DNA from: a virus
Virus record (IMG/VR): IMGVR_UViG_3300027963_000048
Coordinates: 1-64,000 of that record
Direction: 5' to 3' (one strand)
DNA length: 64,000 nt
The position numbers were made by a program, and so were the translations under genes. The notes under the pieces were generated by a model. That model had not been told where the DNA came from. It did no database searches and worked only from the letters and a program-made list of their open reading frames with translations. How positions within the stretch are numbered: position 1 is the first letter of the stretch; each line of letters starts with the position of its first letter. This document shows, piece by piece, positions 1 through 64,000 of the stretch.

Positions 1-143
1 CAACCACACGGTGTGCCCGACTACTGATCGTTGGTTACGTATGCTAAGAATAGTCTCAATTTGAGTAGACACTGATAATCTCGCAACCGGTAATCTATTA
101 TATGTAAATTTGGCGGAGCGAATATATAATTAATAAGTTAATA

Positions 144-410
144 TTGTACAAGTTAGCCAATATGGATAGAAGCTTTATGCAGCGTCCAATGTTTAATGTC
201 TGCGAACCGTTTTTGGACGTTTACGTCGTACAGTTGAACGTAGAAATGAAGGATATGCTACTAGACGTATTAGACCAATGTGGTGTATTAGAGAAAGAAC
301 TATATGCTTTTAAAAGGTCGTTGCAAAACCCAACTGCCAGTCGTGAACTCCGCACTCAAAAAAAACGCAGAGAATCTAACGAAGAACGTAACGACGATTG
401 GTCTACGTGA
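144..410 (+). CDS. hypothetical protein (start uncertain)
   Basis: 88-aa ORF after an AT-rich leader; no recognisable motif. Confidence 0.35.
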   Translation: MYKLANMDRSFMQRPMFNVCEPFLDVYVVQLNVEMKDMLLDVLDQCGVLEKELYAFKRSLQNPTASRELRTQKKRRESNEERNDDWST

Positions 411-450
411 GCACTTCGAAAGAATAAGCTTGATCCGTGGCGTCCTACGT

Positions 451-1245
451 ATGGATTTGAACTTCTACACCAATCAGTCTCCGATCTCGGACGAAACACT
501 CCTTAATCATCGGTTTTGTGATACTGACTTTAAAATAGACAGAAACGCTACAGAGCATGCTATATTCACAGCGCAAGGCGAAAAGATCGCCTTCCTGAAA
601 TATAACATCTACCGAAAGCAATTGAGAGAAGCATTATTTAGGGAGGACATAGATTTCGTAGAATTATCCACGCTCAAGCACACCTACGACGATCTTAGGC
701 ATATGATAGCTTCCTGCTATGCGAGTCTTGCACATTTCGCCACTACCAAATACGAAAGCCAACGTACCAGGAACGCCACATATGAAGATGAATACGAGAT
801 GTGCTGCTTAACATTGATGCGGTCGATCGATCTTTATAACCCCGCCCTCGGATTTAGATTTTCCACCTACGTAATGAAAGGGATGTTGACGAACCTTTAT
901 AGCAAAGTCCATAGCAATAGATCTAACATCATGAAAGTCTGGAATAAGACCTCTTCCTGGGATTGCGAATATGGTCAAGAGACTAACATTTCAGATTATG
1001 ACTGGCGCAAAATAGATCTCAAAGCAGATTGCAAAGACCTCGTAAATTATGGATTCAAGAATCTAACGCCAAATCAGCAGCATGTTGTAATATACCGCTT
1101 CGGCTTAGGGGTGACGCCTAGGACGTTGGAAGAGATCTCACAGCAATTAGGCGTTACTAGGGAACGAGTTAGGCAAATCGAAAGCAAGGCAATCAGAACG
1201 TTGCAATTGACATGTGAAAAATTCAGGGAGGCGATCCATGATTGA
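451..1245 (+). CDS. sigma-70 family RNA polymerase sigma factor
   Basis: Region 2 LMRSIDLYNPALGFRFSTYV; region 4 LTPNQQHVVIYRFGLGVTPRTLEEISQQLGVTRERVRQIESKAI. ATG at 451 preferred over 304, which overlaps the upstream ORF. Confidence 0.9.
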   Translation: MDLNFYTNQSPISDETLLNHRFCDTDFKIDRNATEHAIFTAQGEKIAFLKYNIYRKQLREALFREDIDFVELSTLKHTYDDLRHMIASCYASLAHFATTKYESQRTRNATYEDEYEMCCLTLMRSIDLYNPALGFRFSTYVMKGMLTNLYSKVHSNRSNIMKVWNKTSSWDCEYGQETNISDYDWRKIDLKADCKDLVNYGFKNLTPNQQHVVIYRFGLGVTPRTLEEISQQLGVTRERVRQIESKAIRTLQLTCEKFREAIHD

Positions 1246-2134
1246 TGAACTGCAGGCGCTACGCCAATCCATACATCACAATTTAGTCACATTGGACGAA
1301 TTAATTCGACGGTTAGAAGCACCCATCAAGCCGACCATTATTGCGCCGGAATCAGCATGGCCTGATCTTCTAGATCCCGAGTGGCCAGCTGCTTGGCCCC
1401 AACATCTTATTTCTGATTGTCATACTCTACAAGAGAAGACTTATCGAGCCATACAGATTGCGTCTAGCTACGATATAGCTCTGCTAAAAGATTGTAGGAT
1501 CTTAGACTTTGGCTGCGGAGATGGTCTAGTAGCAAATGAATTAGTTAAGCGCGGAGCGTCTGCCGTATGTGCCTATGACATTGCACCTGATAAAGCTTGG
1601 GACGGCATCGATAATTCCAAGATCACATTTATCACCGATCTAGAATCAGTGCTAGTTAACGCTCCGTATAACACGATTATCTTGCACGACGTTATCGATC
1701 ATGTGCCGTCAAGCACTTTGGAGCCAGCATTAAAACAAATTTTGGACGTATGCGCTAACGACGTTCGATTAATAATCACAGCTCATCCATTTACTAGTCG
1801 CCATGGTGGCCATGTATACGATGCCAAAAATTTGGCTTACCTACAACTGTTGTATAGTGAAGACGAGCTTGCATCTAAACAAATCAGGTGCCCATACAAC
1901 AACCGCTGGTCTAGGCCGCAAGCAGCTTACGAGAACGTGTTTAAGCGCCTAGGCTTAAACATCATGCGCAAAGAGGTAGATGTAGACCAGTTAGAGCCTT
2001 GGATTGTGAATAGGTTACTACCAATTATTGTTAAGCGAATCTATGATAACCAGATCTCTATGGATCAAGCAGAGAAAATCTTATCAGTATCATGGGTCCA
2101 ATATCTATTGGGCGCTGGAGCTAAAAATGAATAA
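1238..2134 (+). CDS. class I SAM-dependent methyltransferase
   Basis: Motif I ILDFGCGDG, AYDI, IILHDVIDHV; ATG at 1238 coupled to the sigma stop. Confidence 0.85.
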   Translation: MIDELQALRQSIHHNLVTLDELIRRLEAPIKPTIIAPESAWPDLLDPEWPAAWPQHLISDCHTLQEKTYRAIQIASSYDIALLKDCRILDFGCGDGLVANELVKRGASAVCAYDIAPDKAWDGIDNSKITFITDLESVLVNAPYNTIILHDVIDHVPSSTLEPALKQILDVCANDVRLIITAHPFTSRHGGHVYDAKNLAYLQLLYSEDELASKQIRCPYNNRWSRPQAAYENVFKRLGLNIMRKEVDVDQLEPWIVNRLLPIIVKRIYDNQISMDQAEKILSVSWVQYLLGAGAKNE

Positions 2135-2492
2135 TTCTTTCAACGTGCTAATCTTAAAATTATTCGAAGCAAGGCAAATAGCGCACCTTGCACACTTTGC
2201 TACCAAGTCATTTTCTAAACACGAGGCTCTAGATGTCTTTTACACACAATTGCTACCGCTGATTGATGAATTAGTAGAAGTGTACCAAGGCGAATTTGGC
2301 TTGATCGAACTTGCTAGCATCTCACCAGCGCAATTGTCGCAAGAGATGACTCCGTACTTGCGACAATTGGCTAAGCAATTGAAATCAGCCAATCAGAACT
2401 TATCTGGCTCTTATTCTTACTACGCTAATATTATCGATGAAATAACGGCTTTAGTCTACCGGACGGTTTATAAATTAGAAAACCTTGGCTAA
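2127..2492 (+). CDS. Dps/ferritin-like four-helix protein (DUF5856-type phage family)
   Basis: AHLAHFATKSFSKHEALDVFY...IDELVEVYQG...NIIDEI..LVYRTVYKL pattern; ATG at 2127 overlaps the upstream gene end. Confidence 0.75.
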   Translation: MNNSFNVLILKLFEARQIAHLAHFATKSFSKHEALDVFYTQLLPLIDELVEVYQGEFGLIELASISPAQLSQEMTPYLRQLAKQLKSANQNLSGSYSYYANIIDEITALVYRTVYKLENLG

Positions 2493-2779
2493 TGTTACAG
2501 CTAACCAACTCGATTTACAGCTTAGCGATAAAGAAGCGCCTAGACGCATTGTATACCAGTGATGTTACCACTCAGGCCGCATTTGACTTTATTAAAAGAC
2601 ATATTCCAGATGGCTTTGCAATATTTCCACTATCTTGCGAGGACTTTGTAATATACGATAGTGGAAATGGCAAGGCGTCAAGCGTATTAATCACGGCATC
2701 TGATCTTGATAGGCCAGATTTCGATAGTTGGATAATAGCTTATATGCTTGATGCTGCCTCCTCGTCATCATCTAGATAG
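2492..2779 (+). CDS. hypothetical protein
   Basis: 95-aa ORF, TAATG-coupled to the upstream gene. Confidence 0.6.
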   Translation: MLQLTNSIYSLAIKKRLDALYTSDVTTQAAFDFIKRHIPDGFAIFPLSCEDFVIYDSGNGKASSVLITASDLDRPDFDSWIIAYMLDAASSSSSR

Positions 2780-3099
2780 TCAAAATACTCGTTCTCATCA
2801 TCTTCGTCGTCGTCATCATCATCTTCGTCATCATCTTCGTCGTCATCATCTTCGTCGTCATCATCATCTTCGTCATCATCTTCGTCGTCATCGTCATAAT
2901 CTTCGTCATCGTCCTCATCTTCATCTTCATCATCTTCTTCTTCATCGTCGTAGTCGTCCTCATCATCAAGATCGTCGCTGTCACCGAATCCATCTAGATC
3001 GTCGTCATCGATGTCAATATTACAAACAGCGATGTCTGACCATTTGGTGCAGCACGGGTCAATTATAGAGTAGCTAATTTGGAACGCATCATAAACCAT
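2740..3099 (-). CDS. extremely acidic (Asp/Glu tract) small protein
   Basis: GGAG RBS before ATG at 3099; C-terminal two-thirds almost all D/E. Confidence 0.65.
   Translation of the reverse strand: MVYDAFQISYSIIDPCCTKWSDIAVCNIDIDDDDLDGFGDSDDLDDEDDYDDEEEDDEDEDEDDDEDYDDDDEDDDEDDDDDEDDDDEDDDEDDDDDDEDDENEYFDYLDDDEEAASSI
2790..3010. repeat. low-complexity (TCA/TCG/TCT)n tract encoding poly-D/E on the minus strand
   Basis: Imperfect tandem tcatcatcttcgtcg units. Confidence 0.85.
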
Positions 3100-3123
3100 A
3101 TTAGTCTCCACTTAGGGGTCACT

Positions 3124-3354
3124 ATGTTATCTTTACTGCTAGTCGAAGATACTGGAGAGAAGCTAGGTAAAATTAATCTCTATAAAACAGAGCCTTTCGA
3201 TTTTACCTCTACGCAAATCCAAAATATTAGAGCCGCATCCGCAAGGCTTTTTGCGCAATCAAATGGCGTGTACGAATGGATTTTAACTGACCAGCCCGGT
3301 ACGGTAAATCCAAGTGTAACCACTACCACCACGACAGTTAAGCCTAAGCTTTAG
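3124..3354 (+). CDS. hypothetical protein with C-terminal Thr tract
   Basis: ATG at 3124 after AGGGG; ends PSVTTTTTTVKPKL. Confidence 0.55.
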   Translation: MLSLLLVEDTGEKLGKINLYKTEPFDFTSTQIQNIRAASARLFAQSNGVYEWILTDQPGTVNPSVTTTTTTVKPKL

Positions 3355-4127
3355 ACTTTGCGGTATTGAGTGAGGACTTCGAATTTTCCAATCTCGTATT
3401 CGACCAGCTCGTAGTCGCCGAAAATATTCGGAGCCTCTTCCTTCATTACTAATAAGATAGCAATAGCTAAAGTCCGTATCTCATCATCAGCATGACGAGT
3501 TCCACGTAGCTCTATGAAATGCCTTAAAGCTCGCGCATTAGCAGTAACAAAAATCTTCGTCTCAGTAGCATTTGGCAATACACTGCGTGCAGCCTGCCTT
3601 GCTTGCTTCCTCCTTGATGTCCTATCGGTTACGTGCGCAAGTTTAGCATTTAACTTTTCAGCTAATTCGCAATAACCATCATGAGCAGCTTGCACAGTTT
3701 TTAACCAAATCTCGTGTAGCTCTGGGTCCGCTGCTATAATCTCCGGCTCCACGTATTCAGCTACCGATTCGTCAACGTACCTCTGGCTTAATTGGCTGTA
3801 TCCGAATCCAGCTCGGTGACGTACCAGTTCATGGGTAAGGCTTCTGCTTATGTCTGTGATTACAAGATTCCACATGCCGTGCTCAAGCACGCTACCGTGG
3901 CCCACCTCTAATATGTGACTAAGATATGCTTTGTTGCCACCTGGCCTAGGTTTTGCGAAGCTCATATAGCAGATGCGTCCGGCCATCTCGGTTAGCAATT
4001 CTGCGGGCTCATTGGTATCAGACTCCCACTGTACTTCATGATCGTCTAGGAATTGCTTGATCTCATCCTGGTCGCACATTTGTCGACCAACCACATACAC
4101 AGAAGGTTGGCTAGCCACCTTAATCAT
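3351..4127 (-). CDS. thyX: FAD-dependent thymidylate synthase
   Basis: GHGSVLEH, THELVRHRAGFGYSQLSQRY (RHRx7S motif), ARSVLPNATET, NARALRHFIELR. Confidence 0.97.
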   Translation of the reverse strand: MIKVASQPSVYVVGRQMCDQDEIKQFLDDHEVQWESDTNEPAELLTEMAGRICYMSFAKPRPGGNKAYLSHILEVGHGSVLEHGMWNLVITDISRSLTHELVRHRAGFGYSQLSQRYVDESVAEYVEPEIIAADPELHEIWLKTVQAAHDGYCELAEKLNAKLAHVTDRTSRRKQARQAARSVLPNATETKIFVTANARALRHFIELRGTRHADDEIRTLAIAILLVMKEEAPNIFGDYELVEYEIGKFEVLTQYRKV

Positions 4128-4186
4128 CGTATCCCCCCAATTCTGTAGATAACTGAACCATTTAAATTAAATACAGTCAGAAACAA

Positions 4187-4942
4187 ATGTCAGATAAGCA
4201 GTTATTTTTCACAGCTTCAACTGGCACGAAATTAAGATTTCCAAATTATTGGCGAATGTTTCTAAAGAGCCTCAAAGTAGCCCTTGATAACACGTCCTTC
4301 AAAGTACATCTTGTATTCGATGGAAACACGCTGCTAGACGATATCCCGAAAGATGTGAACGTCATCCGATACCAACACAGGATGCTACATCGATTCGAAC
4401 GCAGTCCGAGAAATAACCATTTAAAATGGCTCGACACCTGTCGTAGCACCTACCTTAAAACTGAAATTCCGTTTATAGCTCATAACCTTGGGTTTAGCAA
4501 TAATGTGCTGTACGCCGACATCGATTGCTTTTTGTTACAAGACTTTGTTATAGGATATACAGGAAAACCGTTTTGGGCTGGGTCGGCCAAAAACACCGAC
4601 AAGACACATTTCTGTCCAGGGTTAATGATATATCATGTGGGCAAGATGCTAGAGTTTGACATTGAAATCTTAGACCATATAGACAAGCACCTTGAAGGCA
4701 ATAATTCGTTTGACTTCGATGATCTGAATGCGATATTTCCGTTAGGATCGTACGGATTGTTGCCGCTAGAATATAACTGGAAGCCCGTGTGGGGAATCGA
4801 TGCTAATATTAAAGTGTTGCATTTCGCAGGCGCTAAGCCTAATTCGATCGAAGATAAGACAAGATTGCCGTTTGTTAGGCACTTGATAGACCCTAACCCA
4901 ACCGCATTCAATTACTATAGCGATTGGTTCGAAACACTTTAA
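4187..4942 (+). CDS. glycosyltransferase, GT8-like
   Basis: VLYADID (DxD), LPLEYNWK, VLHFAGAKP. Confidence 0.75.
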   Translation: MSDKQLFFTASTGTKLRFPNYWRMFLKSLKVALDNTSFKVHLVFDGNTLLDDIPKDVNVIRYQHRMLHRFERSPRNNHLKWLDTCRSTYLKTEIPFIAHNLGFSNNVLYADIDCFLLQDFVIGYTGKPFWAGSAKNTDKTHFCPGLMIYHVGKMLEFDIEILDHIDKHLEGNNSFDFDDLNAIFPLGSYGLLPLEYNWKPVWGIDANIKVLHFAGAKPNSIEDKTRLPFVRHLIDPNPTAFNYYSDWFETL

Positions 4943-4952
4943 AACTGCGACG

Positions 4953-5276
4953 TTATACTGGCAGTGCGCTTACTGGTCCTGTGGGTGCTGACCGTGCTTC
5001 TGGTGGTGCTTGTTCTGCTGGTGGTAATGGCACTGGTTTTGAGTAGAATTGTGATAATATCTCATACTTGAAGTCGTCAGCTACTTTGCTCAATAATACA
5101 GAGCAATCGAATGCCTGGCCTCGGAAAAAGATATTAGGTCTTGGGCTAGCGAAGTTTTTAGAAATTAGGACGGTTAGATCGAAACCGTATTTTTCTAGAA
5201 GCGGACCTGCTTCTTTGAGGAATTCCTGGAATTTCTCATTCTGTTTTTGGATTTCAATTTCGGGGCTTTCTGCCAT
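4953..5276 (-). CDS. hypothetical protein
   Basis: 107-aa ORF with GGAG RBS and Pro-rich tail. Confidence 0.6.
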   Translation of the reverse strand: MAESPEIEIQKQNEKFQEFLKEAGPLLEKYGFDLTVLISKNFASPRPNIFFRGQAFDCSVLLSKVADDFKYEILSQFYSKPVPLPPAEQAPPEARSAPTGPVSALPV

Positions 5277-5874
5277 GAGAACTTCTCCGTTATCTGAAAG
5301 TCAAGAGATCCACGAATTATTTACATTGATGCAGGCTGTTTATGCATCTGAAAGAATAATCATCAGACAGCAACCTGACACACCTTTCGAAAAATCATAT
5401 GCATATCGGTACGTTAAGTCTCTTAATGATAGACTTAAATCTTGGGAATTTAATAAAGCGCAAACCGAATACTTCATTAAATTCGTAATAAGGTATGTGA
5501 AAAACAAAAAAATCGGCATTAAGGGTTTCAGTGTGTTCCATCAGAAGAATCTCCTAGAATCATGTCTTAAACAAGTGTTGACTGATTTAGAATCATTTAA
5601 GCGGTTTAGGAAGAATTATGCTTTACTGATGAAATGGCTTCGGGAGCAAGCTAGAGATACTGACTTAAAAACTATATTACTTAAGCGCGTTAATGGTCTT
5701 TCAAATCTGCTCTTGTGGTACAAATCGAGTAGAATAACTGACGATATGCTAGCCGTATCGAAAGAGTTAATGGAATCACTTGATGGTTTGCCGCCAGCTG
5801 AACGTCAGTTACTGCCAAGCAATGTTCAGTTATTTCTTCTTCGTGGTAGATTAAAAGAACTCTCAAACGTATAG
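5275..5874 (+). CDS. hypothetical protein, possibly T4 gp59-like helicase loader
   Basis: Basic helical ~200 aa; PFEKSYAYRYVKSL and NGLSNLLLWYKSSRIT loosely resemble gp59 segments from memory; start 5275 or 5329. Confidence 0.4.
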   Translation: MRTSPLSESQEIHELFTLMQAVYASERIIIRQQPDTPFEKSYAYRYVKSLNDRLKSWEFNKAQTEYFIKFVIRYVKNKKIGIKGFSVFHQKNLLESCLKQVLTDLESFKRFRKNYALLMKWLREQARDTDLKTILLKRVNGLSNLLLWYKSSRITDDMLAVSKELMESLDGLPPAERQLLPSNVQLFLLRGRLKELSNV

Positions 5875-5882
5875 GAGTGGCT

Positions 5883-8800
5883 ATGTTAGGTGTGTCAAAA
5901 GCGATCAACCCACGCGATTATTTTAGCCTTGATGTAAAATTCCTTAAGCAATACGAGGCTAAAAAGCCTAACTTCGGATTCAATGGATTGGGTGAACTTG
6001 TATTTTTCAGGACTTATTCTCGCCTTAAACCAGATGGGTCGAAAGAATCATTCTTTGATTGCATCAAGCGTGTTGTAGAAGGATGCTACGAAATACAACG
6101 GCGCCATTGCGTTTCTTTGCACATCCCATGGAACTTTAAAAAAGCGCAAGAAAGCGCCCAAGAGATGTTTCAGAGGATGTGGGACTTCAAATTCTTACCT
6201 CCTGGCCGCGGACTTTGGATGATGGGCACGGACTTCATGTGGTCTAGACTTGGCGCCGCATTGAATAATTGCTTCGATGGCAAGACAGAGATCATTACTA
6301 GAGATGGTGTTAAACAAATCGGATTGCTGGTAGGCACCGAACAGGAGTTGTTGACTACTGGTGGTAAATGGGTGAAAGCACCAATTAAATCATTTGGTGT
6401 ACAGGAATTATATAAACTGACGCTAGAGCGGGCTGGCGTCCAGAAGATTATCTATACTACTGCGGGCCATCGTTGGTTCGCTAAAGATTTACGTAAAACG
6501 CAAACTGTCGCTATTGAAGATACGTCTGGTGTAATTGTTAAAAAGCGACAGCATATTGGCTATAAAGAAGTAACAACAGTCAACCTGACTGAGCATCATA
6601 TGATGCAATCTGTGTATGGCAGTGGTGTCAATGGCAACGTCAGACCTAGTGCTTTTGGTGTTGCGCATGGCATTGCCTATGGTGATGGCACAACTGGTCA
6701 AGATTCTGAATCGTGTGGCACTTATCTCTATCTGTGTGAGCATAAAAATGAGGAATTATTAGAATATTTCCCCAATTGCCCTACTTCGTTCGATAAGGAA
6801 AAGGGCGTTGAAGGGGCAGTTAGAGTAGCTGACTTGCCTAGATTTTTCAGGCGGAAACCGTCTCTACGTGAATCTAAGAGCTATTTATATGGATGGTTGG
6901 CTGGATATTTTGCAGCTGACGGCACCATCAACACTAAGGGCAATCAGATATACATAGCTAGTAGCGAATACGATAACATGTTATTAGTGCGTGATGTTTG
7001 TGCTGTTCTTGGCATAGGCACAAATTCAATAGTCCAGACTACGCAAACAGTTACCCATGATGGCATCAAGAAAAAATTCATAGGATATAAAATTGGTATT
7101 ATGCCGATCCATCTTAATGAAGACTTCTTTTTGCTTTCTGAGCATAAGAAGCGGTTTTTAGATCATCGTAGCCATCGCGATAGGCCATTATACAAGTGGC
7201 ATGTTAAGTCTGTTGAACAGACTGGTGAATTTGCCGAAGTTTATTGTCCGCAAGTCCCAGATACACAGGCTTTTGCACTTGCAGATAACATATTAACTGG
7301 CAATTGTGCATTTATCAGCACTGATGATACCATAGAAGCCGATCCAGCAGAGCCATTCTGTTTTTTGATGGATATGGCGATGCTAGGTGTTGGAGTGGGT
7401 TTCGATACTAAAGGTAAAGACAGGATCGCTATAAAGAATCCATCTGCTAAAACCGTGGGATATCAAATAGAAGACTCACGTGAAGGTTGGGTAGAGTCAT
7501 TAAGGATGCTATTGCATTCTTACACGCTTAAGTATAAAGATGGTAAAGTAAAATTCGATTATTCGCTGATTAGACCAAAAGGTAGCCCAATCAATGGATT
7601 CGGTGGCACTGCAGCTGGTTCTGGGATCTTGGTGGAGCTGCACAACGCAGTTATCGCATTATTAGATAGCCGAGTCGGTAAAAAACTATCTAGCGTCGAT
7701 ATTACCGACATCATGAACATCATTGGTAAATGTGTTGTTGCTGGCAATGTTAGGCGTTGTTTGCCTAAAGGCACATTGGTCCACTTAAAAAGAGGTTTAA
7801 CACCAATCGAACAGGTGAGGGTTGGCGATTTAGTGTTAACAGCTGATGGATATTATCCAGTCATTGAGAATGTTAAACAGGGCGTTCAGCGGGTTGTTAC
7901 TATTAAAAATCAGATGGGTAAGTTCAGATGTACTGATCGACACCGCATTGCTATTATGTCTGGTGTTGGAAAATATGAGTGGAAGCGCGCCAAAGAACTA
8001 GTTAAAGATGATAGGATGGTGTTTGTAGATGCGATAATTCCAGGCGTCACAACTGCACTGCCTAGCGACACCGATGCGTCAACACGCGGTAACCAAATGA
8101 TCGTGCCTAATCTAACAACCGATGTGGCGTGGTTTATTGGCGCTATCCATGGTGATGGTTATGTGTATGATGGACGAGCATACAAAGGTCGTAAACACCA
8201 CGGTTCGTCTGTCTCCATCTCTGTGAATAGAGATGAATACCATGATGGGATGATCGAAAAAATAAGTACTGGCTTCGCAATGTTTGGATTTACTGCTAGA
8301 GAGCAGTCAAGCCATGATAATAGCCACAAATTACGAGTGACGTCACGAAAATTAGCGTCGTATTTTCACAAAAATTTAAAGACTGCTAAGACACCTCTAG
8401 ACGTGCCAGAATTCATTTTGTGTGGTATGCCAGAGATCAGAGCTGCATATTTGGCTGGACTGCTAGATACGGATGGATCTACCAAAAATAGACCTACTGT
8501 ATTACTGGCCAGCGTTTATGCCAAATTCATTAAGCAAGTGCAAGCGGTGTATTCAAGCCTTGGAATACCTACAAAGTGTGTGCTTAGAGCTGAAGAAGAT
8601 GGCACTAACCAAGCTAAATGGGAATTACATTTGGTTGGTGAAATGGCGATTTCAAAGTTCAATGAACTTGTTCAACAATATGCTGTTAAGCAATTGCGTG
8701 TAATGACTGGATATAGTGGCCATGACTATGGATTTCCTTCAGCATGGGTTGACAAGAGCACCATCGATTATGGTCGTTCATGGAGTCCGCAGCAAGCACA

Positions 8801-10268
8801 AATGTCATATAACAGAGCATGTCTATGTGATGCAGAGACAAATGATTTAGTGCCTATAGCTGTAGAAGCTGTAATTGATGAAAGCATCGAAGTCGAGACT
8901 TATGATCTATCGGTCCCAGGCAGGAATGAATTCGTTGCTGAGGGCATGCTTGTGCATAACACAGCGGAAATCGCCTTTGGTAGCCCAGATGACACCGAAT
9001 ATAGCAACATGAAGAATGTCACCGCTGGCTTAACTGAAACTGAACGAAATGAATTCTTCAATGTCACAAATGGTCTGTATAGCAAATCTCGTAGCCATGC
9101 TACTATCGATGATTTCACGGGAACTACTATCTCAGCCGATAAATTAAACAGAGCTATAGAGACCTGGAACGCGCTTAACAGCTACAGATGGGCATCCAAC
9201 AATAGCGTGTCCGCTGAAGTTGGTATGGATTATTCGAAATTCGGTGAGCAGATTGCTGCCAATGGCGAACCAGGGTTTATCTGGCTCCAAAATATGCGAG
9301 ATTATGGCCGCATGAAAGATGGGCATACTCCTGGTATTGATGGGCGAGTTGCCGGAAGCAACCCTTGCGTCGAGCAATCGCTAGAATCTTCTGAGTTATG
9401 TTGCTTGGTTGAGACATTCCCAGCCAGACATGATGATGCAGCGGATTTCATGCGCACATTGAAATTCGCATACCTGTATGCTAAAACCGTTACCTTGCTG
9501 CCTACCCATAATGTCCGCACCAATCAAGTGATGTTACGTAATCGTCGCATAGGCCTATCACAATCAGGTATAGTGCAAGCTTTTGCTAAATTCGGTAGAC
9601 GTGCTGTTTTGAGGGATTTTTGTGACGCAGGTTATAGTGAGATCGATAGTTGGGACATGATCTATTCAGAATGGTTATGTGTGCCTAAGAGCATCAAGAA
9701 GACCAGCATCAAGCCTAGTGGTTCGGTGTCGCTCTTAGCTGGAGCCACACCTGGCATCCACTACCCAGAAGCTACAACTTATTGGAGAACTGTACGTGTA
9801 GCCAAGGATAACATACTTGTTAAGATCCTCCAAAAGGCAGGATATAGGGTAGAACCTAGTGTGACTGATAGTCGTACTATGGTAGTATATTTCGCTATCA
9901 GCGATAGATCTGTTAAAGCGGTAAATGAGGTGAGTATGCTGGAGCAACTGGAAAATTGTGCTGCTTACCAACATTATTGGGCAGATAATCAAGTTAGTTG
10001 CACAGTTAAGTTTAAGAAGCATGAAGCTAAAGACATCGCTTCAGCTCTAGAATTATATGAAGACCAACTGAAGGGCATTAGCTTCTTGCCTTATTTCGAA
10101 CACAACTATCCACAAGCACCATATATCCCTTGTGCGCCACAGGAGGTCGATGAATATAATAGTAGCATTAAAGAAGTGGACTATACTGATTACATAATGG
10201 AAGCTGCTGGTAGCAACTATTGCGAAAATGACACGTGTGAATTGAAGACTGAAACAGCGGCCCAATAA
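5883..10268 (+). CDS. nrdJ: class II (adenosylcobalamin-dependent) ribonucleotide reductase with two inteins
   Basis: VFFRTYSR, FLPPGRGLW, ALNN|C, GNVRR|TAE, NPCVEQSLESSELCCLVE, TSIKPSGSVS, C-terminal CENDTC; AGGAG RBS before ATG 5883. Confidence 0.95.
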   Translation: MLGVSKAINPRDYFSLDVKFLKQYEAKKPNFGFNGLGELVFFRTYSRLKPDGSKESFFDCIKRVVEGCYEIQRRHCVSLHIPWNFKKAQESAQEMFQRMWDFKFLPPGRGLWMMGTDFMWSRLGAALNNCFDGKTEIITRDGVKQIGLLVGTEQELLTTGGKWVKAPIKSFGVQELYKLTLERAGVQKIIYTTAGHRWFAKDLRKTQTVAIEDTSGVIVKKRQHIGYKEVTTVNLTEHHMMQSVYGSGVNGNVRPSAFGVAHGIAYGDGTTGQDSESCGTYLYLCEHKNEELLEYFPNCPTSFDKEKGVEGAVRVADLPRFFRRKPSLRESKSYLYGWLAGYFAADGTINTKGNQIYIASSEYDNMLLVRDVCAVLGIGTNSIVQTTQTVTHDGIKKKFIGYKIGIMPIHLNEDFFLLSEHKKRFLDHRSHRDRPLYKWHVKSVEQTGEFAEVYCPQVPDTQAFALADNILTGNCAFISTDDTIEADPAEPFCFLMDMAMLGVGVGFDTKGKDRIAIKNPSAKTVGYQIEDSREGWVESLRMLLHSYTLKYKDGKVKFDYSLIRPKGSPINGFGGTAAGSGILVELHNAVIALLDSRVGKKLSSVDITDIMNIIGKCVVAGNVRRCLPKGTLVHLKRGLTPIEQVRVGDLVLTADGYYPVIENVKQGVQRVVTIKNQMGKFRCTDRHRIAIMSGVGKYEWKRAKELVKDDRMVFVDAIIPGVTTALPSDTDASTRGNQMIVPNLTTDVAWFIGAIHGDGYVYDGRAYKGRKHHGSSVSISVNRDEYHDGMIEKISTGFAMFGFTAREQSSHDNSHKLRVTSRKLASYFHKNLKTAKTPLDVPEFILCGMPEIRAAYLAGLLDTDGSTKNRPTVLLASVYAKFIKQVQAVYSSLGIPTKCVLRAEEDGTNQAKWELHLVGEMAISKFNELVQQYAVKQLRVMTGYSGHDYGFPSAWVDKSTIDYGRSWSPQQAQMSYNRACLCDAETNDLVPIAVEAVIDESIEVETYDLSVPGRNEFVAEGMLVHNTAEIAFGSPDDTEYSNMKNVTAGLTETERNEFFNVTNGLYSKSRSHATIDDFTGTTISADKLNRAIETWNALNSYRWASNNSVSAEVGMDYSKFGEQIAANGEPGFIWLQNMRDYGRMKDGHTPGIDGRVAGSNPCVEQSLESSELCCLVETFPARHDDAADFMRTLKFAYLYAKTVTLLPTHNVRTNQVMLRNRRIGLSQSGIVQAFAKFGRRAVLRDFCDAGYSEIDSWDMIYSEWLCVPKSIKKTSIKPSGSVSLLAGATPGIHYPEATTYWRTVRVAKDNILVKILQKAGYRVEPSVTDSRTMVVYFAISDRSVKAVNEVSMLEQLENCAAYQHYWADNQVSCTVKFKKHEAKDIASALELYEDQLKGISFLPYFEHNYPQAPYIPCAPQEVDEYNSSIKEVDYTDYIMEAAGSNYCENDTCELKTETAAQ
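6270..7304 (+). mobile_element. intein 1 (345 aa) with LAGLIDADG homing endonuclease
   Basis: Starts CFDGKTEI, block B TTAGHRW, WLAGYFAADG, ends ADNILTGN followed by Cys+1. Confidence 0.93.
7758..8960 (+). mobile_element. intein 2 (401 aa) with LAGLIDADG homing endonuclease
   Basis: Starts CLPKGTLV, block B CTDRHRI, WFIGAIHGDG and YLAGLLDTDG, ends AEGMLVHN followed by Thr+1. Confidence 0.95.
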
Positions 10269-10275
10269 TGAAGGT

Positions 10276-10312
10276 ATGGCCCCCCTGCTGCTCTGCAGGG
10301 GGGCCATTGTAT
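10276..10312 (+). terminator. GC-rich stem-loop after nrdJ
   Basis: 13-bp stem atggcccccctgc/gcaggggggccat with 6-nt loop and weak T tail. Confidence 0.7.
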
Positions 10313-10321
10313 TGATGTAAT

Positions 10322-10552
10322 ATGAGATTTACGGAAGCTGAAACATACGACTTATATGTAGCATATCTAGAACCTATGTTACGTGAACAATACGGCCATC
10401 AATGCTTTAGTTACCAATACGACTTCAGTGGCGCCTATGTTTTGTTTCCGTATTTCGACATATCATTCGACGCAATCGACTTCGCAAGCCCGGAGGCAAG
10501 CTTAGCTTCCATCAGGTATAAAGAAGAAATAGCGTCAATCCTCTACATCTAA
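10322..10552 (+). CDS. hypothetical protein
   Basis: 76-aa ORF filling the gap. Confidence 0.55.
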   Translation: MRFTEAETYDLYVAYLEPMLREQYGHQCFSYQYDFSGAYVLFPYFDISFDAIDFASPEASLASIRYKEEIASILYI

Positions 10553-10570
10553 ACATTAAGCGAAAGAACA

Positions 10571-10798
10571 ATGGAAACAATCCAGTCTAAACTCGACATC
10601 CAATCTATCTTGCAAAAGTTAGATGAAAAACAGAATGAACCAGTGGACATGGTGATTACTACAAATGAAGGGGAGTCATTTTACTTTTCAGCCAAGCTTG
10701 ATATAATGTTCGGCAGAAAGGCCACAGAGGAGCTTGAGTCTAGGTATTTAATAGTGGAGATCATAGGCGACGGAACATATACTCAAAACGTGGAATAG
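10571..10798 (+). CDS. hypothetical protein
   Basis: 75-aa ORF directly upstream of the helicase. Confidence 0.6.
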   Translation: METIQSKLDIQSILQKLDEKQNEPVDMVITTNEGESFYFSAKLDIMFGRKATEELESRYLIVEIIGDGTYTQNVE

Positions 10799-10804
10799 AG
10801 TCAA

Positions 10805-12391
10805 ATGCGGGCTATCATCGTCGATAACAAATGGGTTTATTTCGACAACGTAACCGTGTCAGAAGAAGAGATCTTGTGGAATGAGTTCAGCGTCTCCAGA
10901 CCGAATGCTTACATTGATCCTAACCAGATGTCTCAATGGGATGGGGTATTTCGTAAGTATAATAGGGCTAAGAAAAGGGTCGCATTTCCGTTTCTGGGTA
11001 AAGTGAAAAAGCTTGCGGCGAAGCATGGCTTTCCGTTAGACATTGACGACCAGAGGAATTTAGAACGCAAGCTGTTCAAGATCGGTCATGACCATTTACC
11101 TGGGATTAAGCTAGAGCAGTACCAAATCGAAGCGACGGAAGCCGCGCTGAATGCAGAATGTGGCGTAATCAACGTACCAACCGGTGGTGGCAAAGGTGAA
11201 TTGGTTTGCGCTATCGTCAAAGCGCTAGATTGTGCTACTGTCATTTTGGCCGACCAAACGATCGTAGTTGATCAATTGAAAGCACGGCTAGAACTACGTG
11301 AGGTATCGGACACCGTTGGTATGTTCTATGCAGGTAAGAGGCCAAACGGAGAGACAGTAGTCGTTGGATCTATCCAATCTCTAACAAAGGTAAGCAAACC
11401 TCCTCAGCCGCCGTCAAAAGCTCATTGCGAGGATGAAGATGAATATAATCGCAAGGTTAAGCAATGGGAAAGATCTTATAAAGGATTTAAGACTCGGCAA
11501 AAAACCGCTAAATCGTTGCTTCAATATGTTGAAAATGCAGACTGCCTAATAGTAGATGAGGCAGATAGAGCAGTTAGTGACCCATGGAAAGTTTTATTCA
11601 GGTCGCACTTCAAGGGGAGCAGACGCTATGGGTTTAGCGGAACTCCGACCGATCCGGCTAAGCCCGTAGAAGCTATGGTTCTTGAAGAACATCTAGGCCC
11701 TATAATCTATACAGCGGAACGCAAGAAGTTGACTGAATTGGGACGAATTATACCATGCAAATACTATAGCATGTGTTTTGGCTTAGATGGAAGCATTAAG
11801 AACAGTACCACTTACGATCAAGCTTATAATGAATTCATGGTGGAAAATAACGCTTTTCATAATGACATCTTGAAGTTAACGACAGCGATCCTAAAACGTA
11901 ACAGCACAGATGGAGTGTTAATTTTAGTGGAGCGCGAGGCTTTAGGCAACAACTTATTAGCATTGTTTAAAGCCAATGAAATTGACACAGAGTTTATCTT
12001 CGGTAAAACTAACCACAAGCAACGGAAGATAGCGCTCAGCAGATTTGAGCAACGTGAGATCAGGGTTATTATAGGCGGTAAAATACTGAATCGTGGCCTA
12101 GACTTAAAAGGCGGTACTGAACACTTGATATTAGCTACTGGAGGTAAGCTAGCCACGGATTTCATTCAAAAGGTCGGCCGTGCGGTTCGACTTAATTCGG
12201 TAGGCAGCAGCAAAATCTACGATTTTTATTTCCGGTGTAATAAATACCTATATCAACATTCAAAAGCTCGATTAAAAGCTATTGTTGACATGGGTTACGA
12301 ATCAATAGTTGCATTTCCTGGTGGTACGATCGATGGAAGCGAACTCATCAGAAGAAGATTCAGTTTTAAATTTAAGTCCAAGTCCAAGTGA
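10805..12391 (+). CDS. uvsW: superfamily 2 DNA helicase, UvsW-like
   Basis: QWDGVFR N-terminal motif, Walker A VPTGGGKG, IVDEAD, FSGT, QKVGRAVR. Confidence 0.85.
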   Translation: MRAIIVDNKWVYFDNVTVSEEEILWNEFSVSRPNAYIDPNQMSQWDGVFRKYNRAKKRVAFPFLGKVKKLAAKHGFPLDIDDQRNLERKLFKIGHDHLPGIKLEQYQIEATEAALNAECGVINVPTGGGKGELVCAIVKALDCATVILADQTIVVDQLKARLELREVSDTVGMFYAGKRPNGETVVVGSIQSLTKVSKPPQPPSKAHCEDEDEYNRKVKQWERSYKGFKTRQKTAKSLLQYVENADCLIVDEADRAVSDPWKVLFRSHFKGSRRYGFSGTPTDPAKPVEAMVLEEHLGPIIYTAERKKLTELGRIIPCKYYSMCFGLDGSIKNSTTYDQAYNEFMVENNAFHNDILKLTTAILKRNSTDGVLILVEREALGNNLLALFKANEIDTEFIFGKTNHKQRKIALSRFEQREIRVIIGGKILNRGLDLKGGTEHLILATGGKLATDFIQKVGRAVRLNSVGSSKIYDFYFRCNKYLYQHSKARLKAIVDMGYESIVAFPGGTIDGSELIRRRFSFKFKSKSK

Positions 12392-12398
12392 AGTACCG

Positions 12399-13283
12399 AT
12401 GCGACGTCACTATTTCAAAAACGAAATAGTGGAGTGGGAGCTAACTCAATACTTGTGGACAGGTTGTACTAGCGTAGTTCTCAGAGATAGAATCATGGCT
12501 AATGCGTCTGAATTGATCAGACAGGTCATTAGGAAGCAAGGACTACATCAGATATATCCTGGTCAAGACGATAGCAGCTTCGGTGATCTGTTAACCACTG
12601 GCTGGATGCAGATAGAAAAAACACTGTATAAATACAGAGCTAGGCCTCACTGTCGTAAGTGTTTCCATCTTGACCGGCCAAATGATAGTATAATCTATGA
12701 TCCGGGCACTAAAGAGTATGGTATAAAGACGCTCTATCAGGTCTTCAAGGAATTCAAGCGTTGTAAGAAGTGTAGCACCAGGCTACATTACGAACCTATT
12801 ATTGAACCAGTGCAAGGCTTATTCGGCGGGTCTGACACAATACTATTTCGCGGGATGAGCAAAGTCTTTAATATGTGGAGTCAGATATCAAGGACGGTGA
12901 TCTTAGCTTACATTAAGAAAGAAGGGCGTGATCGTAAAAACTCTCACTCTTATATCAATCACCTTAATAATAAATCCAAGCCATTAAATGATGTGTTGTT
13001 TCGGTTCGTGCAGGAAGCCCGTCAGGTTTGCATGTATAACAAGGAATATCTTGCTATTATCGATGCGCTTGAATATCTGGTCTTACATGATTTTAAACCA
13101 TATGATGGTTTAATTGGTAAGTTGATGGAGCGTTCTAAATTAAACCGAGCAACCGTCGCTGGTTTTCTAAGATTTGTGAAGTTAAACAGCTTCGATTTTA
13201 CTGATTCGCCAATCAATAGGACTATTAAAGACTTTAAGCTGGATCGGCGTGGGGATGCTAAAGACGCTGAAGATGAATCATAG
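12399..13283 (+). CDS. putative late sigma factor (T4 gp55-like) with Cys-rich insertion
   Basis: HYFKNE start, DLLTTGWMQIEKTLYKY, KVFNMWSQISRTVILAYIKKE resemble gp55 motifs; CRKC...CKKC insert between them. Confidence 0.6.
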   Translation: MRRHYFKNEIVEWELTQYLWTGCTSVVLRDRIMANASELIRQVIRKQGLHQIYPGQDDSSFGDLLTTGWMQIEKTLYKYRARPHCRKCFHLDRPNDSIIYDPGTKEYGIKTLYQVFKEFKRCKKCSTRLHYEPIIEPVQGLFGGSDTILFRGMSKVFNMWSQISRTVILAYIKKEGRDRKNSHSYINHLNNKSKPLNDVLFRFVQEARQVCMYNKEYLAIIDALEYLVLHDFKPYDGLIGKLMERSKLNRATVAGFLRFVKLNSFDFTDSPINRTIKDFKLDRRGDAKDAEDES

Positions 13284-13311
13284 AAAATATACAGTGGTAA
13301 GGAGTGCTCCC

Positions 13312-13833
13312 ATGTCAGATCACTGGATTGAGTCGAAAATAGACACTGGCAAGTGTACAACTAGCGACATTGACGCTTTAATCTCTGAATCTTTAGAGAA
13401 AGCGATCAAGGACCGCATTAATAGCAGAACGGTTGTTTCAGCGCCAGAGACCAACCATAAAGATAATGCTACTGGCCACAATGCTTTAAGCACTGGCGGA
13501 ATTGCCGTTGGTCGACGGATTTTGCCGTCTCGTAAGCCGATCCACAAAATGTCGCATGGCAGATCGAAGCATGCACACGATAAGAGCACCAAGACTCAAC
13601 GTGAGAATGCAGCGAAAGCACGTGGAGAGAGCATGGGTTCTAGGCGTATCAAAATACCTCTTATGTGCGCTATAGAATCGATTAAAGCGATTCGTAAAAC
13701 TGGTAACATGCGCCTATTGCACGAAATGGCGCAGGAAGAGCCGATAGCCCAGATATTAAGAGAGCTAGCAGTAAGTGAAAACGATAATTATTATTTGAAG
13801 GCCGTTTTTGGCAACGAACATTTCGGTGACTGA
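13312..13833 (+). CDS. hypothetical basic protein, possible head/core component
   Basis: AAGGAG RBS; several hydrophobic-x-E sites (WIES, LISES, AIES); preceded by AATATACAGT. Confidence 0.6.
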   Translation: MSDHWIESKIDTGKCTTSDIDALISESLEKAIKDRINSRTVVSAPETNHKDNATGHNALSTGGIAVGRRILPSRKPIHKMSHGRSKHAHDKSTKTQRENAAKARGESMGSRRIKIPLMCAIESIKAIRKTGNMRLLHEMAQEEPIAQILRELAVSENDNYYLKAVFGNEHFGD

Positions 13834-14342
13834 TGTCTGACCCAGAAAATTTAGATGATCTAATTAATGAGTTAAAATCGCCCGGTTTGGTTAGCAAACC
13901 AATCGAAGAACCGCTTCGTCAGTTGGATAACAGACCTACTGTCGAAATAATGGGTTCAGCTCAAGCTGCACAAGCTCCTGTCGATGTTAAGAAATATTTA
14001 GATCAATTAGATCTCGTAACAGATGAAGTGCTTCAATCATGTAGATCTGACCGACAGGAAGCACAAGATACCATTAACTTGATTCGCGAAGAGATCGCAA
14101 AAGACATTGCACGTGGCCAATCACCCGGCAGATTGCTAGAATCATTGGTCACTGCTGTGGAAGTGAAGTCGGGCATTAATGGTACCGCCGTGAAAATGTT
14201 AGAGACTGCTGCTAAGACGCTAGCTGCCACCAAGGCTACATTAAATGTCAATAATATAAGTGTCAGTGGTAATAACGCAGCCAACATGGTCGATGCAGAT
14301 CTGACCAAGCTTCTAGCTGACACGCAGGAGTTTCAGTATTAA
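13833..14342 (+). CDS. putative terminase small subunit (gp16-like)
   Basis: Directly upstream of the large terminase; helical; SPGRLLESL resembles the gp16 SPRxxEV motif. Confidence 0.6.
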   Translation: MSDPENLDDLINELKSPGLVSKPIEEPLRQLDNRPTVEIMGSAQAAQAPVDVKKYLDQLDLVTDEVLQSCRSDRQEAQDTINLIREEIAKDIARGQSPGRLLESLVTAVEVKSGINGTAVKMLETAAKTLAATKATLNVNNISVSGNNAANMVDADLTKLLADTQEFQY

Positions 14343-14364
14343 GACTTCATCGACGCAGCGTGAA

Positions 14365-16341
14365 GTGATCAAACGATGTCGAGATTCATGCTTATGGTTT
14401 CTGAATGCATTTGGTAAGATAAAGCATCCTTCAGCTGGCATGTTACCTTTTACTCCATTTAAATATCAGCAGAGAGCTATACAGTCATTCCGAGAGAAAA
14501 AATTAAATATCTTTAGAAAATGTCGTCAGGCTGGAATCAGTAAGATAAGCGGAGCATTTGCGCTCTGGTTTGCAATGTTTAATAATTATAAAACCATATT
14601 GATTGTCTCAAGGAAAAACGACGATGCTATGAGCTTCCTGAGGGAGCATGTAGTCTTTCTGTATGAAAACTTACCAGAGTGGATGCAAGAGCTTTGGAAG
14701 CCTATAAAATTAAATGAACACGAAATCATATTCCCTAATAATAGCAAGATAACGAGCTTAACCAGCCATCCGGAAGTATTGAGATCACACGCATCATCGT
14801 TAAACATCATTGACGAAGCGGCGTTTATTCAAGGCATGGATGTAATGTGGGCTGCAGGCTGGCCTACGTTGCAACATGGTGGCCGTGTCATATGCATTAG
14901 CACCACCGCTGGTGTAGGCGGGTGGTACTGGTCCACATGGACGGACGCAGAACAACGCATAAATGGATGGAACCCCATTAATATTAATTGGTGGGATATG
15001 GACTGGGCTATAGAATATAAAGACCAATTGTCAAACGATTTTAAGAGGATAGCGCCAACCGATAATCTTGTCAACTGCGATAACCAATTAATCGACGTTT
15101 CACAGTTTGGCAGGTTAAAGTTAGACCCCATGAAATATGGCCCCAAGTGGAGCCCCTGGCTAGAAGACCAATATAGAGCGCTACAAGAGCAAGGTGAGGG
15201 GTGGAAGTTCGAGCAGGAAATATTAGCTCATTTTGTAGGCAGTGGCGGTACCGTCTTGGACAAAAGCGTGCTATCTTATATGGGTGACTGCGTCCAGAAG
15301 CCAGATGAGAAGGTCAAGGGGATACAGGTTTATGTAAATCCAGCGAGTAATGAAGAAGAAGATATGGATTTCGAATTTGACTCAGAAGATGAAGGATTTT
15401 GGATTTGGAAAAAGCCGGTCCTTACTATACCGGAGCGTAGACGCAGTGGGATATTGTTAAATCCGACTATCCCAGCTCACAGTTACGTTATGGGCGTGGA
15501 TATGGCGACGGGTAAGGGCCGTGACTACAGTGCGATAGAAATCTTCGATGTCGATACTAGGGAGCAAGTGGCAGAGTTCATGGCTAGAGTGCTGCCCAGA
15601 GAATTCGTAAAATATATCGATCGTATAGGCAGATACTTCAATTGCGCGTTAGCTGTGGTGGAACGGAATAACGGGGGCGATATAATCATCGATCAGCTCA
15701 GATATGACATACAATATCCGCGGTTGTGGCGGCGTAAGGATCTAAATGATAAGCCTACACCTGGTGGAGCTAGTCGTAAGCGCCAAAAAGCAATGAAGGT
15801 AGCCGCTTACGGTTTTGCTACTACAGGGAGCAGCAAAGCGTCACTCAATAAATTATTGATGGATCACTTCCGCACCAATGGTGAGGAGGGATATACGATT
15901 TATTCCGAGCGATTATATAAACAATTTCAAACGTATGTTCGTAAACGTGATAGAATGGGCAGAGATACTATGAGAACAGAGGCTGAAGAAGGTTCAGGTA
16001 ATCACGACGACTTGGTTATTGCGACCGCTTTGGCTATGGTAGGTCTTGCTGATGCTGGTTTCTCAGATAGCTCAGGCTTGATGCCTGTGAATGGCGGTTT
16101 GGATTTTAAGAGCCCACTAGGGTCTATTATACAAAAAGATGTGTCTAAGGCGGCTTTGCAGAAAAGCATCCTCGAATCCGGAATGGGTGTAATGATGCCG
16201 ATGGCTTTGGCTCCCACTGATTTCCCTGATATAGCAGCGTCTCGCGCTATTGATGCCTTCACGCTGCAGCTAGGTGCTATTCCGATCTCACAAGGTCGAC
16301 CAGTAATTACTCCACCCAAATATTTTAAAAGAGATGAATAA
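14365..16341 (+). CDS. terL: terminase large subunit (T4 gp17-like)
   Basis: FKYQ, Walker A KCRQAGIS, Walker B LNIIDEAAF, coupling motif ISTT, nuclease MGVDMATG/DYSA/HDDLVIA; true start may be ATT at 14338. Confidence 0.96.
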   Translation: MIKRCRDSCLWFLNAFGKIKHPSAGMLPFTPFKYQQRAIQSFREKKLNIFRKCRQAGISKISGAFALWFAMFNNYKTILIVSRKNDDAMSFLREHVVFLYENLPEWMQELWKPIKLNEHEIIFPNNSKITSLTSHPEVLRSHASSLNIIDEAAFIQGMDVMWAAGWPTLQHGGRVICISTTAGVGGWYWSTWTDAEQRINGWNPININWWDMDWAIEYKDQLSNDFKRIAPTDNLVNCDNQLIDVSQFGRLKLDPMKYGPKWSPWLEDQYRALQEQGEGWKFEQEILAHFVGSGGTVLDKSVLSYMGDCVQKPDEKVKGIQVYVNPASNEEEDMDFEFDSEDEGFWIWKKPVLTIPERRRSGILLNPTIPAHSYVMGVDMATGKGRDYSAIEIFDVDTREQVAEFMARVLPREFVKYIDRIGRYFNCALAVVERNNGGDIIIDQLRYDIQYPRLWRRKDLNDKPTPGGASRKRQKAMKVAAYGFATTGSSKASLNKLLMDHFRTNGEEGYTIYSERLYKQFQTYVRKRDRMGRDTMRTEAEEGSGNHDDLVIATALAMVGLADAGFSDSSGLMPVNGGLDFKSPLGSIIQKDVSKAALQKSILESGMGVMMPMALAPTDFPDIAASRAIDAFTLQLGAIPISQGRPVITPPKYFKRDE

Positions 16342-16408
16342 ATGTTGATTCAGCTAATGCAGCATTAAACTATCATAGATATTTGAAGCTAAATTGAATC
16401 GAGTTAGA

Positions 16409-16813
16409 TCAGAATGCCACTATAGCCCATGATGTTAAGCAATTGCCATCATGGATATTAAACCATTTCTTATTAAATTTCACGAGCGATTCTTTTAATT
16501 CTCCTAAAACAGGGCAGTTATAGATGATTTTTCGAGGTTCAAAGCCTTTAACTAGAACGTAATGACCATCTATTAAGCATATAATTGGTAATTTTCGAGC
16601 TACGAAATATTTTAATAGATGTATAGTCATGTTGCCTGCTACGACTTGTAAACCTTTTTCTCTTAAGAAGCTTTCGATGGTTCGAATTTGGACTCCATCA
16701 ACGGCATTGGCGAGAGAGCCGTGCCTACGGACTTTGTGGTAATTAAGTAGCATTTGCAAGCATGCTACGCCACAATCAGAATCGCCATTTTGGTATATCG
16801 GTGATATGTCCAT
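16409..16813 (-). CDS. C39-like cysteine peptidase domain protein
   Basis: QNGDSDCGVACLQMLL and GHYVLV motifs. Confidence 0.8.
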   Translation of the reverse strand: MDISPIYQNGDSDCGVACLQMLLNYHKVRRHGSLANAVDGVQIRTIESFLREKGLQVVAGNMTIHLLKYFVARKLPIICLIDGHYVLVKGFEPRKIIYNCPVLGELKESLVKFNKKWFNIHDGNCLTSWAIVAF

Positions 16814-16950
16814 GAGGGGCTCCTGTTACAGTATTTTCCCTCGGTGGCGAGTATCTGTAGATAAGTTGCTGGGCCAGATGCGCATTTAATAAATGTTAGC
16901 CCAATCTATGTGTTACATTTTATTAAAGATAAAATTATAGGAGTTAATCG

Positions 16951-18963
16951 ATGCCTAGCAATTGGTTGGTATTTGACCGCATCAGGGCTTTAACTAAAAA
17001 TTTCAACATCTATCCTGTAGAACGGATTTTTAGTAATCAAAGCAATCTTGATAAATTGACAGCTGGCGGAGAATTCTTAGACTTTAACCAGTCTGCTGCT
17101 ATTCTCGATCAGACTAACCTGCAAATTAATCGGCTGGAGAGATATAAAGACTACGAACAGATGGATCAGACTGGCGAGATCAGCCTGGCGCTGGACTTAT
17201 ATGCGGACGAAGCAAGTTTGGTAGACCCAGAAGTCAAGCATACTTTGGTCATCAAGGCTAAAACACGACGAATAAAGAAGGAATTAGAAGAGCTATTTTA
17301 CAATGTACTTCATTGGGACAACCAACTTCGGCCCACTGTAAGATATCTCTGTAAGTATGGCGATTTGCCATTCGAAGTGATTCTAGATGCGAATCGCACT
17401 GGTGTAACTGCATTAAAATACATGTCAGTTTATAATTTTACGAGAATAGAGACCAGGTATGGTGACTTAGTAGGCTTCTTTTATAGCGATCCTTTGTGGA
17501 GCAAGCCGATGTTCCTGCATCCTTGGCAAGTGATGCACCTCAGGCTATCTAGCTTCGAAAACATTTTTGCACCCTATGGCCGATCAATTTTAGATGGCGG
17601 TCGTAAAGCATTTAAACAATTGCGCTTGATGGAAGACGCAGCGTTGATTTATAGAATCACTCGTGCTCCTGAAAAACGTAAATTCACCATTCCTGTTGGC
17701 AATATACCCCCCAAAGAGGTGCCTGAATATTTGCAGATGATAGCTCGTAATTTCAAACGTCAGAGGTTCTATAATCCAACTACTGGTTCGTTCGATGAAC
17801 GATATAGCCCATTGATTCAAGAAGACGATTTTTTCTTACCTAGGCGAGCCGATGGATCCGGTCCTGATGTGGAGACCTTGCCTGGTGGCGAGAATATGGA
17901 CAAGATCCAGGATATCGAGTACTTTAAGAAGAAGATGATTGCGCCGATGAAGATCCCATTTGCAAGGGTTGGTATCGGTGAGGGTGCTGGTGAAGCTAAC
18001 GAGAAAAGCCTGTCACAAAGTAGCAGTGAATTCGCTAAGTCGGTACAGTGGATTCAGCGAGAAGTGTCCGCCGGATTAACGAAGGTGGCCATTGTACATT
18101 TAGCGTTAAGAGGTTTCGGAGCTGACGATTTAAAAGGCTTTACTATAAATTGTACCGCTAATAGTGCGATGGAAGAACTTTATCGCATAGAGACGTGGGC
18201 AACTCGCGTTAACGTTATGAGCGACATCAAGGGGCTCGGCTGGTTTCCTAAAGACTGGATCGTCACGCATTTTACTGATCTGTCTCCCGATGAGATCCAA
18301 GAGATAGATGAATATGCTGCCAATGAGGAAGAAGGTGGTGGTGGAGGTGGCGGCGGCGGTAGCGGCGGTGGTAGCAGTATACTAGGAGACATGGGTGCTG
18401 GACTTGACATTGGTGGTGGAGATGAAGGTGGAGGAGATGGCGGTTTAGGTGATTTGGATCTTGGCGGTGCACCTGGGGCTGGCCCGGAAGACGCAGGAGC
18501 TGAGGCTGCTGGCGGTGAAACGCCGGATGTCGGCGGTGATGCTGCTGCTGCGGCGGCGCCACCTGAGCCAATGGAAGGTCGGATCAGGGGTTACGATTAC
18601 GAAGCTGAAGATCGAGTCATTAATGAAATGCGCAGTAATAAAAAGAAAGAGCGACGCCGTGAAATCCTTGAATCATGGCGGAAAAAACGTGGAGATTTCG
18701 TCGGAGACGAAGCGATTGTAAACGGTTTCCAAGCTTTAATGGAGTCAAAGGAGCTGGATGGTCTCACTAAAGGCGGCTACAGTGCCGCTGATGAATTCGG
18801 CTACACTAGGCCGTTGGGTAGTAGCATCTTCAAGGTGACTATTAGTGAGGATGTCATTCGAGAAGTGATTAAAGAGAATTACGAAGTAATAGTGAATAAA
18901 GATGACGTTACAGCTACGATTGGCGATTCGGTGATTTCTGAAGCGGATCTGCCTAAGATATGA
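16951..18963 (+). CDS. portal protein (T4 gp20-like) with Gly-rich linker and C-terminal extension
   Basis: LRLMEDAALIYRITRAPEKR, EDDFFLPRR, VETLPGGEN, DIEYFKKK; AGGAG RBS. Confidence 0.95.
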   Translation: MPSNWLVFDRIRALTKNFNIYPVERIFSNQSNLDKLTAGGEFLDFNQSAAILDQTNLQINRLERYKDYEQMDQTGEISLALDLYADEASLVDPEVKHTLVIKAKTRRIKKELEELFYNVLHWDNQLRPTVRYLCKYGDLPFEVILDANRTGVTALKYMSVYNFTRIETRYGDLVGFFYSDPLWSKPMFLHPWQVMHLRLSSFENIFAPYGRSILDGGRKAFKQLRLMEDAALIYRITRAPEKRKFTIPVGNIPPKEVPEYLQMIARNFKRQRFYNPTTGSFDERYSPLIQEDDFFLPRRADGSGPDVETLPGGENMDKIQDIEYFKKKMIAPMKIPFARVGIGEGAGEANEKSLSQSSSEFAKSVQWIQREVSAGLTKVAIVHLALRGFGADDLKGFTINCTANSAMEELYRIETWATRVNVMSDIKGLGWFPKDWIVTHFTDLSPDEIQEIDEYAANEEEGGGGGGGGGSGGGSSILGDMGAGLDIGGGDEGGGDGGLGDLDLGGAPGAGPEDAGAEAAGGETPDVGGDAAAAAAPPEPMEGRIRGYDYEAEDRVINEMRSNKKKERRREILESWRKKRGDFVGDEAIVNGFQALMESKELDGLTKGGYSAADEFGYTRPLGSSIFKVTISEDVIREVIKENYEVIVNKDDVTATIGDSVISEADLPKI

Positions 18964-19010
18964 TTTTTCTCGCAAACCTATTTATAAGTAGTGGTATTGA
19001 GGGATTTAAA

Positions 19011-22000
19011 ATGAGCGTCAAGAAGTCTGAGCCTGTGAAAATTGATAGTCGTAAATTTTTAAGCATTATAAATGACAGCGCTCAATCGAAGATAGCGTTC
19101 TTCGAAGATCGTGTAAAAGAAATCGGCAAAAGCCTCAGCAAAGACTACCGGCTTGCGGCGCTCCAACCTAGTGATTTGGTGTTTGAGGACGTGAATAGCA
19201 ATGAGTACTTCATCGCTAATCATAGTAAAAACAATGGTCGCATTGAGATTTCGAACATACGCCCTGTCGAAATCTATGATAACGAGAAGAAGCAGCTGTA
19301 CTTTGAAAGCTGCTTAAAGCTCGTCAATGCGATAGAGGAAAACGACCAGAAAGAAATGGGCAATGCTTTCAGCCGTATGAAAGCACAGCGGTTCAGCTCC
19401 CGCATCATCCCGGAACACGGTTACGTGGTTGGCCGTGATGGAATTAGCCGTAAGGTTAATGTTGTAGAAGGCGCTACGATTGCAGCTAAGGTCAAGCGGC
19501 AAATCGTCGAAGCGGTGGTTGATTCATTACGTGACAAAGTCGTAGTTGAAAACAATACTGTGGTAAGTGCATACTTCAATGACGGTGAGCCCGTCAACTT
19601 ACCTGTCACCAAATGGGCAGGCAGGAAGCTGATAGCCAAGAACATGCGTGAGACCGCCAAAGACGCATATCTTTCACCTGGTTTCCAAAATCGAATCGCT
19701 AAGATAGCGAAGCAAATCACCGAAGGTAAAGTGGCCGGAGCTGTTAGCTTTATCAAGCCATTCTTGTTAGAAAATGAAGAATTCACACTACTGACCAAGA
19801 AAGAACTGCACAAGCTAGTTGAGAGCACTCTAGCGACAAAGGCAGTATTTAATCAACAGCTGTGTGAAGATGTTGCGACCTTGGTATATCGCACTAACCT
19901 CAAGGTAAATCGTGATACCATCTTGAATGAATGGATGCGAATTGGTAAATTCTGCGAGCATCCAACTTTAATTGAGAACGTCCATAAGCTCGAAGAGAGC
20001 CGCAAGTTCGAAGCGTCTTATGACTGCTTCTTGCAGATGCTGTTCGAAGCTATCTCTAATCGTGAAGTCGCTGCGGAAGCTTTGGCGACGACGCTTGACA
20101 GCCTTAAGACTCGGACTCCGCGGATTTCTGAGAGCAATGACTTAAGTTCAAAGTTAGCTAGCCTCGTTTCACGCCTTCGCTCGAAGAACGTTGACGATAA
20201 CGCTATAAATGAAGCTGAAGATCTAATCGCCACTATTCAGGAAGAGCTGTCAGCTCAAGATACTCTGCAAGATTACGATTCAATGCCTGGCGCTCAAGAG
20301 GCCCAAGGTGCGCAAGAGCCAGCCGCACCACCTGCCCCCCAAGCCCCTGTGATAACCATCAATAGCCCTTTAATCAGCATCGGCGGTCAGCCAGTTGGAC
20401 AAGCCGGTGGCGATCAGGACTTGGCTGGTCTAGGGTTAGATGATATGGGCGCTGAGGCTGCAATTCCAGACCTGGGCGCTGCGCCAGCTGCCGGTGCGCC
20501 TCCTGCGACCGATGATTTTGAAATGCCGCCTGCCTCGCCGCAAGCTGCACCAGCAGCGCAACCAGCTCAAGCTCCTGCGCAAGCTGGTCAAGCGCCAGCA
20601 CGACCCGGCATGCCACGAAGCCAACCACGTCAGCCTGGTTTACCTGAATCTCGTAACAGATTTGGCTCAGCCTTAAATGAAAGCCGCCCAGTGCACCCAG
20701 AGATGCAAGCCACTGGCAAACGCAAGCCAAAACGTGGTGGCGATCATCCAGAACAATTAGCTGAGGACCGTTACTTCTATGCTGATGATGTAAGCATTGA
20801 AGGCCTTAACGCCTACGGTAATCAAACTATTCCAGAAGACCGTGTAGCACTGGTCTCGAATTACATGAAGGGCATCAAAGAGGGATCTGAAGCACATCGA
20901 CTCGTCAAAGCCTGCCGCAAAGCAGGTGTGATGGTGAGCGAAAGCGACATTGGCTCAGCCATTGAGCAGGTCCACGACTATGACCATTCTACGGAATCAG
21001 ACTCTAAAAACGCTGATCATGACGTGATGGCAGAAATCGATGCTATTCATCATGAGATCGATAGCATGCACGACCGCATTGACAGCATCGAGGACGACTC
21101 GGATGAGGTTGATTCTGAAGTCGGGGGATTAGAAGATGATGAATCCATGATGGATTCTGAAGTCGGCGGATTTGAAGACGAAGAATCCATGATAGATTCT
21201 GAAGAATCAGAAGACGAAGAATCGACGATTGATTCTGAAATCGAGGAATTGGAAGACGAGGAATCGACGATTGACTCTGAAATCGAGGAACTGGAAGACG
21301 ACAATGATGATGAATTGCCAGAGCCAGAAGAAGGCATGGCTGAATCTCAATTCAAGTTTCCTACTGCGAAAAAGAAGCGCGGTATGAAAAGCTACGCTCC
21401 ACGGGATAACAAGCGTGGACCGGTAGCCGAAGGCGCCATAAAATGGTTAAGAAAGCAAAGTGATGCTGTCCTTGGTGAAGCACGCGGTGTTAAATTCATC
21501 TTGGACCATGGTAATCACGACCCTGATTTCTTGCCAGCTTTACTAAGTGAGGATGGTGAGATTCAAATTCCGATGCCAAAACAGCTGCATGAAGATGCAT
21601 ACGCTTTGGCTGATCGGAATCAGGTGAGCCATAGGCTTCACCAATACATCTTGCGCAATGTGACCGTTCTGCGACCCATCAGTGAATCCGAAGACACAGA
21701 AATTAATCAGACGGTCGCTGAGATCCAACGCAACGCCGATGGTGGCTTAAGTATCAACGTCACTGACCCATCCATCACTGTTCATAATTCTGGCTCTGAA
21801 ATGGCTCCAGTCGATGGAGTTGCAGCCGAATTACCAGCGCCAGATGAAGCAACGGACGATTCGATGCCTGATTTTGGTGGCAATGAATTAGATGAGTTGG
21901 AAGAAGAAGGCGAAGACGAGGAGATGGAAGAAGACGAAGAAGAAGGCGAAGATGAGGACGAGGAGATGGAAGAGGACGAAGAAGAAGGCGAAGACGAGGA

Positions 22001-22235
22001 GATGGAAGAAGACGAAGATGAAGAAGAAGATGAGGGCGTAGCTGAAGACAACGACATCACCAGTCCCGCTCATAACAGCTACAAGGGTCTACTGAATCAA
22101 GATCCTCGACAAGACGTTGAAGTGAAAATGCCACATAAAAACAAGGGCGATCAAGAAGAAGGATTTGGTGGCACCAGGTCCTTGAAGAAGATCGACAAAA
22201 AGGGTAACACTCCTAATGTCAAATTCGAGGAATAA
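19011..22235 (+). CDS. large acidic prohead core/scaffold-like protein (1075 aa)
   Basis: Between portal and protease (the T4 gp67/gp68 position); many LxE/IxE sites, Pro/Ala linker, acidic repeats. Confidence 0.6.
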   Translation: MSVKKSEPVKIDSRKFLSIINDSAQSKIAFFEDRVKEIGKSLSKDYRLAALQPSDLVFEDVNSNEYFIANHSKNNGRIEISNIRPVEIYDNEKKQLYFESCLKLVNAIEENDQKEMGNAFSRMKAQRFSSRIIPEHGYVVGRDGISRKVNVVEGATIAAKVKRQIVEAVVDSLRDKVVVENNTVVSAYFNDGEPVNLPVTKWAGRKLIAKNMRETAKDAYLSPGFQNRIAKIAKQITEGKVAGAVSFIKPFLLENEEFTLLTKKELHKLVESTLATKAVFNQQLCEDVATLVYRTNLKVNRDTILNEWMRIGKFCEHPTLIENVHKLEESRKFEASYDCFLQMLFEAISNREVAAEALATTLDSLKTRTPRISESNDLSSKLASLVSRLRSKNVDDNAINEAEDLIATIQEELSAQDTLQDYDSMPGAQEAQGAQEPAAPPAPQAPVITINSPLISIGGQPVGQAGGDQDLAGLGLDDMGAEAAIPDLGAAPAAGAPPATDDFEMPPASPQAAPAAQPAQAPAQAGQAPARPGMPRSQPRQPGLPESRNRFGSALNESRPVHPEMQATGKRKPKRGGDHPEQLAEDRYFYADDVSIEGLNAYGNQTIPEDRVALVSNYMKGIKEGSEAHRLVKACRKAGVMVSESDIGSAIEQVHDYDHSTESDSKNADHDVMAEIDAIHHEIDSMHDRIDSIEDDSDEVDSEVGGLEDDESMMDSEVGGFEDEESMIDSEESEDEESTIDSEIEELEDEESTIDSEIEELEDDNDDELPEPEEGMAESQFKFPTAKKKRGMKSYAPRDNKRGPVAEGAIKWLRKQSDAVLGEARGVKFILDHGNHDPDFLPALLSEDGEIQIPMPKQLHEDAYALADRNQVSHRLHQYILRNVTVLRPISESEDTEINQTVAEIQRNADGGLSINVTDPSITVHNSGSEMAPVDGVAAELPAPDEATDDSMPDFGGNELDELEEEGEDEEMEEDEEEGEDEDEEMEEDEEEGEDEEMEEDEDEEEDEGVAEDNDITSPAHNSYKGLLNQDPRQDVEVKMPHKNKGDQEEGFGGTRSLKKIDKKGNTPNVKFEE
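21111..21300 (+). repeat. five ~42-nt (14-aa) tandem repeats, DSE(V/I)xxLEDEES(M/T)(M/I)
   Basis: ga(t/c)tctgaa units start at 21111, 21153, 21195, 21231 and 21273. Confidence 0.85.
21890..22040 (+). repeat. Glu/Asp repeat, about three copies of EEEGEDEEMEED
   Basis: Repeated gaagaagaaggcgaagacgaggagatggaag-like units. Confidence 0.8.
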
Positions 22236-22239
22236 TCCA

Positions 22240-22965
22240 ATGCAGAGTAGAACGACGGTGAGAAGCGTGGCTTTGAACCGCCGACTAATCGCTGAGACCG
22301 GCGCTATCCCTGCCGGTCTTCGGTTAATCCGCGATACAATGCCATTTGAACCACTCGATACAAAAATGACCGTGAACGAAGACGCTCATGGTCGAGAAGT
22401 CCATGTGATGCGAGTCAAGGGCCTCTTTCAAATGGGCGATCTTAGCAATGCTAACGGTCGTTATTACTCCACTAGAGAAGTGCTAGTACCAGCGGTACAG
22501 AGCATCCAAGAAGATGTCTCCGGCCGAGCGGTGATGGGAGAATTTGATCACCCAGCTGACGCAAAAATCCATCTAAATAATGTTAGCCATCTCATCACTA
22601 ACATTTGGATGGAAGGCCAAAAAGTTTACGGTGAAGCTGAAATTCTACACCGTTTACCAATGGGCGCCTGCTTACGTGGTCTATTCGAGCACAAAGTACG
22701 TGTCGGCATCAGCAGCCGCGGCGTCGGCGATATGGAGATGATCGAATCGGGTGGACAGCAACTCTATCGAGTTATGCCTGGATACACCTTCGTAACTTGG
22801 GATGCCGTCGCTGAGCCTTCTGTCTCTGGAGCCATTCTACATAACATACAGGAAGGCCTTTATAAAAAGGTCAACGCTGTCAAAAAGATGAAACCGCAAT
22901 TGCGACCAGAGACTTACCAAAAGACCTTGGTTGAAGAAATAAACAAGTATTTTGGCATTAAGTAA
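22240..22965 (+). CDS. prohead core protease (T4 gp21-like)
   Basis: NANGRYY, GEFDHP (His), GISSRGVG (Ser), WDAVAEPS (Asp). Confidence 0.95.
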   Translation: MQSRTTVRSVALNRRLIAETGAIPAGLRLIRDTMPFEPLDTKMTVNEDAHGREVHVMRVKGLFQMGDLSNANGRYYSTREVLVPAVQSIQEDVSGRAVMGEFDHPADAKIHLNNVSHLITNIWMEGQKVYGEAEILHRLPMGACLRGLFEHKVRVGISSRGVGDMEMIESGGQQLYRVMPGYTFVTWDAVAEPSVSGAILHNIQEGLYKKVNAVKKMKPQLRPETYQKTLVEEINKYFGIK

Positions 22966-22975
22966 TATAGTGTAT

Positions 22976-23015
22976 TGACCTCCAGGAGAAATGCTTTTGG
23001 AGGTCACAGTATTTT
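22976..23015 (+). terminator. stem-loop after the protease gene
   Basis: tgacctccaggag/cttttggaggtca stem with two GU pairs, then cagtatttt. Confidence 0.6.
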
Positions 23016-23066
23016 CACCGATAAATATCACATAAACATGCCAACTTTATAAGCTGGGGAAACCAC

Positions 23067-23618
23067 ATGCTCAAAGCTGAAATCGTTCGTCTCAATAATA
23101 GCGTGATTAATAGCGTCGATTTGACGCAGCACTTATCTAGTGTGGATAAGGACTTTGTCAAGGTTTTCACTGCAGATTCTGGACAAGAACATTATAAGTT
23201 ACTTGCGCATTTATCGAATATTTGGTCTCCTATTACTATATTGGACGTTGGCACTTATAAAGGTTATTCAGCTTTAGCGCTTGCTAGCAATAGGTTAAAT
23301 AAGGTCGTTTCTTACGACGTTAATAAACAACACCAACAAGTAAATCGTGAGAATTTAGAATACAGGATCGGCGATGCTAGGGATTTCGAAAATTTCGCTG
23401 ATGTCAAATTAATACTTTTGGATACGGCGCATGATGGTGTTTTTGAACGGCTTTTCATCGACCATTTGATTAAGATTAAATGGTCAGGGCTAATGCTAAT
23501 GGATGATATCCATCACTTCGATGATCTGAAGCTTTTATGGGGTGAATTAAGACTCGAAAAGCATGATTTAACACATGTTGGCCATTGGTCAGGTACTGGT
23601 CTGCTTTGCTTCGATTAG
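23067..23618 (+). CDS. class I SAM-dependent methyltransferase (Methyltransf_24-like)
   Basis: ILDVGTYKGYSA, ILLDTAHDG, LMDDI. Confidence 0.8.
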   Translation: MLKAEIVRLNNSVINSVDLTQHLSSVDKDFVKVFTADSGQEHYKLLAHLSNIWSPITILDVGTYKGYSALALASNRLNKVVSYDVNKQHQQVNRENLEYRIGDARDFENFADVKLILLDTAHDGVFERLFIDHLIKIKWSGLMLMDDIHHFDDLKLLWGELRLEKHDLTHVGHWSGTGLLCFD

Positions 23619-24357
23619 TGCAAATATTTGATTATATTCGGCGACAAGGCCAAGTTCCTCTACCACTGAATAGAGCAGGCCATTCCGTGGTAGTATAGTG
23701 TTATTGCCTATCATTATAGCATCTTTTCTGAGGACGAATTCTAGGTATTCTTTATCTGATAGGTGGTTGACATATTCATTTTCACGCCATGTCTTAGCGT
23801 TTTGCGTTCGGTGCCGTTTGTATTGGTCCACACTAAAGTAACCTATATCAATCACTGGCAATACATTTAATTCGGTCGGATCAAATGCGCCGAGATGTGA
23901 CCAACCATCACAGTAAGCACCGTCGAAAGTAAAACGTTTAGTCGAGTCTTTGCCTAGGATCGTGACGCCGAAGTAACTGCTACGCAACCATGAATAATCT
24001 AATATGTCTAACAGCAACGGCTGTGACCTGTGTGCTGCTAGCGGTTAAGCAATAATCTAGGATAAGTTTTCTACCATACTCTGTAATATGCATATCTGCT
24101 TGTTGCCACACTACGAAATCTGCATGGTGTTCAGCGTATAGCTTTTCCAGACAGATATTCTGAGCTGTAGCGATATCGGATGGCTCATTGATGTGATAGT
24201 TTATGATCTCTGCTTCGATGTTCGATTTAGCTAGGTGCTGTTTATTGTAATCATCCGAACAGTAAATGATGAGGTTAGGGTCTTTCTTTTTAAGGTACCA
24301 CAATGGATATTCTATAAGGTCTTGCTTATCGACATAAGTCGCAAATACTACTTTCAT
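23589..24357 (-). pseudogene. frameshifted glycosyltransferase-like gene (two overlapping ORFs)
   Basis: ORF 24357-23980 (DLIEYP, DFVVWQQAD) stops at TAG while a +1 frame continues to 23589; junction near 23985. Confidence 0.55.
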
Positions 24358-24468
24358 CTTAACCTCAATTATAAGTTATTGAGCAAACGGCAACAGTGAT
24401 TTAACCATGCAACGCTGTCGTATGTACATACTATTTACGGTAAAATATAATTTAAACGTGAGCTGCAA

Positions 24469-25104
24469 ATGAAAATCACTGTTGGAATACCTGTTATATA
24501 TTGTGCAAGCTGCGTCAGCCATTGTATCGGTAATATCAAAAATCAGGACGTGGAACTCTTATTTGTAGACAATAATTCCGACATGGCCATCAAGCAACTT
24601 ATAAGGCCATATAGAACGATTGTAAATCCTAAAAACGTTTATGTAAACCCAGCGTGGAATCAATTGATGGCTGCGTTCCTAGAGTCTGATCGTGATTTAT
24701 TGATTATTATGAACAGTGACTTGTACGTGAAGCATGACTTGATTTCTAAATTAAAGCTGCTGCCGTTAGATGAGGAGAAAATCATCGTATGCCTTAACCT
24801 CGCTTCAGAATTTGTGGAAGCTCCAAGGACGGTGACCAAGATAAATGGTGGCGCAGCTGGCGTGTTCTTGGCACTCACCAAGGCCATGGTGAAATTGGTC
24901 TATCCTATACCCGATTCGATTAAACTATGGTTTGGGGACAATTGGATTTATCAAAGGCTGCAAAAGCACGGGTATCAATTAACAATATATAGCGATCTCC
25001 AAGCTAAACACGGATCGAGCGCTAGTGTTAGTGTTCTACCGGAAGCTTGTGAAGTCATAGAAAGGGATAAAGTAGCATGGGAAGCCCTACAACAAATGAT
25101 TTAA
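24469..25104 (+). CDS. glycosyltransferase, GT2-like
   Basis: ITVGIPV, LFVDNNSD, NPAWN, IIMNSDL, WFGDNW. Confidence 0.8.
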   Translation: MKITVGIPVIYCASCVSHCIGNIKNQDVELLFVDNNSDMAIKQLIRPYRTIVNPKNVYVNPAWNQLMAAFLESDRDLLIIMNSDLYVKHDLISKLKLLPLDEEKIIVCLNLASEFVEAPRTVTKINGGAAGVFLALTKAMVKLVYPIPDSIKLWFGDNWIYQRLQKHGYQLTIYSDLQAKHGSSASVSVLPEACEVIERDKVAWEALQQMI

Positions 25105-25673
25105 AGCATAATTTGATATTAAATCGTTTAATAAAGAATAAGTCTTATCGGACGTATGTGGAGATAGGCGTCCAATATAAGGCAAATTGGGACACTATTG
25201 AATGTGCGCATATGGTCGGTGTTGAGCCAGTCGGTGATTTAAGCGACGATCGCATCATCAAGGTCAGCAGCGATGAGTTTTTCAGGACGAACGATAAGTT
25301 TTTCGATTTGATCTTTATTGATGGCGATCATACAGCAGCAGCTGTGTCTCGTGATCTGACCAACGCAGCGAAATGGTTAGCTGAAGGCGGGACCATCGTA
25401 TTACATGACGCCTATCCGCCAGACGAAAGGCACACAACGCCTTATCTTTGTGGCACAGTATACGAGGCTGTATGGCACTTCAGAAGGCACGGTGGCTTTA
25501 AGGTCTTAACGTACGCAGGTGATTTCGGTGTCTGCCTTCTAAAGCGTGATCATGCGATACTACCCACGGTTCACGCCGTTAGTGATTATCTTACATATGT
25601 GACGCATGCCGATGAGATAATCAATCTTAAACGGATTGATGAAGAATTCTTAGCTGCATTAGATGCGTTCTAA
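25077..25673 (+). CDS. class I SAM-dependent methyltransferase (Methyltransf_24-like)
   Basis: YVEIGV, SSDEFF, FDLIFIDGDHT, GGTIVLHD. Confidence 0.85.
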   Translation: MGSPTTNDLKHNLILNRLIKNKSYRTYVEIGVQYKANWDTIECAHMVGVEPVGDLSDDRIIKVSSDEFFRTNDKFFDLIFIDGDHTAAAVSRDLTNAAKWLAEGGTIVLHDAYPPDERHTTPYLCGTVYEAVWHFRRHGGFKVLTYAGDFGVCLLKRDHAILPTVHAVSDYLTYVTHADEIINLKRIDEEFLAALDAF

Positions 25674-26390
25674 ATTGTAATACGGATGCTGATGCATGTA
25701 ATGCGGTAGTGTCGATTTATCGAAATCATTTAAGTCCCACACTCCATGACATGTAGGATGTAAATCTGTGTTACGTGTATTTGGCCATTCTTTAAAAGTA
25801 TGAAGCCAATCTGGACGCCATTCGCTTCTATGGCCATGAATGGACAGCTTATATTCGATATTATCGATTGTTCTTGCGTAACCAAAATGGTAGACTCTGC
25901 CTTCAAGATAATTATGACCAACAGGTGCGTTTGGCATTATGATGCGTACTGGCATCATCTCGTCTGTAGCGACTTTATTGAAGGAGCGCCAAAATGTCAG
26001 CATCCGTATTAAATTATATCTGCAATTACCGCCGTATGCTTTTTTGATCGCATTTTCTAAGACATTTTGGTCCCATACTTCATCGGTGTCCACTGCTAAG
26101 ATCATATCAGCTTTTGCAGCACTGGCAATGGTATAGATGGTGTCACGATGTTGACCTTCAGTACCCCAATGCCCTTGATGCCAGTGCAATTTTCCTTTGG
26201 GATCACCAAATTGACTGCATGCTTCTTTTATTTTTATTAAAGAGTCAGGGTTAACTAGGCGGCTTGCATGCCCATGTGACGGCTTGTCTGTATATAGTAT
26301 ATGTATTTGGTCAACGTGATCATATATGCTCTTCAAAGAGTATGCTAGGTAATCTGAGCCATAATGGATTGGATAATATGCTATGATCAT
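25659..26390 (-). CDS. glycosyltransferase, GT-A fold
   Basis: LKSIYDHVDQI, ILAVDTDEVW (DxD), YHFGYAR. Confidence 0.75.
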   Translation of the reverse strand: MIIAYYPIHYGSDYLAYSLKSIYDHVDQIHILYTDKPSHGHASRLVNPDSLIKIKEACSQFGDPKGKLHWHQGHWGTEGQHRDTIYTIASAAKADMILAVDTDEVWDQNVLENAIKKAYGGNCRYNLIRMLTFWRSFNKVATDEMMPVRIIMPNAPVGHNYLEGRVYHFGYARTIDNIEYKLSIHGHRSEWRPDWLHTFKEWPNTRNTDLHPTCHGVWDLNDFDKSTLPHYMHQHPYYNLERI

Positions 26391-26395
26391 CGTAG

Positions 26396-27490
26396 ATGCT
26401 CCATGAACCTTATCTATCTATGAATTTATTTAAAGCCTATGTTGACTATTATGGAAATGACAATAAAGAAGCTTTGTTAGAAGCTATCAAAAATTACGAC
26501 TGGGTCAATTATGAATTTGAATTGAAAGCCGTGTTTGATGCAAAGCCATCGCCGCGTGGGCAAAGTCACAAGCTTGATACTAGTGGTTCGACAGGCTTCC
26601 GTAGATCTTATGAATTTGGGCCGCATTGGGAATTTTGGTTATTGGGTCTGGAAACGGAGGTCAAAAATCAGTGCAATCACCCAGTGTTAATAGTAACGGA
26701 GGATTATGATTACTTGTACAATAGGCCACAGTTAGCTGGGCGTATGCATATTAACTGGCATCCGATGGAACCTTACGGTGTGACATGCTACCGCATCAAT
26801 TACACAGATCCATCTGAGGAATTCTTTAGATTTGTAGAGTCTTATGGCCCTTTTTCGGTTCAAACTACCCCAAAATGTGTTCTGAGCCTCGGCAAAAATG
26901 CGTCGTTCGTCAGAGCGATGCTACGCAGCGGTTCTACGCTTAGCACCACGAATTATGAGCCATTCTACAGCACTAGTTTATTTGTTAATGATAATAATAT
27001 AACTTGGGATAGTGGATTTGCTTTTTATACGTGCTCTTACGGGCATAAGCATTTGTTGCCCACGTTCTATGTAGCTGGAGGTTTATGTTATAGCCTAGTT
27101 AACGTGAACCATCAAATCGGCAGCGCTGCGGACCTGATCAGATTGAATGATTGCGTGATGTGCGAGTGTGGGAAGAAACGTGTTGAATTTGATTTTATTC
27201 CGCACATTAAAACCCAGCCTATGATCGGTAATCGTCTTTTATATAATCCAAGATTGGCTGACAGGTTAGTGGGGAGGTATACCAACATGCAATTCATTAA
27301 AGTGGTTGATAAGCTGGTGTGTGTCTATGAAGGTGAGATGGTTGACGATGATCTTTTAAGGGCTTTTGGTGTTGACGAATTTTTGCCTGATTCTTTCTGT
27401 TGCACTGCTAGATCTCATGACAAGATGGCCGCTTTTTGTGACATTACATTTCAATCGGACAAGTGCGTTAAGCAGAGAAAAAATAAGTAA
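26396..27490 (+). CDS. CapK/phenylacetate-CoA ligase-like adenylate-forming protein (diverged)
   Basis: P-loop TSGSTG, DLIRL..CECGK hinge, MQFI; start may be 26420. Confidence 0.6.
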   Translation: MLHEPYLSMNLFKAYVDYYGNDNKEALLEAIKNYDWVNYEFELKAVFDAKPSPRGQSHKLDTSGSTGFRRSYEFGPHWEFWLLGLETEVKNQCNHPVLIVTEDYDYLYNRPQLAGRMHINWHPMEPYGVTCYRINYTDPSEEFFRFVESYGPFSVQTTPKCVLSLGKNASFVRAMLRSGSTLSTTNYEPFYSTSLFVNDNNITWDSGFAFYTCSYGHKHLLPTFYVAGGLCYSLVNVNHQIGSAADLIRLNDCVMCECGKKRVEFDFIPHIKTQPMIGNRLLYNPRLADRLVGRYTNMQFIKVVDKLVCVYEGEMVDDDLLRAFGVDEFLPDSFCCTARSHDKMAAFCDITFQSDKCVKQRKNK

Positions 27491-27553
27491 GAATCAATGT
27501 GGTGCTCTTGTGTGGTTTCACAATGGGACCCAGGTGTAGATTAATTGTTTTAT

Positions 27554-27561
27554 TATAAATA
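27554..27561 (+). promoter_or_regulatory. TATAAATA, exact T4 late-promoter consensus, upstream of the scaffold/capsid genes
   Basis: Exact 8-mer in an AT-rich gap about 55 nt before ATG 27616; could be chance. Confidence 0.4.
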
Positions 27562-27615
27562 ATTAATTCTACTATTTTCATCAAAATTACACTTAGATAG
27601 GCATTGGAGAGTGTC

Positions 27616-28314
27616 ATGGATAAGATCAAGGTTCTGTTGGAGAAGTCGGGTTGCAAGCCCGAATTAGTGGCTGGCATTTGCAATGCCTTAGACAAATACA
27701 AAACCTCTATCACCGAGCAATTCAGTAAGGAATTAGCTAATCGCGTTGATCGTGCGAAAAAGGTGTGCGTAGAGGAAACCGAATCTCACAAGCGAGAGCT
27801 TGCGAGACGCTTGCAGATTTTCTGCGAAGCGAAGAGTGCTGCGATTGAGTCGTCGCTGTCCCGCCAACAAGGTGCAGTTGAGACCAGGGCTATGGCCAAG
27901 TTGCGTCAAGTACAGACAGTACTAGAAGGCGTTCAACCTGAAGCCAAGCTTAATGGTCAAGCTAAAGCCACCATTCAAAAGGCGCAAAAGCAGATTCAGC
28001 AGCTCAACGAAGAGCGGAGCCAAGCTGTTGCTAAGGCTAATAGGCAAACTCAAATTGCCGAAAAGATCCTTAAGCAAAACAAGGCTTTGACATCACAAAT
28101 TGAGAGGCTTAACCGAGTCGTAGCAGAATCAGCTCCGGCGAAACGAGCTGCAGCTCCAATTGCAACTCGCCCTACGCCAAAGCCGGTGACTACTCGACCA
28201 ACGCTTTTGGAAAACCAAAATAGGACGACTGCTATTCGGCAGGCTCCTATTACCCGTACTGGTGGTTTTGATGTCTTAGACATCGCCGGTACTATGGACA
28301 GTGACTTAATTTAA
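27616..28314 (+). CDS. prohead scaffolding protein (gp22-like)
   Basis: Coiled-coil protein immediately upstream of the capsid gene; GGAG RBS. Confidence 0.7.
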   Translation: MDKIKVLLEKSGCKPELVAGICNALDKYKTSITEQFSKELANRVDRAKKVCVEETESHKRELARRLQIFCEAKSAAIESSLSRQQGAVETRAMAKLRQVQTVLEGVQPEAKLNGQAKATIQKAQKQIQQLNEERSQAVAKANRQTQIAEKILKQNKALTSQIERLNRVVAESAPAKRAAAPIATRPTPKPVTTRPTLLENQNRTTAIRQAPITRTGGFDVLDIAGTMDSDLI

Positions 28315-28333
28315 CCATTCGCAGGAGATTCAA

Positions 28334-29908
28334 ATGTTAGCACGTGGTAAGCATATCATCAGCGGTAATAACTCCATCTCGGAGGCCGTTGACGTTCATA
28401 AGGCCGCAATCATTCATGAGTCAAAGAAGAATGAATGCGTAAAGAAATGGGCACCTGTTCTCGGCAAATGCCGTGAAGTGCCTAAGCAAAAATTCGCCCT
28501 CATGGCATCGATCTTAGAAAACCAGTTCAACGCCTGGAATCCTAAGAATCGCAGCGTGATCCTCGAAAACCAGACCACTACCGCTGATATCGCGGATTTC
28601 ACCCGTTTCGCTCTCCCACTCATCCGCAAGAGCTACCCAAAGCTTATCGCTGATAACCTCGTTGGCGTTCAGCCAATGAGCCAACCAGCAAGCTTGATTT
28701 TCTACATCCGCTATCGTTACGCAATGACCAAGGGTCAAACCGTTGCCGGTACGCAGATCATGCGTCAAAACACCGCTCAAGCTTACAGCCGCCAAAACGG
28801 CTGGGCGCTTGACCCCTACTACTCTTCGCAAGAAGTGCGTCACGAGTCCCTCACCATCAGTGGCAGTCACACCGTAGTGAGCGGCACCCTTGCCCAACGT
28901 CCCGTGCTCTCCGGCACCGTAGTGGTAGAGGTGTTCCCCAACGAAGCAGACGCTGCTCCCGATTGCAACGACGCAACTCCCTGCCTCAGGGTTTCTTTCG
29001 ATAGCACAGGCTCACCTGACGTCATCCTGATCGGCGACTGCACGGGCTTCACCAGCACTATCGCCGTAAACACCGCTACCCCAGGCGCCACGGCTTTCAA
29101 CAGCACCACCGGTGCAGTTACCGTGACCTTGCGCGCAGGCTCGTTCCCAGTTGGCGCCGTAGCGTACGTTAACTACGAGTATGATCTCGAAGCTAACCCT
29201 TTCCAACCAGAAGTGACCTTAAGCATCGACAGTGACAGCGTTGCAGCTATCACCCGTAAGCTTAAAACCTCTTGGTCTTTGGAAGCCGCTCAGGATCTTA
29301 AGGCAGTTCACAACATCGATGCCGAATCGACCCTCACCGACCTCATGGCCGATGAAATGGTCGCCGAAATCGACCGTGAAATCATCAACGACCTCATCGT
29401 TGCCGCTTCCATCCGTGCGACACACAACTTTGCGACCGCTGCTGGTGCTAGCGTTAACTACACCGACCGCAACATCGCTTTGATGTACAAGACGCTCGAA
29501 GTGGCTAACATCATCCACCGGACCACCCTCCGTGGCCCTGCCAACTGGTTGGTGATGTCTTCTGACATCGCTTCCAAGTTCGAGCAGCTTAACGACTTCC
29601 GTGCGAGCGATGCGCTCACCACCGAAGGTGTTGACATCGGCATCATGAACATTGGTACCATCCAAGGCAAGATGCGCCTCTACAAGGACCCCCTCTTCCC
29701 CAACTGTAAGATCCTCCTCGGGTTCAAGGGATCGAGCGTTCTCGATGCGGGCTATTTCTACGCGCCTTACATTCCGCTTCTCTCCACCCCAACCGTTCTC
29801 GACCCCAACAGCTTCACACCTAACAAGGGCATCATGACCCGTTACGGTAAGAAGCTGATCGAAGACGGCGGCCTCTACTACGGTACCATCAACGTCACCA
29901 ATCTCTAA
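28334..29908 (+). CDS. major capsid protein (T4 gp23-like)
   Basis: KKWAPVL, ILENQ, LVGVQPM, RKLKTSWSLEAAQDLKAVH, EIDREII, FYAPYIPL, SFTPNKGIMTRYG; strong C-ending codon bias. Confidence 0.98.
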   Translation: MLARGKHIISGNNSISEAVDVHKAAIIHESKKNECVKKWAPVLGKCREVPKQKFALMASILENQFNAWNPKNRSVILENQTTTADIADFTRFALPLIRKSYPKLIADNLVGVQPMSQPASLIFYIRYRYAMTKGQTVAGTQIMRQNTAQAYSRQNGWALDPYYSSQEVRHESLTISGSHTVVSGTLAQRPVLSGTVVVEVFPNEADAAPDCNDATPCLRVSFDSTGSPDVILIGDCTGFTSTIAVNTATPGATAFNSTTGAVTVTLRAGSFPVGAVAYVNYEYDLEANPFQPEVTLSIDSDSVAAITRKLKTSWSLEAAQDLKAVHNIDAESTLTDLMADEMVAEIDREIINDLIVAASIRATHNFATAAGASVNYTDRNIALMYKTLEVANIIHRTTLRGPANWLVMSSDIASKFEQLNDFRASDALTTEGVDIGIMNIGTIQGKMRLYKDPLFPNCKILLGFKGSSVLDAGYFYAPYIPLLSTPTVLDPNSFTPNKGIMTRYGKKLIEDGGLYYGTINVTNL

Positions 29909-29934
29909 TCAGATGGTTACATAATACGGAATCT

Positions 29935-29968
29935 CAATGCCCTGGAGCAATCCGGGGCATTGCTGTTT
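29935..29968 (+). terminator. intrinsic terminator after the capsid gene
   Basis: caatgccctgga-GCAA-tccggggcattg (GNRA loop), then ctgttt. Confidence 0.75.
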
Positions 29969-30042
29969 AAGCCTATGCGAATTGGTGTGATTATCTATTT
30001 AATGCGCAAATGAAAGTACTTTAGCATTTTAGATGATATTTA

Positions 30043-30174
30043 ATGAAACTGTCTATTATTTTAGAGGCCAGACTTAATAAATTATGGCTAGACAAGCAAT
30101 CGGGTAAAGGCAATCCGATAATCGACAGAATCATAGCGGTTGATCCTACTGGGGGTGAATATTATTTGTGGTGA
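30043..30174 (+). pseudogene. truncated fourth copy of the 50.5-55.2 kb paralog family
   Basis: Translates MKLSIILEARLNKLWLDKQSGKGNPIIDRIIAVDPTGGEYYLW*, matching the paralog N-termini. Confidence 0.85.
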
Positions 30175-30411
30175 TGCGCTATAGCTAAAGATAGATTAGC
30201 ACAAAAGCCACATGTTGCTGAAGCTATAGCGAGTTACGTAGCAGAGTACCCACAAATACCATGGACATTCTTAGATGAAGAAGGCGAAACAAGAACTCGA
30301 TGAATATCTGACCAGTACGGCAAGAAGTTAATCCGGCAGAGCAATCATACGGCTATTGCTATGTATTAATGGTTTATTGATAAGCAAGGAAATGACGATT
30401 TACTTAAAGCC

Positions 30412-30672
30412 ATGAATGAAACAGAATTTTATATCGCAAAGAGATTAATTAAGCCAATTATCAAGTCTTTATTGCCTACGGGATGGAAACACCGCTTTAG
30501 TAAGAGATATCTAACGTTGATTTTATATCCTAATCCAGAAGCTTGGAATATTATCATTGAACTTGCATACTTAGACTATTCAACTACTGATAGTGTTATT
30601 AATCATCTAAAAGGTACGATAGACTATGAGGTAGCTTATCTTGCTAGGCGACTTGCGGACGACAGCGAGTGA
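30412..30672 (+). CDS. hypothetical protein, possibly a gene fragment
   Basis: 86-aa ORF in a degenerate region. Confidence 0.4.
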   Translation: MNETEFYIAKRLIKPIIKSLLPTGWKHRFSKRYLTLILYPNPEAWNIIIELAYLDYSTTDSVINHLKGTIDYEVAYLARRLADDSE

Positions 30673-30724
30673 ATATACAGTATGACCTTTCCGCTAACAT
30701 TTAATGGTGCCACATAGGTGTATC

Positions 30725-31426
30725 ATGAGACTTAAAGACATTTGTGAAAGTGGTTTATCGAGGACACACAGCGGCATGACACAGCATGATTGCGCAATAA
30801 TAACAGCACACAGACAAAACCCGTGCGATTTAACTGCTTGCGCAGCTGACGTTACAGCTGTTGAGAAACTTAAGCAGCGCAATATCGATACGATTATGCA
30901 TAATAAAAGCGGAGAAATAGCTATAAACGATAGGTATGAATTTATCAAAAATTATGGCGGACTTTATAGCGAAATCAATAAAGTCAATAATAGAGATCTT
31001 AAGGCAGTTTTGCGGCAACACGGATGTGGCGTCACTGAGGTTGATGGATCATTTACCGAAAACTTCGGTACATCCAAAGCAGTCGATGTTAGAGAAGATA
31101 GCATGTTCGTGGTAAATCTTAAAGATGACCCAGATTTCAAAAATCTGATTATACAGTTAGGCAAAGAATATTGTCAAGATTCTGTGTTGTTAATTGATAA
31201 AGGCACAGATAAAGCATATTTGTACGGCACTAATAAAAGCGGTGAATTTCCTAAGCTTGACCAAGAGATGTACGTTGGCTCATGGCTTGGCGGTCATGGT
31301 GGGCAGTTCCACACTAGAGTGGATGGGCGACCCTTTGTTTTCCGAGAAGAGAATTTATCGCGCAATGCTGCATGGTGTGTCTCTCTTATTATTGATTACA
31401 GGAAGAAAAATAATCTAGCATATTGA
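30725..31426 (+). CDS. putative SAM lyase (T3 SAMase family)
   Basis: IITAHR, EINKVNNRDLKAVLR, DGSFTE, VREDSMFV, LGKEYCQDSVL, FHTRVDGRPF align in order with T3 SAMase motifs recalled from memory. Confidence 0.7.
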   Translation: MRLKDICESGLSRTHSGMTQHDCAIITAHRQNPCDLTACAADVTAVEKLKQRNIDTIMHNKSGEIAINDRYEFIKNYGGLYSEINKVNNRDLKAVLRQHGCGVTEVDGSFTENFGTSKAVDVREDSMFVVNLKDDPDFKNLIIQLGKEYCQDSVLLIDKGTDKAYLYGTNKSGEFPKLDQEMYVGSWLGGHGGQFHTRVDGRPFVFREENLSRNAAWCVSLIIDYRKKNNLAY

Positions 31427-31569
31427 TTGGTTATCGCACATTTAATTTAGCTGCTAGTCTTAGTGAACGGCTGACCATTATAAACGTAGTCTAATGGTTG
31501 TGTCACAGCGCCTAAAACTGCAAACGGACTGCCATTGTACACGTTGCTTAGATCCACATTACTCATCTG

Positions 31570-32064
31570 CTACGATGGGCCCCACACATCTACCCAGAAC
31601 AAATCGCCTGAACCAACATCGTTCCATATTACACTGTTGGGGTCATTTGGGTCACTCCAGCAACCGGGGCCATCTACGCCTATTGCGTCATTGTCTATTA
31701 TAGCATTATTTAATCCGTATTTAAATGGGTTCTTGATATTTGCTACACAATTAACACCGAGATACTTGTACACGATTTCTGTCACAGCGGACACTGTAGT
31801 CAGGCTGTAATCACTCGGCAATGACTCTCCATAGACTTGTATCGTTTGTTCTATGGTAGTTTGTTCGCACTCGATTAATTGCGTGCGATTAGCGGCGATT
31901 TTTATTTGCGGAGTCTGACCCCAGATTGGGCCAAGTATTTTGGTGGTGAAGTCGAATATCATTTGCCCTTGGTTAGTGGCGGATTTTTTGATCCAGCTAA
32001 CGGTATAAATATTATCATAGCCGTCCTTGTAAGATAGATTCCCGGAATTTTGCCACCAAGCCAT
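31570..32064 (-). CDS. hypothetical protein, possibly virion-associated
   Basis: 164-aa beta-rich ORF with AAGGTG RBS. Confidence 0.6.
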   Translation of the reverse strand: MAWWQNSGNLSYKDGYDNIYTVSWIKKSATNQGQMIFDFTTKILGPIWGQTPQIKIAANRTQLIECEQTTIEQTIQVYGESLPSDYSLTTVSAVTEIVYKYLGVNCVANIKNPFKYGLNNAIIDNDAIGVDGPGCWSDPNDPNSVIWNDVGSGDLFWVDVWGPS

Positions 32065-32093
32065 GTGTCACCTTAAATCTATTTTAGGTATCT

Positions 32094-35000
32094 TTGGAGA
32101 AGCAGATGGTTCAGTCCGCATGTAGTATAGATCTTAGGGCTACCATCATTAAAATTGATCGTAACCAGCCGCAACTGCATTTATTGCCTACTAACAATGA
32201 TCGCACATGCTATCAGCCTTTCTCTTATCCGGTTGTGATAAGTTGTCCGAGGGCGATCTCAGATGGCTATATAACGAACCGTGGTCCGATAGATTCATTC
32301 AAGATATCCCTATATGGTGATGATGCAGCTCTGTTAAGGTCTGAGAACGCTTACATACCTTCATATCCGTTAGTAGAATTTGAGATTGGTGGCGTTGAGC
32401 TCTTAGCCGATTACGCAATTAATTTAGCGAATGGCTCTTTTTGTTCCATCGAAGGCTTAACATTTTTTCAGTTTACCGCTAGATCTGGTCATCTCGTAAG
32501 GATGGAATACTATCAGGATATGATTGTCTATGATATCTCTAATCACTTTATTGACACGAGATCACTACCGAACGGCCACTATAGGGCGGCTTACACTGCG
32601 ACTTTTAATCTTAGGCTTTTGACTGAGGGGCTTCTCAATGAGTTTTATTGCATCAGCGATGTCGCTTCAGGCAAGAGCGAATTACAGCTCAATTTAAACC
32701 ACCCTGGTGATCTGCTCAGTTTCTTCCAACGAGGCACTCCGGCGTTCATTTTCACTGGCGCTCATCCAGCAGATGAACCTACATTACAGTTTTACAGGCC
32801 ATTCACTGACATATTTCAGGATATTTATGACGAACAGAGATTGATACCACAAATAAATTACGTTTACAATAGCACTAACGAGACATTCCCTTATCTAAGT
32901 TATATCTTGGGCTGGGCAGCCCCATATTTTCCAGCTAACGATACTGCGGGGATTCGTAAGGCTCTGCTGCGTAGAACCGTAGAATTGCAAGGAATCCGCG
33001 GTAGTCTTAATTCGATAACTTATCTTTTCGAGATATTGGGATATGATATTAAATTAGAGAAACTATGGGCGACACCAGATGGTAAACAGTTCATAGCTCC
33101 AAATGATTATTATAACGGAGTGCAATATTTAACATCTTCATATGTCGGGTATACAGACATTTTGATAAATGACTGGACTCCTGAGAATAGTCTACTAAAT
33201 GATTCGATAAAAGCAATAGGCCAACAAGGCTTCTATTCTTTCACTGCACCTCTTCGCAAAAACCTCAGCAATGGCCCATCGGCCTTAAGAAACGATTTAC
33301 CGTCTTCGTACAGAGGTGCAACGGTACAGGTCATTGGAGTAATAGAAGGATCAGCGGCGCAAGAATATCTCAAAGCTTTAGCTTTAGACGTAATACATGA
33401 GGTACCACCTGCTTACTACGAAACTGCATATATTATCGACGAAAATGGAAATCTTATCACTGAGCCAGGTATTATTGATCCGAGAGTTGATTGCCTGGCG
33501 GCTACACCTTGGTTCACTGGCAAAGCAGGATTCGTCGCTCAGACGTACGCTAACGTGATAGATTCGCCGATTCCGGTTCTAATTACGAATGGCGTCGAAT
33601 CTCAACATTTCGTATCGGGCGACCAAAATCAAGTGATTTTATGTCAACCATACCAATTTAAGCGGGGAGATGAATTTGGCCAATCTAATGGCCTAACGCT
33701 TGATCTTACCAATAACCGAATCAAGATAAACATTAATATCCCTCTATACAACAACACAAACGCTGATTATACGATAAAAAATCTGCGGCTTTACGTGTTT
33801 GCAACCTACTGGACTCAGGACCTGGTAGTCAAAGACTCATTAGTTAAAAACCTGTTCAGCAACAGGGCCACTATCGAAATTATTGACAAGGTCAGTGGTG
33901 ATCCCATCAACCCAAAAACGATCTTGTTTGCCTTGGAGTACCTGCAGAACGTCCAATCAGCCCACAGCATCATTAACCTGGTCAGATACAGGCTCGATAT
34001 CTCCGAGAGCTACCTCGTAGCAGATATGAGCATTGGTGGGGACTTCCCTCAGAAACACACGGTCGACTTTGGTAAATGGCAGGTGCCAGAAGGGCGACAG
34101 AGAATCCTTACTCCACAAACTGGTAAATGTGCTTACGACGACCCCGTCAATTACGGTTACACTGAAGCAGATATCAGGTACCGCAAACGCTTAATCGATA
34201 ATTTATTAAATGAATTAAACGCGTATCGGAGTTATAACTCTACCACTGGTAGTGGCATTTATGTGGTATATGGTGATGCTAATGATGGATCTTATAGACC
34301 GGCTTATTTTACAGCTTTGTTAGGAGACTGCCCATATAACGAGAGAGGTCAGACTATAGCACTAAATGGGCGGGCTGATGAAACCGACTACAACGACAGC
34401 TTCATAGCACGATCTCCATGTGGCGGGTACTGGGAACGCCCAGACTTAGTGTATTACAGTCCGACTAAAGCAGCTGGTAATTGGGACTATAATCAGATTA
34501 TCTCTCCAGAGCCTGCTATAATCACGACCTACGGTGGCGATAATAGTATGTTTGGTGCCTTCAGTCTTCAGGCTACCACGTCGCCAGCGACATTATGTGA
34601 AATTCCTACTACTGGAGATTATTTTTATCTTGGTAGGTCTACCGACCATATGCTACTTCAGCCAACGTGTTTATCAGACGAGCTGATCACTTTAAACTTT
34701 GGCGCAGTGTTTGGGACTGGCTGTTACGCTACCTATCCTCTTGGAATCAGGACCATTCGGCCTGGAGTTTTGGATCCTTGCTACGGTAGTCAGAGCGATC
34801 GTCAGGTGAACACGACTCCGTTAAAAGTGCAAGAACCAGGTCAGTCTTTTTTAGGTAACCTTGCTAGGAGTTATGCAGTCCAGATCAGGGAGTTCGACCC
34901 GCAGACAAGAAAGACTACTGAAAGGGCATTGCGTCCACAAGAATTACTGTTCACTGATGATTTCGATCCGAATAAGCCACTAGAATCTTTCATAGCTTAT

Positions 35001-35744
35001 CGGAAGCCCAGTTTAAATATCGTAAATCCCATTTTCCATCTGCCGGGATGCAGATTTCCAAATATGCGTAATCTAAAGTCCACCTTCACTAGTCCGACAT
35101 ATAGATTTAGGCCTTGGGACGGTTCATTGTGTAGTGCAGCAAGTTACAATACTCCTTATACAATCATCGGCAACGGAATTCCGGCGGACATTGACACGCT
35201 GGAAAATTTACCAGGGGAAGATATAGAATTATCTGGCATTGTACATACAATTTTTGACCAAGCACCAAGCCGTTCCTATGTTTCTTTCGATTGCCTAAGT
35301 GAACTTGGTACAGATAATGTCATTAATGTAAGTCCGGCGCTATTCACTTCTGCTGAGTTTTTGAATACCGAAATATTAGATGTCGCGGCCGGTAATCCAA
35401 GCGAGCGAGGTTATTTCACTTACAGTTACTTTGAAGATCCAGCGAGAGTAGAAGCGTTTGAACTTCTTGGTGTCCCGTCTGGTAGTACGGGACCATTTAC
35501 CATGGCGTTTAGACTCAGTAGCGGCATTTTAAGTGGCATGGGTTACAGGCTTGATCTAAATGGGGTTAAGGTAGTTGACGGTCAAGTCACCTTCACGGTA
35601 CCTGATGGCATTTATAAAAATGGTATTATAGATCCAAGCTATGATAGTTGTTTGATATCTAGCGTCTTAAAATCAGATGAGGATTTTGGAGCCGGTGGAA
35701 TTAAATTAGACGGTTACATTACTACGTTGATGGAAGTTGCTTAA
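32094..35744 (+). CDS. large baseplate wedge/tail protein (P2 gpI / T4 gp7-like motif)
   Basis: FPYLSYILGW...RKALLRRTVELQGIRGSLNSITYLFEILGYDIKLEKLW; 1216 aa; start may be 32106. Confidence 0.65.
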   Translation: MEKQMVQSACSIDLRATIIKIDRNQPQLHLLPTNNDRTCYQPFSYPVVISCPRAISDGYITNRGPIDSFKISLYGDDAALLRSENAYIPSYPLVEFEIGGVELLADYAINLANGSFCSIEGLTFFQFTARSGHLVRMEYYQDMIVYDISNHFIDTRSLPNGHYRAAYTATFNLRLLTEGLLNEFYCISDVASGKSELQLNLNHPGDLLSFFQRGTPAFIFTGAHPADEPTLQFYRPFTDIFQDIYDEQRLIPQINYVYNSTNETFPYLSYILGWAAPYFPANDTAGIRKALLRRTVELQGIRGSLNSITYLFEILGYDIKLEKLWATPDGKQFIAPNDYYNGVQYLTSSYVGYTDILINDWTPENSLLNDSIKAIGQQGFYSFTAPLRKNLSNGPSALRNDLPSSYRGATVQVIGVIEGSAAQEYLKALALDVIHEVPPAYYETAYIIDENGNLITEPGIIDPRVDCLAATPWFTGKAGFVAQTYANVIDSPIPVLITNGVESQHFVSGDQNQVILCQPYQFKRGDEFGQSNGLTLDLTNNRIKININIPLYNNTNADYTIKNLRLYVFATYWTQDLVVKDSLVKNLFSNRATIEIIDKVSGDPINPKTILFALEYLQNVQSAHSIINLVRYRLDISESYLVADMSIGGDFPQKHTVDFGKWQVPEGRQRILTPQTGKCAYDDPVNYGYTEADIRYRKRLIDNLLNELNAYRSYNSTTGSGIYVVYGDANDGSYRPAYFTALLGDCPYNERGQTIALNGRADETDYNDSFIARSPCGGYWERPDLVYYSPTKAAGNWDYNQIISPEPAIITTYGGDNSMFGAFSLQATTSPATLCEIPTTGDYFYLGRSTDHMLLQPTCLSDELITLNFGAVFGTGCYATYPLGIRTIRPGVLDPCYGSQSDRQVNTTPLKVQEPGQSFLGNLARSYAVQIREFDPQTRKTTERALRPQELLFTDDFDPNKPLESFIAYRKPSLNIVNPIFHLPGCRFPNMRNLKSTFTSPTYRFRPWDGSLCSAASYNTPYTIIGNGIPADIDTLENLPGEDIELSGIVHTIFDQAPSRSYVSFDCLSELGTDNVINVSPALFTSAEFLNTEILDVAAGNPSERGYFTYSYFEDPARVEAFELLGVPSGSTGPFTMAFRLSSGILSGMGYRLDLNGVKVVDGQVTFTVPDGIYKNGIIDPSYDSCLISSVLKSDEDFGAGGIKLDGYITTLMEVA

Positions 35745-36396
35745 CTTGATCGCTGATCGGTAAATGGTACAGTGCTGACAGCTTATATGCATTAGCCTTG
35801 TTCTGTCTTACGAATTCCGTATGTGGCATGTCATAATCATGGTGCAGATGTAACACTGGAGCATTAGACGGTAAGAATCTAATGCCGTTACGTTGCATAT
35901 CTAGGAATGTAGCTACGTCTCCATAACCATATCCTTGAAAATAATTCGCTGATTTACTCTTGGCCCAGTCTTCGACGTACATTAAAGTTGTGCCGCTTGT
36001 AGGCACTTTGGAGCTGTTCACTTCTTTGTATACATTTATTAATTTTTCGTGCTTGGCGGTCGAGAGGTCAGTTTGAAAATCAACATGTGGCCGCCCGGTG
36101 TAGTACAGATATCGTGGATATAGTGCAGTGCCAGGTGGTATGATTGTTATAAATTTTTCGTGGATTAATCGGTCACAATCTAACATGCAAACAAGGCCTG
36201 AATGGTTAATGAGAGTGTCTAATAGCAGCTGGCGGCTGTATTTTTCTATATTGACTCTGGTAAATGGTTCGTCAACTGGTGCTGGGCAATTGTGGCAGAT
36301 ATAGTGTATATCTCCTTTATAGAACGATCTGAGATGGTTGTATTGGATTTGTGCTAACGTTTTTCTGCTTTGATGAAAAATGATTATGATTTTCAC
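35722..36396 (-). CDS. glycosyltransferase, GT7/GT2 C-terminal-like
   Basis: VCMLDCD, FQGYGYGD, VLHLHH; GTG start overlapping the upstream TGA. Confidence 0.7.
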   Translation of the reverse strand: MKIIIIFHQSRKTLAQIQYNHLRSFYKGDIHYICHNCPAPVDEPFTRVNIEKYSRQLLLDTLINHSGLVCMLDCDRLIHEKFITIIPPGTALYPRYLYYTGRPHVDFQTDLSTAKHEKLINVYKEVNSSKVPTSGTTLMYVEDWAKSKSANYFQGYGYGDVATFLDMQRNGIRFLPSNAPVLHLHHDYDMPHTEFVRQNKANAYKLSALYHLPISDQVKQLPST

Positions 36397-37133
36397 GTGC
36401 GCTTCCGCATTATGATGAAGTCGTGGCCGGTGACAGCTGACGGTCCGTTGACCCACTGGCCATATTTGATGGGTTCGATTATTCTTAGGTTTTGCTGTGT
36501 GATAGCTGCACGGATGTCACTTTCGGCGTAGGCTAGATTTTTATAACTACACGCAGCATCGATGTGATATTCAAGATTTTTAACGTGATTAAACTGGTAA
36601 GCGTGCTGCAGATTTGGCTTTTCTTTTGCGTAATAGCGGCTTAGTAAAAACCATGTCGATAGCACAATGCCGTCGTTTGCAAGAAGACGATCCATTTCCT
36701 TGAGGTACACGTTGATCCAGTCGAAAGGCTGATGATTAAATAATGCGAAGCATAAAATTAACGTCTGTGAACCATCTGGCAGGGGTATGCTAAATTCGTT
36801 AGATTTTATGCCCCCAGTGGGGTTAAATGCCGGATTCTCGGCATCGATATGGATGGTTCTGAATTGCTCGCCGTGGGTCTTTTTCAGTATATCCAAGTAT
36901 GCATCGTTACAATCAATGCCCACATATTGTGAAGGGACGATGTGGTTTTTTAGCTCAAAGAGGATCCTGCCAGTTCCACAACCAAGATCTAGTATCTGCT
37001 TACCAGGTCGAAGGTTTCCAAATTGCTTGATCAGGCCTGTCAATGCTTTAGATACTTCGATGTTAGTGATGGAATGCGGATTGAGCCCTCCATAAGGATG
37101 TTTGTCGTTCTCGTGGAACAAGGTAGGAAACAT
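36393..37133 (-). CDS. class I SAM-dependent methyltransferase
   Basis: ILDLGCGTGR, YVGID, ALFNH, YLKEMDRLL..DG. Confidence 0.88.
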   Translation of the reverse strand: MFPTLFHENDKHPYGGLNPHSITNIEVSKALTGLIKQFGNLRPGKQILDLGCGTGRILFELKNHIVPSQYVGIDCNDAYLDILKKTHGEQFRTIHIDAENPAFNPTGGIKSNEFSIPLPDGSQTLILCFALFNHQPFDWINVYLKEMDRLLANDGIVLSTWFLLSRYYAKEKPNLQHAYQFNHVKNLEYHIDAACSYKNLAYAESDIRAAITQQNLRIIEPIKYGQWVNGPSAVTGHDFIIMRKRT

Positions 37134-37142
37134 TTGTGATCA

Positions 37143-37169
37143 CTCCTTTAGATATATATCTGAAAGGAG
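37143..37169. promoter_or_regulatory. near-palindromic divergent element containing both RBSs
   Basis: ctccttt-agatatatatct-g-aaaggag between divergent starts at 37133 and 37176. Confidence 0.5.
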
Positions 37170-37175
37170 ACTGAT

Positions 37176-37430
37176 ATGAACAAGGATCAGAATGCGGCGG
37201 CTAACATTTGGTTAAATCTCAATAATAAGCTACATGCGCTTCTTGCGATGGACAAAGTCCGAACTCGTGAACAGAATTTAGTGTTAAGCAAGCAACTGGA
37301 GCAGATGCCTTATCAGGCTCGTATTGAATTCATTGAACAGCATTATGGTAAAAATTACTTAAATAAAGCTGTGCCAATTCTAGCGCAAATGAATTCAATA
37401 GAGCAGGCGTTACATGAAAAAACGGATTGA
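37176..37430 (+). CDS. hypothetical protein
   Basis: 84-aa ORF with AAGGAG RBS. Confidence 0.65.
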   Translation: MNKDQNAAANIWLNLNNKLHALLAMDKVRTREQNLVLSKQLEQMPYQARIEFIEQHYGKNYLNKAVPILAQMNSIEQALHEKTD

Positions 37431-38304
37431 CACACACCGTCATCTAGGCGGTAGCGTCCCGGAATCGTTTTTTGATGCTATCGATCTCAAGCGGCTGTTC
37501 CACGATGAGTACCGGTACGGCGTTGATGCTAAATGCACATTTGATTATTTCTTTAGTCGATTTAACTGCTTAGACCTGATTAATTGGACTGAGGAAAAGG
37601 TCGAACTGCTCTTGGATCACGTGACTGAGCGAATTAATGCCGAAGGCTACAGGACCATTTTAAGTTTCAGCGTCGATAAGTATTTGGCGGTTTACCATAA
37701 TTATACAGACGCTGTTTTTCATATTGCAGATTCTATACTAGATAAATCACAGAATATTAAACTGCTCCTTGGTGTTAAGTATGAGTCTGTGGAGAGAGAT
37801 TATACCAAGCTAATACGGGCTTTAAGTTCATCGAGAGTCACCGATGTCATCAGTGGAATCGATTTCATCAGCGACGAACGAAGACTTCAAAAGCCTTTAG
37901 TCGTTGACTTGCTCAAAGCCATGAAAGGGAAGTATCGTAGAGCTCATGTGGCAGAAAGGCAGCCAAATATAGTCGGCATTCAATTACTAAAAGATGGCTT
38001 GATTGACGGATTGGCGCACGGTATTTATTTAAATCAATTTAAAGAATTCTATCAACTGGTTGAGGATAATGGTATTTTCATCGATATGGCCATTACTAGT
38101 AACCTAGCTACCGGCACCATCTCCGATGTCTCACAACATCCTGTCCACGACTTTATGAAACACAAGTGCCGACTTACCTTAGGCACAGATGACCCTGAGA
38201 TCTTTGGGACTAACTTGGATACAGAGTATGGTTACATCGAATGTTATGACTGGCATGATAGGATTATAACGAATAGTGCTACTTTATGGAGCCAGTACAG
38301 TTAA
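37414..38304 (+). CDS. adenosine/AMP deaminase family metallo-amidohydrolase
   Basis: DTHRHLGGS (HxH), RAHVAE, LAHG, ITSN, LGTDDP. Confidence 0.85.
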   Translation: MKKRIDTHRHLGGSVPESFFDAIDLKRLFHDEYRYGVDAKCTFDYFFSRFNCLDLINWTEEKVELLLDHVTERINAEGYRTILSFSVDKYLAVYHNYTDAVFHIADSILDKSQNIKLLLGVKYESVERDYTKLIRALSSSRVTDVISGIDFISDERRLQKPLVVDLLKAMKGKYRRAHVAERQPNIVGIQLLKDGLIDGLAHGIYLNQFKEFYQLVEDNGIFIDMAITSNLATGTISDVSQHPVHDFMKHKCRLTLGTDDPEIFGTNLDTEYGYIECYDWHDRIITNSATLWSQYS

Positions 38305-38327
38305 ATATACAGTAATAGGAGATAGTA

Positions 38328-39044
38328 ATGGCTACATTTCGTAAAAAGCTGGACCGCGTTGTTTCATCTCAGGCTAGGATTTTGTCTGAGAGCTACGAAT
38401 TCACGCTGCCTGTTATCAACCATGCGGCTAGCTTCGCTTCAGCCATTGAGCTACAATCTACGCTGGTCGAAGGGGCCTTGCTCAATATTACCAGATTCGG
38501 CAGCCAAGCATTATCTGTGCCTTCTGGTCAGTATTTGATTTGGACCAGCGATAAGGATAACACACAATTGATTAGGTCGGAGGATATCAGTAGGTATCCT
38601 GAGGCTTTCGATCGGCCTGCCGACACGTTCGAGATCCGGACCAAGGACCTCATTAATAATTATCATAGCGTAGAAAAAGTGTTGGCTGAAGGCGACGATT
38701 CAGGTGAGGATTATACTAGCAAGACTAGGAAAGCCGATCGCACAGCGCTGCATGCTGCTAAACAGAACAGTGGCATGTCAGAGGAAGAACTAGGCGATGC
38801 TTGCGGGGTCCATCGATCTACCATAAGCCGACTGATGCGCAGACCACGCGAGACTAAGGGATCTGCAGATCCGGGTGGTCGTAATCCTAGCATCCAGGTA
38901 GCAGCTAAGCTCGCAAGCGTACTTCAGACAGGAGTGGAAAGCTTGTTTCCTGATCTGCTAACCCGCAAGCCCAAGACCAGAGGAGCTAACCGAAAAAGCG
39001 GCAAGACCAAGGGTCTAGGTAAAAAGAAGCGTAATAGCAAATAA
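38328..39044 (+). CDS. XRE/Cro-like HTH protein with N-terminal extension and basic tail
   Basis: GMSEEELGDACGVHRSTISRL...RNPSIQVAAKLASVLQTGVESLF; AGGAG RBS. Confidence 0.8.
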   Translation: MATFRKKLDRVVSSQARILSESYEFTLPVINHAASFASAIELQSTLVEGALLNITRFGSQALSVPSGQYLIWTSDKDNTQLIRSEDISRYPEAFDRPADTFEIRTKDLINNYHSVEKVLAEGDDSGEDYTSKTRKADRTALHAAKQNSGMSEEELGDACGVHRSTISRLMRRPRETKGSADPGGRNPSIQVAAKLASVLQTGVESLFPDLLTRKPKTRGANRKSGKTKGLGKKKRNSK

Positions 39045-39940
39045 TGGCCGCATTAGAATACCCAAGATGGAAATTCAGGTACGCTAGGTATAAGACAGAT
39101 CCTAGGCCAGATATTCTATTGCTTGGTAGTTATAAGAATCCTGGGACTGGTAACACTTTAGTCGGCGGCGTTAATCTTAATTATTGCACAGATAAAGAGA
39201 TAAATCAAATTCGATCCGCCTTAGATAAATTCGCAGCCGGTAAGTCGCTCTATCAGCGATATCACATCGGTAGGCAATTGTTCCCTAGCGTTTTCACTAA
39301 CAAATACAGAACATATAAAGCTAGCGAGATTAAGGGGTTAGAGAAAGATGTAATTTATCCCACGATGGGTGTTTTGCAACGTATTGGGCAATTCGCAAAA
39401 TCACTGTTTAACAAGGCACTCGGTCGCACGCCTAGAAAACAAGAGATAGAAGATTTAGATAACATCGATCCTGAATCATATCAGGAGATGAAGAAAACAG
39501 TGCAGACACCGCAAGAATTCGATGATAAATTAGACGTAGCGATCAAAGATATCGACTCCGATTCTCAGGTACCGGTCCCTGAAGTAGAAAAGGCTCAAGA
39601 AGAGCAGCAAGCTGCTACTGACGCACGCTTAACCAGCCAAATGTCGATGCAGCAAGAGACACCACCTGAAGCAGATGAACTGTCGAAGCCGGACACCGAA
39701 CTGGACGTGATGCAAGCGCCCGAGACAGTAGAATTGGCGGAACCGACACCAGAATTACAGGATCCTGTGCCATTTGAAGAACCCGAAGAAATTGAAGCAA
39801 CAGATACGCCTGAGCAAGATCTTGATGAAGTTAGCGAGGAGAAACCGGTACAGCCGGTAATAAATCAAAAGATCGATCAAGCATTGGCGCGTACCGGCAA
39901 TAAGCCAGGCGAAAAGGATCTTGGCATGCCTGGTGCCTGA
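39044..39940 (+). CDS. possible DNA end protector (T4 gp2-like) with acidic C-terminal tail
   Basis: FRY..YKTDPRPDILLLG...LVGGVNLNY...YRTY resembles gp2 D.FPL...GLNLHY. Confidence 0.5.
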   Translation: MAALEYPRWKFRYARYKTDPRPDILLLGSYKNPGTGNTLVGGVNLNYCTDKEINQIRSALDKFAAGKSLYQRYHIGRQLFPSVFTNKYRTYKASEIKGLEKDVIYPTMGVLQRIGQFAKSLFNKALGRTPRKQEIEDLDNIDPESYQEMKKTVQTPQEFDDKLDVAIKDIDSDSQVPVPEVEKAQEEQQAATDARLTSQMSMQQETPPEADELSKPDTELDVMQAPETVELAEPTPELQDPVPFEEPEEIEATDTPEQDLDEVSEEKPVQPVINQKIDQALARTGNKPGEKDLGMPGA

Positions 39941-40740
39941 ACCTGTTGAGCCTCCGCAAGCAACTCGGCCATTTTCTCTTGCGTGATTTTCGTCTTGAAA
40001 TGATCTAACACATCATCGTAAGGTAGCCCCAATTCGATACGGCCGACGATATAATTAAATATTCTGTCTTCTAGTACTAAGCGAAATGGAATGCCTTTTG
40101 GTCTGTTAAAGCGATGTAGCCATTTCAGAAATGGTAAACAGATGTTTTTACCGCCTTTCTGTCTCGTTTTCTCTTGGATATAACCCTCTTCACCGCCAAA
40201 TCCTCGAAAATTGTAGTTAAAGCCGGGCCAAGATTTAGTTCGCATCAGGAGCAAACCACAACCTTGCATAGGTATTTCGAATGGATCGCCGCTAGCGTGC
40301 TGCGGGTTTGTGCCCCAAGTACCGAACATATCACCTGACCAAACGGGATCGAAATGGGTACTTACGTTGATCATATCATCGTAGACGAGAGGACCTTGGT
40401 ACAGATCATTCGAATTCCAATTATCAAGCAGGAACTTGGATAGTTTCTTTATAGAATCTGAAGGGAGAAGCACATGACAATCGATGCACATGGTAAATGG
40501 CGTGGTACTATGCTCGAAGACCTTCTGCTTTCCATATGCTGGCCCGATCCCATGTGGCTCGTGGTAATAGGCGGCTTGAGCTGATGTACACAGGTCTCGT
40601 AAGGCATGCTGTCCGCTAGGTTGGGTGTCGATCACGATGATTTTGAAGGCATTGCCGTGATACATCCTAAGCGCTTGTACAGTGAAATAAGCGCCATCGT
40701 AATCATCATAAACTGGCAAGCCTATTGTTAGCACGTCCAT
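39877..40740 (-). CDS. glycosyltransferase, GT2
   Basis: LTIGLPVYDD, IIVID, MCIDCHV, FRGFGGEEGY, WLHRF. Confidence 0.85.
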   Translation of the reverse strand: MDVLTIGLPVYDDYDGAYFTVQALRMYHGNAFKIIVIDTQPSGQHALRDLCTSAQAAYYHEPHGIGPAYGKQKVFEHSTTPFTMCIDCHVLLPSDSIKKLSKFLLDNWNSNDLYQGPLVYDDMINVSTHFDPVWSGDMFGTWGTNPQHASGDPFEIPMQGCGLLLMRTKSWPGFNYNFRGFGGEEGYIQEKTRQKGGKNICLPFLKWLHRFNRPKGIPFRLVLEDRIFNYIVGRIELGLPYDDVLDHFKTKITQEKMAELLAEAQQVQAPGMPRSFSPGLLPVRANA

Positions 40741-40770
40741 ATTTTATCGTACGTTCGCTAGGCTCGATGG

Positions 40771-41187
40771 TTACAATACACCTTGCCTTTTAGCTATCTT
40801 CGCTAAAACCGTCAGAAACTGTGGCATTATTTCTATAACATCTGGGTTTGCATCAAGCCATTCTTGCCCCAACTGAGTAGCTAAGGCTTCAACAGATGTG
40901 ATATTGCGCAGAATGTTATTGGTCTTTATCGTAGATAATTCAGTAGCGTTGCCTTTTATCCAGAAGCTTTCTGAGCTGAAATTCGATCCATCATCAGATA
41001 GGATGTTGCACCCGAGTAGGAACCATTGGTCGTAGGTTGCACCAGGCACAGGTGGGACCACCGTAGGGTCGGTCGCTGGAACTTCTGGAAATACTGGCTC
41101 AGGGATGCTTGGAGCAATCGTGGTGGTGGTGACATCAGGTGTTACAGGCGCTTCCGTGGTAGTCGTTGTGATATCTGGATCAGGCAT
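40771..41187 (-). CDS. hypothetical protein with Thr/Pro-rich N-terminus
   Basis: MPDPDITTTTTEAPVTPDVTTTTIAP; AAGGAG RBS. Confidence 0.7.
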   Translation of the reverse strand: MPDPDITTTTTEAPVTPDVTTTTIAPSIPEPVFPEVPATDPTVVPPVPGATYDQWFLLGCNILSDDGSNFSSESFWIKGNATELSTIKTNNILRNITSVEALATQLGQEWLDANPDVIEIMPQFLTVLAKIAKRQGVL

Positions 41188-41239
41188 CGCATCTCTCCTT
41201 AAGTGTTAAGGTATCTTCACTAGGCATCAATCAATTATC

Positions 41240-41259
41240 TATCTTTTAATTAAAAGATA
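41240..41259. promoter_or_regulatory. perfect 20-bp palindrome in a divergent intergenic region
   Basis: tatcttttaattaaaagata equals its own reverse complement. Confidence 0.5.
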
Positions 41260-41282
41260 CTTTTATTGAACGTCTGATTAAG

Positions 41283-41564
41283 ATGGAGCCGACCATGTCT
41301 ACACCAATGCAAGCATTGCAGACTATCTTGGAAGAACTAGACACGCAAGAATTGTTTCTATCTGATTTCGAAGATACATTGGGCGAGGTAGTAGATAATC
41401 TTATAAAGTCTGCAGCAGCTGCTACACCGGAAGTCAAGTCTACTATAGAAGCCGTGATTAACTCACTTGAACAAATGGCAAGTCCGGAACATGATGTGAA
41501 AGACACGCTGTTACAGCTAAGTGACATTTTTAGGAAATGTGCAATCGATGCGTCCGCCAGTTAA
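41283..41564 (+). CDS. hypothetical acidic helical protein
   Basis: 93-aa ORF; start may be the ATG after GGAG near 41295. Confidence 0.6.
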   Translation: MEPTMSTPMQALQTILEELDTQELFLSDFEDTLGEVVDNLIKSAAAATPEVKSTIEAVINSLEQMASPEHDVKDTLLQLSDIFRKCAIDASAS

Positions 41565-43197
41565 CAAATTCGGTAAAGATCTCTTGCAATGGGCCCTAAA
41601 AAATAAGCATATATCGCAATCAGAACAAGCTTATATTCTAGGGATTTCTCTAGAAGCCTATAGACGTAGGATTAGGACAGCAGGCAAGCCGAAAGGGGTA
41701 TCGAATTTTAAACCAACGGGTAACCCGCTACCATGTATCCCACCAGATGGCCATTACAGTGACCCTGTCTGGTTACGTGACGCCTACGCCAAGCACTCCG
41801 TGCGAGATCTTGCCAGGCACTTCGGCATATCAAGTAAGAGGATAACAGATTACTTAACAAAATTCCGAATATCGAAACCAGTTGTACCGGTTAGCCCCTA
41901 TAATAACAGACAATGGTTATTTTTTTATTATTGGGTAAAGAGATTAAACGTAGCTCGCTTAGCCAAGAGAGCTGGAGTAGCATATGGTACCATTATGAAT
42001 TGGCTAACGAAGCATAGAGTGCCTATCCGACACATAGGGATCAGCAAACACCAGAGATTTCACGAGCATTATGTCTCGACCTTCAGGCAAATCCGCAACT
42101 GTCAGTGGCTGTCGGTAATTTGGCATGACCAAAAGTTCATCATGCTTTACGCTAATTTGAGGAAACGGTATTTTATAACATTGCATTTCGTAAACAAGGT
42201 CACAGATGGTCTGCAGATCACGCTATGGCAAAAACCAGCTATAACCGACTGGGATCGAATCTTTGTCTCGTGCAAAGAAGGCGATCTAACGCAAGAGCAG
42301 GCTAATCCCGCATATCTTAAAGCCACGATGGATTTCTCAGCCCATCCCTTGCATAGGATAGCGGTCCGAATGCAATTCTTTGACATGTTCAAAGCACAAA
42401 ACGGAAGATTCGATTTCGATAAATCTGATCTACTAGCCGATTTACAACAATGCTATGATACTAAACGCTCATTGATCACCAGAAATGGGAAATGGTTTTT
42501 CCATAGCATGCAGGGTAACAAGAAACAGAAGGGTAGACGCATTGCTTTCCATTGTTGGGGTTTATCTGAATATGTTAATAAATGGTATAGCATGCCGAAG
42601 TTTTTGCGCTGGGCTCCGCATCGTTATTTCGATAAAATTCAAAATCCCACCACTTTCGATATGCTAAATCAGGTATGTCAACACCGACGAAATAGCAGAC
42701 ACCCGGATCTACTTCCAGAGCCGTCCCTTTTAAGATTCATTTTAGAAGAGATAAAACCGGAGACCATGGTAGATCTTTGGCCTAATAAAGGCTTAAATGC
42801 TATCTCAGCACATATGGCTAATGTGCACTATCATAGCAGAGTGATAAGCGATGACAATATAAAACGTTTAAAATCCATCGGTATCTACGCCTACAGAGAG
42901 GATCCGTATCGCAAGTATGACCTTCTGGTTTGCCTGTCTAAGACATATAAAGTGAAGCCTTGGATGTTAGAGGGATTCTTCAGTAAGGCAGATAGGATTT
43001 TAATATATGCTAGTGCTTGGCATATTGGTGACACTATTAATTTGTACAAGCCTGAGCGTGTCTTCTCGTTAATCAATAGGTTCAAATCTAGAAAACCTCC
43101 GTATTATTTGCTATTGTTGAAAAAGGATGAGACGATGGCCTCGATTAGAGGCGCATCAGAGACATGGCCCAGTGAATTCCCACCCCGGCAAAGCTAA
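41548..43197 (+). CDS. multi-HTH protein with degenerate methyltransferase-like C-terminus
   Basis: Two Y.D..WL...Y....S...LA...G.S..TI..WL.K..I-type HTH repeats; PEPSLLRFILEEIKPETMVDLWPNKG resembles a decayed SAM-binding motif. Confidence 0.55.
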   Translation: MRPPVNKFGKDLLQWALKNKHISQSEQAYILGISLEAYRRRIRTAGKPKGVSNFKPTGNPLPCIPPDGHYSDPVWLRDAYAKHSVRDLARHFGISSKRITDYLTKFRISKPVVPVSPYNNRQWLFFYYWVKRLNVARLAKRAGVAYGTIMNWLTKHRVPIRHIGISKHQRFHEHYVSTFRQIRNCQWLSVIWHDQKFIMLYANLRKRYFITLHFVNKVTDGLQITLWQKPAITDWDRIFVSCKEGDLTQEQANPAYLKATMDFSAHPLHRIAVRMQFFDMFKAQNGRFDFDKSDLLADLQQCYDTKRSLITRNGKWFFHSMQGNKKQKGRRIAFHCWGLSEYVNKWYSMPKFLRWAPHRYFDKIQNPTTFDMLNQVCQHRRNSRHPDLLPEPSLLRFILEEIKPETMVDLWPNKGLNAISAHMANVHYHSRVISDDNIKRLKSIGIYAYREDPYRKYDLLVCLSKTYKVKPWMLEGFFSKADRILIYASAWHIGDTINLYKPERVFSLINRFKSRKPPYYLLLLKKDETMASIRGASETWPSEFPPRQS

Positions 43198-43213
43198 AGA
43201 GAAGGAGATTATA

Positions 43214-45835
43214 ATGGCCACAGCTTATACTCGGATTCCTCCCTACACACAACTTACGGATGCGTCGACTGTAGCAATATCAGGCCCAGATGGTCTGGCT
43301 ACTGATTACCTATTCGACGCTCAAAGCCGAGCGCTGTGGTTCAAGGATGCGCAAGCGGCTACGTTTCTACACGGCACGACGCACATCAGCGAAGACCCGA
43401 TCCCTGGAGCAACGTGCGACACGCCAGGGTTACTGTCAGCTAACGACAAATGTAAGCTCGATGCGTTGTTGCAGACCAGAATCGGCGTACTAGGTTTTCA
43501 AGGTGCCGGATTCCCAGACGATGGCGGTTGGCTCCAAGGCGATATCATTTTGGCTGCAGGCACGGAATTTATCAGCCTCGAACGTATCGGCAACGTTGTC
43601 CGCTTTACTGTCGATAGCCCAGTCCCGCTTACATGCTCATGCGAATCATGTAACCAGATTTTCTGGGTGCAAGATGATACAGACACCGCAAGTGTCCGCC
43701 CTCCCGTTTGCTCAGGCAAATTGCCTGGTGTTAACTCCTATGGCGAGTTAAAGGTCTACGTCTTTCCGCAGAGCACGATAGTTGATCCAAATAACCCGTC
43801 GGCCAAGTTAAATCTAAAAGGCAATTATCCATCATTGATCTTTAAACGCTATGATGATACATTATCACCTGGGTCGGCTGAATTCGAATTGACCCTTAAG
43901 CGCAGCTCATTAAATAAGCTCGTAATGGAGACTGGGTGGGCTTTCACCCCCGGAGCGGTAGGTGGAGTAGCCGAATGCATCTGGTTTACTGGCTTGGATG
44001 CCGACGGCAAGCAAACCAGCTTCCAATTTAAACCAGATTCTGACTCTAATGCCCTCGGCATGCTGTTGTACAAAGGCAATCTAATTACAAAGAAGATGGG
44101 AGTGGTTACAGGATATGATTCATCAATCCTGACCAGTAACATCTATCAATGGCGCCAATGGGATATCCTAAATCAAAAACCCATTGGCGATTCTTATACA
44201 GCCACTAACGTTTGGATGTACAAAAATCCCGGCAGCGTCAGCACTGGTACCAGCGCTCAGGCGTTGATGCTTGACTATACAATCGATATCTTGCCAATTG
44301 GAACGTTAACCGATATCTGGGCATTTCAAGTCGGTGAAGTGAACGGCGTGGTTAACTACCGATATTTCTTTAATCAACGGCCAAGTATTAACCCGAATCA
44401 AATCTGGTCCACGATCGACCACGTAAGCTTCGGCGACACCGTCGTAGCACGTGACATCCAAAATGAAATAGCACACAGTGTCGATGGCTTTCCGATGACG
44501 ACTGACGTTCAGCCTGCTACCATTTACGATGACGGTCGTAACATAGAATTGAGCCGCTGGGGTATAACCAATTACGACGTACCAATCATCCCAATCACCG
44601 CAAATGGAGTAACTGGAACCGGACCTGTGCAGGCTAGCGACCTCAACGGCGCTTACATCGACACGACAAGACCAGCATTATTGGTTTATCCAAACGCGCA
44701 CACGTCAGCTGGCACAGCGCCTTTCGGAAACTACCAGCAGCCCACTATGATTTGGAGTCGGTCAAGCCTTAAAGATGGTTTGATACGTATCAGAATGGGG
44801 CGGCCAGGGTCTCCTGGGACCATTGGTGGTTTGAGTTCATACTTTGGCCCGGTCATAGGCAGAAACTACTTCGACGTGCTATTGAAGGCTAAGATTGATG
44901 AAGAGATGGAAGCTTATGGCCAGGTCGAAGCCATTGGTACTTTCGATGGATATCCGTTCATCCAAATATCTGGTGTTGCGTTCCACGATATTCCCAAGTT
45001 CGGAACTATAGAAATAATCAGCACCAGCTCTGCGACGGCTGGTAAGACTTTCCAATTTAACCGCAAGACGATCTTTGCAGGTGGGACTGGAACTGGCACC
45101 GTCAAGGATCTGGTCATGGGTACCGTACTGCTGAACACGTACACCGGCGCTGAACCATACGTTGGTCAAGCGGGTGACATCGTCAGATTCATCCAACAGG
45201 ATTACTCAAATCCAGTCGCAAGGACCATCTGGAATTATCAAGTCGTCGATGGGCAACCGATCACCACTTTGCAATTTACAGTCGGTATGCTTGATATGAC
45301 CAAACCTTACAATTATAACACTTACCCTGTAGAGGCAACGGAACCCCAAGCTAGTGACATTATCAGGGGCCTGAATGATACAGGCACTTACGGTGGTCCG
45401 ATCAGTAGTGCGATCTACCAGCAGAATGGCTTGTACTTTGGTACTGGCACCAAACCACCAAGCAGCGTAAGCTCATTCTTCATCGTTGAAGGCGGTAGTT
45501 TTGGAAGTAGCGATGGTAAAGAGTATTGGAACGAACTGACGATTATGGTTAAAAGTGAGCAAGTCTGGATTTGGTGGAACGACCTCTTAATCCCACCAAA
45601 TGCTAATGAGACTAACGCTCAACAAAATCCACCTACGTTCCAAATCACTCAGCCATACTATCTGATGAAAGACTTCAGTGCTCTCACGAGTGCAAGCCCT
45701 GCTTATTATCAAAAGGAAATGGAAGGTAAATACGGTATTCGATGCTTCCCCGGAGCCGTGATTAGGGATATCGATATCAAGGGACAAGTGCAATTGTTCA
45801 ACGAATACATCTACGGAAATCTAAATCTTGGCTAA
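43214..45835 (+). CDS. virion structural protein (tail fibre/baseplate-associated)
   Basis: ATCDTPGLLSANDKCKLD tail-fibre-type motif; G/T/S-rich beta composition; AAGGAG RBS. Confidence 0.6.
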   Translation: MATAYTRIPPYTQLTDASTVAISGPDGLATDYLFDAQSRALWFKDAQAATFLHGTTHISEDPIPGATCDTPGLLSANDKCKLDALLQTRIGVLGFQGAGFPDDGGWLQGDIILAAGTEFISLERIGNVVRFTVDSPVPLTCSCESCNQIFWVQDDTDTASVRPPVCSGKLPGVNSYGELKVYVFPQSTIVDPNNPSAKLNLKGNYPSLIFKRYDDTLSPGSAEFELTLKRSSLNKLVMETGWAFTPGAVGGVAECIWFTGLDADGKQTSFQFKPDSDSNALGMLLYKGNLITKKMGVVTGYDSSILTSNIYQWRQWDILNQKPIGDSYTATNVWMYKNPGSVSTGTSAQALMLDYTIDILPIGTLTDIWAFQVGEVNGVVNYRYFFNQRPSINPNQIWSTIDHVSFGDTVVARDIQNEIAHSVDGFPMTTDVQPATIYDDGRNIELSRWGITNYDVPIIPITANGVTGTGPVQASDLNGAYIDTTRPALLVYPNAHTSAGTAPFGNYQQPTMIWSRSSLKDGLIRIRMGRPGSPGTIGGLSSYFGPVIGRNYFDVLLKAKIDEEMEAYGQVEAIGTFDGYPFIQISGVAFHDIPKFGTIEIISTSSATAGKTFQFNRKTIFAGGTGTGTVKDLVMGTVLLNTYTGAEPYVGQAGDIVRFIQQDYSNPVARTIWNYQVVDGQPITTLQFTVGMLDMTKPYNYNTYPVEATEPQASDIIRGLNDTGTYGGPISSAIYQQNGLYFGTGTKPPSSVSSFFIVEGGSFGSSDGKEYWNELTIMVKSEQVWIWWNDLLIPPNANETNAQQNPPTFQITQPYYLMKDFSALTSASPAYYQKEMEGKYGIRCFPGAVIRDIDIKGQVQLFNEYIYGNLNLG

Positions 45836-46145
45836 GTTTACTCGGAGATTGGCGGTTAGCAGAGGCACGCACAAGGTCTCTGCTACCGAAGAAAACATCA
45901 AGGTCAAAATAAGACGAGCACTACTAACTGACCCTTTAGAACATGAACCCGTAAGTCCCTTCTCGAAAGGCCTGAAAGGCCATCAATTCATCGGTGAATT
46001 TAGTTTCAATGGAGTGCCCGCTCACGGGTTCGTGTTAAGGATATACGAACAGGGCCGGATGATCTTTAAGAGGGTCGTGCCACCTTCAGGCATTATTGGC
46101 GCTTTACCGTTAAAATCTAACCATTCCTATGTCATTACCCTCTAA
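45828..46145 (+). CDS. hypothetical basic protein
   Basis: 105-aa ORF with TTG start overlapping the upstream gene end. Confidence 0.55.
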   Translation: MAKFTRRLAVSRGTHKVSATEENIKVKIRRALLTDPLEHEPVSPFSKGLKGHQFIGEFSFNGVPAHGFVLRIYEQGRMIFKRVVPPSGIIGALPLKSNHSYVITL

Positions 46146-47949
46146 TGAAATTACGCAGCAGCTTACTTTCAGCGAGGACACTCATTGTAATGCGGGTGTC
46201 GATTGAACGCAAGAGCTTATCTAATGATTCTACAATGATCGCACGGTCGATCGCATCCCATTCGTTAAAGAAATTGTAAGCGCTCTGCTGCTGTTGCAAT
46301 GCCTTTTCTTGCTCTGTTTTGGCCTTGCGTTTCGTGCCGCCTTCGGACGCTTCGTTACGCAAGATCAAAGCGACGGCTTTTAATTTTCCAAGTACCTCGT
46401 TGTATCTGTCTCGGCTCAGTTTATTGCTGTAAGTTAGCTTGCCTGGTGGTGCTACTTTTCCTTCTTTAGCCAGTTCTGTTAATTCTTCCTCTTCCGTCTC
46501 GAAACTGCGACGGATGCCATCAAGTGATAAGACTGGCATTCCGCTACGCAGCCAAGGCGATTTGTATGGTGGGCCTTCTTTGCTTGGTTCTAACTCAGGG
46601 TCTTCCGTCCCAGCGACGTACCAGCCCGGATTACCACGTGGTATTTGGATATTAGATCTTTCTGTGCCTTTGCCAGGGTAACTAGCAGCGGCTTCACCTA
46701 AGATCCGGAGGAGCATCCGGTATTCGGTCTCCTTCACCTTGGTGGTGTCGTAGGTCGATTGACCGCCAGTCGGTAGGCCAAGCTCAGTAAGTTTAGCTAG
46801 ATATGGCGTGTCTTTTATCATGTCTGCGTAGCCGTACAGCATTAACTCTATCATGTCGCTGATCATACCAGGATCTAAGCGATCAGCTTCTTGAGTCATA
46901 CGGTCTGGAACCGACCCTGCGGCTGAGGTGACACCACCTTCGGGGCCTTCCTTGGGCTTATCGAGGCTGGTCGTTTTAATCTGGGTTACGCGGTCCGGCG
47001 TGTCGATTGTACTAAGCATACCGGTGGAAGCACCCTTAGATGACGCCTGATTAAAGAAGTCAATGCGTTCTTGTAGTGCTATTATCCCCTGCAGTGCCTT
47101 TTTGGTAGCTTCCTCGTCTCCTGAGGATGCTATAGCGGCAAACTCTTTACAGGCTTTGACGATGTCGGTGCTGTACCAGCCAAATGGGTTATCTATGTTT
47201 TTGTCACTGCGCGATTCAACGTCGAATGGGGGCTTGACTTGTGCTGCTACCTTTAGCGCTTGCTCTGCGGTAGGATTGTCAATGATCGATTGCAGGCCCT
47301 TTATTCCATATAAAGGGTGGTTTTTGTGTAGTTGCGATGACTTTCCTGATGCAGCCATAGTCTCGGCTGTGCCGCCTAAGCCGTTAAGCATTGCGTGCTT
47401 TACGTCTACCATGAGCCGTTTGATGAATGGTGGTTCGCCTCTGTCTACACCTGGCCGAATCATTTGACTTAGAGCTGTTAGGCCAAGCGAATAATAGTCT
47501 TCCCAAGACCCAGAACGGCTTCCTTTGCCAGCTAGCTTTTTCGCTATGCGATAAACTGGCGCCGATCCGTATGAGCCAGGATTGCGTGGTGATCGTCCCT
47601 TTTCGGTATCACTACGTGTCTGCCCAGTGATAGCTACGGTGGGGTCTCCCGCTACCGCGATGATGAATTGCTCAGGCGTGAATTGCGGCGCTGGCCCGCC
47701 GGGAGCAAAGTCCGGCGGTGGGGTAAAATTCTTGCTGCGCCATTCTTTTGTATAATGCGCCTTGCTATCGAGCGGATTGATCGTATTATGCAATATGTCT
47801 TCTGCATAGCCACGATTATAACCAGCTGCGTAGGGATCTATCCAAGGCGCAGTCTTACTGTCTGCTTCAGAAAGGATCAGCTTAAATGCTGCAGCGCTTT
47901 CAGCTATCAGCCGAGCCAAAGATGCCGATAAAGAAGATTTAAAATCCAT
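46135..47949 (-). CDS. 604-aa protein with diverged sigma-70-like regions 2, 3.2 and 4
   Basis: PVYRIAKKLAGKG..SWEDYYSLGLTAL; TTSLDKP; VKETEYRMLLRILG; LSLDGI...LSRDRYNEV, in canonical order. Confidence 0.5.
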   Translation of the reverse strand: MDFKSSLSASLARLIAESAAAFKLILSEADSKTAPWIDPYAAGYNRGYAEDILHNTINPLDSKAHYTKEWRSKNFTPPPDFAPGGPAPQFTPEQFIIAVAGDPTVAITGQTRSDTEKGRSPRNPGSYGSAPVYRIAKKLAGKGSRSGSWEDYYSLGLTALSQMIRPGVDRGEPPFIKRLMVDVKHAMLNGLGGTAETMAASGKSSQLHKNHPLYGIKGLQSIIDNPTAEQALKVAAQVKPPFDVESRSDKNIDNPFGWYSTDIVKACKEFAAIASSGDEEATKKALQGIIALQERIDFFNQASSKGASTGMLSTIDTPDRVTQIKTTSLDKPKEGPEGGVTSAAGSVPDRMTQEADRLDPGMISDMIELMLYGYADMIKDTPYLAKLTELGLPTGGQSTYDTTKVKETEYRMLLRILGEAAASYPGKGTERSNIQIPRGNPGWYVAGTEDPELEPSKEGPPYKSPWLRSGMPVLSLDGIRRSFETEEEELTELAKEGKVAPPGKLTYSNKLSRDRYNEVLGKLKAVALILRNEASEGGTKRKAKTEQEKALQQQQSAYNFFNEWDAIDRAIIVESLDKLLRSIDTRITMSVLAESKLLRNFIRG

Positions 47950-47959
47950 CGAAGTAACC

Positions 47960-48496
47960 TCATAGCGTTTTATTATTTTTCATGGGAAGGTATAACAGAT
48001 TGTGGTTGACTTTTGCTCGGTCTAGAAACTCACGAAAAGGAAATTCAGTAGGTTGGTAATATAATTCCCGATGCTTCCGTATAAGACAGCTGCGAAGATC
48101 AACAGCTCCAAATTGATCCGTTGCAAATACAACGTCAGCCTTGTAATCGTCCAACGCTTGTTTCATTTTCGATAGTAGATCTTTTGGCTTGACACTATTC
48201 CAATATATGAAGCAAGGACCTAAGCTGTTATGGCTTGCGAGGTTTAGACACGTGCCGACAGTTAAGTCTTCCTCGGTATCATAAATCGACACCATACGCG
48301 CCGCTTCAATATCTAGATCAGCGGCTTTGGTTAAATTACTGGTATTATTAAGCAAGATGATTTCTTTATATGGATAATCTTGCTCTTGAACATTAGAAAG
48401 CAACTCCATGGCGTTATCATGTGCGTCAGGATATACGATTAGGGCCACACTGATTAGTTCAATGTGGCCCGTATGATTAGATTTTTGGAGTGACAT
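47960..48496 (-). CDS. glycosyltransferase GT2-like (diverged, short)
   Basis: LISVAL, QEQDYPYKEIILLNN, TVGTCLNLA; no clear DxD. Confidence 0.6.
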   Translation of the reverse strand: MSLQKSNHTGHIELISVALIVYPDAHDNAMELLSNVQEQDYPYKEIILLNNTSNLTKAADLDIEAARMVSIYDTEEDLTVGTCLNLASHNSLGPCFIYWNSVKPKDLLSKMKQALDDYKADVVFATDQFGAVDLRSCLIRKHRELYYQPTEFPFREFLDRAKVNHNLLYLPMKNNKTL

Positions 48497-48800
48497 TAGT
48501 GAGAATGTACTCGATGATCTTTTTAAGCAGGAAGCTAGCGATCAGTTCCCAAGGGAATAGCAAATGCGGTTGAGGCTCGCCGTTAGCGACGATCTCTATT
48601 AGTGTTAAAGGGTCTTGCTCGGCTGCTTGCGAGACGAATTGTGTGCCCTCTGGAGCACCAAGGATTTGCTTTTGGCAGTAACCTTGTACCACCCAAGCAT
48701 CTAGGGCGAATTGAGCCCGATTCTCTACGACTGTGCCAGCCCTCAACAGCTTTACTACGTTGAGCATTTCTTGAACTGGGACATCTGCCGGATAATTCAT
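48477..48800 (-). CDS. hypothetical protein
   Basis: 107-aa ORF with AAGGAGG RBS. Confidence 0.7.
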   Translation of the reverse strand: MNYPADVPVQEMLNVVKLLRAGTVVENRAQFALDAWVVQGYCQKQILGAPEGTQFVSQAAEQDPLTLIEIVANGEPQPHLLFPWELIASFLLKKIIEYILTNVTPKI

Positions 48801-48845
48801 AAGCCACCTCCTTTTCTAAATGTATGTACTAACGAAATATAAATT

Positions 48846-49109
48846 ATGAAACTAAATCGGATAATAGAAGACAGTAACTTCAATTCAGTCCAACCGGCTG
48901 GAGTAAATTCATGGGCTGGGGCCAAGATGGCACAAGATATCATGGATCCAGAATTACACACGCCCGATAACGAACCCACAGACGTTAACCTATCATCACC
49001 GGGTGCAGAAGAGACTGATCTACTCACTACCAGCATTGATGATACAGAAAAAGCGATGGATACCTTCTCATGGATGATCCCAACCTTCAAGGATCCAACG
49101 GTAAAATGA
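48846..49109 (+). CDS. small hypothetical protein with MKLNRIIED leader
   Basis: 87 aa; ATGA-coupled to the next gene. Confidence 0.6.
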   Translation: MKLNRIIEDSNFNSVQPAGVNSWAGAKMAQDIMDPELHTPDNEPTDVNLSSPGAEETDLLTTSIDDTEKAMDTFSWMIPTFKDPTVK

Positions 49110-49639
49110 CATTCTCAGACACACTTGACCTCCTGATGGTCGACCCGAAGCAAGTTGAACGCAATAGCGTCCTGCAAGACTGCATCCACACTTCGAAAGA
49201 ATTAGAAAAAACGCGCTACAAATTGATGAATCTAGAACATAAGCTCAAGACACTGCACCATAAACTAAATTGCGAGTTAGCTATGCAATTTAGGAAGGAA
49301 TACCCTAATTTAAATATTAATATTCATAGAAACAATTGCAAAGTAGGCTATAAAAGCAAGCATCTTCTACTAAAACCAGACTTCAAGAAGCAATTTTGGA
49401 GCGTCGACAGTGCCGATTCAGCGTTCGCTAACAGATTCAAGCGAGACGCAAGGGCTGTCTTACTGCTGAGTACACCATTGACCGAATTAATAGCCAAAAT
49501 AGCTGAATTTTTCCGTCTAGCCTATAAAAGCTTAGGCGAAGACATAACTGATCATGACGGAGTGTTGATTATCGAAGGTAAATCAGCCAATTTGATGCAA
49601 CTTGTCCAATTTTCGAGGAGCGCCGATGTTATCTCTTAA
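49106..49639 (+). CDS. hypothetical protein
   Basis: ATGA overlap start at 49106. Confidence 0.65.
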   Translation: MTFSDTLDLLMVDPKQVERNSVLQDCIHTSKELEKTRYKLMNLEHKLKTLHHKLNCELAMQFRKEYPNLNINIHRNNCKVGYKSKHLLLKPDFKKQFWSVDSADSAFANRFKRDARAVLLLSTPLTELIAKIAEFFRLAYKSLGEDITDHDGVLIIEGKSANLMQLVQFSRSADVIS

Positions 49640-50489
49640 GAGCATAGTCTCAGTTATTAAGGCAGCGATTGGAAACCAGGCCTCCTACATGCCAGTTTAT
49701 GAAGATACTAACATGTTAAGCTTCGTCGTAGCTGGTAACCAGAAAGACCTGCTACCTGCGATATCAACCGTAAGAGCCAAATGCGAGGCATGGGGCTTGC
49801 ATTGTGAGGACGCCAGAGTCAGAGGTGGGCGAGTTTGCATGATTAGTCACCGAGCCCTTTCCGAGCACGAAACCGCCATCATCGGTTCCTTGCTTGGTGA
49901 GCAGATAAACTTAGGCACCTTTGAAAACAGACTCGACAGGGCGCTCCAAGAAGATCAATTCAAATCAGCGACGTCTGGTATTACCAGAGCGAACCAGTCA
50001 AGTCGTCAGCGGCAGTACTACGACCCGAAAAGGGCAACGTACGCCGGTAAAAGAACACTACCTACAAGAAGAACTGCCGTATCAGAGAGTATACATGGCA
50101 TAGCGACAGCTACCGGCGAACAGCCTAAAGCTCTATTCCAGAAATTCGGAGTCGCATTGAGAAGCCTTGGTAACAATTTAGGGATAGGTGCAATACAAGA
50201 CATCCTAAAATCCAAAGGTATCCAATATAAAAAATCTAATGACGGATTAAGTCTAATATTCACAGTAAAGAACGCACAGACTGGAACTGATATACCAATC
50301 CACCGCATCACATGTGAGACGCTCGAAAGTCCGAACGACTTCCAAGAATCGTTATTGGCTCTTCTAGATATAGCAAGAGGTGATGCACCAGGGTCATTTC
50401 AGGCTAAGCAAGCACAAATGCAAGATATTCAGAAATCAGCCAGAGAGATCTCTACGGCGGTGGCTAGTCCTAACCCTCTGCAACAGTAG
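49626..50489 (+). CDS. hypothetical protein, possible head component
   Basis: GAGGAG RBS; LSE, LQE and VSE sites. Confidence 0.65.
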   Translation: MLSLKSIVSVIKAAIGNQASYMPVYEDTNMLSFVVAGNQKDLLPAISTVRAKCEAWGLHCEDARVRGGRVCMISHRALSEHETAIIGSLLGEQINLGTFENRLDRALQEDQFKSATSGITRANQSSRQRQYYDPKRATYAGKRTLPTRRTAVSESIHGIATATGEQPKALFQKFGVALRSLGNNLGIGAIQDILKSKGIQYKKSNDGLSLIFTVKNAQTGTDIPIHRITCETLESPNDFQESLLALLDIARGDAPGSFQAKQAQMQDIQKSAREISTAVASPNPLQQ

Positions 50490-50495
50490 ACTCAC

Positions 50496-52172
50496 ATGAA
50501 ACTTGCACTTATTCTAGAGGCGAAGCTTAACCGCCCTTGGCTCGAAAAACAGCTCGGTAAAGATAATCCAGCTGTTCAAAAAATCGTGAACACTGATCCA
50601 ACCGAAGGTTCATATTACCAATGGTTGGCATCTTTGTACAAGAAGCGCGGATCAGATGACTTCTTAACTCGGGAATTACGCGCAGACATCGACGAATGGG
50701 ATCGCAATAAACAAGCATTGAAAAATCTTGAAATCAGCAGTGACTTAAACGGCAAGGACTTGACGTACTTGGCGGACAATCTAGAATCATTAAGGTACGA
50801 TAGGGCTTTGAGAGCGTCTACAGGCTTAGGCAGCGGTGTCTATCACCTCAGTAAAGATTATCCAGGCGCTAAAATATTACTGAATGACGGACAGTATATT
50901 CTGTTCGAGATAGCGGGCAAAGACGCAGCTTCGATTGATAGTCTTGAGCGACTTGGGATGGGCACGTCTTGGTGTACTAGAAAAGGCAGTAATATCAGTG
51001 GGGCTGCGCAGCGATATCTAAAATCACGCACGCAGTATGTTCTATATAGGGATAAAAAACCTCTATATCAATTCGATGATAAAGACTTCATGAATGCTAG
51101 AAATGAAAATGTTATCCCTGAGCGTGATGCCGCTTCGAAGATCCTTGATGCCATGGGATATGCGTGTAATGAAGCATTGATGGTGGCTCAGATAGCCTAT
51201 GGCGATCCGAAATCTGTCAATATGACGCAAGACATGGTCAATAAGTACAAGCAAGGTGTATACCGTTTCGATGGAGTTACCGGTTTTCAACGCATTCCAG
51301 CGTTGGAAGCGTTTATCAAGTCAGACATGCACGAATACATCTTGTACGCCACCCAAATTCTAAAAAGGCGCGTGCCGGAAATCGAGGAATGGTTCATTAA
51401 TAATAACAATAAGTTTAGATCCCATACACAGCGCTACTTTACTGACCACTTGACTAACTACCTGTTATCATGCTGCAAATTTGAGGAATGGCCGGAGGGT
51501 GAAGAACTGCTGAAGGAGAATTTGGCTGCATATACACGTTATTTTGTGCAACGCCGCACTCAACCCAACGTGTTAATAGAACGTTCGCCTGAATTGGAAA
51601 AATGGCTGTTAGCCGCCGTTAATTTGGTACCCGTGGATTTTGTAGAAGATGGCAATCTAAATCTGATATTAAATTACCTATGGGACCTCAAAGTTGGAGA
51701 ATGGCCGGAAGGTGAGAAAAGACTCCTTAACAGTGCTAGCTTAGAGGGTTTACGGTATGCTATACACGTACACAAACGTTCCATAGCCGTAGAGAATTGG
51801 CTGGCGGCAGAGTGCTCAATCTTCCATGTCAAGGATTACGTAGCCCATGTGACGGATGGTAAACCGATTCCAGATTTCGAAGATAAAGCCATAGCGGCTA
51901 TGAAGTCCTCTTTAGCAACTAAGCCGCGTGATGGACAGTATCCGTATCCGGAACCTGTTTTCGCAGCGAGGTACGCACTTGAGGTATTAAAGCGACGGTG
52001 GCCTGCTGCTGAAAATATAATCTCGCTTGGTCGGCCTAACCATCCAGACATTGAAGCGTATTTTAAAGAATTCAATTATGCCATGGGTCATCAAGGCTTA
52101 ACTAACCAACCGTCAGGACGTACAGGAATGCCCGGCCAAAAGCCATGGGCTCTGTACAGCGAATCAAAGTAG
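50496..52172 (+). CDS. paralog 1: MKLxLILEA leader, GTxWCT (PcfJ-like?) domain, degenerate helical repeats
   Basis: DPTEGSYYQWL, DLNGKDL, LGMGTSWCTR, WPEGE-type repeats. Confidence 0.8.
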   Translation: MKLALILEAKLNRPWLEKQLGKDNPAVQKIVNTDPTEGSYYQWLASLYKKRGSDDFLTRELRADIDEWDRNKQALKNLEISSDLNGKDLTYLADNLESLRYDRALRASTGLGSGVYHLSKDYPGAKILLNDGQYILFEIAGKDAASIDSLERLGMGTSWCTRKGSNISGAAQRYLKSRTQYVLYRDKKPLYQFDDKDFMNARNENVIPERDAASKILDAMGYACNEALMVAQIAYGDPKSVNMTQDMVNKYKQGVYRFDGVTGFQRIPALEAFIKSDMHEYILYATQILKRRVPEIEEWFINNNNKFRSHTQRYFTDHLTNYLLSCCKFEEWPEGEELLKENLAAYTRYFVQRRTQPNVLIERSPELEKWLLAAVNLVPVDFVEDGNLNLILNYLWDLKVGEWPEGEKRLLNSASLEGLRYAIHVHKRSIAVENWLAAECSIFHVKDYVAHVTDGKPIPDFEDKAIAAMKSSLATKPRDGQYPYPEPVFAARYALEVLKRRWPAAENIISLGRPNHPDIEAYFKEFNYAMGHQGLTNQPSGRTGMPGQKPWALYSESK

Positions 52173-52185
52173 GCACGGAGATCAC

Positions 52186-53649
52186 ATGAAACTATCACTC
52201 ATACTAGAGGCTAAACTTAATCGCCCCTGGCTCGAAAAACAGCTCGGTATAGATAATCCAGCTGTTCAAAAAATCGTAGACACCGACCCAACTGGCGGAT
52301 CTTATTACAAATGGTTAACTGCGCTTTATCAAAAGTCGCAATCCGATGATTTTCTCACGCCCGAATTAAAAGCCGACATCGGAGAATGGGCCAATAACGC
52401 AAGAGCTATCAAAAGTGCAGGATTAAGCTCAGACTTGAACGGTAAAGATCTCGCATACTTCTATGACGTGCTAGCAAAAATGCGGCAGTATAAAGCCATT
52501 AAAGCCTCACACACTAAAAATAGTGGGGCCTATTATTTATTCAATAATTATCCAGGGGCCGAAGCTATTTATAATGACGGCAATTATATCATGTTTAAAG
52601 TCGAAGGCAAGAACGAAGAATCGATAGACAGCTTGCAGAAACTCGGAATCGGAACCGGATGGTGCACCAGGCTAGGCGGCGATGTGGAGGGTGCCGCTGA
52701 AGAATACTTATCTGATACGCAATATGTGTTGTATAAAAATGGTGAGCCTATCTGTCAATTCAGTAGACAAGACTTTAAAGATGTGCGTGATGAAGAATAC
52801 AAGCCACCTGCTGATGTGTTACGATTAATACTTAAAGTGGTCGGCCCAATTAATGATCAATTAAAGACGCTAGAGATAGGACAAAGGATAGCTGAATCAA
52901 ACAACTTCGCCGATGCATCACCCGAAGACCTGTGTCGCTATGCTGTGGCCATGAAACAGCGGTGGCCAGAAGCTGAGCCAATCATTAAAACATCACCAAA
53001 GTGGGCCCGAGAATACGCATTAAACGTCTTAGGGGAAACGTGGCCTGACGCCGAACCGTATATCATGACAGACCCTCAGTCTGCCGTGGTTTATGCTATA
53101 CATCTAAAGGGTCGATGGCCGGAAGCTGAAAAATATATCAAGCAAGATCCCGGATATGCTATACTATACGCTAGAAAATTATTTAATAAAGGCGAACGAT
53201 TTCTTGAAGCCGAGCCGTATATCGAAAAGGACGCTCGCATGGCGTTCGAATACGCCCAAAGAATCATAAAAGGTGAATGGCCAGACGCAGAAAAGTATAT
53301 CATGCAGGATCCTCAGGTGGCCTACAATTATGCTGCTTACGTGAGGGAAGACCGCTGGCCAGCAGCTGAACCCATCATAATGCGAGATCCTCAGGTAGCA
53401 TACAAGTATGCTTATGCTTTCATAAATGGTGAATGGCCAGAGGCGGAACCATACATAATGACTGAACCATATACAGCATATGCTTACGCTAGGTTTCTAA
53501 AAAGGGAGCGATGGCCAGAGGCCGAACCGTACATCAAGAAGAATCCCGAGGCCGCTAAACTTTATTTTGATTGGGTTAATAAGGATATCAGCAGAGGTGC
53601 GGACGCCTATGATGACTCGTCGAGTTGGGTTGATGCACGAAATATATAA
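52186..53649 (+). CDS. paralog 2: same N-domain plus 8 regular WPxAE helical repeats
   Basis: LGIGTGWCTR; repeats such as RWPEAEPYIxxDPxxAxxYA. Confidence 0.8.
   Translation: MKLSLILEAKLNRPWLEKQLGIDNPAVQKIVDTDPTGGSYYKWLTALYQKSQSDDFLTPELKADIGEWANNARAIKSAGLSSDLNGKDLAYFYDVLAKMRQYKAIKASHTKNSGAYYLFNNYPGAEAIYNDGNYIMFKVEGKNEESIDSLQKLGIGTGWCTRLGGDVEGAAEEYLSDTQYVLYKNGEPICQFSRQDFKDVRDEEYKPPADVLRLILKVVGPINDQLKTLEIGQRIAESNNFADASPEDLCRYAVAMKQRWPEAEPIIKTSPKWAREYALNVLGETWPDAEPYIMTDPQSAVVYAIHLKGRWPEAEKYIKQDPGYAILYARKLFNKGERFLEAEPYIEKDARMAFEYAQRIIKGEWPDAEKYIMQDPQVAYNYAAYVREDRWPAAEPIIMRDPQVAYKYAYAFINGEWPEAEPYIMTEPYTAYAYARFLKRERWPEAEPYIKKNPEAAKLYFDWVNKDISRGADAYDDSSSWVDARNI
52960..53570 (+). repeat. 8 tandem ~25-28 aa repeats, (R/E/T)WP(E/D/A)AE(P/K)(Y/I)IxxDPxxAxxYA
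   Basis: Counted directly in the translation; one copy reads RFLEAE. Confidence 0.9.
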
Positions 53650-53691
53650 GCGCTAGAGAAAGCCAAACAATATAGAGCCATCAAAGCCTAA
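53650..53691 (+). pseudogene. intergenic remnant of another paralog
   Basis: Translates ALEKAKQYRAIKA*, matching ALEKIREHKAIKA and LAKMRQYKAIKA in paralogs 3 and 2. Confidence 0.65.
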
Positions 53692-53770
53692 ACCACCACG
53701 GCCACTAGCCGCTTCCTGCGCTCATATCATAGCAAATTTAACATGTACCCAATTTACAGGTATTCATAAA

Positions 53771-55177
53771 ATGAAGTTATCACTTATCCTAGAGGCGAAG
53801 CTTAATCATACTTGGCTCGAAAAACAGCTCGGTAAAGATCACCCAGCAGTGCAAAAAATCGTAGACACGGATCCGACCGGTGGCTTTTATTATGAATGGT
53901 TGGTGCAAAGATTTAAACAAGCGAACACAGACCAATTTCTAACACCGCAATTGCGAGATTCAATCGTCGAATGGGATAGAAACAAGCAAGTGCTGCGTAA
54001 TCTAAATATCGATGCTGACTTAAATGGTAAAAATTTAGCTTATTTTAATGATGCTTTAGAAAAGATCCGAGAACATAAGGCCATTAAAGCATCATCAGTG
54101 CGCGGTTCAGGCGTGACGCACATGGGCACGGAGTACCCAGGCGCAAAGGTCATATATGATGATGGTCAGTATGTTCTCTTTAAAATCGAAGGTACGAGCC
54201 CAGAGGCAATCGACAGCTTAGAGCGATTGGGAGTGGGTACTCGTTGGTGCACGAGAAGAGGCGGTAGAGTTAATAAGGCAGCTGAACATTTAAGCACAGA
54301 CACACAGTATGTGCTTTACAAAGATAAAAAGCCATTATATCAATTCGACTCTAGTGAATTTAAGGACACTCACAATCTTCCCGAATATAGCATACCAGAC
54401 AAAGCGTCAGCGCTCATAATGTTAGACTATGTGGGACCTATCAACGATACTCTAAAATTCGCCGCTGCAGTTTACGAATACGATACCTCAATGCTGTCTG
54501 AAGTGCCTGAAATTCTTGCTCGTTACCTGAGTGGAAACTTACCGACTTTCATTCAACCATCTGAAGTGATTGAGCAGTATCTATTACAACAATGCGAAAA
54601 TGGCGAGGACGAAGAGGCAGCTTACCATCTCATCGATTATGCAAAACACTACAGAGTAGGCCGTTGGCCAGCGGCAGAGCCGTATTTGATACATGATCCT
54701 AAAACGGCATATGCTTACGCTGATAGAGTCATCGGTGGTCGATGGCTCGAAGCTGAATCTATCATTGCCAAAAGCGCTACTGCCGTTAGCTACGCCATTG
54801 CCTTCTTCGGGGGTGACAGATGGCTTGAAGCCGAACCATATCTGCTTAACGAAGGTGAGGTAATACATGCCATACTCTATGCTGGTAAAGTATTAGAAGG
54901 GCGCTGGCCAGCTCTAGAGCATCGTATCGCAAAAATGGATCAGCCGCTGTTTGCCATGATGGAATACACAAGGTTGGTACTCAATCGCCTTCCAAATGGC
55001 CCAAAGTCGCTGCCTGAATTTGAGCAAGCTGTGATCAACGATCCTTACAAAGCATATAATTATGCTAGGCGTGTTATTAACGCAAGGTGGCCAGAAGCAG
55101 AACCTATAATTATGGCGTCGAAATATGCAAATGATTACCAACACTGGCTAACAGCCAAAGAGGCGCTACCGTTTTAA
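53771..55177 (+). CDS. paralog 3: same N-domain plus WPxAE/WLEAE repeats
   Basis: LGVGTRWCTR; RWPAAEPYL, RWLEAE repeats. Confidence 0.8.
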   Translation: MKLSLILEAKLNHTWLEKQLGKDHPAVQKIVDTDPTGGFYYEWLVQRFKQANTDQFLTPQLRDSIVEWDRNKQVLRNLNIDADLNGKNLAYFNDALEKIREHKAIKASSVRGSGVTHMGTEYPGAKVIYDDGQYVLFKIEGTSPEAIDSLERLGVGTRWCTRRGGRVNKAAEHLSTDTQYVLYKDKKPLYQFDSSEFKDTHNLPEYSIPDKASALIMLDYVGPINDTLKFAAAVYEYDTSMLSEVPEILARYLSGNLPTFIQPSEVIEQYLLQQCENGEDEEAAYHLIDYAKHYRVGRWPAAEPYLIHDPKTAYAYADRVIGGRWLEAESIIAKSATAVSYAIAFFGGDRWLEAEPYLLNEGEVIHAILYAGKVLEGRWPALEHRIAKMDQPLFAMMEYTRLVLNRLPNGPKSLPEFEQAVINDPYKAYNYARRVINARWPEAEPIIMASKYANDYQHWLTAKEALPF

Positions 55178-55221
55178 TAGTCGATCAATAAATAAAGCAC
55201 ACGCTACTGCAGGATTTGATT

Positions 55222-56484
55222 ATGACTGATGCCGCAATTACCGTTATCCTTAACGGCTATAAACGACCACACGTGTTAGCCGAGCAGTTGCAAGCTATCG
55301 AAAGTCAGACAATCAAGCCCGTTCAAATTATGTTTTGGAAAAATGCCAGCGACGCCACCTTTGACCAAGACCTAATTGCCAGATGTCAATCATTTACCAG
55401 TAGCGTAAATGTGGGTGTATGGGGACGATTTGCGTTAGCCCTGCTAGCGGAAGGCGAATACGTTTGCGTCTTCGATGACGACACAGTTCCGGCCCCAAGA
55501 TGGCTCGAAAACTGCGTGACCTCGATGAAAAAACGAAGGGGGCTCTTCGGTACCATCGGTGTCGTTTTCGACACAGACCAAGGCTACGATGGACAAATCA
55601 GGCGCTTCGGCTGGGATACTCCCATTGACGATATTAAACAAGTAGACATAGTCGGTCACAGTTGGTTCTTTGAAAAGAAAATGCTAGAATATTTCTGGCG
55701 AGAAATCCCAGACCGTAAATTTTACCTATGCGGCGAAGACATGCACTTCTCATACATGCTGCAAAAATATGCGAACTTGCCTACTTTAGTCCCACCGCAT
55801 CCAGCTCAAGATCAATCACTCTACGGTTCAATTCCGGAAAAAGCGATGAAATATGGGATGGAGCCGGTCGCAATTTCACATGGCACCAATTGCAACGTTA
55901 AATTCAACGATTACCTGTTCAAGATACGAAGTGGAGGTTTCAAGCTGCTAAAAGATAATTACCAAAGACCATACTTAATAACACAATTTAAATTTATAGA
56001 TGTTTACGATGCTACGGTCTCAGATGGAGCGCCAGACTGGCGTACCCCATATGAATTGGGCCTTGCTTATAAATTCCTTGCTACGCTAGCACGCCTTAAT
56101 ACTACCATGTCAGTAAAGTATAATAGTGAGTCGATGTCGCTGGTAAACAAGCATCCGTTCCCACTGGATACTGAAAAACCAACCATTTACGTTGACGTGA
56201 AGGGAATAGATCTAAGCCAAGCGGACTGCATTGAGCGCTTGCGCAGTAAGATCGACCTGATTAATCACGGTGGTTACTATATTGGTTCAAGCCTTTTTAA
56301 CGGAGCTACGGAACATCCCGAAAATGGCCAGCACATCGATATGCTTAAACAGTTAGAAGCTATGGTTGGGGCACCGGTTGAAGGCAAGAATTCTATCATC
56401 AAGCTAAATGGGTCAAATAGCACAAATCCAGACACAAATCATATGTTAGATTCGATCTTGTTCCTCATTATAAAGAAGATCTAA
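55222..56484 (+). CDS. GT2-family glycosyltransferase with an extra C-terminal domain
   Basis: ITVILNGYKRP, YVCVFDDD, GEDMHFS; C-terminal ~170 aa possibly a decayed methyltransferase (LINHGGYY). Confidence 0.8.
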   Translation: MTDAAITVILNGYKRPHVLAEQLQAIESQTIKPVQIMFWKNASDATFDQDLIARCQSFTSSVNVGVWGRFALALLAEGEYVCVFDDDTVPAPRWLENCVTSMKKRRGLFGTIGVVFDTDQGYDGQIRRFGWDTPIDDIKQVDIVGHSWFFEKKMLEYFWREIPDRKFYLCGEDMHFSYMLQKYANLPTLVPPHPAQDQSLYGSIPEKAMKYGMEPVAISHGTNCNVKFNDYLFKIRSGGFKLLKDNYQRPYLITQFKFIDVYDATVSDGAPDWRTPYELGLAYKFLATLARLNTTMSVKYNSESMSLVNKHPFPLDTEKPTIYVDVKGIDLSQADCIERLRSKIDLINHGGYYIGSSLFNGATEHPENGQHIDMLKQLEAMVGAPVEGKNSIIKLNGSNSTNPDTNHMLDSILFLIIKKI

Positions 56485-57450
56485 CAGTTTACCGGCTGCG
56501 AAACCATCACCGTAAGGTGACGGTAACACAACGCGATACTGTAATTTAGCTGAAAATAATTCATGTAATTGGCGTGGACTAGGACACAAGAATGCATGAG
56601 TATCGATACCCTCTACGCGTTCCGTACTCGCACGACATACAATCGCTGTCTTCTTGAGAAATGAAGCCTCCTCCTGTATCCCACCAGAGTCGGTAATCAC
56701 CAGCTTGCATCTCGCCAGCAAAGCAAGGCAGTCGTCATGAGGCAAAGGGTCCACAGCGTGCACTTTTCTTAAGATGCTCACGTGCTTGGTTACACTAGGG
56801 TTATGATGCGCTGGTAATATGAATTTAAGCTCCGGGTAAGCTAAGGCTAGATTTTCGAAAGCCTTAAACCATGCTTCTATATGCTGCAAGTTCTCACGAC
56901 GATGCATGGTAATTAGCACTTCATCACCATAAGTGACGCTAAGATCCCTAAGATTATCGAGTGCCGTATTACCGATCACTGGTGCTAGAGCGTAAATCTT
57001 CTCATTACGTAGGTTGGTGGCAGCCCGTTGCGTAGGACAAAGATTGATCGTAGCTATTCGACTGATCATCTGCCTATATGCTTCTTCCGGATATGGACGC
57101 TTCAGATCGTACGTTCTAAGCCCAGCTTCTAGATGCAAAAGGATCTTGTTGCGATGAAACGCAGCCAGAGCGCAAGTTAATGCAGTAGCCGTATCGCCCT
57201 GCACAATCACATGGCTAATACCGTTGAAGATCTGGTCAGTCATAGCTCCAATTGAGCTAACTATTGCATCAAGTCTGTTATCAGCATACGATACTGAAAG
57301 CACGTGGTCAGCTGGTTCGGTCACCTCTAGATTATAGTGTTGGCCAATATATAATGTCCTGTAGGAAATGCTACGGGCTTTGCATTCCTTGATGATCGGT
57401 TTAAGCTTAATATATTCAGGTCTGGTGCCGTAGCATAGTAAAATCGGCAT
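56446..57450 (-). CDS. wecB: UDP-N-acetylglucosamine 2-epimerase
   Basis: GTRPEYIK, GQH, VQGDT, HLEAGLRT, PEE, TMHRREN, TDSGGIQEEA, PYGDG. Confidence 0.95.
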   Translation of the reverse strand: MPILLCYGTRPEYIKLKPIIKECKARSISYRTLYIGQHYNLEVTEPADHVLSVSYADNRLDAIVSSIGAMTDQIFNGISHVIVQGDTATALTCALAAFHRNKILLHLEAGLRTYDLKRPYPEEAYRQMISRIATINLCPTQRAATNLRNEKIYALAPVIGNTALDNLRDLSVTYGDEVLITMHRRENLQHIEAWFKAFENLALAYPELKFILPAHHNPSVTKHVSILRKVHAVDPLPHDDCLALLARCKLVITDSGGIQEEASFLKKTAIVCRASTERVEGIDTHAFLCPSPRQLHELFSAKLQYRVVLPSPYGDGFAAGKLLDLLYNEEQDRI

Positions 57451-57451
57451 G

Positions 57452-58522
57452 TTATTCCTCTAAAGCGTATTCAAACTTCCAGCCATACATCTTTCTCAAT
57501 TGATCTATGACCTGCTGACGTTCTACTATAGTGACCTTCGTGCCCTTAGCGGCGATTGCGTTAGCAAAAGCGAGACGCTGCGAATTATCTAATATAGTTG
57601 ATTCATCTTTAAAGGTCACACGGTCCATCACAATGGACGTTTGGTCCTTAGCCTCGTCAACCATAAACATCAAGTGCGAGTCGTTTGCTTGATCTATGGC
57701 TACGTTTAGTTCAGCCGAGATTTTCACATCCTCAGAAGCTTTAATATAAGCTTTATTGTCGCGAGGTAAGCACGGTCCACCATAGCCAAATCCGTACTTA
57801 AGACAATGGTGATTTATTCTTCTGTCGTCGCCTATAGCATTTAGTACCACATCAGAGTTGCCTTTATATCTAGATACCATATCGCCTACTTTATTAGCAT
57901 ACGCTATCTTCATCGTCAGGAAAACATTGGTTGCTAATTTGGTAATTTCAGCCTCGGCAAACGACATCATCTTTACGGACGGCTTATTGAGACAAATGCT
58001 GCGATGTAATTCTGCAATTATGGACATCGACCTTGTGTCGGTGCCCCCGATCAACACCACGTCTTGGTTCTGCTGGTCTCGAATGATCGACCCCTGAGCG
58101 ATGAATTCAGGGTTATAAATGAGATGGTTATGATCCACTAGATTTAGCACAGTAGCGCAATAGCCTGGCATAACAGTAGAATTAATGGCTATTACTTTAT
58201 CACGTAGCCCTAAGGCTCGGATATCACGCAGCGCCTGCGTGATCAAAGTGTGATCGTAAGACCCATCAGGCAAGCTGGGTGTGGGCAGGACTATGAAGAT
58301 GACATCTGCCTCTGCGATGTGAGAGAGGTCATCTCCGATGATCAACCTTGAATCGGCAAGGTAACTCTCTACCATTGGCTCCGCAGTGTGTAGTGCTTTG
58401 GTCCTGATCGCCTCGACCAATTTAGCATCTGTGTCACATGCATAGATTTGGTGGCCCGCTTTGTCAAGATTAAGGGCAAGACATAAGCCTAATTTCCCAA
58501 CACCTATGATGCCGATCTTCAT
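57452..58522 (-). CDS. UDP-glucose/GDP-mannose family nucleotide-sugar dehydrogenase
   Basis: IGIIGVGKLG, LPTP, NSTVMPG, NPEFIAQG, AEITKLATN, GYGGPCLPRD. Confidence 0.93.
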   Translation of the reverse strand: MKIGIIGVGKLGLCLALNLDKAGHQIYACDTDAKLVEAIRTKALHTAEPMVESYLADSRLIIGDDLSHIAEADVIFIVLPTPSLPDGSYDHTLITQALRDIRALGLRDKVIAINSTVMPGYCATVLNLVDHNHLIYNPEFIAQGSIIRDQQNQDVVLIGGTDTRSMSIIAELHRSICLNKPSVKMMSFAEAEITKLATNVFLTMKIAYANKVGDMVSRYKGNSDVVLNAIGDDRRINHHCLKYGFGYGGPCLPRDNKAYIKASEDVKISAELNVAIDQANDSHLMFMVDEAKDQTSIVMDRVTFKDESTILDNSQRLAFANAIAAKGTKVTIVERQQVIDQLRKMYGWKFEYALEE

Positions 58523-58533
58523 AGCCAGCCTCA

Positions 58534-59142
58534 CTAGCTCACAAGACGCTGTATGGCCGAATGGACCTGGTCGGTCCAGCGATCGCCACGCACATCTGTT
58601 ATGTGTTCAATATATACATCTTGGTGTCTGCTCGCCATCTGCGGATTGTTAGTTAATAGTAATAGCTTACTATTAGGCCGACTGTGTATGAAATATTCCC
58701 ATAATTTCACTCGATCGTATGTTACAACAAATGGTAAAACTGACCAGCTTGATTTGGCATAATCGTTATATGGATCTTCGTCTATAGCGTGTCTACAGAA
58801 CAATATTTCATCTGTGCTGTAGAATACGCTGAGCAAACGGTGTAATCTTCTCTGATACGTGGTTCTGACCTCGTCGTTCTCTACCCACCATGGTTCAACG
58901 CGTGCATATTCATGGAACAAGAAGGCATCATTGTCTGGAGACAATAGAAACCCGTCACGCAGGTAACGCATATTAAAATCGAAGAAATGCTTGCCGCCAG
59001 ACGCAATACATTTGGTGACGAAGGATTGAGAAGTGATATTCCAGTCAAACGGGTACGCTGGTTGGTTAAACTTCCTAATTACAGTGGTTAACATGCAGCC
59101 GCCGTAGCCGCCTAGATTTACTATTATCACATTTTGATCCAA
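58534..59142 (-). CDS. DUF1796-like protein
   Basis: NLGGYGGC, YPFDWN, FHE, YQRRLHRL. Confidence 0.65.
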   Translation of the reverse strand: MDQNVIIVNLGGYGGCMLTTVIRKFNQPAYPFDWNITSQSFVTKCIASGGKHFFDFNMRYLRDGFLLSPDNDAFLFHEYARVEPWWVENDEVRTTYQRRLHRLLSVFYSTDEILFCRHAIDEDPYNDYAKSSWSVLPFVVTYDRVKLWEYFIHSRPNSKLLLLTNNPQMASRHQDVYIEHITDVRGDRWTDQVHSAIQRLVS

Positions 59143-59984
59143 TTATCTAAATAAAGCCTACGATGCAATAAATCTGGCTCAGTACCCATGAAGTAATCTT
59201 TTGGCGCTACAATTGATTTTACGGGTTTGGCTAAATAACCAACCCATAGACCAAAAGTGGTGAATGGCGATAAGATGCTGCCATCACACAATTCCATTAG
59301 TTTAAAATCTTCAAGTGTGTTATTTCCGCTGGAAAAGATGAAATTATAACGATATTCTGCTAGGATCTGTTTTGCTGCAGTTAAATCACGGTCATGTTGG
59401 CCTTCCTTAACATCTCTTGACCCGCCAGCGAAGACGAAATAATCGGCATTACCGAAGTATTCGAAGGCTCTGTCTAGATAATTTTTCAATGGATCGCCCA
59501 TCATCACAGCTTCGCACGTATCTTTCTGTGGGCTCATGAATATGTTATCGCCCAGGCGTAAATGCAGGCTAACGACTTTACTGTGCTTGCGTGACGGCGC
59601 TATTGCTTCAAACTTATGATGTGCGCTGGCGAACGTGTTAGAGTTAGCGTTAAGGCCTACACACTTCCTTATCTGAGGCAGATGCTGTTCGAAGTAGCGT
59701 ACATCTTGAAAATATCCAGCGATATCGACATTGTCAGGTGTTTGAAAAAATCCGTCAGTATATGTGCTAGCTTCTTCTACGGTGCAACCGGTTTTGACTT
59801 CTTTAAATTCTTCTGGGATGTTTAGATGCTTCAGTAGGCATTCTTGATTGTGCCATATTTTGGTGTCGGTGGGCGGTAAACACATTTCGTAGTTATTCGT
59901 CAGGGCTAAGCTTTTGAGTGCAGCGTACTGGAACAACTGGTTACCAAATCGACCCATAGTGCCGATTCTAGAAAACGTTATCAT
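59127..59984 (-). CDS. GT11 alpha-1,2-fucosyltransferase-like glycosyltransferase
   Basis: GRFGNQLFQYA, GYFQ, LHLRLGD, DFKLM..C, TTFGLWVGYL. Confidence 0.9.
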   Translation of the reverse strand: MITFSRIGTMGRFGNQLFQYAALKSLALTNNYEMCLPPTDTKIWHNQECLLKHLNIPEEFKEVKTGCTVEEASTYTDGFFQTPDNVDIAGYFQDVRYFEQHLPQIRKCVGLNANSNTFASAHHKFEAIAPSRKHSKVVSLHLRLGDNIFMSPQKDTCEAVMMGDPLKNYLDRAFEYFGNADYFVFAGGSRDVKEGQHDRDLTAAKQILAEYRYNFIFSSGNNTLEDFKLMELCDGSILSPFTTFGLWVGYLAKPVKSIVAPKDYFMGTEPDLLHRRLYLDNWIKM

Positions 59985-60625
59985 ATGGTCCTCATATTTT
60001 TAAAAACAGTGAACTCAGTTAAATCTCGATAGCCATTGATCTCTTGGCTATCAGGAACATGCTCGGGATAATTGTGCATCAGCTCTAAGCCCCGGGCTGC
60101 GACAGAAGGCGCCATGTACATGTTCCAGCCACAGAACGTGATATCATCTTCCTTGTAGAATTTCTCGGACCGTCCTTCATAACGCGCTTTTTTAAGCCAA
60201 TTAACGGCATCTATATTATCAGTCAATATCATGCCGCCTTTGCCAATATTCAACTGCTTCTTAATATGAAAACTCAAGCAGTAAAACTGGCCTGCATTAT
60301 ACATTTTCGAGGTGAAACGTTTAGCACTGTCGTGGATAGGATACGGTTTAAGCTGGTATTGGCCAGTCCAGTGGTTTACGCTCCCACTCTTATCAAAGAC
60401 TACTTCACCACCGGCGTGGATTATCGACATCGGCACGCTGAGGTAAGTCTTTGCTGGAATGGTGACAGTTTGCACATTCAAGTACTTGCAGCAAAGGAAT
60501 ATCGCATTTGTACATGAATCTACGGAGACTGCATAAGGTGCTCCGGTATAATGTGCCACTTCATCTTCAAACATCTCAACGATTTTAAAAGGGTTATGCT
60601 TCGATAGATTAGCGGGCATCATCAC
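59981..60625 (-). CDS. DegT/DnrJ/EryC1/StrS PLP aminotransferase, short form
   Basis: FEDEVAHYTGAPYAVSVDSCTNAI, DSA, LSFHIKK, GKGGMILTD, GWNMYM; only 214 aa. Confidence 0.85.
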   Translation of the reverse strand: MMMPANLSKHNPFKIVEMFEDEVAHYTGAPYAVSVDSCTNAIFLCCKYLNVQTVTIPAKTYLSVPMSIIHAGGEVVFDKSGSVNHWTGQYQLKPYPIHDSAKRFTSKMYNAGQFYCLSFHIKKQLNIGKGGMILTDNIDAVNWLKKARYEGRSEKFYKEDDITFCGWNMYMAPSVAARGLELMHNYPEHVPDSQEINGYRDLTEFTVFKNMRTI

Positions 60626-61019
60626 GTTCCAGGATGTAATACTTCTGTTTAAAGCCAGCCTTTAGGAACAGCTGAAGACTAGCCTCGTTATCAACCTTCA
60701 CCTTTGCGTAAAGTCCTTTGCGATTTTTTAGGTATTCGTTGATCATGAACGACGCTATGCCTTTGTTCTTGTGCTCGTGCACAACGCAAACCCTCAGGTC
60801 GCCATCTATGTCCCCCACGAAACCAACAGGCTCATCAGCATCTGTGACACAAATCTTGTAATCTTGATGATGATCCATCATATATGCTGTCTGCTGGTCT
60901 GGAGTAATTTGGACTTGCTGTATAAACCCTTGGGCATTGCGTGGATCGTTCCTTAAGCTTCGGACGAAACCCCAATAATCAAGAGAGCAATTCACCAGTT
61001 TATACTTTACCATATGCAT
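60609..61019 (-). CDS. GNAT N-acetyltransferase (PseH-like)
   Basis: LRNDP..ITPDQQ, HKNKGIA, NEASLQLFLKAGF. Confidence 0.85.
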   Translation of the reverse strand: MHMVKYKLVNCSLDYWGFVRSLRNDPRNAQGFIQQVQITPDQQTAYMMDHHQDYKICVTDADEPVGFVGDIDGDLRVCVVHEHKNKGIASFMINEYLKNRKGLYAKVKVDNEASLQLFLKAGFKQKYYILERDDAR

Positions 61020-61777
61020 AGCTTCCTCATATCATCGTGCGTTTCACCTTTATGTATATGGAGGTAGCCCCTATTGCATGTAAGTCCAAGTAGATGATTC
61101 ATCGTAGTGCCAACATTAATGTAAGTGTTCTGTGGATTAACTTGATGTAGTCTATGAATGAGCATTTGAGTCAAGCTAGACGCTGAGAAGATGAAAAGAT
61201 GATTCGTTATTTGAGACTCCTGCACCCATTGGGTCATTTCCTCAATAAGTGGCTGATCATTCACTATACAGTTAGTGCCTACTTTAAACCATTTCACAGG
61301 CTTAACTGTAGGATGCAGATTGGCGCTGCCGTTAGCTATTAAAACTAACGTGGGATGTGCAAGGATCAACGGCAATATGTGGTCTAAAAAATACGGATAA
61401 TTGCCATTTACAAGAAGATTAGCCCAAGTCCAATATTTAGTCTCTGCACACAAGGTATCGAAGAACATCCTGTTCTCGTGGCCCACGCAACATTTGCATG
61501 ATATACCTTTATAGTACTCTGGCGCATCGTACTTAAATGAAGCTATCAACTTGTCGACTATCTGTCGGTGAGCCACCGGATCTACGTCTTTGTGATCCTC
61601 TGGAGCCCAGGCAGCATGATACCTCTGATCGCCAACTATCGACTCATCTGCGCTAAGCCTTAAACGCTTTCCTTGCATGATAAACATTTCGCCATCGGAG
61701 TAGCGCGTGAATGCAAAGTTTTCACCATTTAGCATCTTGGTATGCAAATGGGTCAAATCTGACCTAAATTCTTTCAT
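61007..61777 (-). CDS. GT-D fold (DUF1792-like) glycosyltransferase
   Basis: FAFTRYSDGE at the N-terminus, YINVG near the C-terminus. Confidence 0.7.
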   Translation of the reverse strand: MKEFRSDLTHLHTKMLNGENFAFTRYSDGEMFIMQGKRLRLSADESIVGDQRYHAAWAPEDHKDVDPVAHRQIVDKLIASFKYDAPEYYKGISCKCCVGHENRMFFDTLCAETKYWTWANLLVNGNYPYFLDHILPLILAHPTLVLIANGSANLHPTVKPVKWFKVGTNCIVNDQPLIEEMTQWVQESQITNHLFIFSASSLTQMLIHRLHQVNPQNTYINVGTTMNHLLGLTCNRGYLHIHKGETHDDMRKLCIW

Positions 61778-62468
61778 GGTGTTTACCGTTCATCAGTACC
61801 AGCACAGGTTGATATGGCGTCATCTCCACCGTATTTATCGTCTGCTCCCACCAATTCGCCGTAAGGCCGAATTGATCCAGAATATTCCACCGTTCACATA
61901 ATTTTATCAGCCTTTTTCCGTAGATGCGGTGCACGTTGAAAACTGTAAGATCCCTACCGACTGGAACAGCTAAAAAATGCAAACCATTGGGCCTAACTAG
62001 GTCTACCAATTTTGTCATAGTCTTTAAATCGCCGTTAGCATCAATAGGATCGCCATATCTTCCAAGGCCATCATGTTCCACGGAAGAGATATTAAGGCAA
62101 GCGTCGAAGCGTCGGTTTAGGCTTTCGGGCTTCACATACTTAATGGCCTCATTGACAAATGGCCGATCGCCATATTCTGAGACGGTGACAGTAGCTGCTC
62201 CAAATACAAGGCAGATAGCCTCATACCATGGGTTAGCTGAACCTATTAGTAGAACATCCATGCCAACTATAGGGTACTGCCTTAGTGCTTGATAGAGCCA
62301 TGCGTCAGTTTCGCCGTAATAATAAGTCGCTCCGGTTCGGACCGCATCCATGTATTCGATAAATCTGGCTGGTGTATAGTTTAATGAATGGTCTAGCTTA
62401 GAGTCATCCCTCACGTTAAATGCTATAGGCTCATCTAGTTGAGCCAGATATTGGTTTAAAGCACTCAT
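61764..62468 (-). CDS. DUF268 methyltransferase-like protein
   Basis: LIGSANPWYE, SSVEHDGLGRYGDPIDANGD, AVPVG.D...FNVHRIYG. Confidence 0.85.
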   Translation of the reverse strand: MSALNQYLAQLDEPIAFNVRDDSKLDHSLNYTPARFIEYMDAVRTGATYYYGETDAWLYQALRQYPIVGMDVLLIGSANPWYEAICLVFGAATVTVSEYGDRPFVNEAIKYVKPESLNRRFDACLNISSVEHDGLGRYGDPIDANGDLKTMTKLVDLVRPNGLHFLAVPVGRDLTVFNVHRIYGKRLIKLCERWNILDQFGLTANWWEQTINTVEMTPYQPVLVLMNGKHHERI

Positions 62469-62518
62469 TGCGACACCTTTAGTATTCTCTGTACTATATA
62501 ATTACCCAAAATTAAAGG

Positions 62519-63088
62519 ATGGGAAATAGATTTAGCTCTCCTGACATTCCTTCAGTAGAATGCAACTATATTGAATCGATCTTAGTAAAGTTGGTACATT
62601 ACATAAATAAAGCCCTTAAGGTATCGTATAGGCCATGCGACTTTTGGGGCTTTGCATGGACTTGCTACCACAAGTGCAAAGTATACGAGACTCATTGGCG
62701 CTATTATTTTTTTATCAGCTTATATCGTATAATCTATCAATTTATTCTTAAGGAAAATCAGAACGTAGCCCTGAGACTTAGGGGCAAGGATCTAGTTGAT
62801 AAACTGGAGGCTACACAAATGAACACTTTAAACACCGCATGGCACAACTTCCTTAAAACAAACGGTGGAATAGAGCACGTTGTAGAAGTCTTGCTGTTTG
62901 ACCAGCCAAAAGCCCAACGTCAAATGATAATAGATCACTACGTGAATGGAATGACGACTGAAGAAATCGGTAAGGCGTATGGGATTACCAAAAACAGAGT
63001 TAGACAGTTAATGAAAGCGAATTTAGCACTGCTTAAGGAATTCTTATATTATGTTAAGGATCTAGGTGAATTTTTATCTGAATTATAG
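62519..63088 (+). CDS. small sigma-factor-like protein (region 4 HTH)
   Basis: QPKAQRQMIIDHYVNGMTTEEIGKAYGITKNRVRQLMKANL. Confidence 0.7.
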   Translation: MGNRFSSPDIPSVECNYIESILVKLVHYINKALKVSYRPCDFWGFAWTCYHKCKVYETHWRYYFFISLYRIIYQFILKENQNVALRLRGKDLVDKLEATQMNTLNTAWHNFLKTNGGIEHVVEVLLFDQPKAQRQMIIDHYVNGMTTEEIGKAYGITKNRVRQLMKANLALLKEFLYYVKDLGEFLSEL

Positions 63089-63466
63089 GACTCTTGCACC
63101 GAAGAAGCAAGGCCCCTCAGCTCCGAGCCAATCGTATAATCTATCGCCTGGTTCGAACGACATTGTTGTTCTGCTGCCATCTATCAATTGGAGATGGATG
63201 ACCCCATTGTCATACACCTTTTTAAACCTACGCATTCTGACGCCTTCTACTGACGGTCTCCGAGAGGCATCGCTCAAATAAAGTCTCAGACTAGCATATT
63301 CTGGTATAGTGCTGCCAAAGAACACCTTCACTCCTAAACTGCATAGCTTGTTGCAGCTGGCGAGTTCACCGTCAGGGAAGATAAAATCAAAACCAAAGTA
63401 ATTGATATTACCTATTACAGCGTCAAATTGTGGCGCTCTTTGGCAGTTCATAGGAATCTCGCGCAT
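63083..63466 (-). CDS. hypothetical protein
   Basis: 127-aa ORF with GAGG RBS. Confidence 0.6.
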   Translation of the reverse strand: MREIPMNCQRAPQFDAVIGNINYFGFDFIFPDGELASCNKLCSLGVKVFFGSTIPEYASLRLYLSDASRRPSVEGVRMRRFKKVYDNGVIHLQLIDGSRTTMSFEPGDRLYDWLGAEGPCFFGARVL

Positions 63467-63490
63467 AGCTTCCTCTCTATGACGTGTATA

Positions 63491-63523
63491 AACAAAAACG
63501 CCCAGGATTATACACCCTGGGCG
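63491..63523 (-). terminator. intrinsic terminator
   Basis: Minus strand cgcccagg-loop-cctgggcg followed by tttttgtt. Confidence 0.75.
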
Positions 63524-63530
63524 ACGTCAT

Positions 63531-63782
63531 TTAATCGGCGTGAATCATATCAACTTGGTTGTCATTAACGCTAGCGAAATAACTACCTACCATCGTGCTA
63601 CCGTAGGTGTTGGATTTGAAGACGTTAATGCGATAATAGCGTCCGAATAAATGATGGCACAAGGATTTATCGAAAATCGGCTTATCAACCTTGGTCCAGA
63701 GTGACTCGACTATGTCGTCAACCGACACCTTGACTTTTATTTCTTTTTCTTTAGCCATGTTCGAACTCAATATCTCAGCCAT
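63531..63782 (-). CDS. hypothetical protein
   Basis: GGGGAG RBS before ATG at 63782. Confidence 0.6.
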   Translation of the reverse strand: MAEILSSNMAKEKEIKVKVSVDDIVESLWTKVDKPIFDKSLCHHLFGRYYRINVFKSNTYGSTMVGSYFASVNDNQVDMIHAD

Positions 63783-63829
63783 GATACTCCCCCTATATTC
63801 CACTCTGAACCCAACTACATGTGGCAGTA

Positions 63830-64000
63830 TTATTGATCCTTGAGTATGGGCAACTTACGTCTCCTGTATTCCCTGACAAGTGCTAGATACATCGGATTTG
63901 GATCGCTGTCATAATACATATCATCTGCACTAGGCCCGCTGCATCCATAGTGTATCTCATCATCGCCGTCTCTTTTTAATTTAGCAATGATGTTAGCAAG
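63830..64000 (-). CDS. partial CDS (3' end) running off the window
   Basis: Open frame of 57 codons ending ...EYRRRKLPILKDQ*. Confidence 0.5.
   Translation of the reverse strand, partial: LANIIAKLKRDGDDEIHYGCSGPSADDMYYDSDPNPMYLALVREYRRRKLPILKDQ

What the first reader, a model, noticed from the sequence alone, without database searches (positions are those of the whole stretch)
46135..47949. Highly diverged 604-aa sigma-70-like protein that may be packaged in the virion
Seen: segments match sigma-70 regions in the right order, separated by large insertions. PVYRIAKKLAGKG..SWEDYYSLGLTAL compares with region 2.1-2.2 LVVSIAKKY..RG..FLDLIQEGNIGL. PFIKRLMVDVKHAM sits at 2.3-2.4, TTSLDKP at 3.2, KETEYRMLLRILG at 4.1, and LSLDGI..F...LSRDRYNEV compares with TLEEIG..F.VTRERIRQI at 4.2. 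Both termini carry protease-type sites (LIAES, ILSEA, IVES, LAES), and the gene lies among virion genes. Inference: an injected sigma factor or sigma mimic could redirect host RNA polymerase before any phage gene is expressed. I know of no characterised example, but the similarity is by eye only.
Basis: inference. Interest (0 to 1): 0.8.

Follow-up and report, generated by a model that had tools for sequence, protein, structure and literature searches.

The report
Diverged phage sigma factor with propeptide
A 604-residue protein of an uncultured giant phage is most likely a very diverged sigma factor carrying a conserved head-protease cutting site near its start, so it may travel in the virus particle and redirect the host's RNA polymerase on entry; nothing has been tested at the bench.

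Summary
The ORF is real. It lies on the minus strand at 46135-47949 of a 115.6-kb fragment of a T4-capsid-type jumbo phage. It belongs to an unannotated family of about 60 clusters at 50% identity, with no Pfam, PHROG, NCBIfam or PDB sequence hit.

Several weak, independent tests agree with the sigma reading:
- Sub-threshold Sigma70_r2 hits occur in 9 of 55 relatives.
- AlphaFold models (pLDDT 83 and 89) find sigma domain 2 (Z 6.5-7.3) and sigma domain 4 as their best structural neighbours. Sigma domain 4 takes the top hit (Z 5.0) and about 27 of the top 50 rows.
- A disordered linker between the two domains carries a region-3.2-like S-L-D-x-P motif.

Packaging is inferred, not shown:
- 46 of 49 relatives have hydrophobic-x-Glu 14-18 residues from the start, which is the T4 gp21 cleavage motif.
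- All five genomes examined encode a gp21-type protease.
- Conserved sites also flank the C-terminus, as in T4 Alt.

The claim that the gene lies "among virion genes" is not confirmed. Three relatives share a drifting two-box promoter class, and this protein is the only sigma-type gene with full-length orthologues in all of them.

A virion-borne sigma has proteomic precedent in phage Arash. This scan has flagged similar candidates on other DNA.

The parts
46135..47949 (-). Whole ORF, 604 aa plus stop (protein P0001)
   Evidence: The family has about 60 clusters at 50% identity. Full-length orthologues occur in four jumbo-phage contigs.
47899..47949 (-). Residues 1-17: amphipathic N-terminal leader ending L-I-A-E, the putative propeptide removed by the head protease
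   Evidence: 46 of 49 relatives have [LIMVF]-x-E at this aligned position, 14-18 residues from the Met. P1 is Glu in 47 of 49 and P3 is Ile or Leu in 38 of 49. The T4 gp21 motif is L/I-X-E (PMC9026906).
47866..47898 (-). Residues 18-28: variable spacer with a second site (I-L-S-E), present only in this phage and its 80%-identical relative
   Evidence: Alignment block; this stretch is a gap in most members.
47560..47853 (-). Residues 33-130: the most conserved, family-specific N-terminal region (Trp/Pro/Gly-rich), containing a sigma-region-1.2-like segment. It sits where sigma-70 has its non-conserved region.
   Evidence: Conservation. hhalign extends the sigma match into it. Structural alignments to sigma fragments start at model residues 44-54.
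47347..47559 (-). Residues 131-201: sigma regions 2.1, 2.2 and 2.3, including the D-x-x-x-x-G core-binding-type motif of region 2.2
   Evidence: hhalign. A sigma region-2 HMM hits about 20 relatives, always at residues 133-165. Pfam Sigma70_r2 matches 9 of 55 relatives below threshold.
47014..47346 (-). Residues 202-312: helical remainder of the domain-2-like bundle, possibly region 2.4/3.0 with an insertion
   Evidence: AlphaFold pLDDT is above 90 here. All sigma-2 structural alignments end at model residues 310-316.
46882..47013 (-). Residues 313-356: disordered linker with an S-L-D-x-P motif, resembling sigma region 3.2
   Evidence: pLDDT is below 50. Ser328 is nearly invariant. A sigma region 3-4 HMM maps its region 3.2 to residues 321-353 in about 10 relatives, best iE 1.8e-4.
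46342..46881 (-). Residues 357-536: sigma-domain-4-like helical domain
   Evidence: Domain model has pLDDT 88.8 and pTM 0.85. The VIA-align wide search puts sigma-H domain 4 (3mzy_A) first at Z 5.0. About 27 of the top 50 rows are sigma region-4 domains, several covered end to end.
46525..46686 (-). Residues 422-475: highly conserved non-helical insertion (Arg/Trp/Pro-rich) between the 4.1-like and 4.2-like helices
   Evidence: Invariant or nearly invariant residues R431, R438, W443, D450, P451, E452, W462, S464 and W466. Secondary structure.
46138..46341 (-). Residues 537-604: C-terminal helices with conserved hydrophobic-x-Glu sites (around residues 561-563, 572-575 and 592-595). In relatives, tails of 0-300 residues follow.
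   Evidence: T4 Alt is likewise trimmed at both ends by gp21 (PMC9026906).
47960..48496 (-). Upstream gene, 10 nt away on the same strand: GT2-like glycosyltransferase, probably co-transcribed and syntenic in all relatives
   Evidence: the L007 homologue matches Glycos_transf_2 at E 9e-12.
22216..22965 (+). T4 gp21-type prohead protease (Peptidase_S77), the enzyme proposed to cut the leader. Its own N-terminus carries R-L-I-A-E-T.
   Evidence: 65.8 bits; N-terminus.

Best explanation
The gene encodes a very diverged sigma-70-family protein. Its layout is: a propeptide; a region-1.2-like segment with a family-specific insertion; sigma domain 2 (regions 2.1-2.3); a disordered region-3.2-like linker; sigma domain 4 split by a conserved 54-residue insertion; and a C-terminal tail.

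It is made as a precursor. During head assembly the phage's T4 gp21-type protease removes the 17-residue N-terminal leader after L-I-A-E, and probably the C-terminal tail as well. That implies the protein sits inside the prohead, since gp21-type proteases act only there. It would then leave the capsid with the DNA, bind the host's core RNA polymerase and start transcription from the phage's own two-box promoters. These promoters (GGATTT-N17-TGYCACA in this phage) precede dozens of small genes.

Shown here: the family exists, the sigma-like sequence and fold signals, the conserved cleavage-type motif, the presence of the protease, and the conserved promoter class.

Inferred: cleavage, packaging, ejection, polymerase binding, and which promoters it reads.
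For: Sigma identity:
- hhalign of the family against a sigma alignment hits only regions 2.1-2.4 (P 0.0027); with region 1.2 included, E is 3.3e-4 over 123 columns.
- Pfam Sigma70_r2 is the commonest family among relatives (9 of 55, sub-threshold), with scattered Sigma70_r4_2, GerE and other HTH hits.
- A home-made sigma region-2 HMM hits about 20 relatives, always at residues 133-165. Region 3.2 maps to residues 321-353.
- The whole-protein model has pLDDT 82.7. Its best neighbours are sigma-28 (9wsm_F, Z 7.3, rmsd 2.7, 77 residues), sigma-28/FlgM (Z 7.3), sigma-S (Z 7.0, 94 residues), an RpoS region 1.2+2 fragment (90 of 96 residues, Z 6.9), SigB, sigma-70 (1sig) and the SigE N-terminal domain.
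- The C-terminal domain model (pLDDT 88.8) has sigma-H domain 4 as its top hit. About 27 of the top 50 rows are sigma domain 4.
- ESM Atlas features point to Sigma70_r2 clusters (a lead only).

Packaging:
- 46 of 49 relatives carry [LIMVF]-x-E 14-18 residues from the Met, followed by a variable spacer.
- Peptidase_S77 is present in the window's phage and in all four relatives.
- Conserved C-terminal sites exist, paralleling T4 Alt, which is cut at both ends, ejected and acts on host RNA polymerase (PMC9026906).
- Neighbouring gene families and other proteins of this phage also start with short leaders ending in hydrophobic-x-E.

Role:
- No polymerase of the bacterial beta or beta-prime type or the T7 type is detectable in the two near-complete relatives.
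- A homologous two-box promoter class with the same spacing but drifted boxes recurs in the three genomes where it could be looked for: 17, 34 and 49 copies.
- This protein is the only sigma-type gene with full-length orthologues in all of them.

Precedent: a sigma factor was detected in Arash virions by mass spectrometry (PMC10585845).
Against: - No single sigma test is strong. P0001 itself has no Pfam hit at E<=1. hhalign probabilities are only 11-38%. Structural Z scores (5.0-7.3) lie in the range that helical bundles reach by common arrangement. Foldseek finds nothing significant in PDB or BFVD.
- Sequence profiles do not support region 4 (E 0.14). The two HTH-like helices are joined by a long helix extension and a 13-residue loop, not a tight turn.
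- By the hhalign register, the DNA-melting aromatics of region 2.3 (sigma-70 Y430, W433, W434) are R, V and D in this protein. Most relatives keep only the first.
- There is no proteomic, cleavage or expression evidence.
- The leader is family-specific and is not a shared capsid-targeting tag.
- The gene is not in the head module, and no T4-type late promoter signal was found.
- The phage also encodes a canonical 313-aa sigma (304-1245) and a region-4-type protein (62519-63088) that could read the cassette promoters instead.
Confidence: 0.4

Rival explanations
1. It is a diverged sigma factor made after infection and not packaged. It directs host RNA polymerase to middle or late phage genes, like SPO1 gp28/gp34 or the sigma homologues common in polymerase-less jumbo phages. 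The conserved N-terminal helix would serve another purpose, such as autoinhibition like region 1.1 or a pro-sigma sequence, or docking to another phage protein.
For: All the sigma evidence applies equally. The gene lies outside the head module, next to a glycosyltransferase and HTH proteins. Reviews state that jumbo phages lacking a polymerase often encode sigma homologues (PMC13282480). An amphipathic helix can conserve hydrophobic-x-x-Glu patterns for structural reasons.
Against: It does not explain three things: the helix ends in [LI]-x-E at a fixed distance from the Met in 46 of 49 members that share only about 30% identity; an indel-rich spacer follows at once; and conserved sites also flank the variable C-terminal tails. 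All of this occurs in genomes that encode a gp21-type protease.
Confidence: 0.3
2. It is packaged and ejected but acts as a sigma mimic or decoy rather than an initiation factor. It would occupy the sigma-binding surface of host core polymerase to shut off host transcription, or anchor the incoming DNA, without recognising promoters itself.
For: Region 2.2-type core-binding motifs are kept, while the region 2.3 melting aromatics are largely lost in this protein. The HTH of domain 4 is non-canonical. The propeptide evidence is as in the main explanation.
Against: Both a sigma-2-like and a sigma-4-like domain, plus a region-3.2-like linker, are conserved across the family, which is more than a decoy needs. 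A clade-wide two-box promoter class with sigma-type 16-18 bp spacing needs a reader.
Confidence: 0.1
3. It is not functionally related to sigma factors. It would be a helical internal head or scaffold-type protein, or another protein of unknown function, whose helical bundles resemble sigma domains by chance or by very ancient divergence.
For: All sigma scores are individually sub-threshold. Z scores of 5-7 are common for helical models, and many four-helix bundles score alongside the sigma hits. Foldseek finds nothing. The most conserved parts of the family are the non-sigma insertions.
Against: Four different kinds of test converge on the same family, in the same register and with the domains in the right order. 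Sigma domain 4 fills about half of the top 50 out of 48,161 chains.
Confidence: 0.15

Closest known systems
Sigma-70 family initiation factors, especially two-domain (ECF-like) and group 3 sigmas such as sigma-28, sigma-S and sigma-H
   Same: The order is region 1.2-like, then regions 2.1-2.3, then a flexible 3.2-like linker with an S-L-D-x-P motif, then a four-helix domain-4-like module. The best structural neighbours of both folded domains are sigma domains.
   Different: It is 604 aa long, with insertions totalling more than 200 residues, a 17-residue leader and a C-terminal tail. It reaches no Pfam threshold. The region 2.3 tryptophans are absent, and the HTH helices are joined by a long loop. 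Polymerase binding is untested.
T4 Alt, a head-packaged ADP-ribosyltransferase that is ejected and modifies host RNA polymerase
   Same: It is a large non-structural protein of a phage with a T4-type head. It has L/I-x-E sites at both ends, as Alt has (PMC9026906), and the proposed target is host RNA polymerase at time zero.
   Different: The two proteins are unrelated in sequence and mechanism: a sigma-like subunit rather than an enzyme. Cleavage and packaging are not shown here.
Sigma factor Gp10 of Salmonella phage Arash, detected in virions by mass spectrometry (PMC10585845)
   Same: A sigma-family protein carried in phage particles.
   Different: Arash Gp10 is a recognisable RpoS-type sigma and travels with phage-encoded beta and beta-prime subunits. 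Here no phage polymerase is detectable in relatives, and the protein is far more diverged and carries a protease-type propeptide.
Pro-sigma-E and pro-sigma-K of Bacillus subtilis
   Same: These are sigma factors made with a 20-27-residue N-terminal pro-sequence that must be cut off. Pro-sigma-K appears among the structural hits (8vjl_B, Z 5.5).
   Different: The proteases differ (SpoIIGA and SpoIVFB) and so does the logic, which there is a developmental checkpoint. No homology between the leaders is shown.
Injected transcription machinery of other phages (N4 virion RNA polymerase, phiKZ and AR9 virion polymerases) and the sigma-like subunits phiKZ gp68 and AR9 gp226
   Same: The concept is the same: deliver what is needed for early transcription together with the DNA (PMC13282480).
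   Different: Those phages deliver whole polymerases. This would deliver only a specificity subunit for the host enzyme.

Membership tests
Sigma-70 family | Sequence match to region 2 (Pfam PF04542) above the curated cut-off | tested here: not met
   P0001 has no Pfam family at E<=1, and a genome-wide PF04542 search rings only at 304-1245. Nine of 55 relatives have sub-threshold hits, best E 0.004. Profile-profile E is 3.3e-4.
Sigma-70 family | Sigma domain 2 fold (helical bundle of regions 1.2 and 2.1-2.4) | tested here: inconclusive
   The best neighbours are sigma-2 domains at Z 6.5-7.3, covering nearly whole targets (90 of 96, 78 of 80, 100 of 106 residues). Unrelated helical bundles score similarly, and Foldseek is silent.
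Sigma-70 family | Region 2.2 core-binding motif (D-L-x-x-E-G-type helix) | tested here: met
   The family consensus D-L-Y-x-N-G aligns to D-L-I-Q-E-G. Gly156 is nearly invariant.
Sigma-70 family | Region 2.3 aromatic residues for promoter melting (sigma-70 Y430, W433, W434) | tested here: not met
   By the hhalign register these are R, V and D in P0001. Most relatives keep an aromatic only at the Y430 position. The alignment confidence is low, and ECF sigmas also lack the tryptophans.
Sigma-70 family | Region 4 helix-turn-helix (Pfam PF04545 or PF08281) | tested here: inconclusive
   No sequence support. By structure, sigma domain 4 is the top hit and fills about 27 of the top 50 rows, but Z is only 3.2-5.0. 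The two HTH helices are joined by a long loop.
Sigma-70 family | Binds core RNA polymerase and confers promoter-specific initiation | not testable with these tools
The host is unknown and there is no biochemistry.
Substrates of T4 gp21-type prohead protease (head-internal proteins) | L/I-x-E site near a terminus, conserved among homologues | tested here: met
   46 of 49 relatives have it, 14-18 residues from the Met. C-terminal sites are conserved as well. The motif definition comes from PMC9026906.
Substrates of T4 gp21-type prohead protease (head-internal proteins) | The phage encodes a Peptidase_S77 protease | tested here: met
   Window 22216-22965 scores 65.8 bits. All four related genomes have one.
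Substrates of T4 gp21-type prohead protease (head-internal proteins) | Cleaved form present in mature virions | not testable with these tools
   The phage is uncultured, and no homologue exists in any sequenced cultured phage.
T4 capsid targeting sequence (shared tag of IPI, IPII and IPIII) | The same leader is found on several unrelated proteins of the phage | tested here: not met
   A leader HMM finds only the sigma-like gene above reversed-sequence controls in G000 and G001. A different leader (M-K-L-x-L-I-L-E-A) is shared by other proteins of this phage.

The most novel reading that the evidence does not exclude
A giant phage with no polymerase of its own carries a pro-sigma factor in its head. 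The head protease matures it, it enters the cell with the DNA, and it makes host core RNA polymerase read a private, fast-drifting promoter class in front of the phage's early gene cassettes. Early transcription would then be independent of host sigma factors from the first second.
Probability: 0.3. Interest if true: 0.85.

Novelty: new variant of a known kind. Interest (0 to 1): 0.62.

Why it matters
If true, this would be a third way for a phage to secure its first transcripts, besides using host sigma-70 promoters or injecting a whole polymerase: delivering only the specificity subunit. It would explain how the early gene cassettes of this clade can carry promoters unlike any host consensus.

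It would also give a name and a testable function to an unannotated family of about 60 clusters found in 350-400-kb phages, and add a large, insertion-rich branch to the sigma-70 family. The conserved insertions may be new polymerase- or capsid-binding modules.

Even the conservative result is useful for annotation: a new, very diverged phage sigma family that current Pfam and PHROG models miss.

Tried and rejected
Searches that found nothing:
- Pfam, PHROG and NCBIfam scans and the PDB sequence search of P0001 found nothing. A profile search of PDB sequences gave only noise.
- tblastn against 50,697 phage records with P0001 and P0005 gave no match. A profile search of the three phage genomes with the nearest capsid genes (LR756511, Xoo-sp13, XacN1) was empty, and is uninformative because the first look raised no candidates.
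- Foldseek against PDB (whole model and C-domain) and BFVD gave nothing at E<=0.001. The Foldseek-led second look on the C-domain gave nothing above Z 2.7.
- hhalign of the C-terminal part against sigma regions 3-4 was not significant (E 0.14).

Ideas tested and dropped:
- That the leader is a shared capsid-targeting tag: an HMM of 42 leaders did not find other proteins above controls.
- That T4-type late promoters (TATAAATA) mark the gene as late: the motif is not enriched in the window or in G001 and is not upstream of the operon.
- That the exact promoter pattern of this phage occurs in relatives: it has zero copies there. Relaxed and de novo searches then found drifted versions.

A 12-row alignment worked.
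No neighbourhoods of the other family members and no co-fold with the beta-prime clamp helices could be obtained.

Not tested: presence of a T4 gp55-type late sigma in the relatives.
Full report
**What is there**

The window is the first 64 kb of a 115.6-kb IMG/VR virus contig that CheckV rates 32% complete, which implies a genome of roughly 350 kb. It encodes a terminase, a portal and a T4 gp23-type major capsid protein. It also encodes a T4 gp21-type prohead protease, Peptidase_S77, at 22216-22965.

The finding's ORF is real but lies on the minus strand: 46135-47949, 604 codons, with a GAGG ribosome-binding site 9 nt upstream of the ATG.

**A conserved, unannotated family**

P0001 has no hit in Pfam, PHROGs, NCBIfam, PDB sequences or 50,697 phage records. 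An exhaustive HMMER search of 1.84 billion representatives found 62 proteins (58 at E<=1e-10) of 550-950 residues, about 30% identical to P0001.

Four orthologues lie on jumbo-phage contigs of 354, 408, 146 and 176 kb; the first two are 98-100% complete. Gene order is conserved there: GT2-like glycosyltransferase, this gene, a roughly 310-aa protein, a 551-aa HTH protein, then a roughly 830-aa protein. In the window the segment holding this gene and the glycosyltransferase is inverted relative to the rest of that block.

**Is it sigma-like?**

No single test is strong, but independent tests agree.

1. *Profile against profile.* I built a sigma alignment from group 1-3 sigmas. With the N-terminal part included, the match grows to 123 columns, takes in region 1.2 and reaches E 3.3e-4 at 38% probability.
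2. *Pfam scan of each relative.* Sigma70_r2 is the commonest family (9 of 55, best E 0.004), alongside scattered Sigma70_r4_2, GerE and HTH hits.
3. *Home-made sigma HMMs.* A sigma region-2 HMM gives weak hits in about 20 relatives, all mapping to residues 133-165. A region 3-4 HMM places region 3.2 on residues 321-353 in about 10 relatives, and one relative reaches iE 1.8e-4 over regions 3.1-3.2. That stretch is disordered in the model and carries the S-L-D-x-P motif with a nearly invariant Ser328.
4. *Structure, whole protein.* The AlphaFold model has pLDDT 82.7. An all-against-48,161-chains search returns nine sigma entries in the top 50, all on domain 2. They include an RpoS region 1.2+2 fragment (Z 6.9, 90 of 96 residues), SigB (Z 6.9), sigma-70 1sig (Z 6.5, rmsd 1.9) and the SigE N-domain (78 of 80 residues). 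A second look puts sigma-28 (Z 7.3, twice) and sigma-S (Z 7.0) at the top.
5. *Structure, C-terminal domain.* Residues 355-545 folded alone give pLDDT 88.8 and pTM 0.85. The top hit is sigma-H domain 4 (Z 5.0), and about 27 of the top 50 rows are sigma region-4 domains. Several are covered end to end, for example sigma-E region 4 at 69 of 69 residues and SigA region 4 at 69 of 69.
6. *Language-model features.* ESM Atlas features point to Sigma70_r2 clusters; this is a lead only.

The weaknesses are real:
- Z scores of 5-7 are within reach of unrelated helical bundles, which do appear beside the sigma hits.
- Foldseek is silent.
- Sequence profiles do not support region 4.
- The two HTH-like helices are joined by a helix extension and a 13-residue loop rather than a tight turn.
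- The region 2.3 tryptophans are missing, and this phage's copy has also lost the tyrosine that most relatives keep.

I put the chance that this is a true, very diverged sigma-70 relative at about 0.8. It does not pass curated family thresholds.

**Architecture**

| Residues | Element |
|---|---|
| 1-17 | Leader |
| 18-32 | Spacer |
| 33-130 | Family-specific Trp/Pro/Gly-rich region with a region-1.2-like segment, at the position of sigma-70's non-conserved region |
| 131-201 | Regions 2.1-2.3 |
| 202-312 | Further helices of the bundle |
| 313-356 | Disordered 3.2-like linker |
| 357-536 | Domain 4, with a 54-residue, highly conserved insertion at 422-475 |
| 537-604 | C-terminal tail |

The most conserved residues of the family sit in the two non-sigma insertions. 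Their function is unknown.

**Is it packaged?**

The protein has 8 [LI]-x-E sites against 6.2 +/- 2.2 in shuffles, and its neighbours carry no structural annotation.

The family comparison gives a better argument:
- Of 49 relatives with an N-terminus, 46 have [LIMVF]-x-E at the same aligned place, 14-18 residues from the Met. P1 is Glu in 47, P3 is Ile or Leu in 38, and P1' is Ser, Asp, Asn or Ala. Two of the three exceptions are shifted by one residue. An indel-rich spacer follows.
- This is the T4 gp21 motif L/I-X-E. In T4, mature head proteins lose N-terminal propeptides of 7-65 residues, and Alt is trimmed at both ends (PMC9026906).
- Three hydrophobic-x-E sites are also conserved near the C-terminus, just before tails that vary from 0 to 300 residues.
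- The window's phage and all four relatives encode Peptidase_S77.
- The protease's own N-terminus carries R-L-I-A-E-T, almost the same as this protein's R-L-I-A-E-S.
- Other proteins of this phage begin with M-K-L-x-L-I-L-E-A. Two neighbouring gene families have short leaders ending in hydrophobic-x-E in the relatives.

Against packaging: the leader is private to this family and is not a shared capsid-targeting tag; the gene is far from the head module; and there is no proteomic or expression evidence. I put cleavage and packaging at about 0.5-0.6.

**What would it do?**

No polymerase of the beta or beta-prime type or the T7 type is detectable in the window's contig or the four relatives, two of them near-complete. 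These phages therefore probably use host core polymerase.

Earlier notes of this scan described about 30 cassettes carrying GGATTT-N17-TGYCAYA in front of small genes at 85-100 kb of this contig. I re-found 17 exact copies. The relatives lack that exact pattern, but de novo counting found related motifs:
- 34 copies of TTTAC-N16-CCACA in G001, upstream of small genes.
- 49 copies of TTAAC-N16-CAACA, read on the gene-sense strand, in G002.

These have the same spacing with drifted boxes, so they form a clade-wide promoter class of sigma-70-type geometry.

The window's canonical 313-aa sigma (304-1245) has only region-4-level matches in G001 and none by tblastn in G002. The sigma-like protein has full-length orthologues in all of the relatives. 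Host sigmas or the accessory phage sigmas are not excluded, and three genomes cannot show co-variation.

**Comparison with what is known, and novelty**

Phage-encoded sigmas are common in jumbo phages without a polymerase (PMC13282480). Head-protease propeptides and ejected head proteins that act on host polymerase are known from T4. A sigma factor has been seen in virions of phage Arash together with that phage's own polymerase (PMC10585845).

What is new here is an unannotated, insertion-rich sigma-like family that combines these traits in phages with no polymerase of their own. This scan has flagged similar packaged-sigma candidates on other DNA.

I therefore class it as a new variant of a known kind. 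Interest is moderate to high, because the central claim is directly testable but still inferential.

The contexts of most family members and a co-fold with polymerase parts could not be obtained.

Noticed in passing
window 304-1245 (+) and 62519-63088 (+): The phage also encodes a recognisable 313-aa sigma-70-family protein (Sigma70_r4 60 bits, r2 22 bits). A 189-aa protein has a Sigma70_r4-type HTH (37 bits). The 313-aa sigma has no full-length orthologue in the two complete relatives.
   Followed up: partly
window 50496-52172, 52186-53649, 53771-55177 (+); contig 66854-67654 and 68807-69238: Three tandem paralogues and two further proteins start with M-K-L-x-L-I-L-E-A or a close variant. This is a shared 9-residue leader built like T4's capsid-targeting sequence. 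Homologues in L010 start M-K-L-C-Q-I-L-T-R-T-L-T-E.
   Followed up: partly
window 38328-39044 (+): A 238-aa XRE/HTH-type regulator begins with a 22-residue leader ending R-I-L-S-E-S, similar in style to the sigma-like leader. It may be another processed DNA-binding protein.
   Followed up: no
window 22216-22965 (+): The prohead protease has R-L-I-A-E-T at residues 23-28, nearly identical to the sigma-like protein's site. This fits self-processing as proposed for T4 gp21.
   Followed up: no
G001 220-277 kb; G002 183-195 kb and scattered to 292 kb: The relatives carry their own versions of the two-box cassette promoter, with the same spacing and drifted boxes. G001 has 34 copies of TTTAC-N16-CCACA and G002 has 49 copies of TTAAC-N16-CAACA on the gene-sense strand. 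In G002 the motif is embedded in a longer conserved unit with a G/C hairpin.
   Followed up: partly
G001:C1:108463-110049 (locus L014): The Peptidase_S77 match is split into two pieces about 1.1 kb apart within one 642-aa open frame. This suggests an intein or another in-frame insertion in the head protease gene.
   Followed up: no
window 5877-10268 (+): A 1,463-aa ORF matches ribonucleotide reductase in three separate stretches, with a helicase-like or other insert around residues 580-1030. It is probably an intein or homing element within the reductase gene.
   Followed up: no
window 43127-45835 (+) and 39044-39940 (+): A roughly 830-900-aa protein (45% identical across five phages) and a roughly 300-aa protein always accompany the sigma-like gene. 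Neither has a family match. The 300-aa family has an M-K-L... leader ending I-L-E-D in the relatives but not in the window.
   Followed up: partly
window 46135-48800 versus L007-L009: The block holding the sigma-like gene, the glycosyltransferase and a 107-aa gene is inverted in this phage relative to the conserved downstream genes.
   Followed up: no

Follow-up and report, generated by a model that had tools for sequence, protein, structure and literature searches.

What might a phage gain from three adjacent genes whose products begin alike and end differently? The question arises from a locus of an uncultured, T4-like freshwater jumbo phage with a record length of 115.6 kb, of which the window analysed here, 64,000 nucleotides in all, is the first part. 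The original prediction had described the locus as a tandem array of three paralogs with a common N-terminal module, in which a cysteine-bearing catalytic domain, loosely like PcfJ, is retargeted by interchangeable recognition repeats. All three open reading frames run in the same direction and use the first possible start codon:

50496..52172, + strand: gene 1, 558 aa, with leader, GTxWCT N-domain, irregular WPxxE helical region and a conserved C-terminal tail that ends ...GRTGMPGQKPWALYSESK
52186..53649, + strand: gene 2, 487 aa, with leader, GTxWCT N-domain and the most regular 26-aa WPEAEP array, of 7 anchors
53771..55177, + strand: gene 3, 468 aa, with leader, GTxWCT N-domain and 5 WP/WLxxE repeats

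The array lies about 20 kb from the head-gene block, amid sugar-modification genes.

The tandem arrangement and the common module could be confirmed. Over ~215 aa the N-domains are 56–59% identical in pairs (125/214, 126/213 and 119/214), columns 1–175 of the protein alignment are gap-free and the motifs DPT.G.YY.WL, DLNGK.L, SL..LG.GTxWCTR and TQYVLY, named beforehand, are all present, whereas the C-regions share 25–38% identity with many gaps. Synonymous sites are saturated (pS 0.73–0.93) except in codons 1–25 (pS 0.38–0.56). The 22-nt stretch said to be identical in the three genes, TGGCTCGAAAAACAGCTCGGTA, indeed has exactly three occurrences on the + strand, starting at 50538, 52228 and 53813, and none in 100 shuffles:

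50538..50559, + strand: copy 1, codons 15–22, WLEKQLG
52228..52249, + strand: copy 2, identical to copy 1
53813..53834, + strand: copy 3, identical to copy 1

At the related phage locus L005 the stretch shows 5 mismatches, and it is therefore not a universal nucleotide signal; since it is nonetheless identical in the three paralogs, the comparison points to intragenomic gene conversion. A scan for sigma-70 promoters and terminators gave fewer sites than in shuffles, TATAAATA is absent upstream of genes 1–3, and inspection of these upstream regions by eye revealed neither a common motif nor a late-promoter signal common to them. Of the sequencing runs listed as containing this DNA, none derives from RNA. 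Among 50,697 phage records, neither the array by blastn nor the N-domain by tblastn found a match.

Downstream of the common module, the paralogs had been described as diverging in repeat number and regularity, which holds with 4 irregular W[PL]x.E anchors in gene 1, 7 in gene 2 (spacing 26, 25, 54, 26, 26, 26) and 5 in gene 3, distributed over the following regions:

51489..52085, + strand: degenerate repeat region of gene 1, residues 332–530
52963..53589, + strand: repeat array of gene 2, residues 260–468, modelled as a helical-hairpin solenoid
54665..55165, + strand: repeat region of gene 3, residues 299–465

W1 and E5 never vary in 45 units of exactly 26 aa, drawn from 17 family proteins, while P2, E3, A4, P6, I8, A15, Y18, A19 and R26 are strongly conserved, and positions 13, 14, 16, 17, 20 and 21 exceed 3 bits of entropy. 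This per-position analysis bears out the proposed fixed framework with variable residues around AxxYA.

The N-domain is part of a wider phage family with 46 HMMER matches, and W159 and C160 of its GTxWCT motif are invariant in all 46 domain copies:

50961..50978, + strand: GTxWCT motif of gene 1, residues 156–161
52651..52668, + strand: GTxWCT motif of gene 2, residues 156–161, in an ordered loop between helix 144–153 and helix 170–174
54236..54253, + strand: GTxWCT motif of gene 3, residues 156–161

Structure prediction and Foldseek, both proposed for this domain, yielded a confident fold (pLDDT 89.3 overall, and 88.5 for the full-length AlphaFold model of gene 2) with no neighbour of known function and no enzymatic fold recognised in the PDB structure searches, while PDB sequence and profile searches returned nothing below E 0.25. 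The N-domains of genes 1–3 have no match in Pfam, NCBIfam, PADLOC or the PDB, and scans of genes 1–3 and their relatives against Pfam, PHROGs, NCBIfam and PADLOC gave no informative N-domain family, the sole PHROG matches (11280, 28193, 31839, 25279 and 21376) all being of unknown function. Widespread and, judged from its model, folded with confidence, this module goes unnamed in the curated libraries searched. Of the idea that a cysteine-bearing domain is carried by interchangeable recognition modules, the invariant Trp-Cys pair and the variable modules stand, but no His is conserved at ≥70% among the 46 copies, which argues against a papain-type Cys-His enzyme, and no other obvious catalytic partner for Cys160 was found among the conserved N-domain positions.

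Whether the N-domain belongs, as a divergent branch, to the PcfJ superfamily and shares the activity of PcfJ is, in our estimation, an evenly balanced matter, and such a membership would be compatible with the function proposed below. In PcfJ (PF14284; pCF10; PcfJ-like proteins of Herelleviridae) the motifs that flank an invariant Cys follow a similar order, and this domain, broadly distributed among phages and conjugative plasmids, is like the N-domain in having no assigned function; in pCF10 the PcfJ gene adjoins an AcrIIA9-family gene. Features of the alpha/beta subdomain (residues 118–215) in the ESM Atlas place 26 of 30 named matches in the PcfJ set (score 0.90). Among the 50 rows listed by a BFVD Foldseek search, 13 are annotated PcfJ-like (E 5.3e-4 to 6.7e-2), but with TM-scores of 0.26–0.28 and an rmsd above 12 Å. 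An hhalign comparison of the subdomain pairs LGxGTxWCT..YL..YVvY with EGxxLxHCV..Ya..Ivf, Cys on Cys, yet this in-register alignment is insignificant (P 0.016, probability 2.8%), and hhalign assigns probabilities of just 0.39%, 0.37% and 0.30% when the comparison is with one PcfJ sequence and with two alignments of PcfJ. The Pfam PcfJ model (25-bit gathering score) finds no match at E≤1 in genes 1–3 or in six frames of their own genome, nor any at E≤0.01 when 39 relatives are scanned. In an alignment of 9 PcfJ domains the invariant columns are E68, G69, H74, C75 and V76, with I..R and T.E further downstream; between this core, E-G-x4-H-C-V, and L-G-x-G-T-x-W-C-T of the N-domain, G and C alone correspond, the invariant His before the Cys being replaced by Trp, so that HCV stands against WCT. 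PDB searches contained no solved PcfJ structure. The loose likeness to PcfJ that had been suggested is thus a hint, given by the ESM features, by Foldseek and by the in-register alignment, and finds no support in Pfam or in significant sequence or profile matches.

A feature that the original prediction had not singled out lies at the very N-terminus, where genes 1–3 encode an 8-residue leader, MKL(S/A)LILE, followed by Ala. By its sequence, this junction agrees with the L/I-X-E sites recognised by prohead proteases of the T4 type, and the phage encodes such a protease as well as a Gp20 portal and a Gp23 capsid protein:

50496..50519, + strand: leader MKLALILE of gene 1, 8 codons, with the I-L-E end before Ala9
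52186..52209, + strand: leader MKLSLILE of gene 2, residues 1–8, pLDDT <50 in the full-length model
53771..53794, + strand: leader MKLSLILE of gene 3, 8 codons
22216..22965, + strand: T4-type prohead protease (Peptidase_S77, E 5.4e-18), presumed to be the leader-cutting enzyme
30043..30174, + strand: truncated fourth copy with leader and the first ~43 N-domain residues, TGA end, just 3' of the major capsid gene
48846..49109, + strand: unrelated 87-aa ORF with leader MKLNRIIE, heading the co-directional block that holds genes 1–3

A motif as short as L/I-X-E will often occur by chance in any one protein. In the 115.6-kb record, 9 of the ORFs of ≥40 aa begin with a match to the leader regex M[KR]L..[LIMV]x(1-2)E, where 50 codon shuffles gave 0.16 on average and at most 1, and all 9 matches lie 1–38 codons after a stop. 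Five of these 9 ORFs are without an N-domain, the genome search having given only 4 N-domain matches, and one of the five, ORF 30725, may be a chance internal Met. The 87-aa ORF has no family match, relatives of ORFs 66854 and 68807 were not found in viral contigs, and the truncated copy has an 86-aa version in a relative (P0016). The leader stands at residue 1 in 23 of 46 family representatives (15 of 38 with the close family excluded), among family members it lies anywhere between about 1 and 150 aa away from the domain, and those of L006 and L007 have another start, M-[STN]-W-[FY]. A Peptidase_S77 search in three related viral records, only 15–51% complete, gave no match.

The full-length model of gene 2 falls below pLDDT 50 solely at residues 1–8 and 472–487, and in the N-domain model the block of residues 1–10 averages 54. 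Because of the low pLDDT the leader is not placed in the fold; the full-length model draws a short helix at residues 4–7. By these patterns the leader would behave like a portable signal; it could instead be an N-terminal helix or a translation-level signal.

In T4, according to PMC9026906 and PMC3012670, cleavage by gp21 follows L/I-X-E and was initially observed at a Glu-Ala bond, the capsid-targeting sequence (CTS) comprises the first 10 residues of IPIII, and the T-even internal proteins are diverse anti-defence proteins with the CTS as their sole common part. Genes 1–3 resemble IPI, IPII, IPIII and Alt of these accounts in their short N-terminal propeptide ending in L/I-X-E, in the S77 protease (the gp21 type) encoded by the same phage, in a pattern of unrelated cargo with the leader alone in common, which recurs in the 9 leader-bearing ORFs, and in a likely role in the first moments of infection. 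They differ in a leader of 8 residues and other sequence rather than a CTS of 10, and in cargo of about 460–550 aa with a new domain and a solenoid, where T4 has small basic proteins or an ART; for genes 1–3 packaging and cleavage are predictions. The ejection-protein paralogs of the SPN3US/phiKZ group (such as SPN3US gp53/gp54), which are head proteins, likewise have conserved N-termini with a prohead-protease motif (PMC5694885), but their propeptides usually exceed 100 residues and the motif is A/S/G-X-E.

We propose a model, to which we give somewhat better than an even chance, in which genes 1–3 encode paralogous capsid-targeted effectors that are injected by this T4-like jumbo phage. The leader would load each product into the prohead core, the S77 protease would cut after Glu8 at the I-L-E|A site, and the mature proteins would be ejected into the host together with the DNA, as the internal proteins and Alt of T4 suggest by analogy. 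There, the 26-aa helical-hairpin solenoid may bind its target via one variable helix face formed by positions 13, 14, 16, 17, 20 and 21, while the N-domain with its invariant Trp-Cys loop may act on or hold the target or a ligand by a chemistry that the model leaves open. Its direct support consists of the leader statistics, the position of the leader outside the confident fold, the family architectures and a homologue in virions. Against packaging speak the 23 of 46 representatives without the leader, the location of the genes outside the head block and the late-promoter signal that was not found upstream.

The first two of these points also favour a different view, which we regard as rather unlikely, namely that the proteins are cytoplasmic host-takeover or anti-defence proteins made after infection and never packaged, the N-terminus being the domain start or under a translation-initiation constraint. 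The genes lie outside the head module, half of the representatives lack the leader, the model draws the short helix, and codons 1–25 are conserved at the nucleotide level, since synonymous change is reduced there and the 22-mer is identical. Contrary to this view, the leader also opens non-homologous ORFs, its distance to the domain varies, its pLDDT is below 50, the 22-mer has 5 differences in a related phage, and a homologue is found in the virions of Pseudomonas phage PA5oct.

This homologue, EST35_0205 (QCG76086.1), matches the family profile at E 7.9e-35 and the N-domain family by hhalign at 99.5% (E 2.5e-22). It was detected in purified PA5oct virions with 20 peptides and 55.04% coverage (Table S5, PMC7318152), and its record is annotated 'structural protein, ESI-MS/MS'. 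Like genes 1–3 it has a homologous N-domain with a GTRWCT motif and an MKL start (MKLFEVFTLYE), with L-F-E and L-Y-E sites in the first 11 residues; unlike them it shares about 21% identity, has a C-terminal region without regular WPEAEP repeats and is the single family copy of its phage at E≤0.01. Several head proteins among the 47 MS-detected PA5oct proteins from the first 150 kb also carry an early L/V-x-E. The label 'structural protein' is a statement of presence in virions only and does not imply ejection.

The annotation and high peptide coverage of EST35_0205, together with the terminase-like gene that it adjoins, would also suit head-internal structural or assembly proteins (core, inner body or DNA condensation) without a host target, whose repeats bind virion parts or DNA; alpha-solenoids are common as scaffolds and no enzymatic fold was recognised. 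We consider this role distinctly unlikely. Structural parts are seldom kept as three diverged paralogs with variable repeat faces, and relatives carry the N-domain within a 1732-aa polyvalent protein, joined to ankyrin or LRR binding repeats (BFVD annotation), or fused to ART-PolyVal, a kind of enzyme directed against proteins of the host.

The architectures of the relatives thus speak for effector-like proteins, as far as domain content can tell. L007 ORF1 combines N-domain, WPE repeats and ART-PolyVal (38.2 bits, cut-off 31.2), P0040 combines ART-PolyVal and N-domain, and DUF4116 (PF13475) follows the same N-domain in L006 ORF2, L007 ORF2 and P0048, in agreement with the expectation of variable modules on a conserved domain. 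The half-unit length of DUF4116 is comparable to that of the repeats here, but its Pfam model has no match at E≤1 in genes 1–3. Family tandem arrays recur in two other huge-phage contigs; a word-index search for longer fused forms, weak evidence in itself, scored none of 448 candidates. Polyvalent proteins have been argued to be injected with DNA (Iyer et al. 2017, PMC5512222), and the same logic would be predicted for the relatives that join the N-domain to ART-PolyVal. Genes 1–3 differ from polyvalent proteins in having one conserved domain and repeats, not several disparate enzymatic domains; at least two disparate biochemical domains per polypeptide are found in L007 ORF1 and P0040. In the text of PMC5512222 the N-domain was not found under PcfJ, DUF4116 or conserved cysteine, none of which occurs there.

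The suggestion of an effector or host-takeover family gains in evidence from a capsid-targeting-like leader and a virion-detected homologue. The N-domain with interchangeable binding repeats would be a good candidate for a putative new anti-defence or takeover activity. Phage proteins injected with DNA act before any phage gene expression and therefore decide whether host defences win. To our knowledge, few injected proteins have been described apart from those of T4, P1, N4 and the phiKZ group, and for uncultured phages there is no way to predict them. If the leader is a capsid-loading tag, it would reveal an entire set of proteins injected by freshwater jumbo phages, and cargo could be brought into capsids of this type by means of it. 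A wider and decidedly tentative extension would see in GTxWCT an effector module of a new kind, either thiol-dependent or capturing a ligand by its Trp-Cys, which huge phages of a large clade, T4-like ones and others, deliver from the capsid and retarget by swapping solenoid, DUF4116, ankyrin or LRR arrays, with MKLxx(I/L)xE as a clade-wide loading tag; were this tag real, the injected proteome of uncultured jumbo phages could consequently be read from sequence alone.

Within the capsid-delivery model, the three paralogs would represent three specificities. Sequence comparison suggests that the repeat regions change faster than the N-domain, and by indels: identities of N-domain and C-region are 0.94 vs 0.84 for P0008/P0009 and 0.86 vs 0.77 for P0006/P0007, although with 0.92 vs 0.91 for gene 1/P0003 and 0.98 vs 0.99 for gene 3/P0005 the C-region is not changing faster in these pairs. 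In metagenome contigs, all 6 indels among the rows listed fall at two sites, both in repeat regions. In two metagenome runs gene 3 differs naturally by an in-frame indel of 30 nt after 54847, and in run X3 gene 1 has a variable patch at 51613–51643.

The array comprises three tandem genes, and a truncated fourth copy lies elsewhere in the window:

50496-52172, gene 1, 558 aa, co-directional with genes 2 and 3
52186-53649, gene 2, 487 aa, co-directional with genes 1 and 3
53771-55177, gene 3, 468 aa, co-directional with genes 1 and 2
30043-30174, plus strand, truncated copy: leader and first 43 N-domain residues, ended by TGA, just after the major capsid gene

We could confirm the original prediction of tandem paralogs sharing an N-terminal module, since the first ~215 residues align gap-free to column 175 and contain all motifs named there. 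Identity among the three proteins is 56–59% in this N-domain and 25–38%, with many gaps, in the C-terminal region. The predicted identical 22-nt stretch occurs exactly three times, at codons 15–22 of each gene, and not once in 100 shuffles. Across most of the N-domain, synonymous change has reached saturation (pS 0.73–0.93), but codons 1–25 are unsaturated (pS 0.38–0.56). In a related phage, the corresponding stretch shows 5 mismatches to the 22-mer and still encodes the same peptide. Gene conversion inside this genome, among the 5' ends of the three genes, is therefore our preferred explanation of the identity, rather than a nucleotide signal of universal occurrence. The reading frame of the fourth copy goes on past the TGA, and the relative P0016 has an 86-aa version. 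This copy could be a paralog in decay or else a short N-terminal module that stands alone.

Searches of Pfam, PHROG, NCBIfam, PADLOC and the PDB sequences gave no match to the N-domain, while a full HMMER scan of 1.84 billion representatives returned 46 proteins at E<=1e-3, of which 9 reach E<=1e-10 and 6 reach E<=1e-30. Only W159 and C160 are invariant in the 46 aligned domain copies, followed by T157 (98%), T161 (96%), G124 and Q190 (91%) and G156, W43 and A170 (89%). The AlphaFold model (35-sequence alignment, pLDDT 89.3) predicts a helical subdomain (13–121) and a small alpha/beta subdomain, in which strands 125–130 and 134–139 and helix 144–153 precede helix 170–174 and strands 179–184, 187–192 and 197–199, with GTxWCT placed in an ordered loop between the two helices. 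No His reaches 70% conservation in the 46 copies, which argues against a papain-type mechanism. Of the proposed catalytic Cys domain fused to interchangeable modules, the invariant Trp-Cys pair and the diversity of repeat partners stand; catalytic, ligand-binding and structural roles are all candidates for the loop.

The suggested likeness to PcfJ could be neither confirmed nor dismissed. The Pfam PcfJ model did not match the family, hhalign gave 0.3–0.4% with each of three PcfJ targets (the pCF10 protein, an alignment of close sequences and a diverse one from 9 phages), and PcfJ carries an invariant His-Cys-Val in contrast to Trp-Cys-Thr in the N-domain. Weakly in favour, 13 of the 50 BFVD matches listed are annotated PcfJ-like (best E 5.3e-4, with TM only 0.26–0.28), ESM features of residues 118–215 placed 26 of 30 named matches in the PcfJ set at a borderline score of 0.90, and hhalign of the subdomain only aligned in register, Cys on Cys (P 0.016). 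A literature search found no account of PcfJ function or mechanism. In pCF10 (15874-17984), the founding PcfJ gene has a 10-nt overlap with the gene upstream of it, whose annotation is Cas9 inhibitor of the AcrIIA9 family, a gene context which suggests an anti-defence role of PcfJ.

Behind the N-domain, W[PL]x.E anchors number seven in gene 2, where the spacing is mostly 26 residues, five in gene 3 and four in gene 1. From 45 units of exactly 26 aa in 17 family proteins we obtained a profile bearing out the expected fixed framework (W1, P2, E3, A4, E5, P6, I8, P12, A15, Y18, A19, R26), with an entropy above 3 bits at positions 13, 14, 16, 17, 20 and 21. The spacing of these variable positions, i, i+1, i+3, i+4, i+7, i+8, is that expected of a single helix face, consistent with the one variable surface that had been proposed. 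In the full-length model of gene 2 (pLDDT 88.5, pTM 0.67) short and long helices alternate, and the predicted fold is a helical-hairpin solenoid. Compared with solved repeat classes, this model gave no significant match, only generic PUF/TPR-type rows at E >0.08. Array DNA is present in several freshwater metagenomes from separate studies, and all six of the indels listed from natural populations sit at two repeat-region sites: sequencing runs X3 and X4 carry a 30-nt in-frame insertion after 54847, encoding the same ten residues as an insertion in the relative P0005, and in X3 a ~30-nt patch at 51613-51643 is rewritten. A 35-nt segment of gene 1 (51611-51645), single-copy in the 115-kb record, encodes an 11–12-residue insertion missing from the relative P0003; in runs X2 and X7 it lies on short contigs with flanks unlike the window.

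All three proteins start with MKL(S/A)LILE, then Ala. In the 115.6-kb record, 9 ORFs with a minimum length of 40 aa begin with the pattern M[KR]L..[LIMV]x(1-2)E, each no more than 38 codons from the preceding stop; fifty codon shuffles produced 0.16 such ORFs on average and never more than 1. Besides genes 1–3 and the truncated copy, these are the matches at 30725, 48846, 66854, 68807 and 114496, which a genome-wide search did not recognise as N-domain paralogs. At 30725 the match begins at a Met inside a SAM-lyase-family ORF, reads MRLKDICE and may be chance. The other four, of which 48846, 66854 and 68807 gave no family match, are candidates for further capsid-loaded proteins:

48846-49109 (window), leader ORF without known family, start MKLxx(I/L)xE
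66854-67654 (whole record), same
68807-69238 (whole record), same
114496-end (whole record), same

S-adenosylmethionine lyase is an anti-restriction type of enzyme; the ORF of this family (window 30704-31426, plus strand, Pfam E 2.1e-11) adjoins the truncated copy.

Across the family, the strict pattern starts 23 of 46 representatives (15 of 38 without close relatives), leader and domain are separated by anything from ~0 to about 150 residues, and in the gene 2 model pLDDT falls below 50 only at residues 1–8 and at the C-terminal 472–487. Taken together with the unrelated ORFs, these observations lead us to describe the leader as a portable N-terminal tag, apparently not part of the fold.

By its gene content the source phage is a T4-like myophage. 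The linear record, of whose 115.6 kb the window covers the first 64 kb, is rated 32% complete by CheckV, which implies a genome of ~360 kb. Its head genes encode a T4-type terminase, a Gp20 portal (E 1.3e-73), a Gp23 capsid protein (E 2.9e-80) and a Peptidase_S77 prohead protease of the gp21 family (E 5.4e-18). Against 2600 matching phage records, the identity of the capsid protein does not exceed 39%, and an uncultured 595-kb phage comes out best. The phage also has an intein-bearing ribonucleotide reductase, ThyX, sigma-like proteins and many sugar-modification genes, with a dense cluster of the last directly downstream of the array:

5877-10268, plus strand, class II ribonucleotide reductase split by an intein with LAGLIDADG homing endonuclease
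55216-62468, cluster of GT2 and GT11 glycosyltransferases, UDP-GlcNAc 2-epimerase, UDP-glucose dehydrogenase, DegT aminotransferase, GNAT and a DUF1796 papain-like protein

At 27554 and 32004 (plus strand) there are exact TATAAATA octamers of the T4 late-promoter type, ~45–90 nt upstream of an ORF at 27604 that shortly precedes the capsid gene and of the 1216-aa ORF at 32094; genes 1–3 have none upstream.

According to passages in two papers on T4 (PMC9026906, PMC3012670), gp21 cleaves after L/I-X-E, as was originally observed at a Glu-Ala bond, the N-terminal 10 residues of IPIII are enough for loading into the prohead, and T-even internal proteins are diverse anti-defence proteins with the leader as sole common part. 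The leaders found here resemble these in ending I-L-E|A, in a phage that encodes a gp21-family protease. We therefore propose a scheme, to which we assign moderate probability, in which the leader would direct the proteins to the core of the prohead, cleavage at Glu8 by the S77 protease would remove it, and the mature proteins would exit the capsid together with the DNA; in the host, the conserved N-domain would act on a target picked by the variable solenoid face.

Experimental support that is independent of this phage comes from a homologue. Among 15 BFVD matches at E<=1e-3, those listed include a 'Structural protein' of the Pseudomonas jumbo phage PA5oct (E 3.8e-5), and the family profile hit one place in that genome (E 7.9e-35), EST35_0205, with hhalign giving 99.5% probability (E 2.5e-22, 193 columns, GTRWCT in place). 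Its record reads 'structural protein; ESI-MS/MS', and Table S5 of PMC7318152 lists it in purified PA5oct virions with 20 peptides and 55.04% coverage. EST35_0205 starts MKLFEVFTLYE and its gene follows a terminase-like gene; the PA5oct capsid precursor starts MSNRLFE and a small structural protein after the portal MKINDIITE, parallels to the leader which are suggestive only. The rival reading, that the proteins of the array are not packaged, we consider unlikely.

The 'structural protein' annotation would also fit purely structural head-internal proteins, a reading we regard as quite improbable. The predicted architectures of the family are effector-like: in L007, a huge-phage contig with three adjacent family genes, ORF1 joins the N-domain to WPE-type repeats and ART-PolyVal (38.2 bits; cut-off 31.2), DUF4116 follows the N-domain in ORF2 (E 5.7e-6) and in ORF2 of the two-gene set of another such contig, L006 (E 7.4e-17), and in a 1732-aa protein the domain is internal, behind ART-PolyVal. 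P0014 and P0015 each hold two domain copies, and other structural relatives in BFVD are annotated as ankyrin-repeat or leucine-rich-repeat proteins. Passages of PMC5512222 argue that polyvalent proteins with ART domains are injected together with phage DNA. Internal proteins with capsid targeting are a known kind, as are injected polyvalent proteins; new here is that a domain absent from the curated libraries searched is fused to a previously unnamed 26-aa solenoid, occurs in arrays of tandem paralogs and is combined with a distinct leader common to half of the family representatives.

The L006 and L007 proteins have a different start, M-[STN]-W-[FY], which fits a lineage-specific tag but is not proof of one. 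SWY/GWY-(K/A)-R-like motifs occur near their C-termini and once mid-protein (L006 3652-8003, L007 5239-12682), and together with this start may represent another lineage's terminal or processing signal. Gene 1 itself ends ...GRTGMPGQKPWALYSESK (52100-52172), and the tail GR.G.PGQK.WALYSES also closes P0004 and P0010, relatives with different repeat arrays. Possibly this tail is a second terminal signal under conservation. For T4 Alt, passages of the literature describe processing at both ends. Outside the window, a 93-aa ORF (positions 90917-91198 of the record) starts ...RDCVSTFNVGGQDRQVRI, like the C-terminal tail of P0006 and P0007, and may be the leftover of another paralog's tail.
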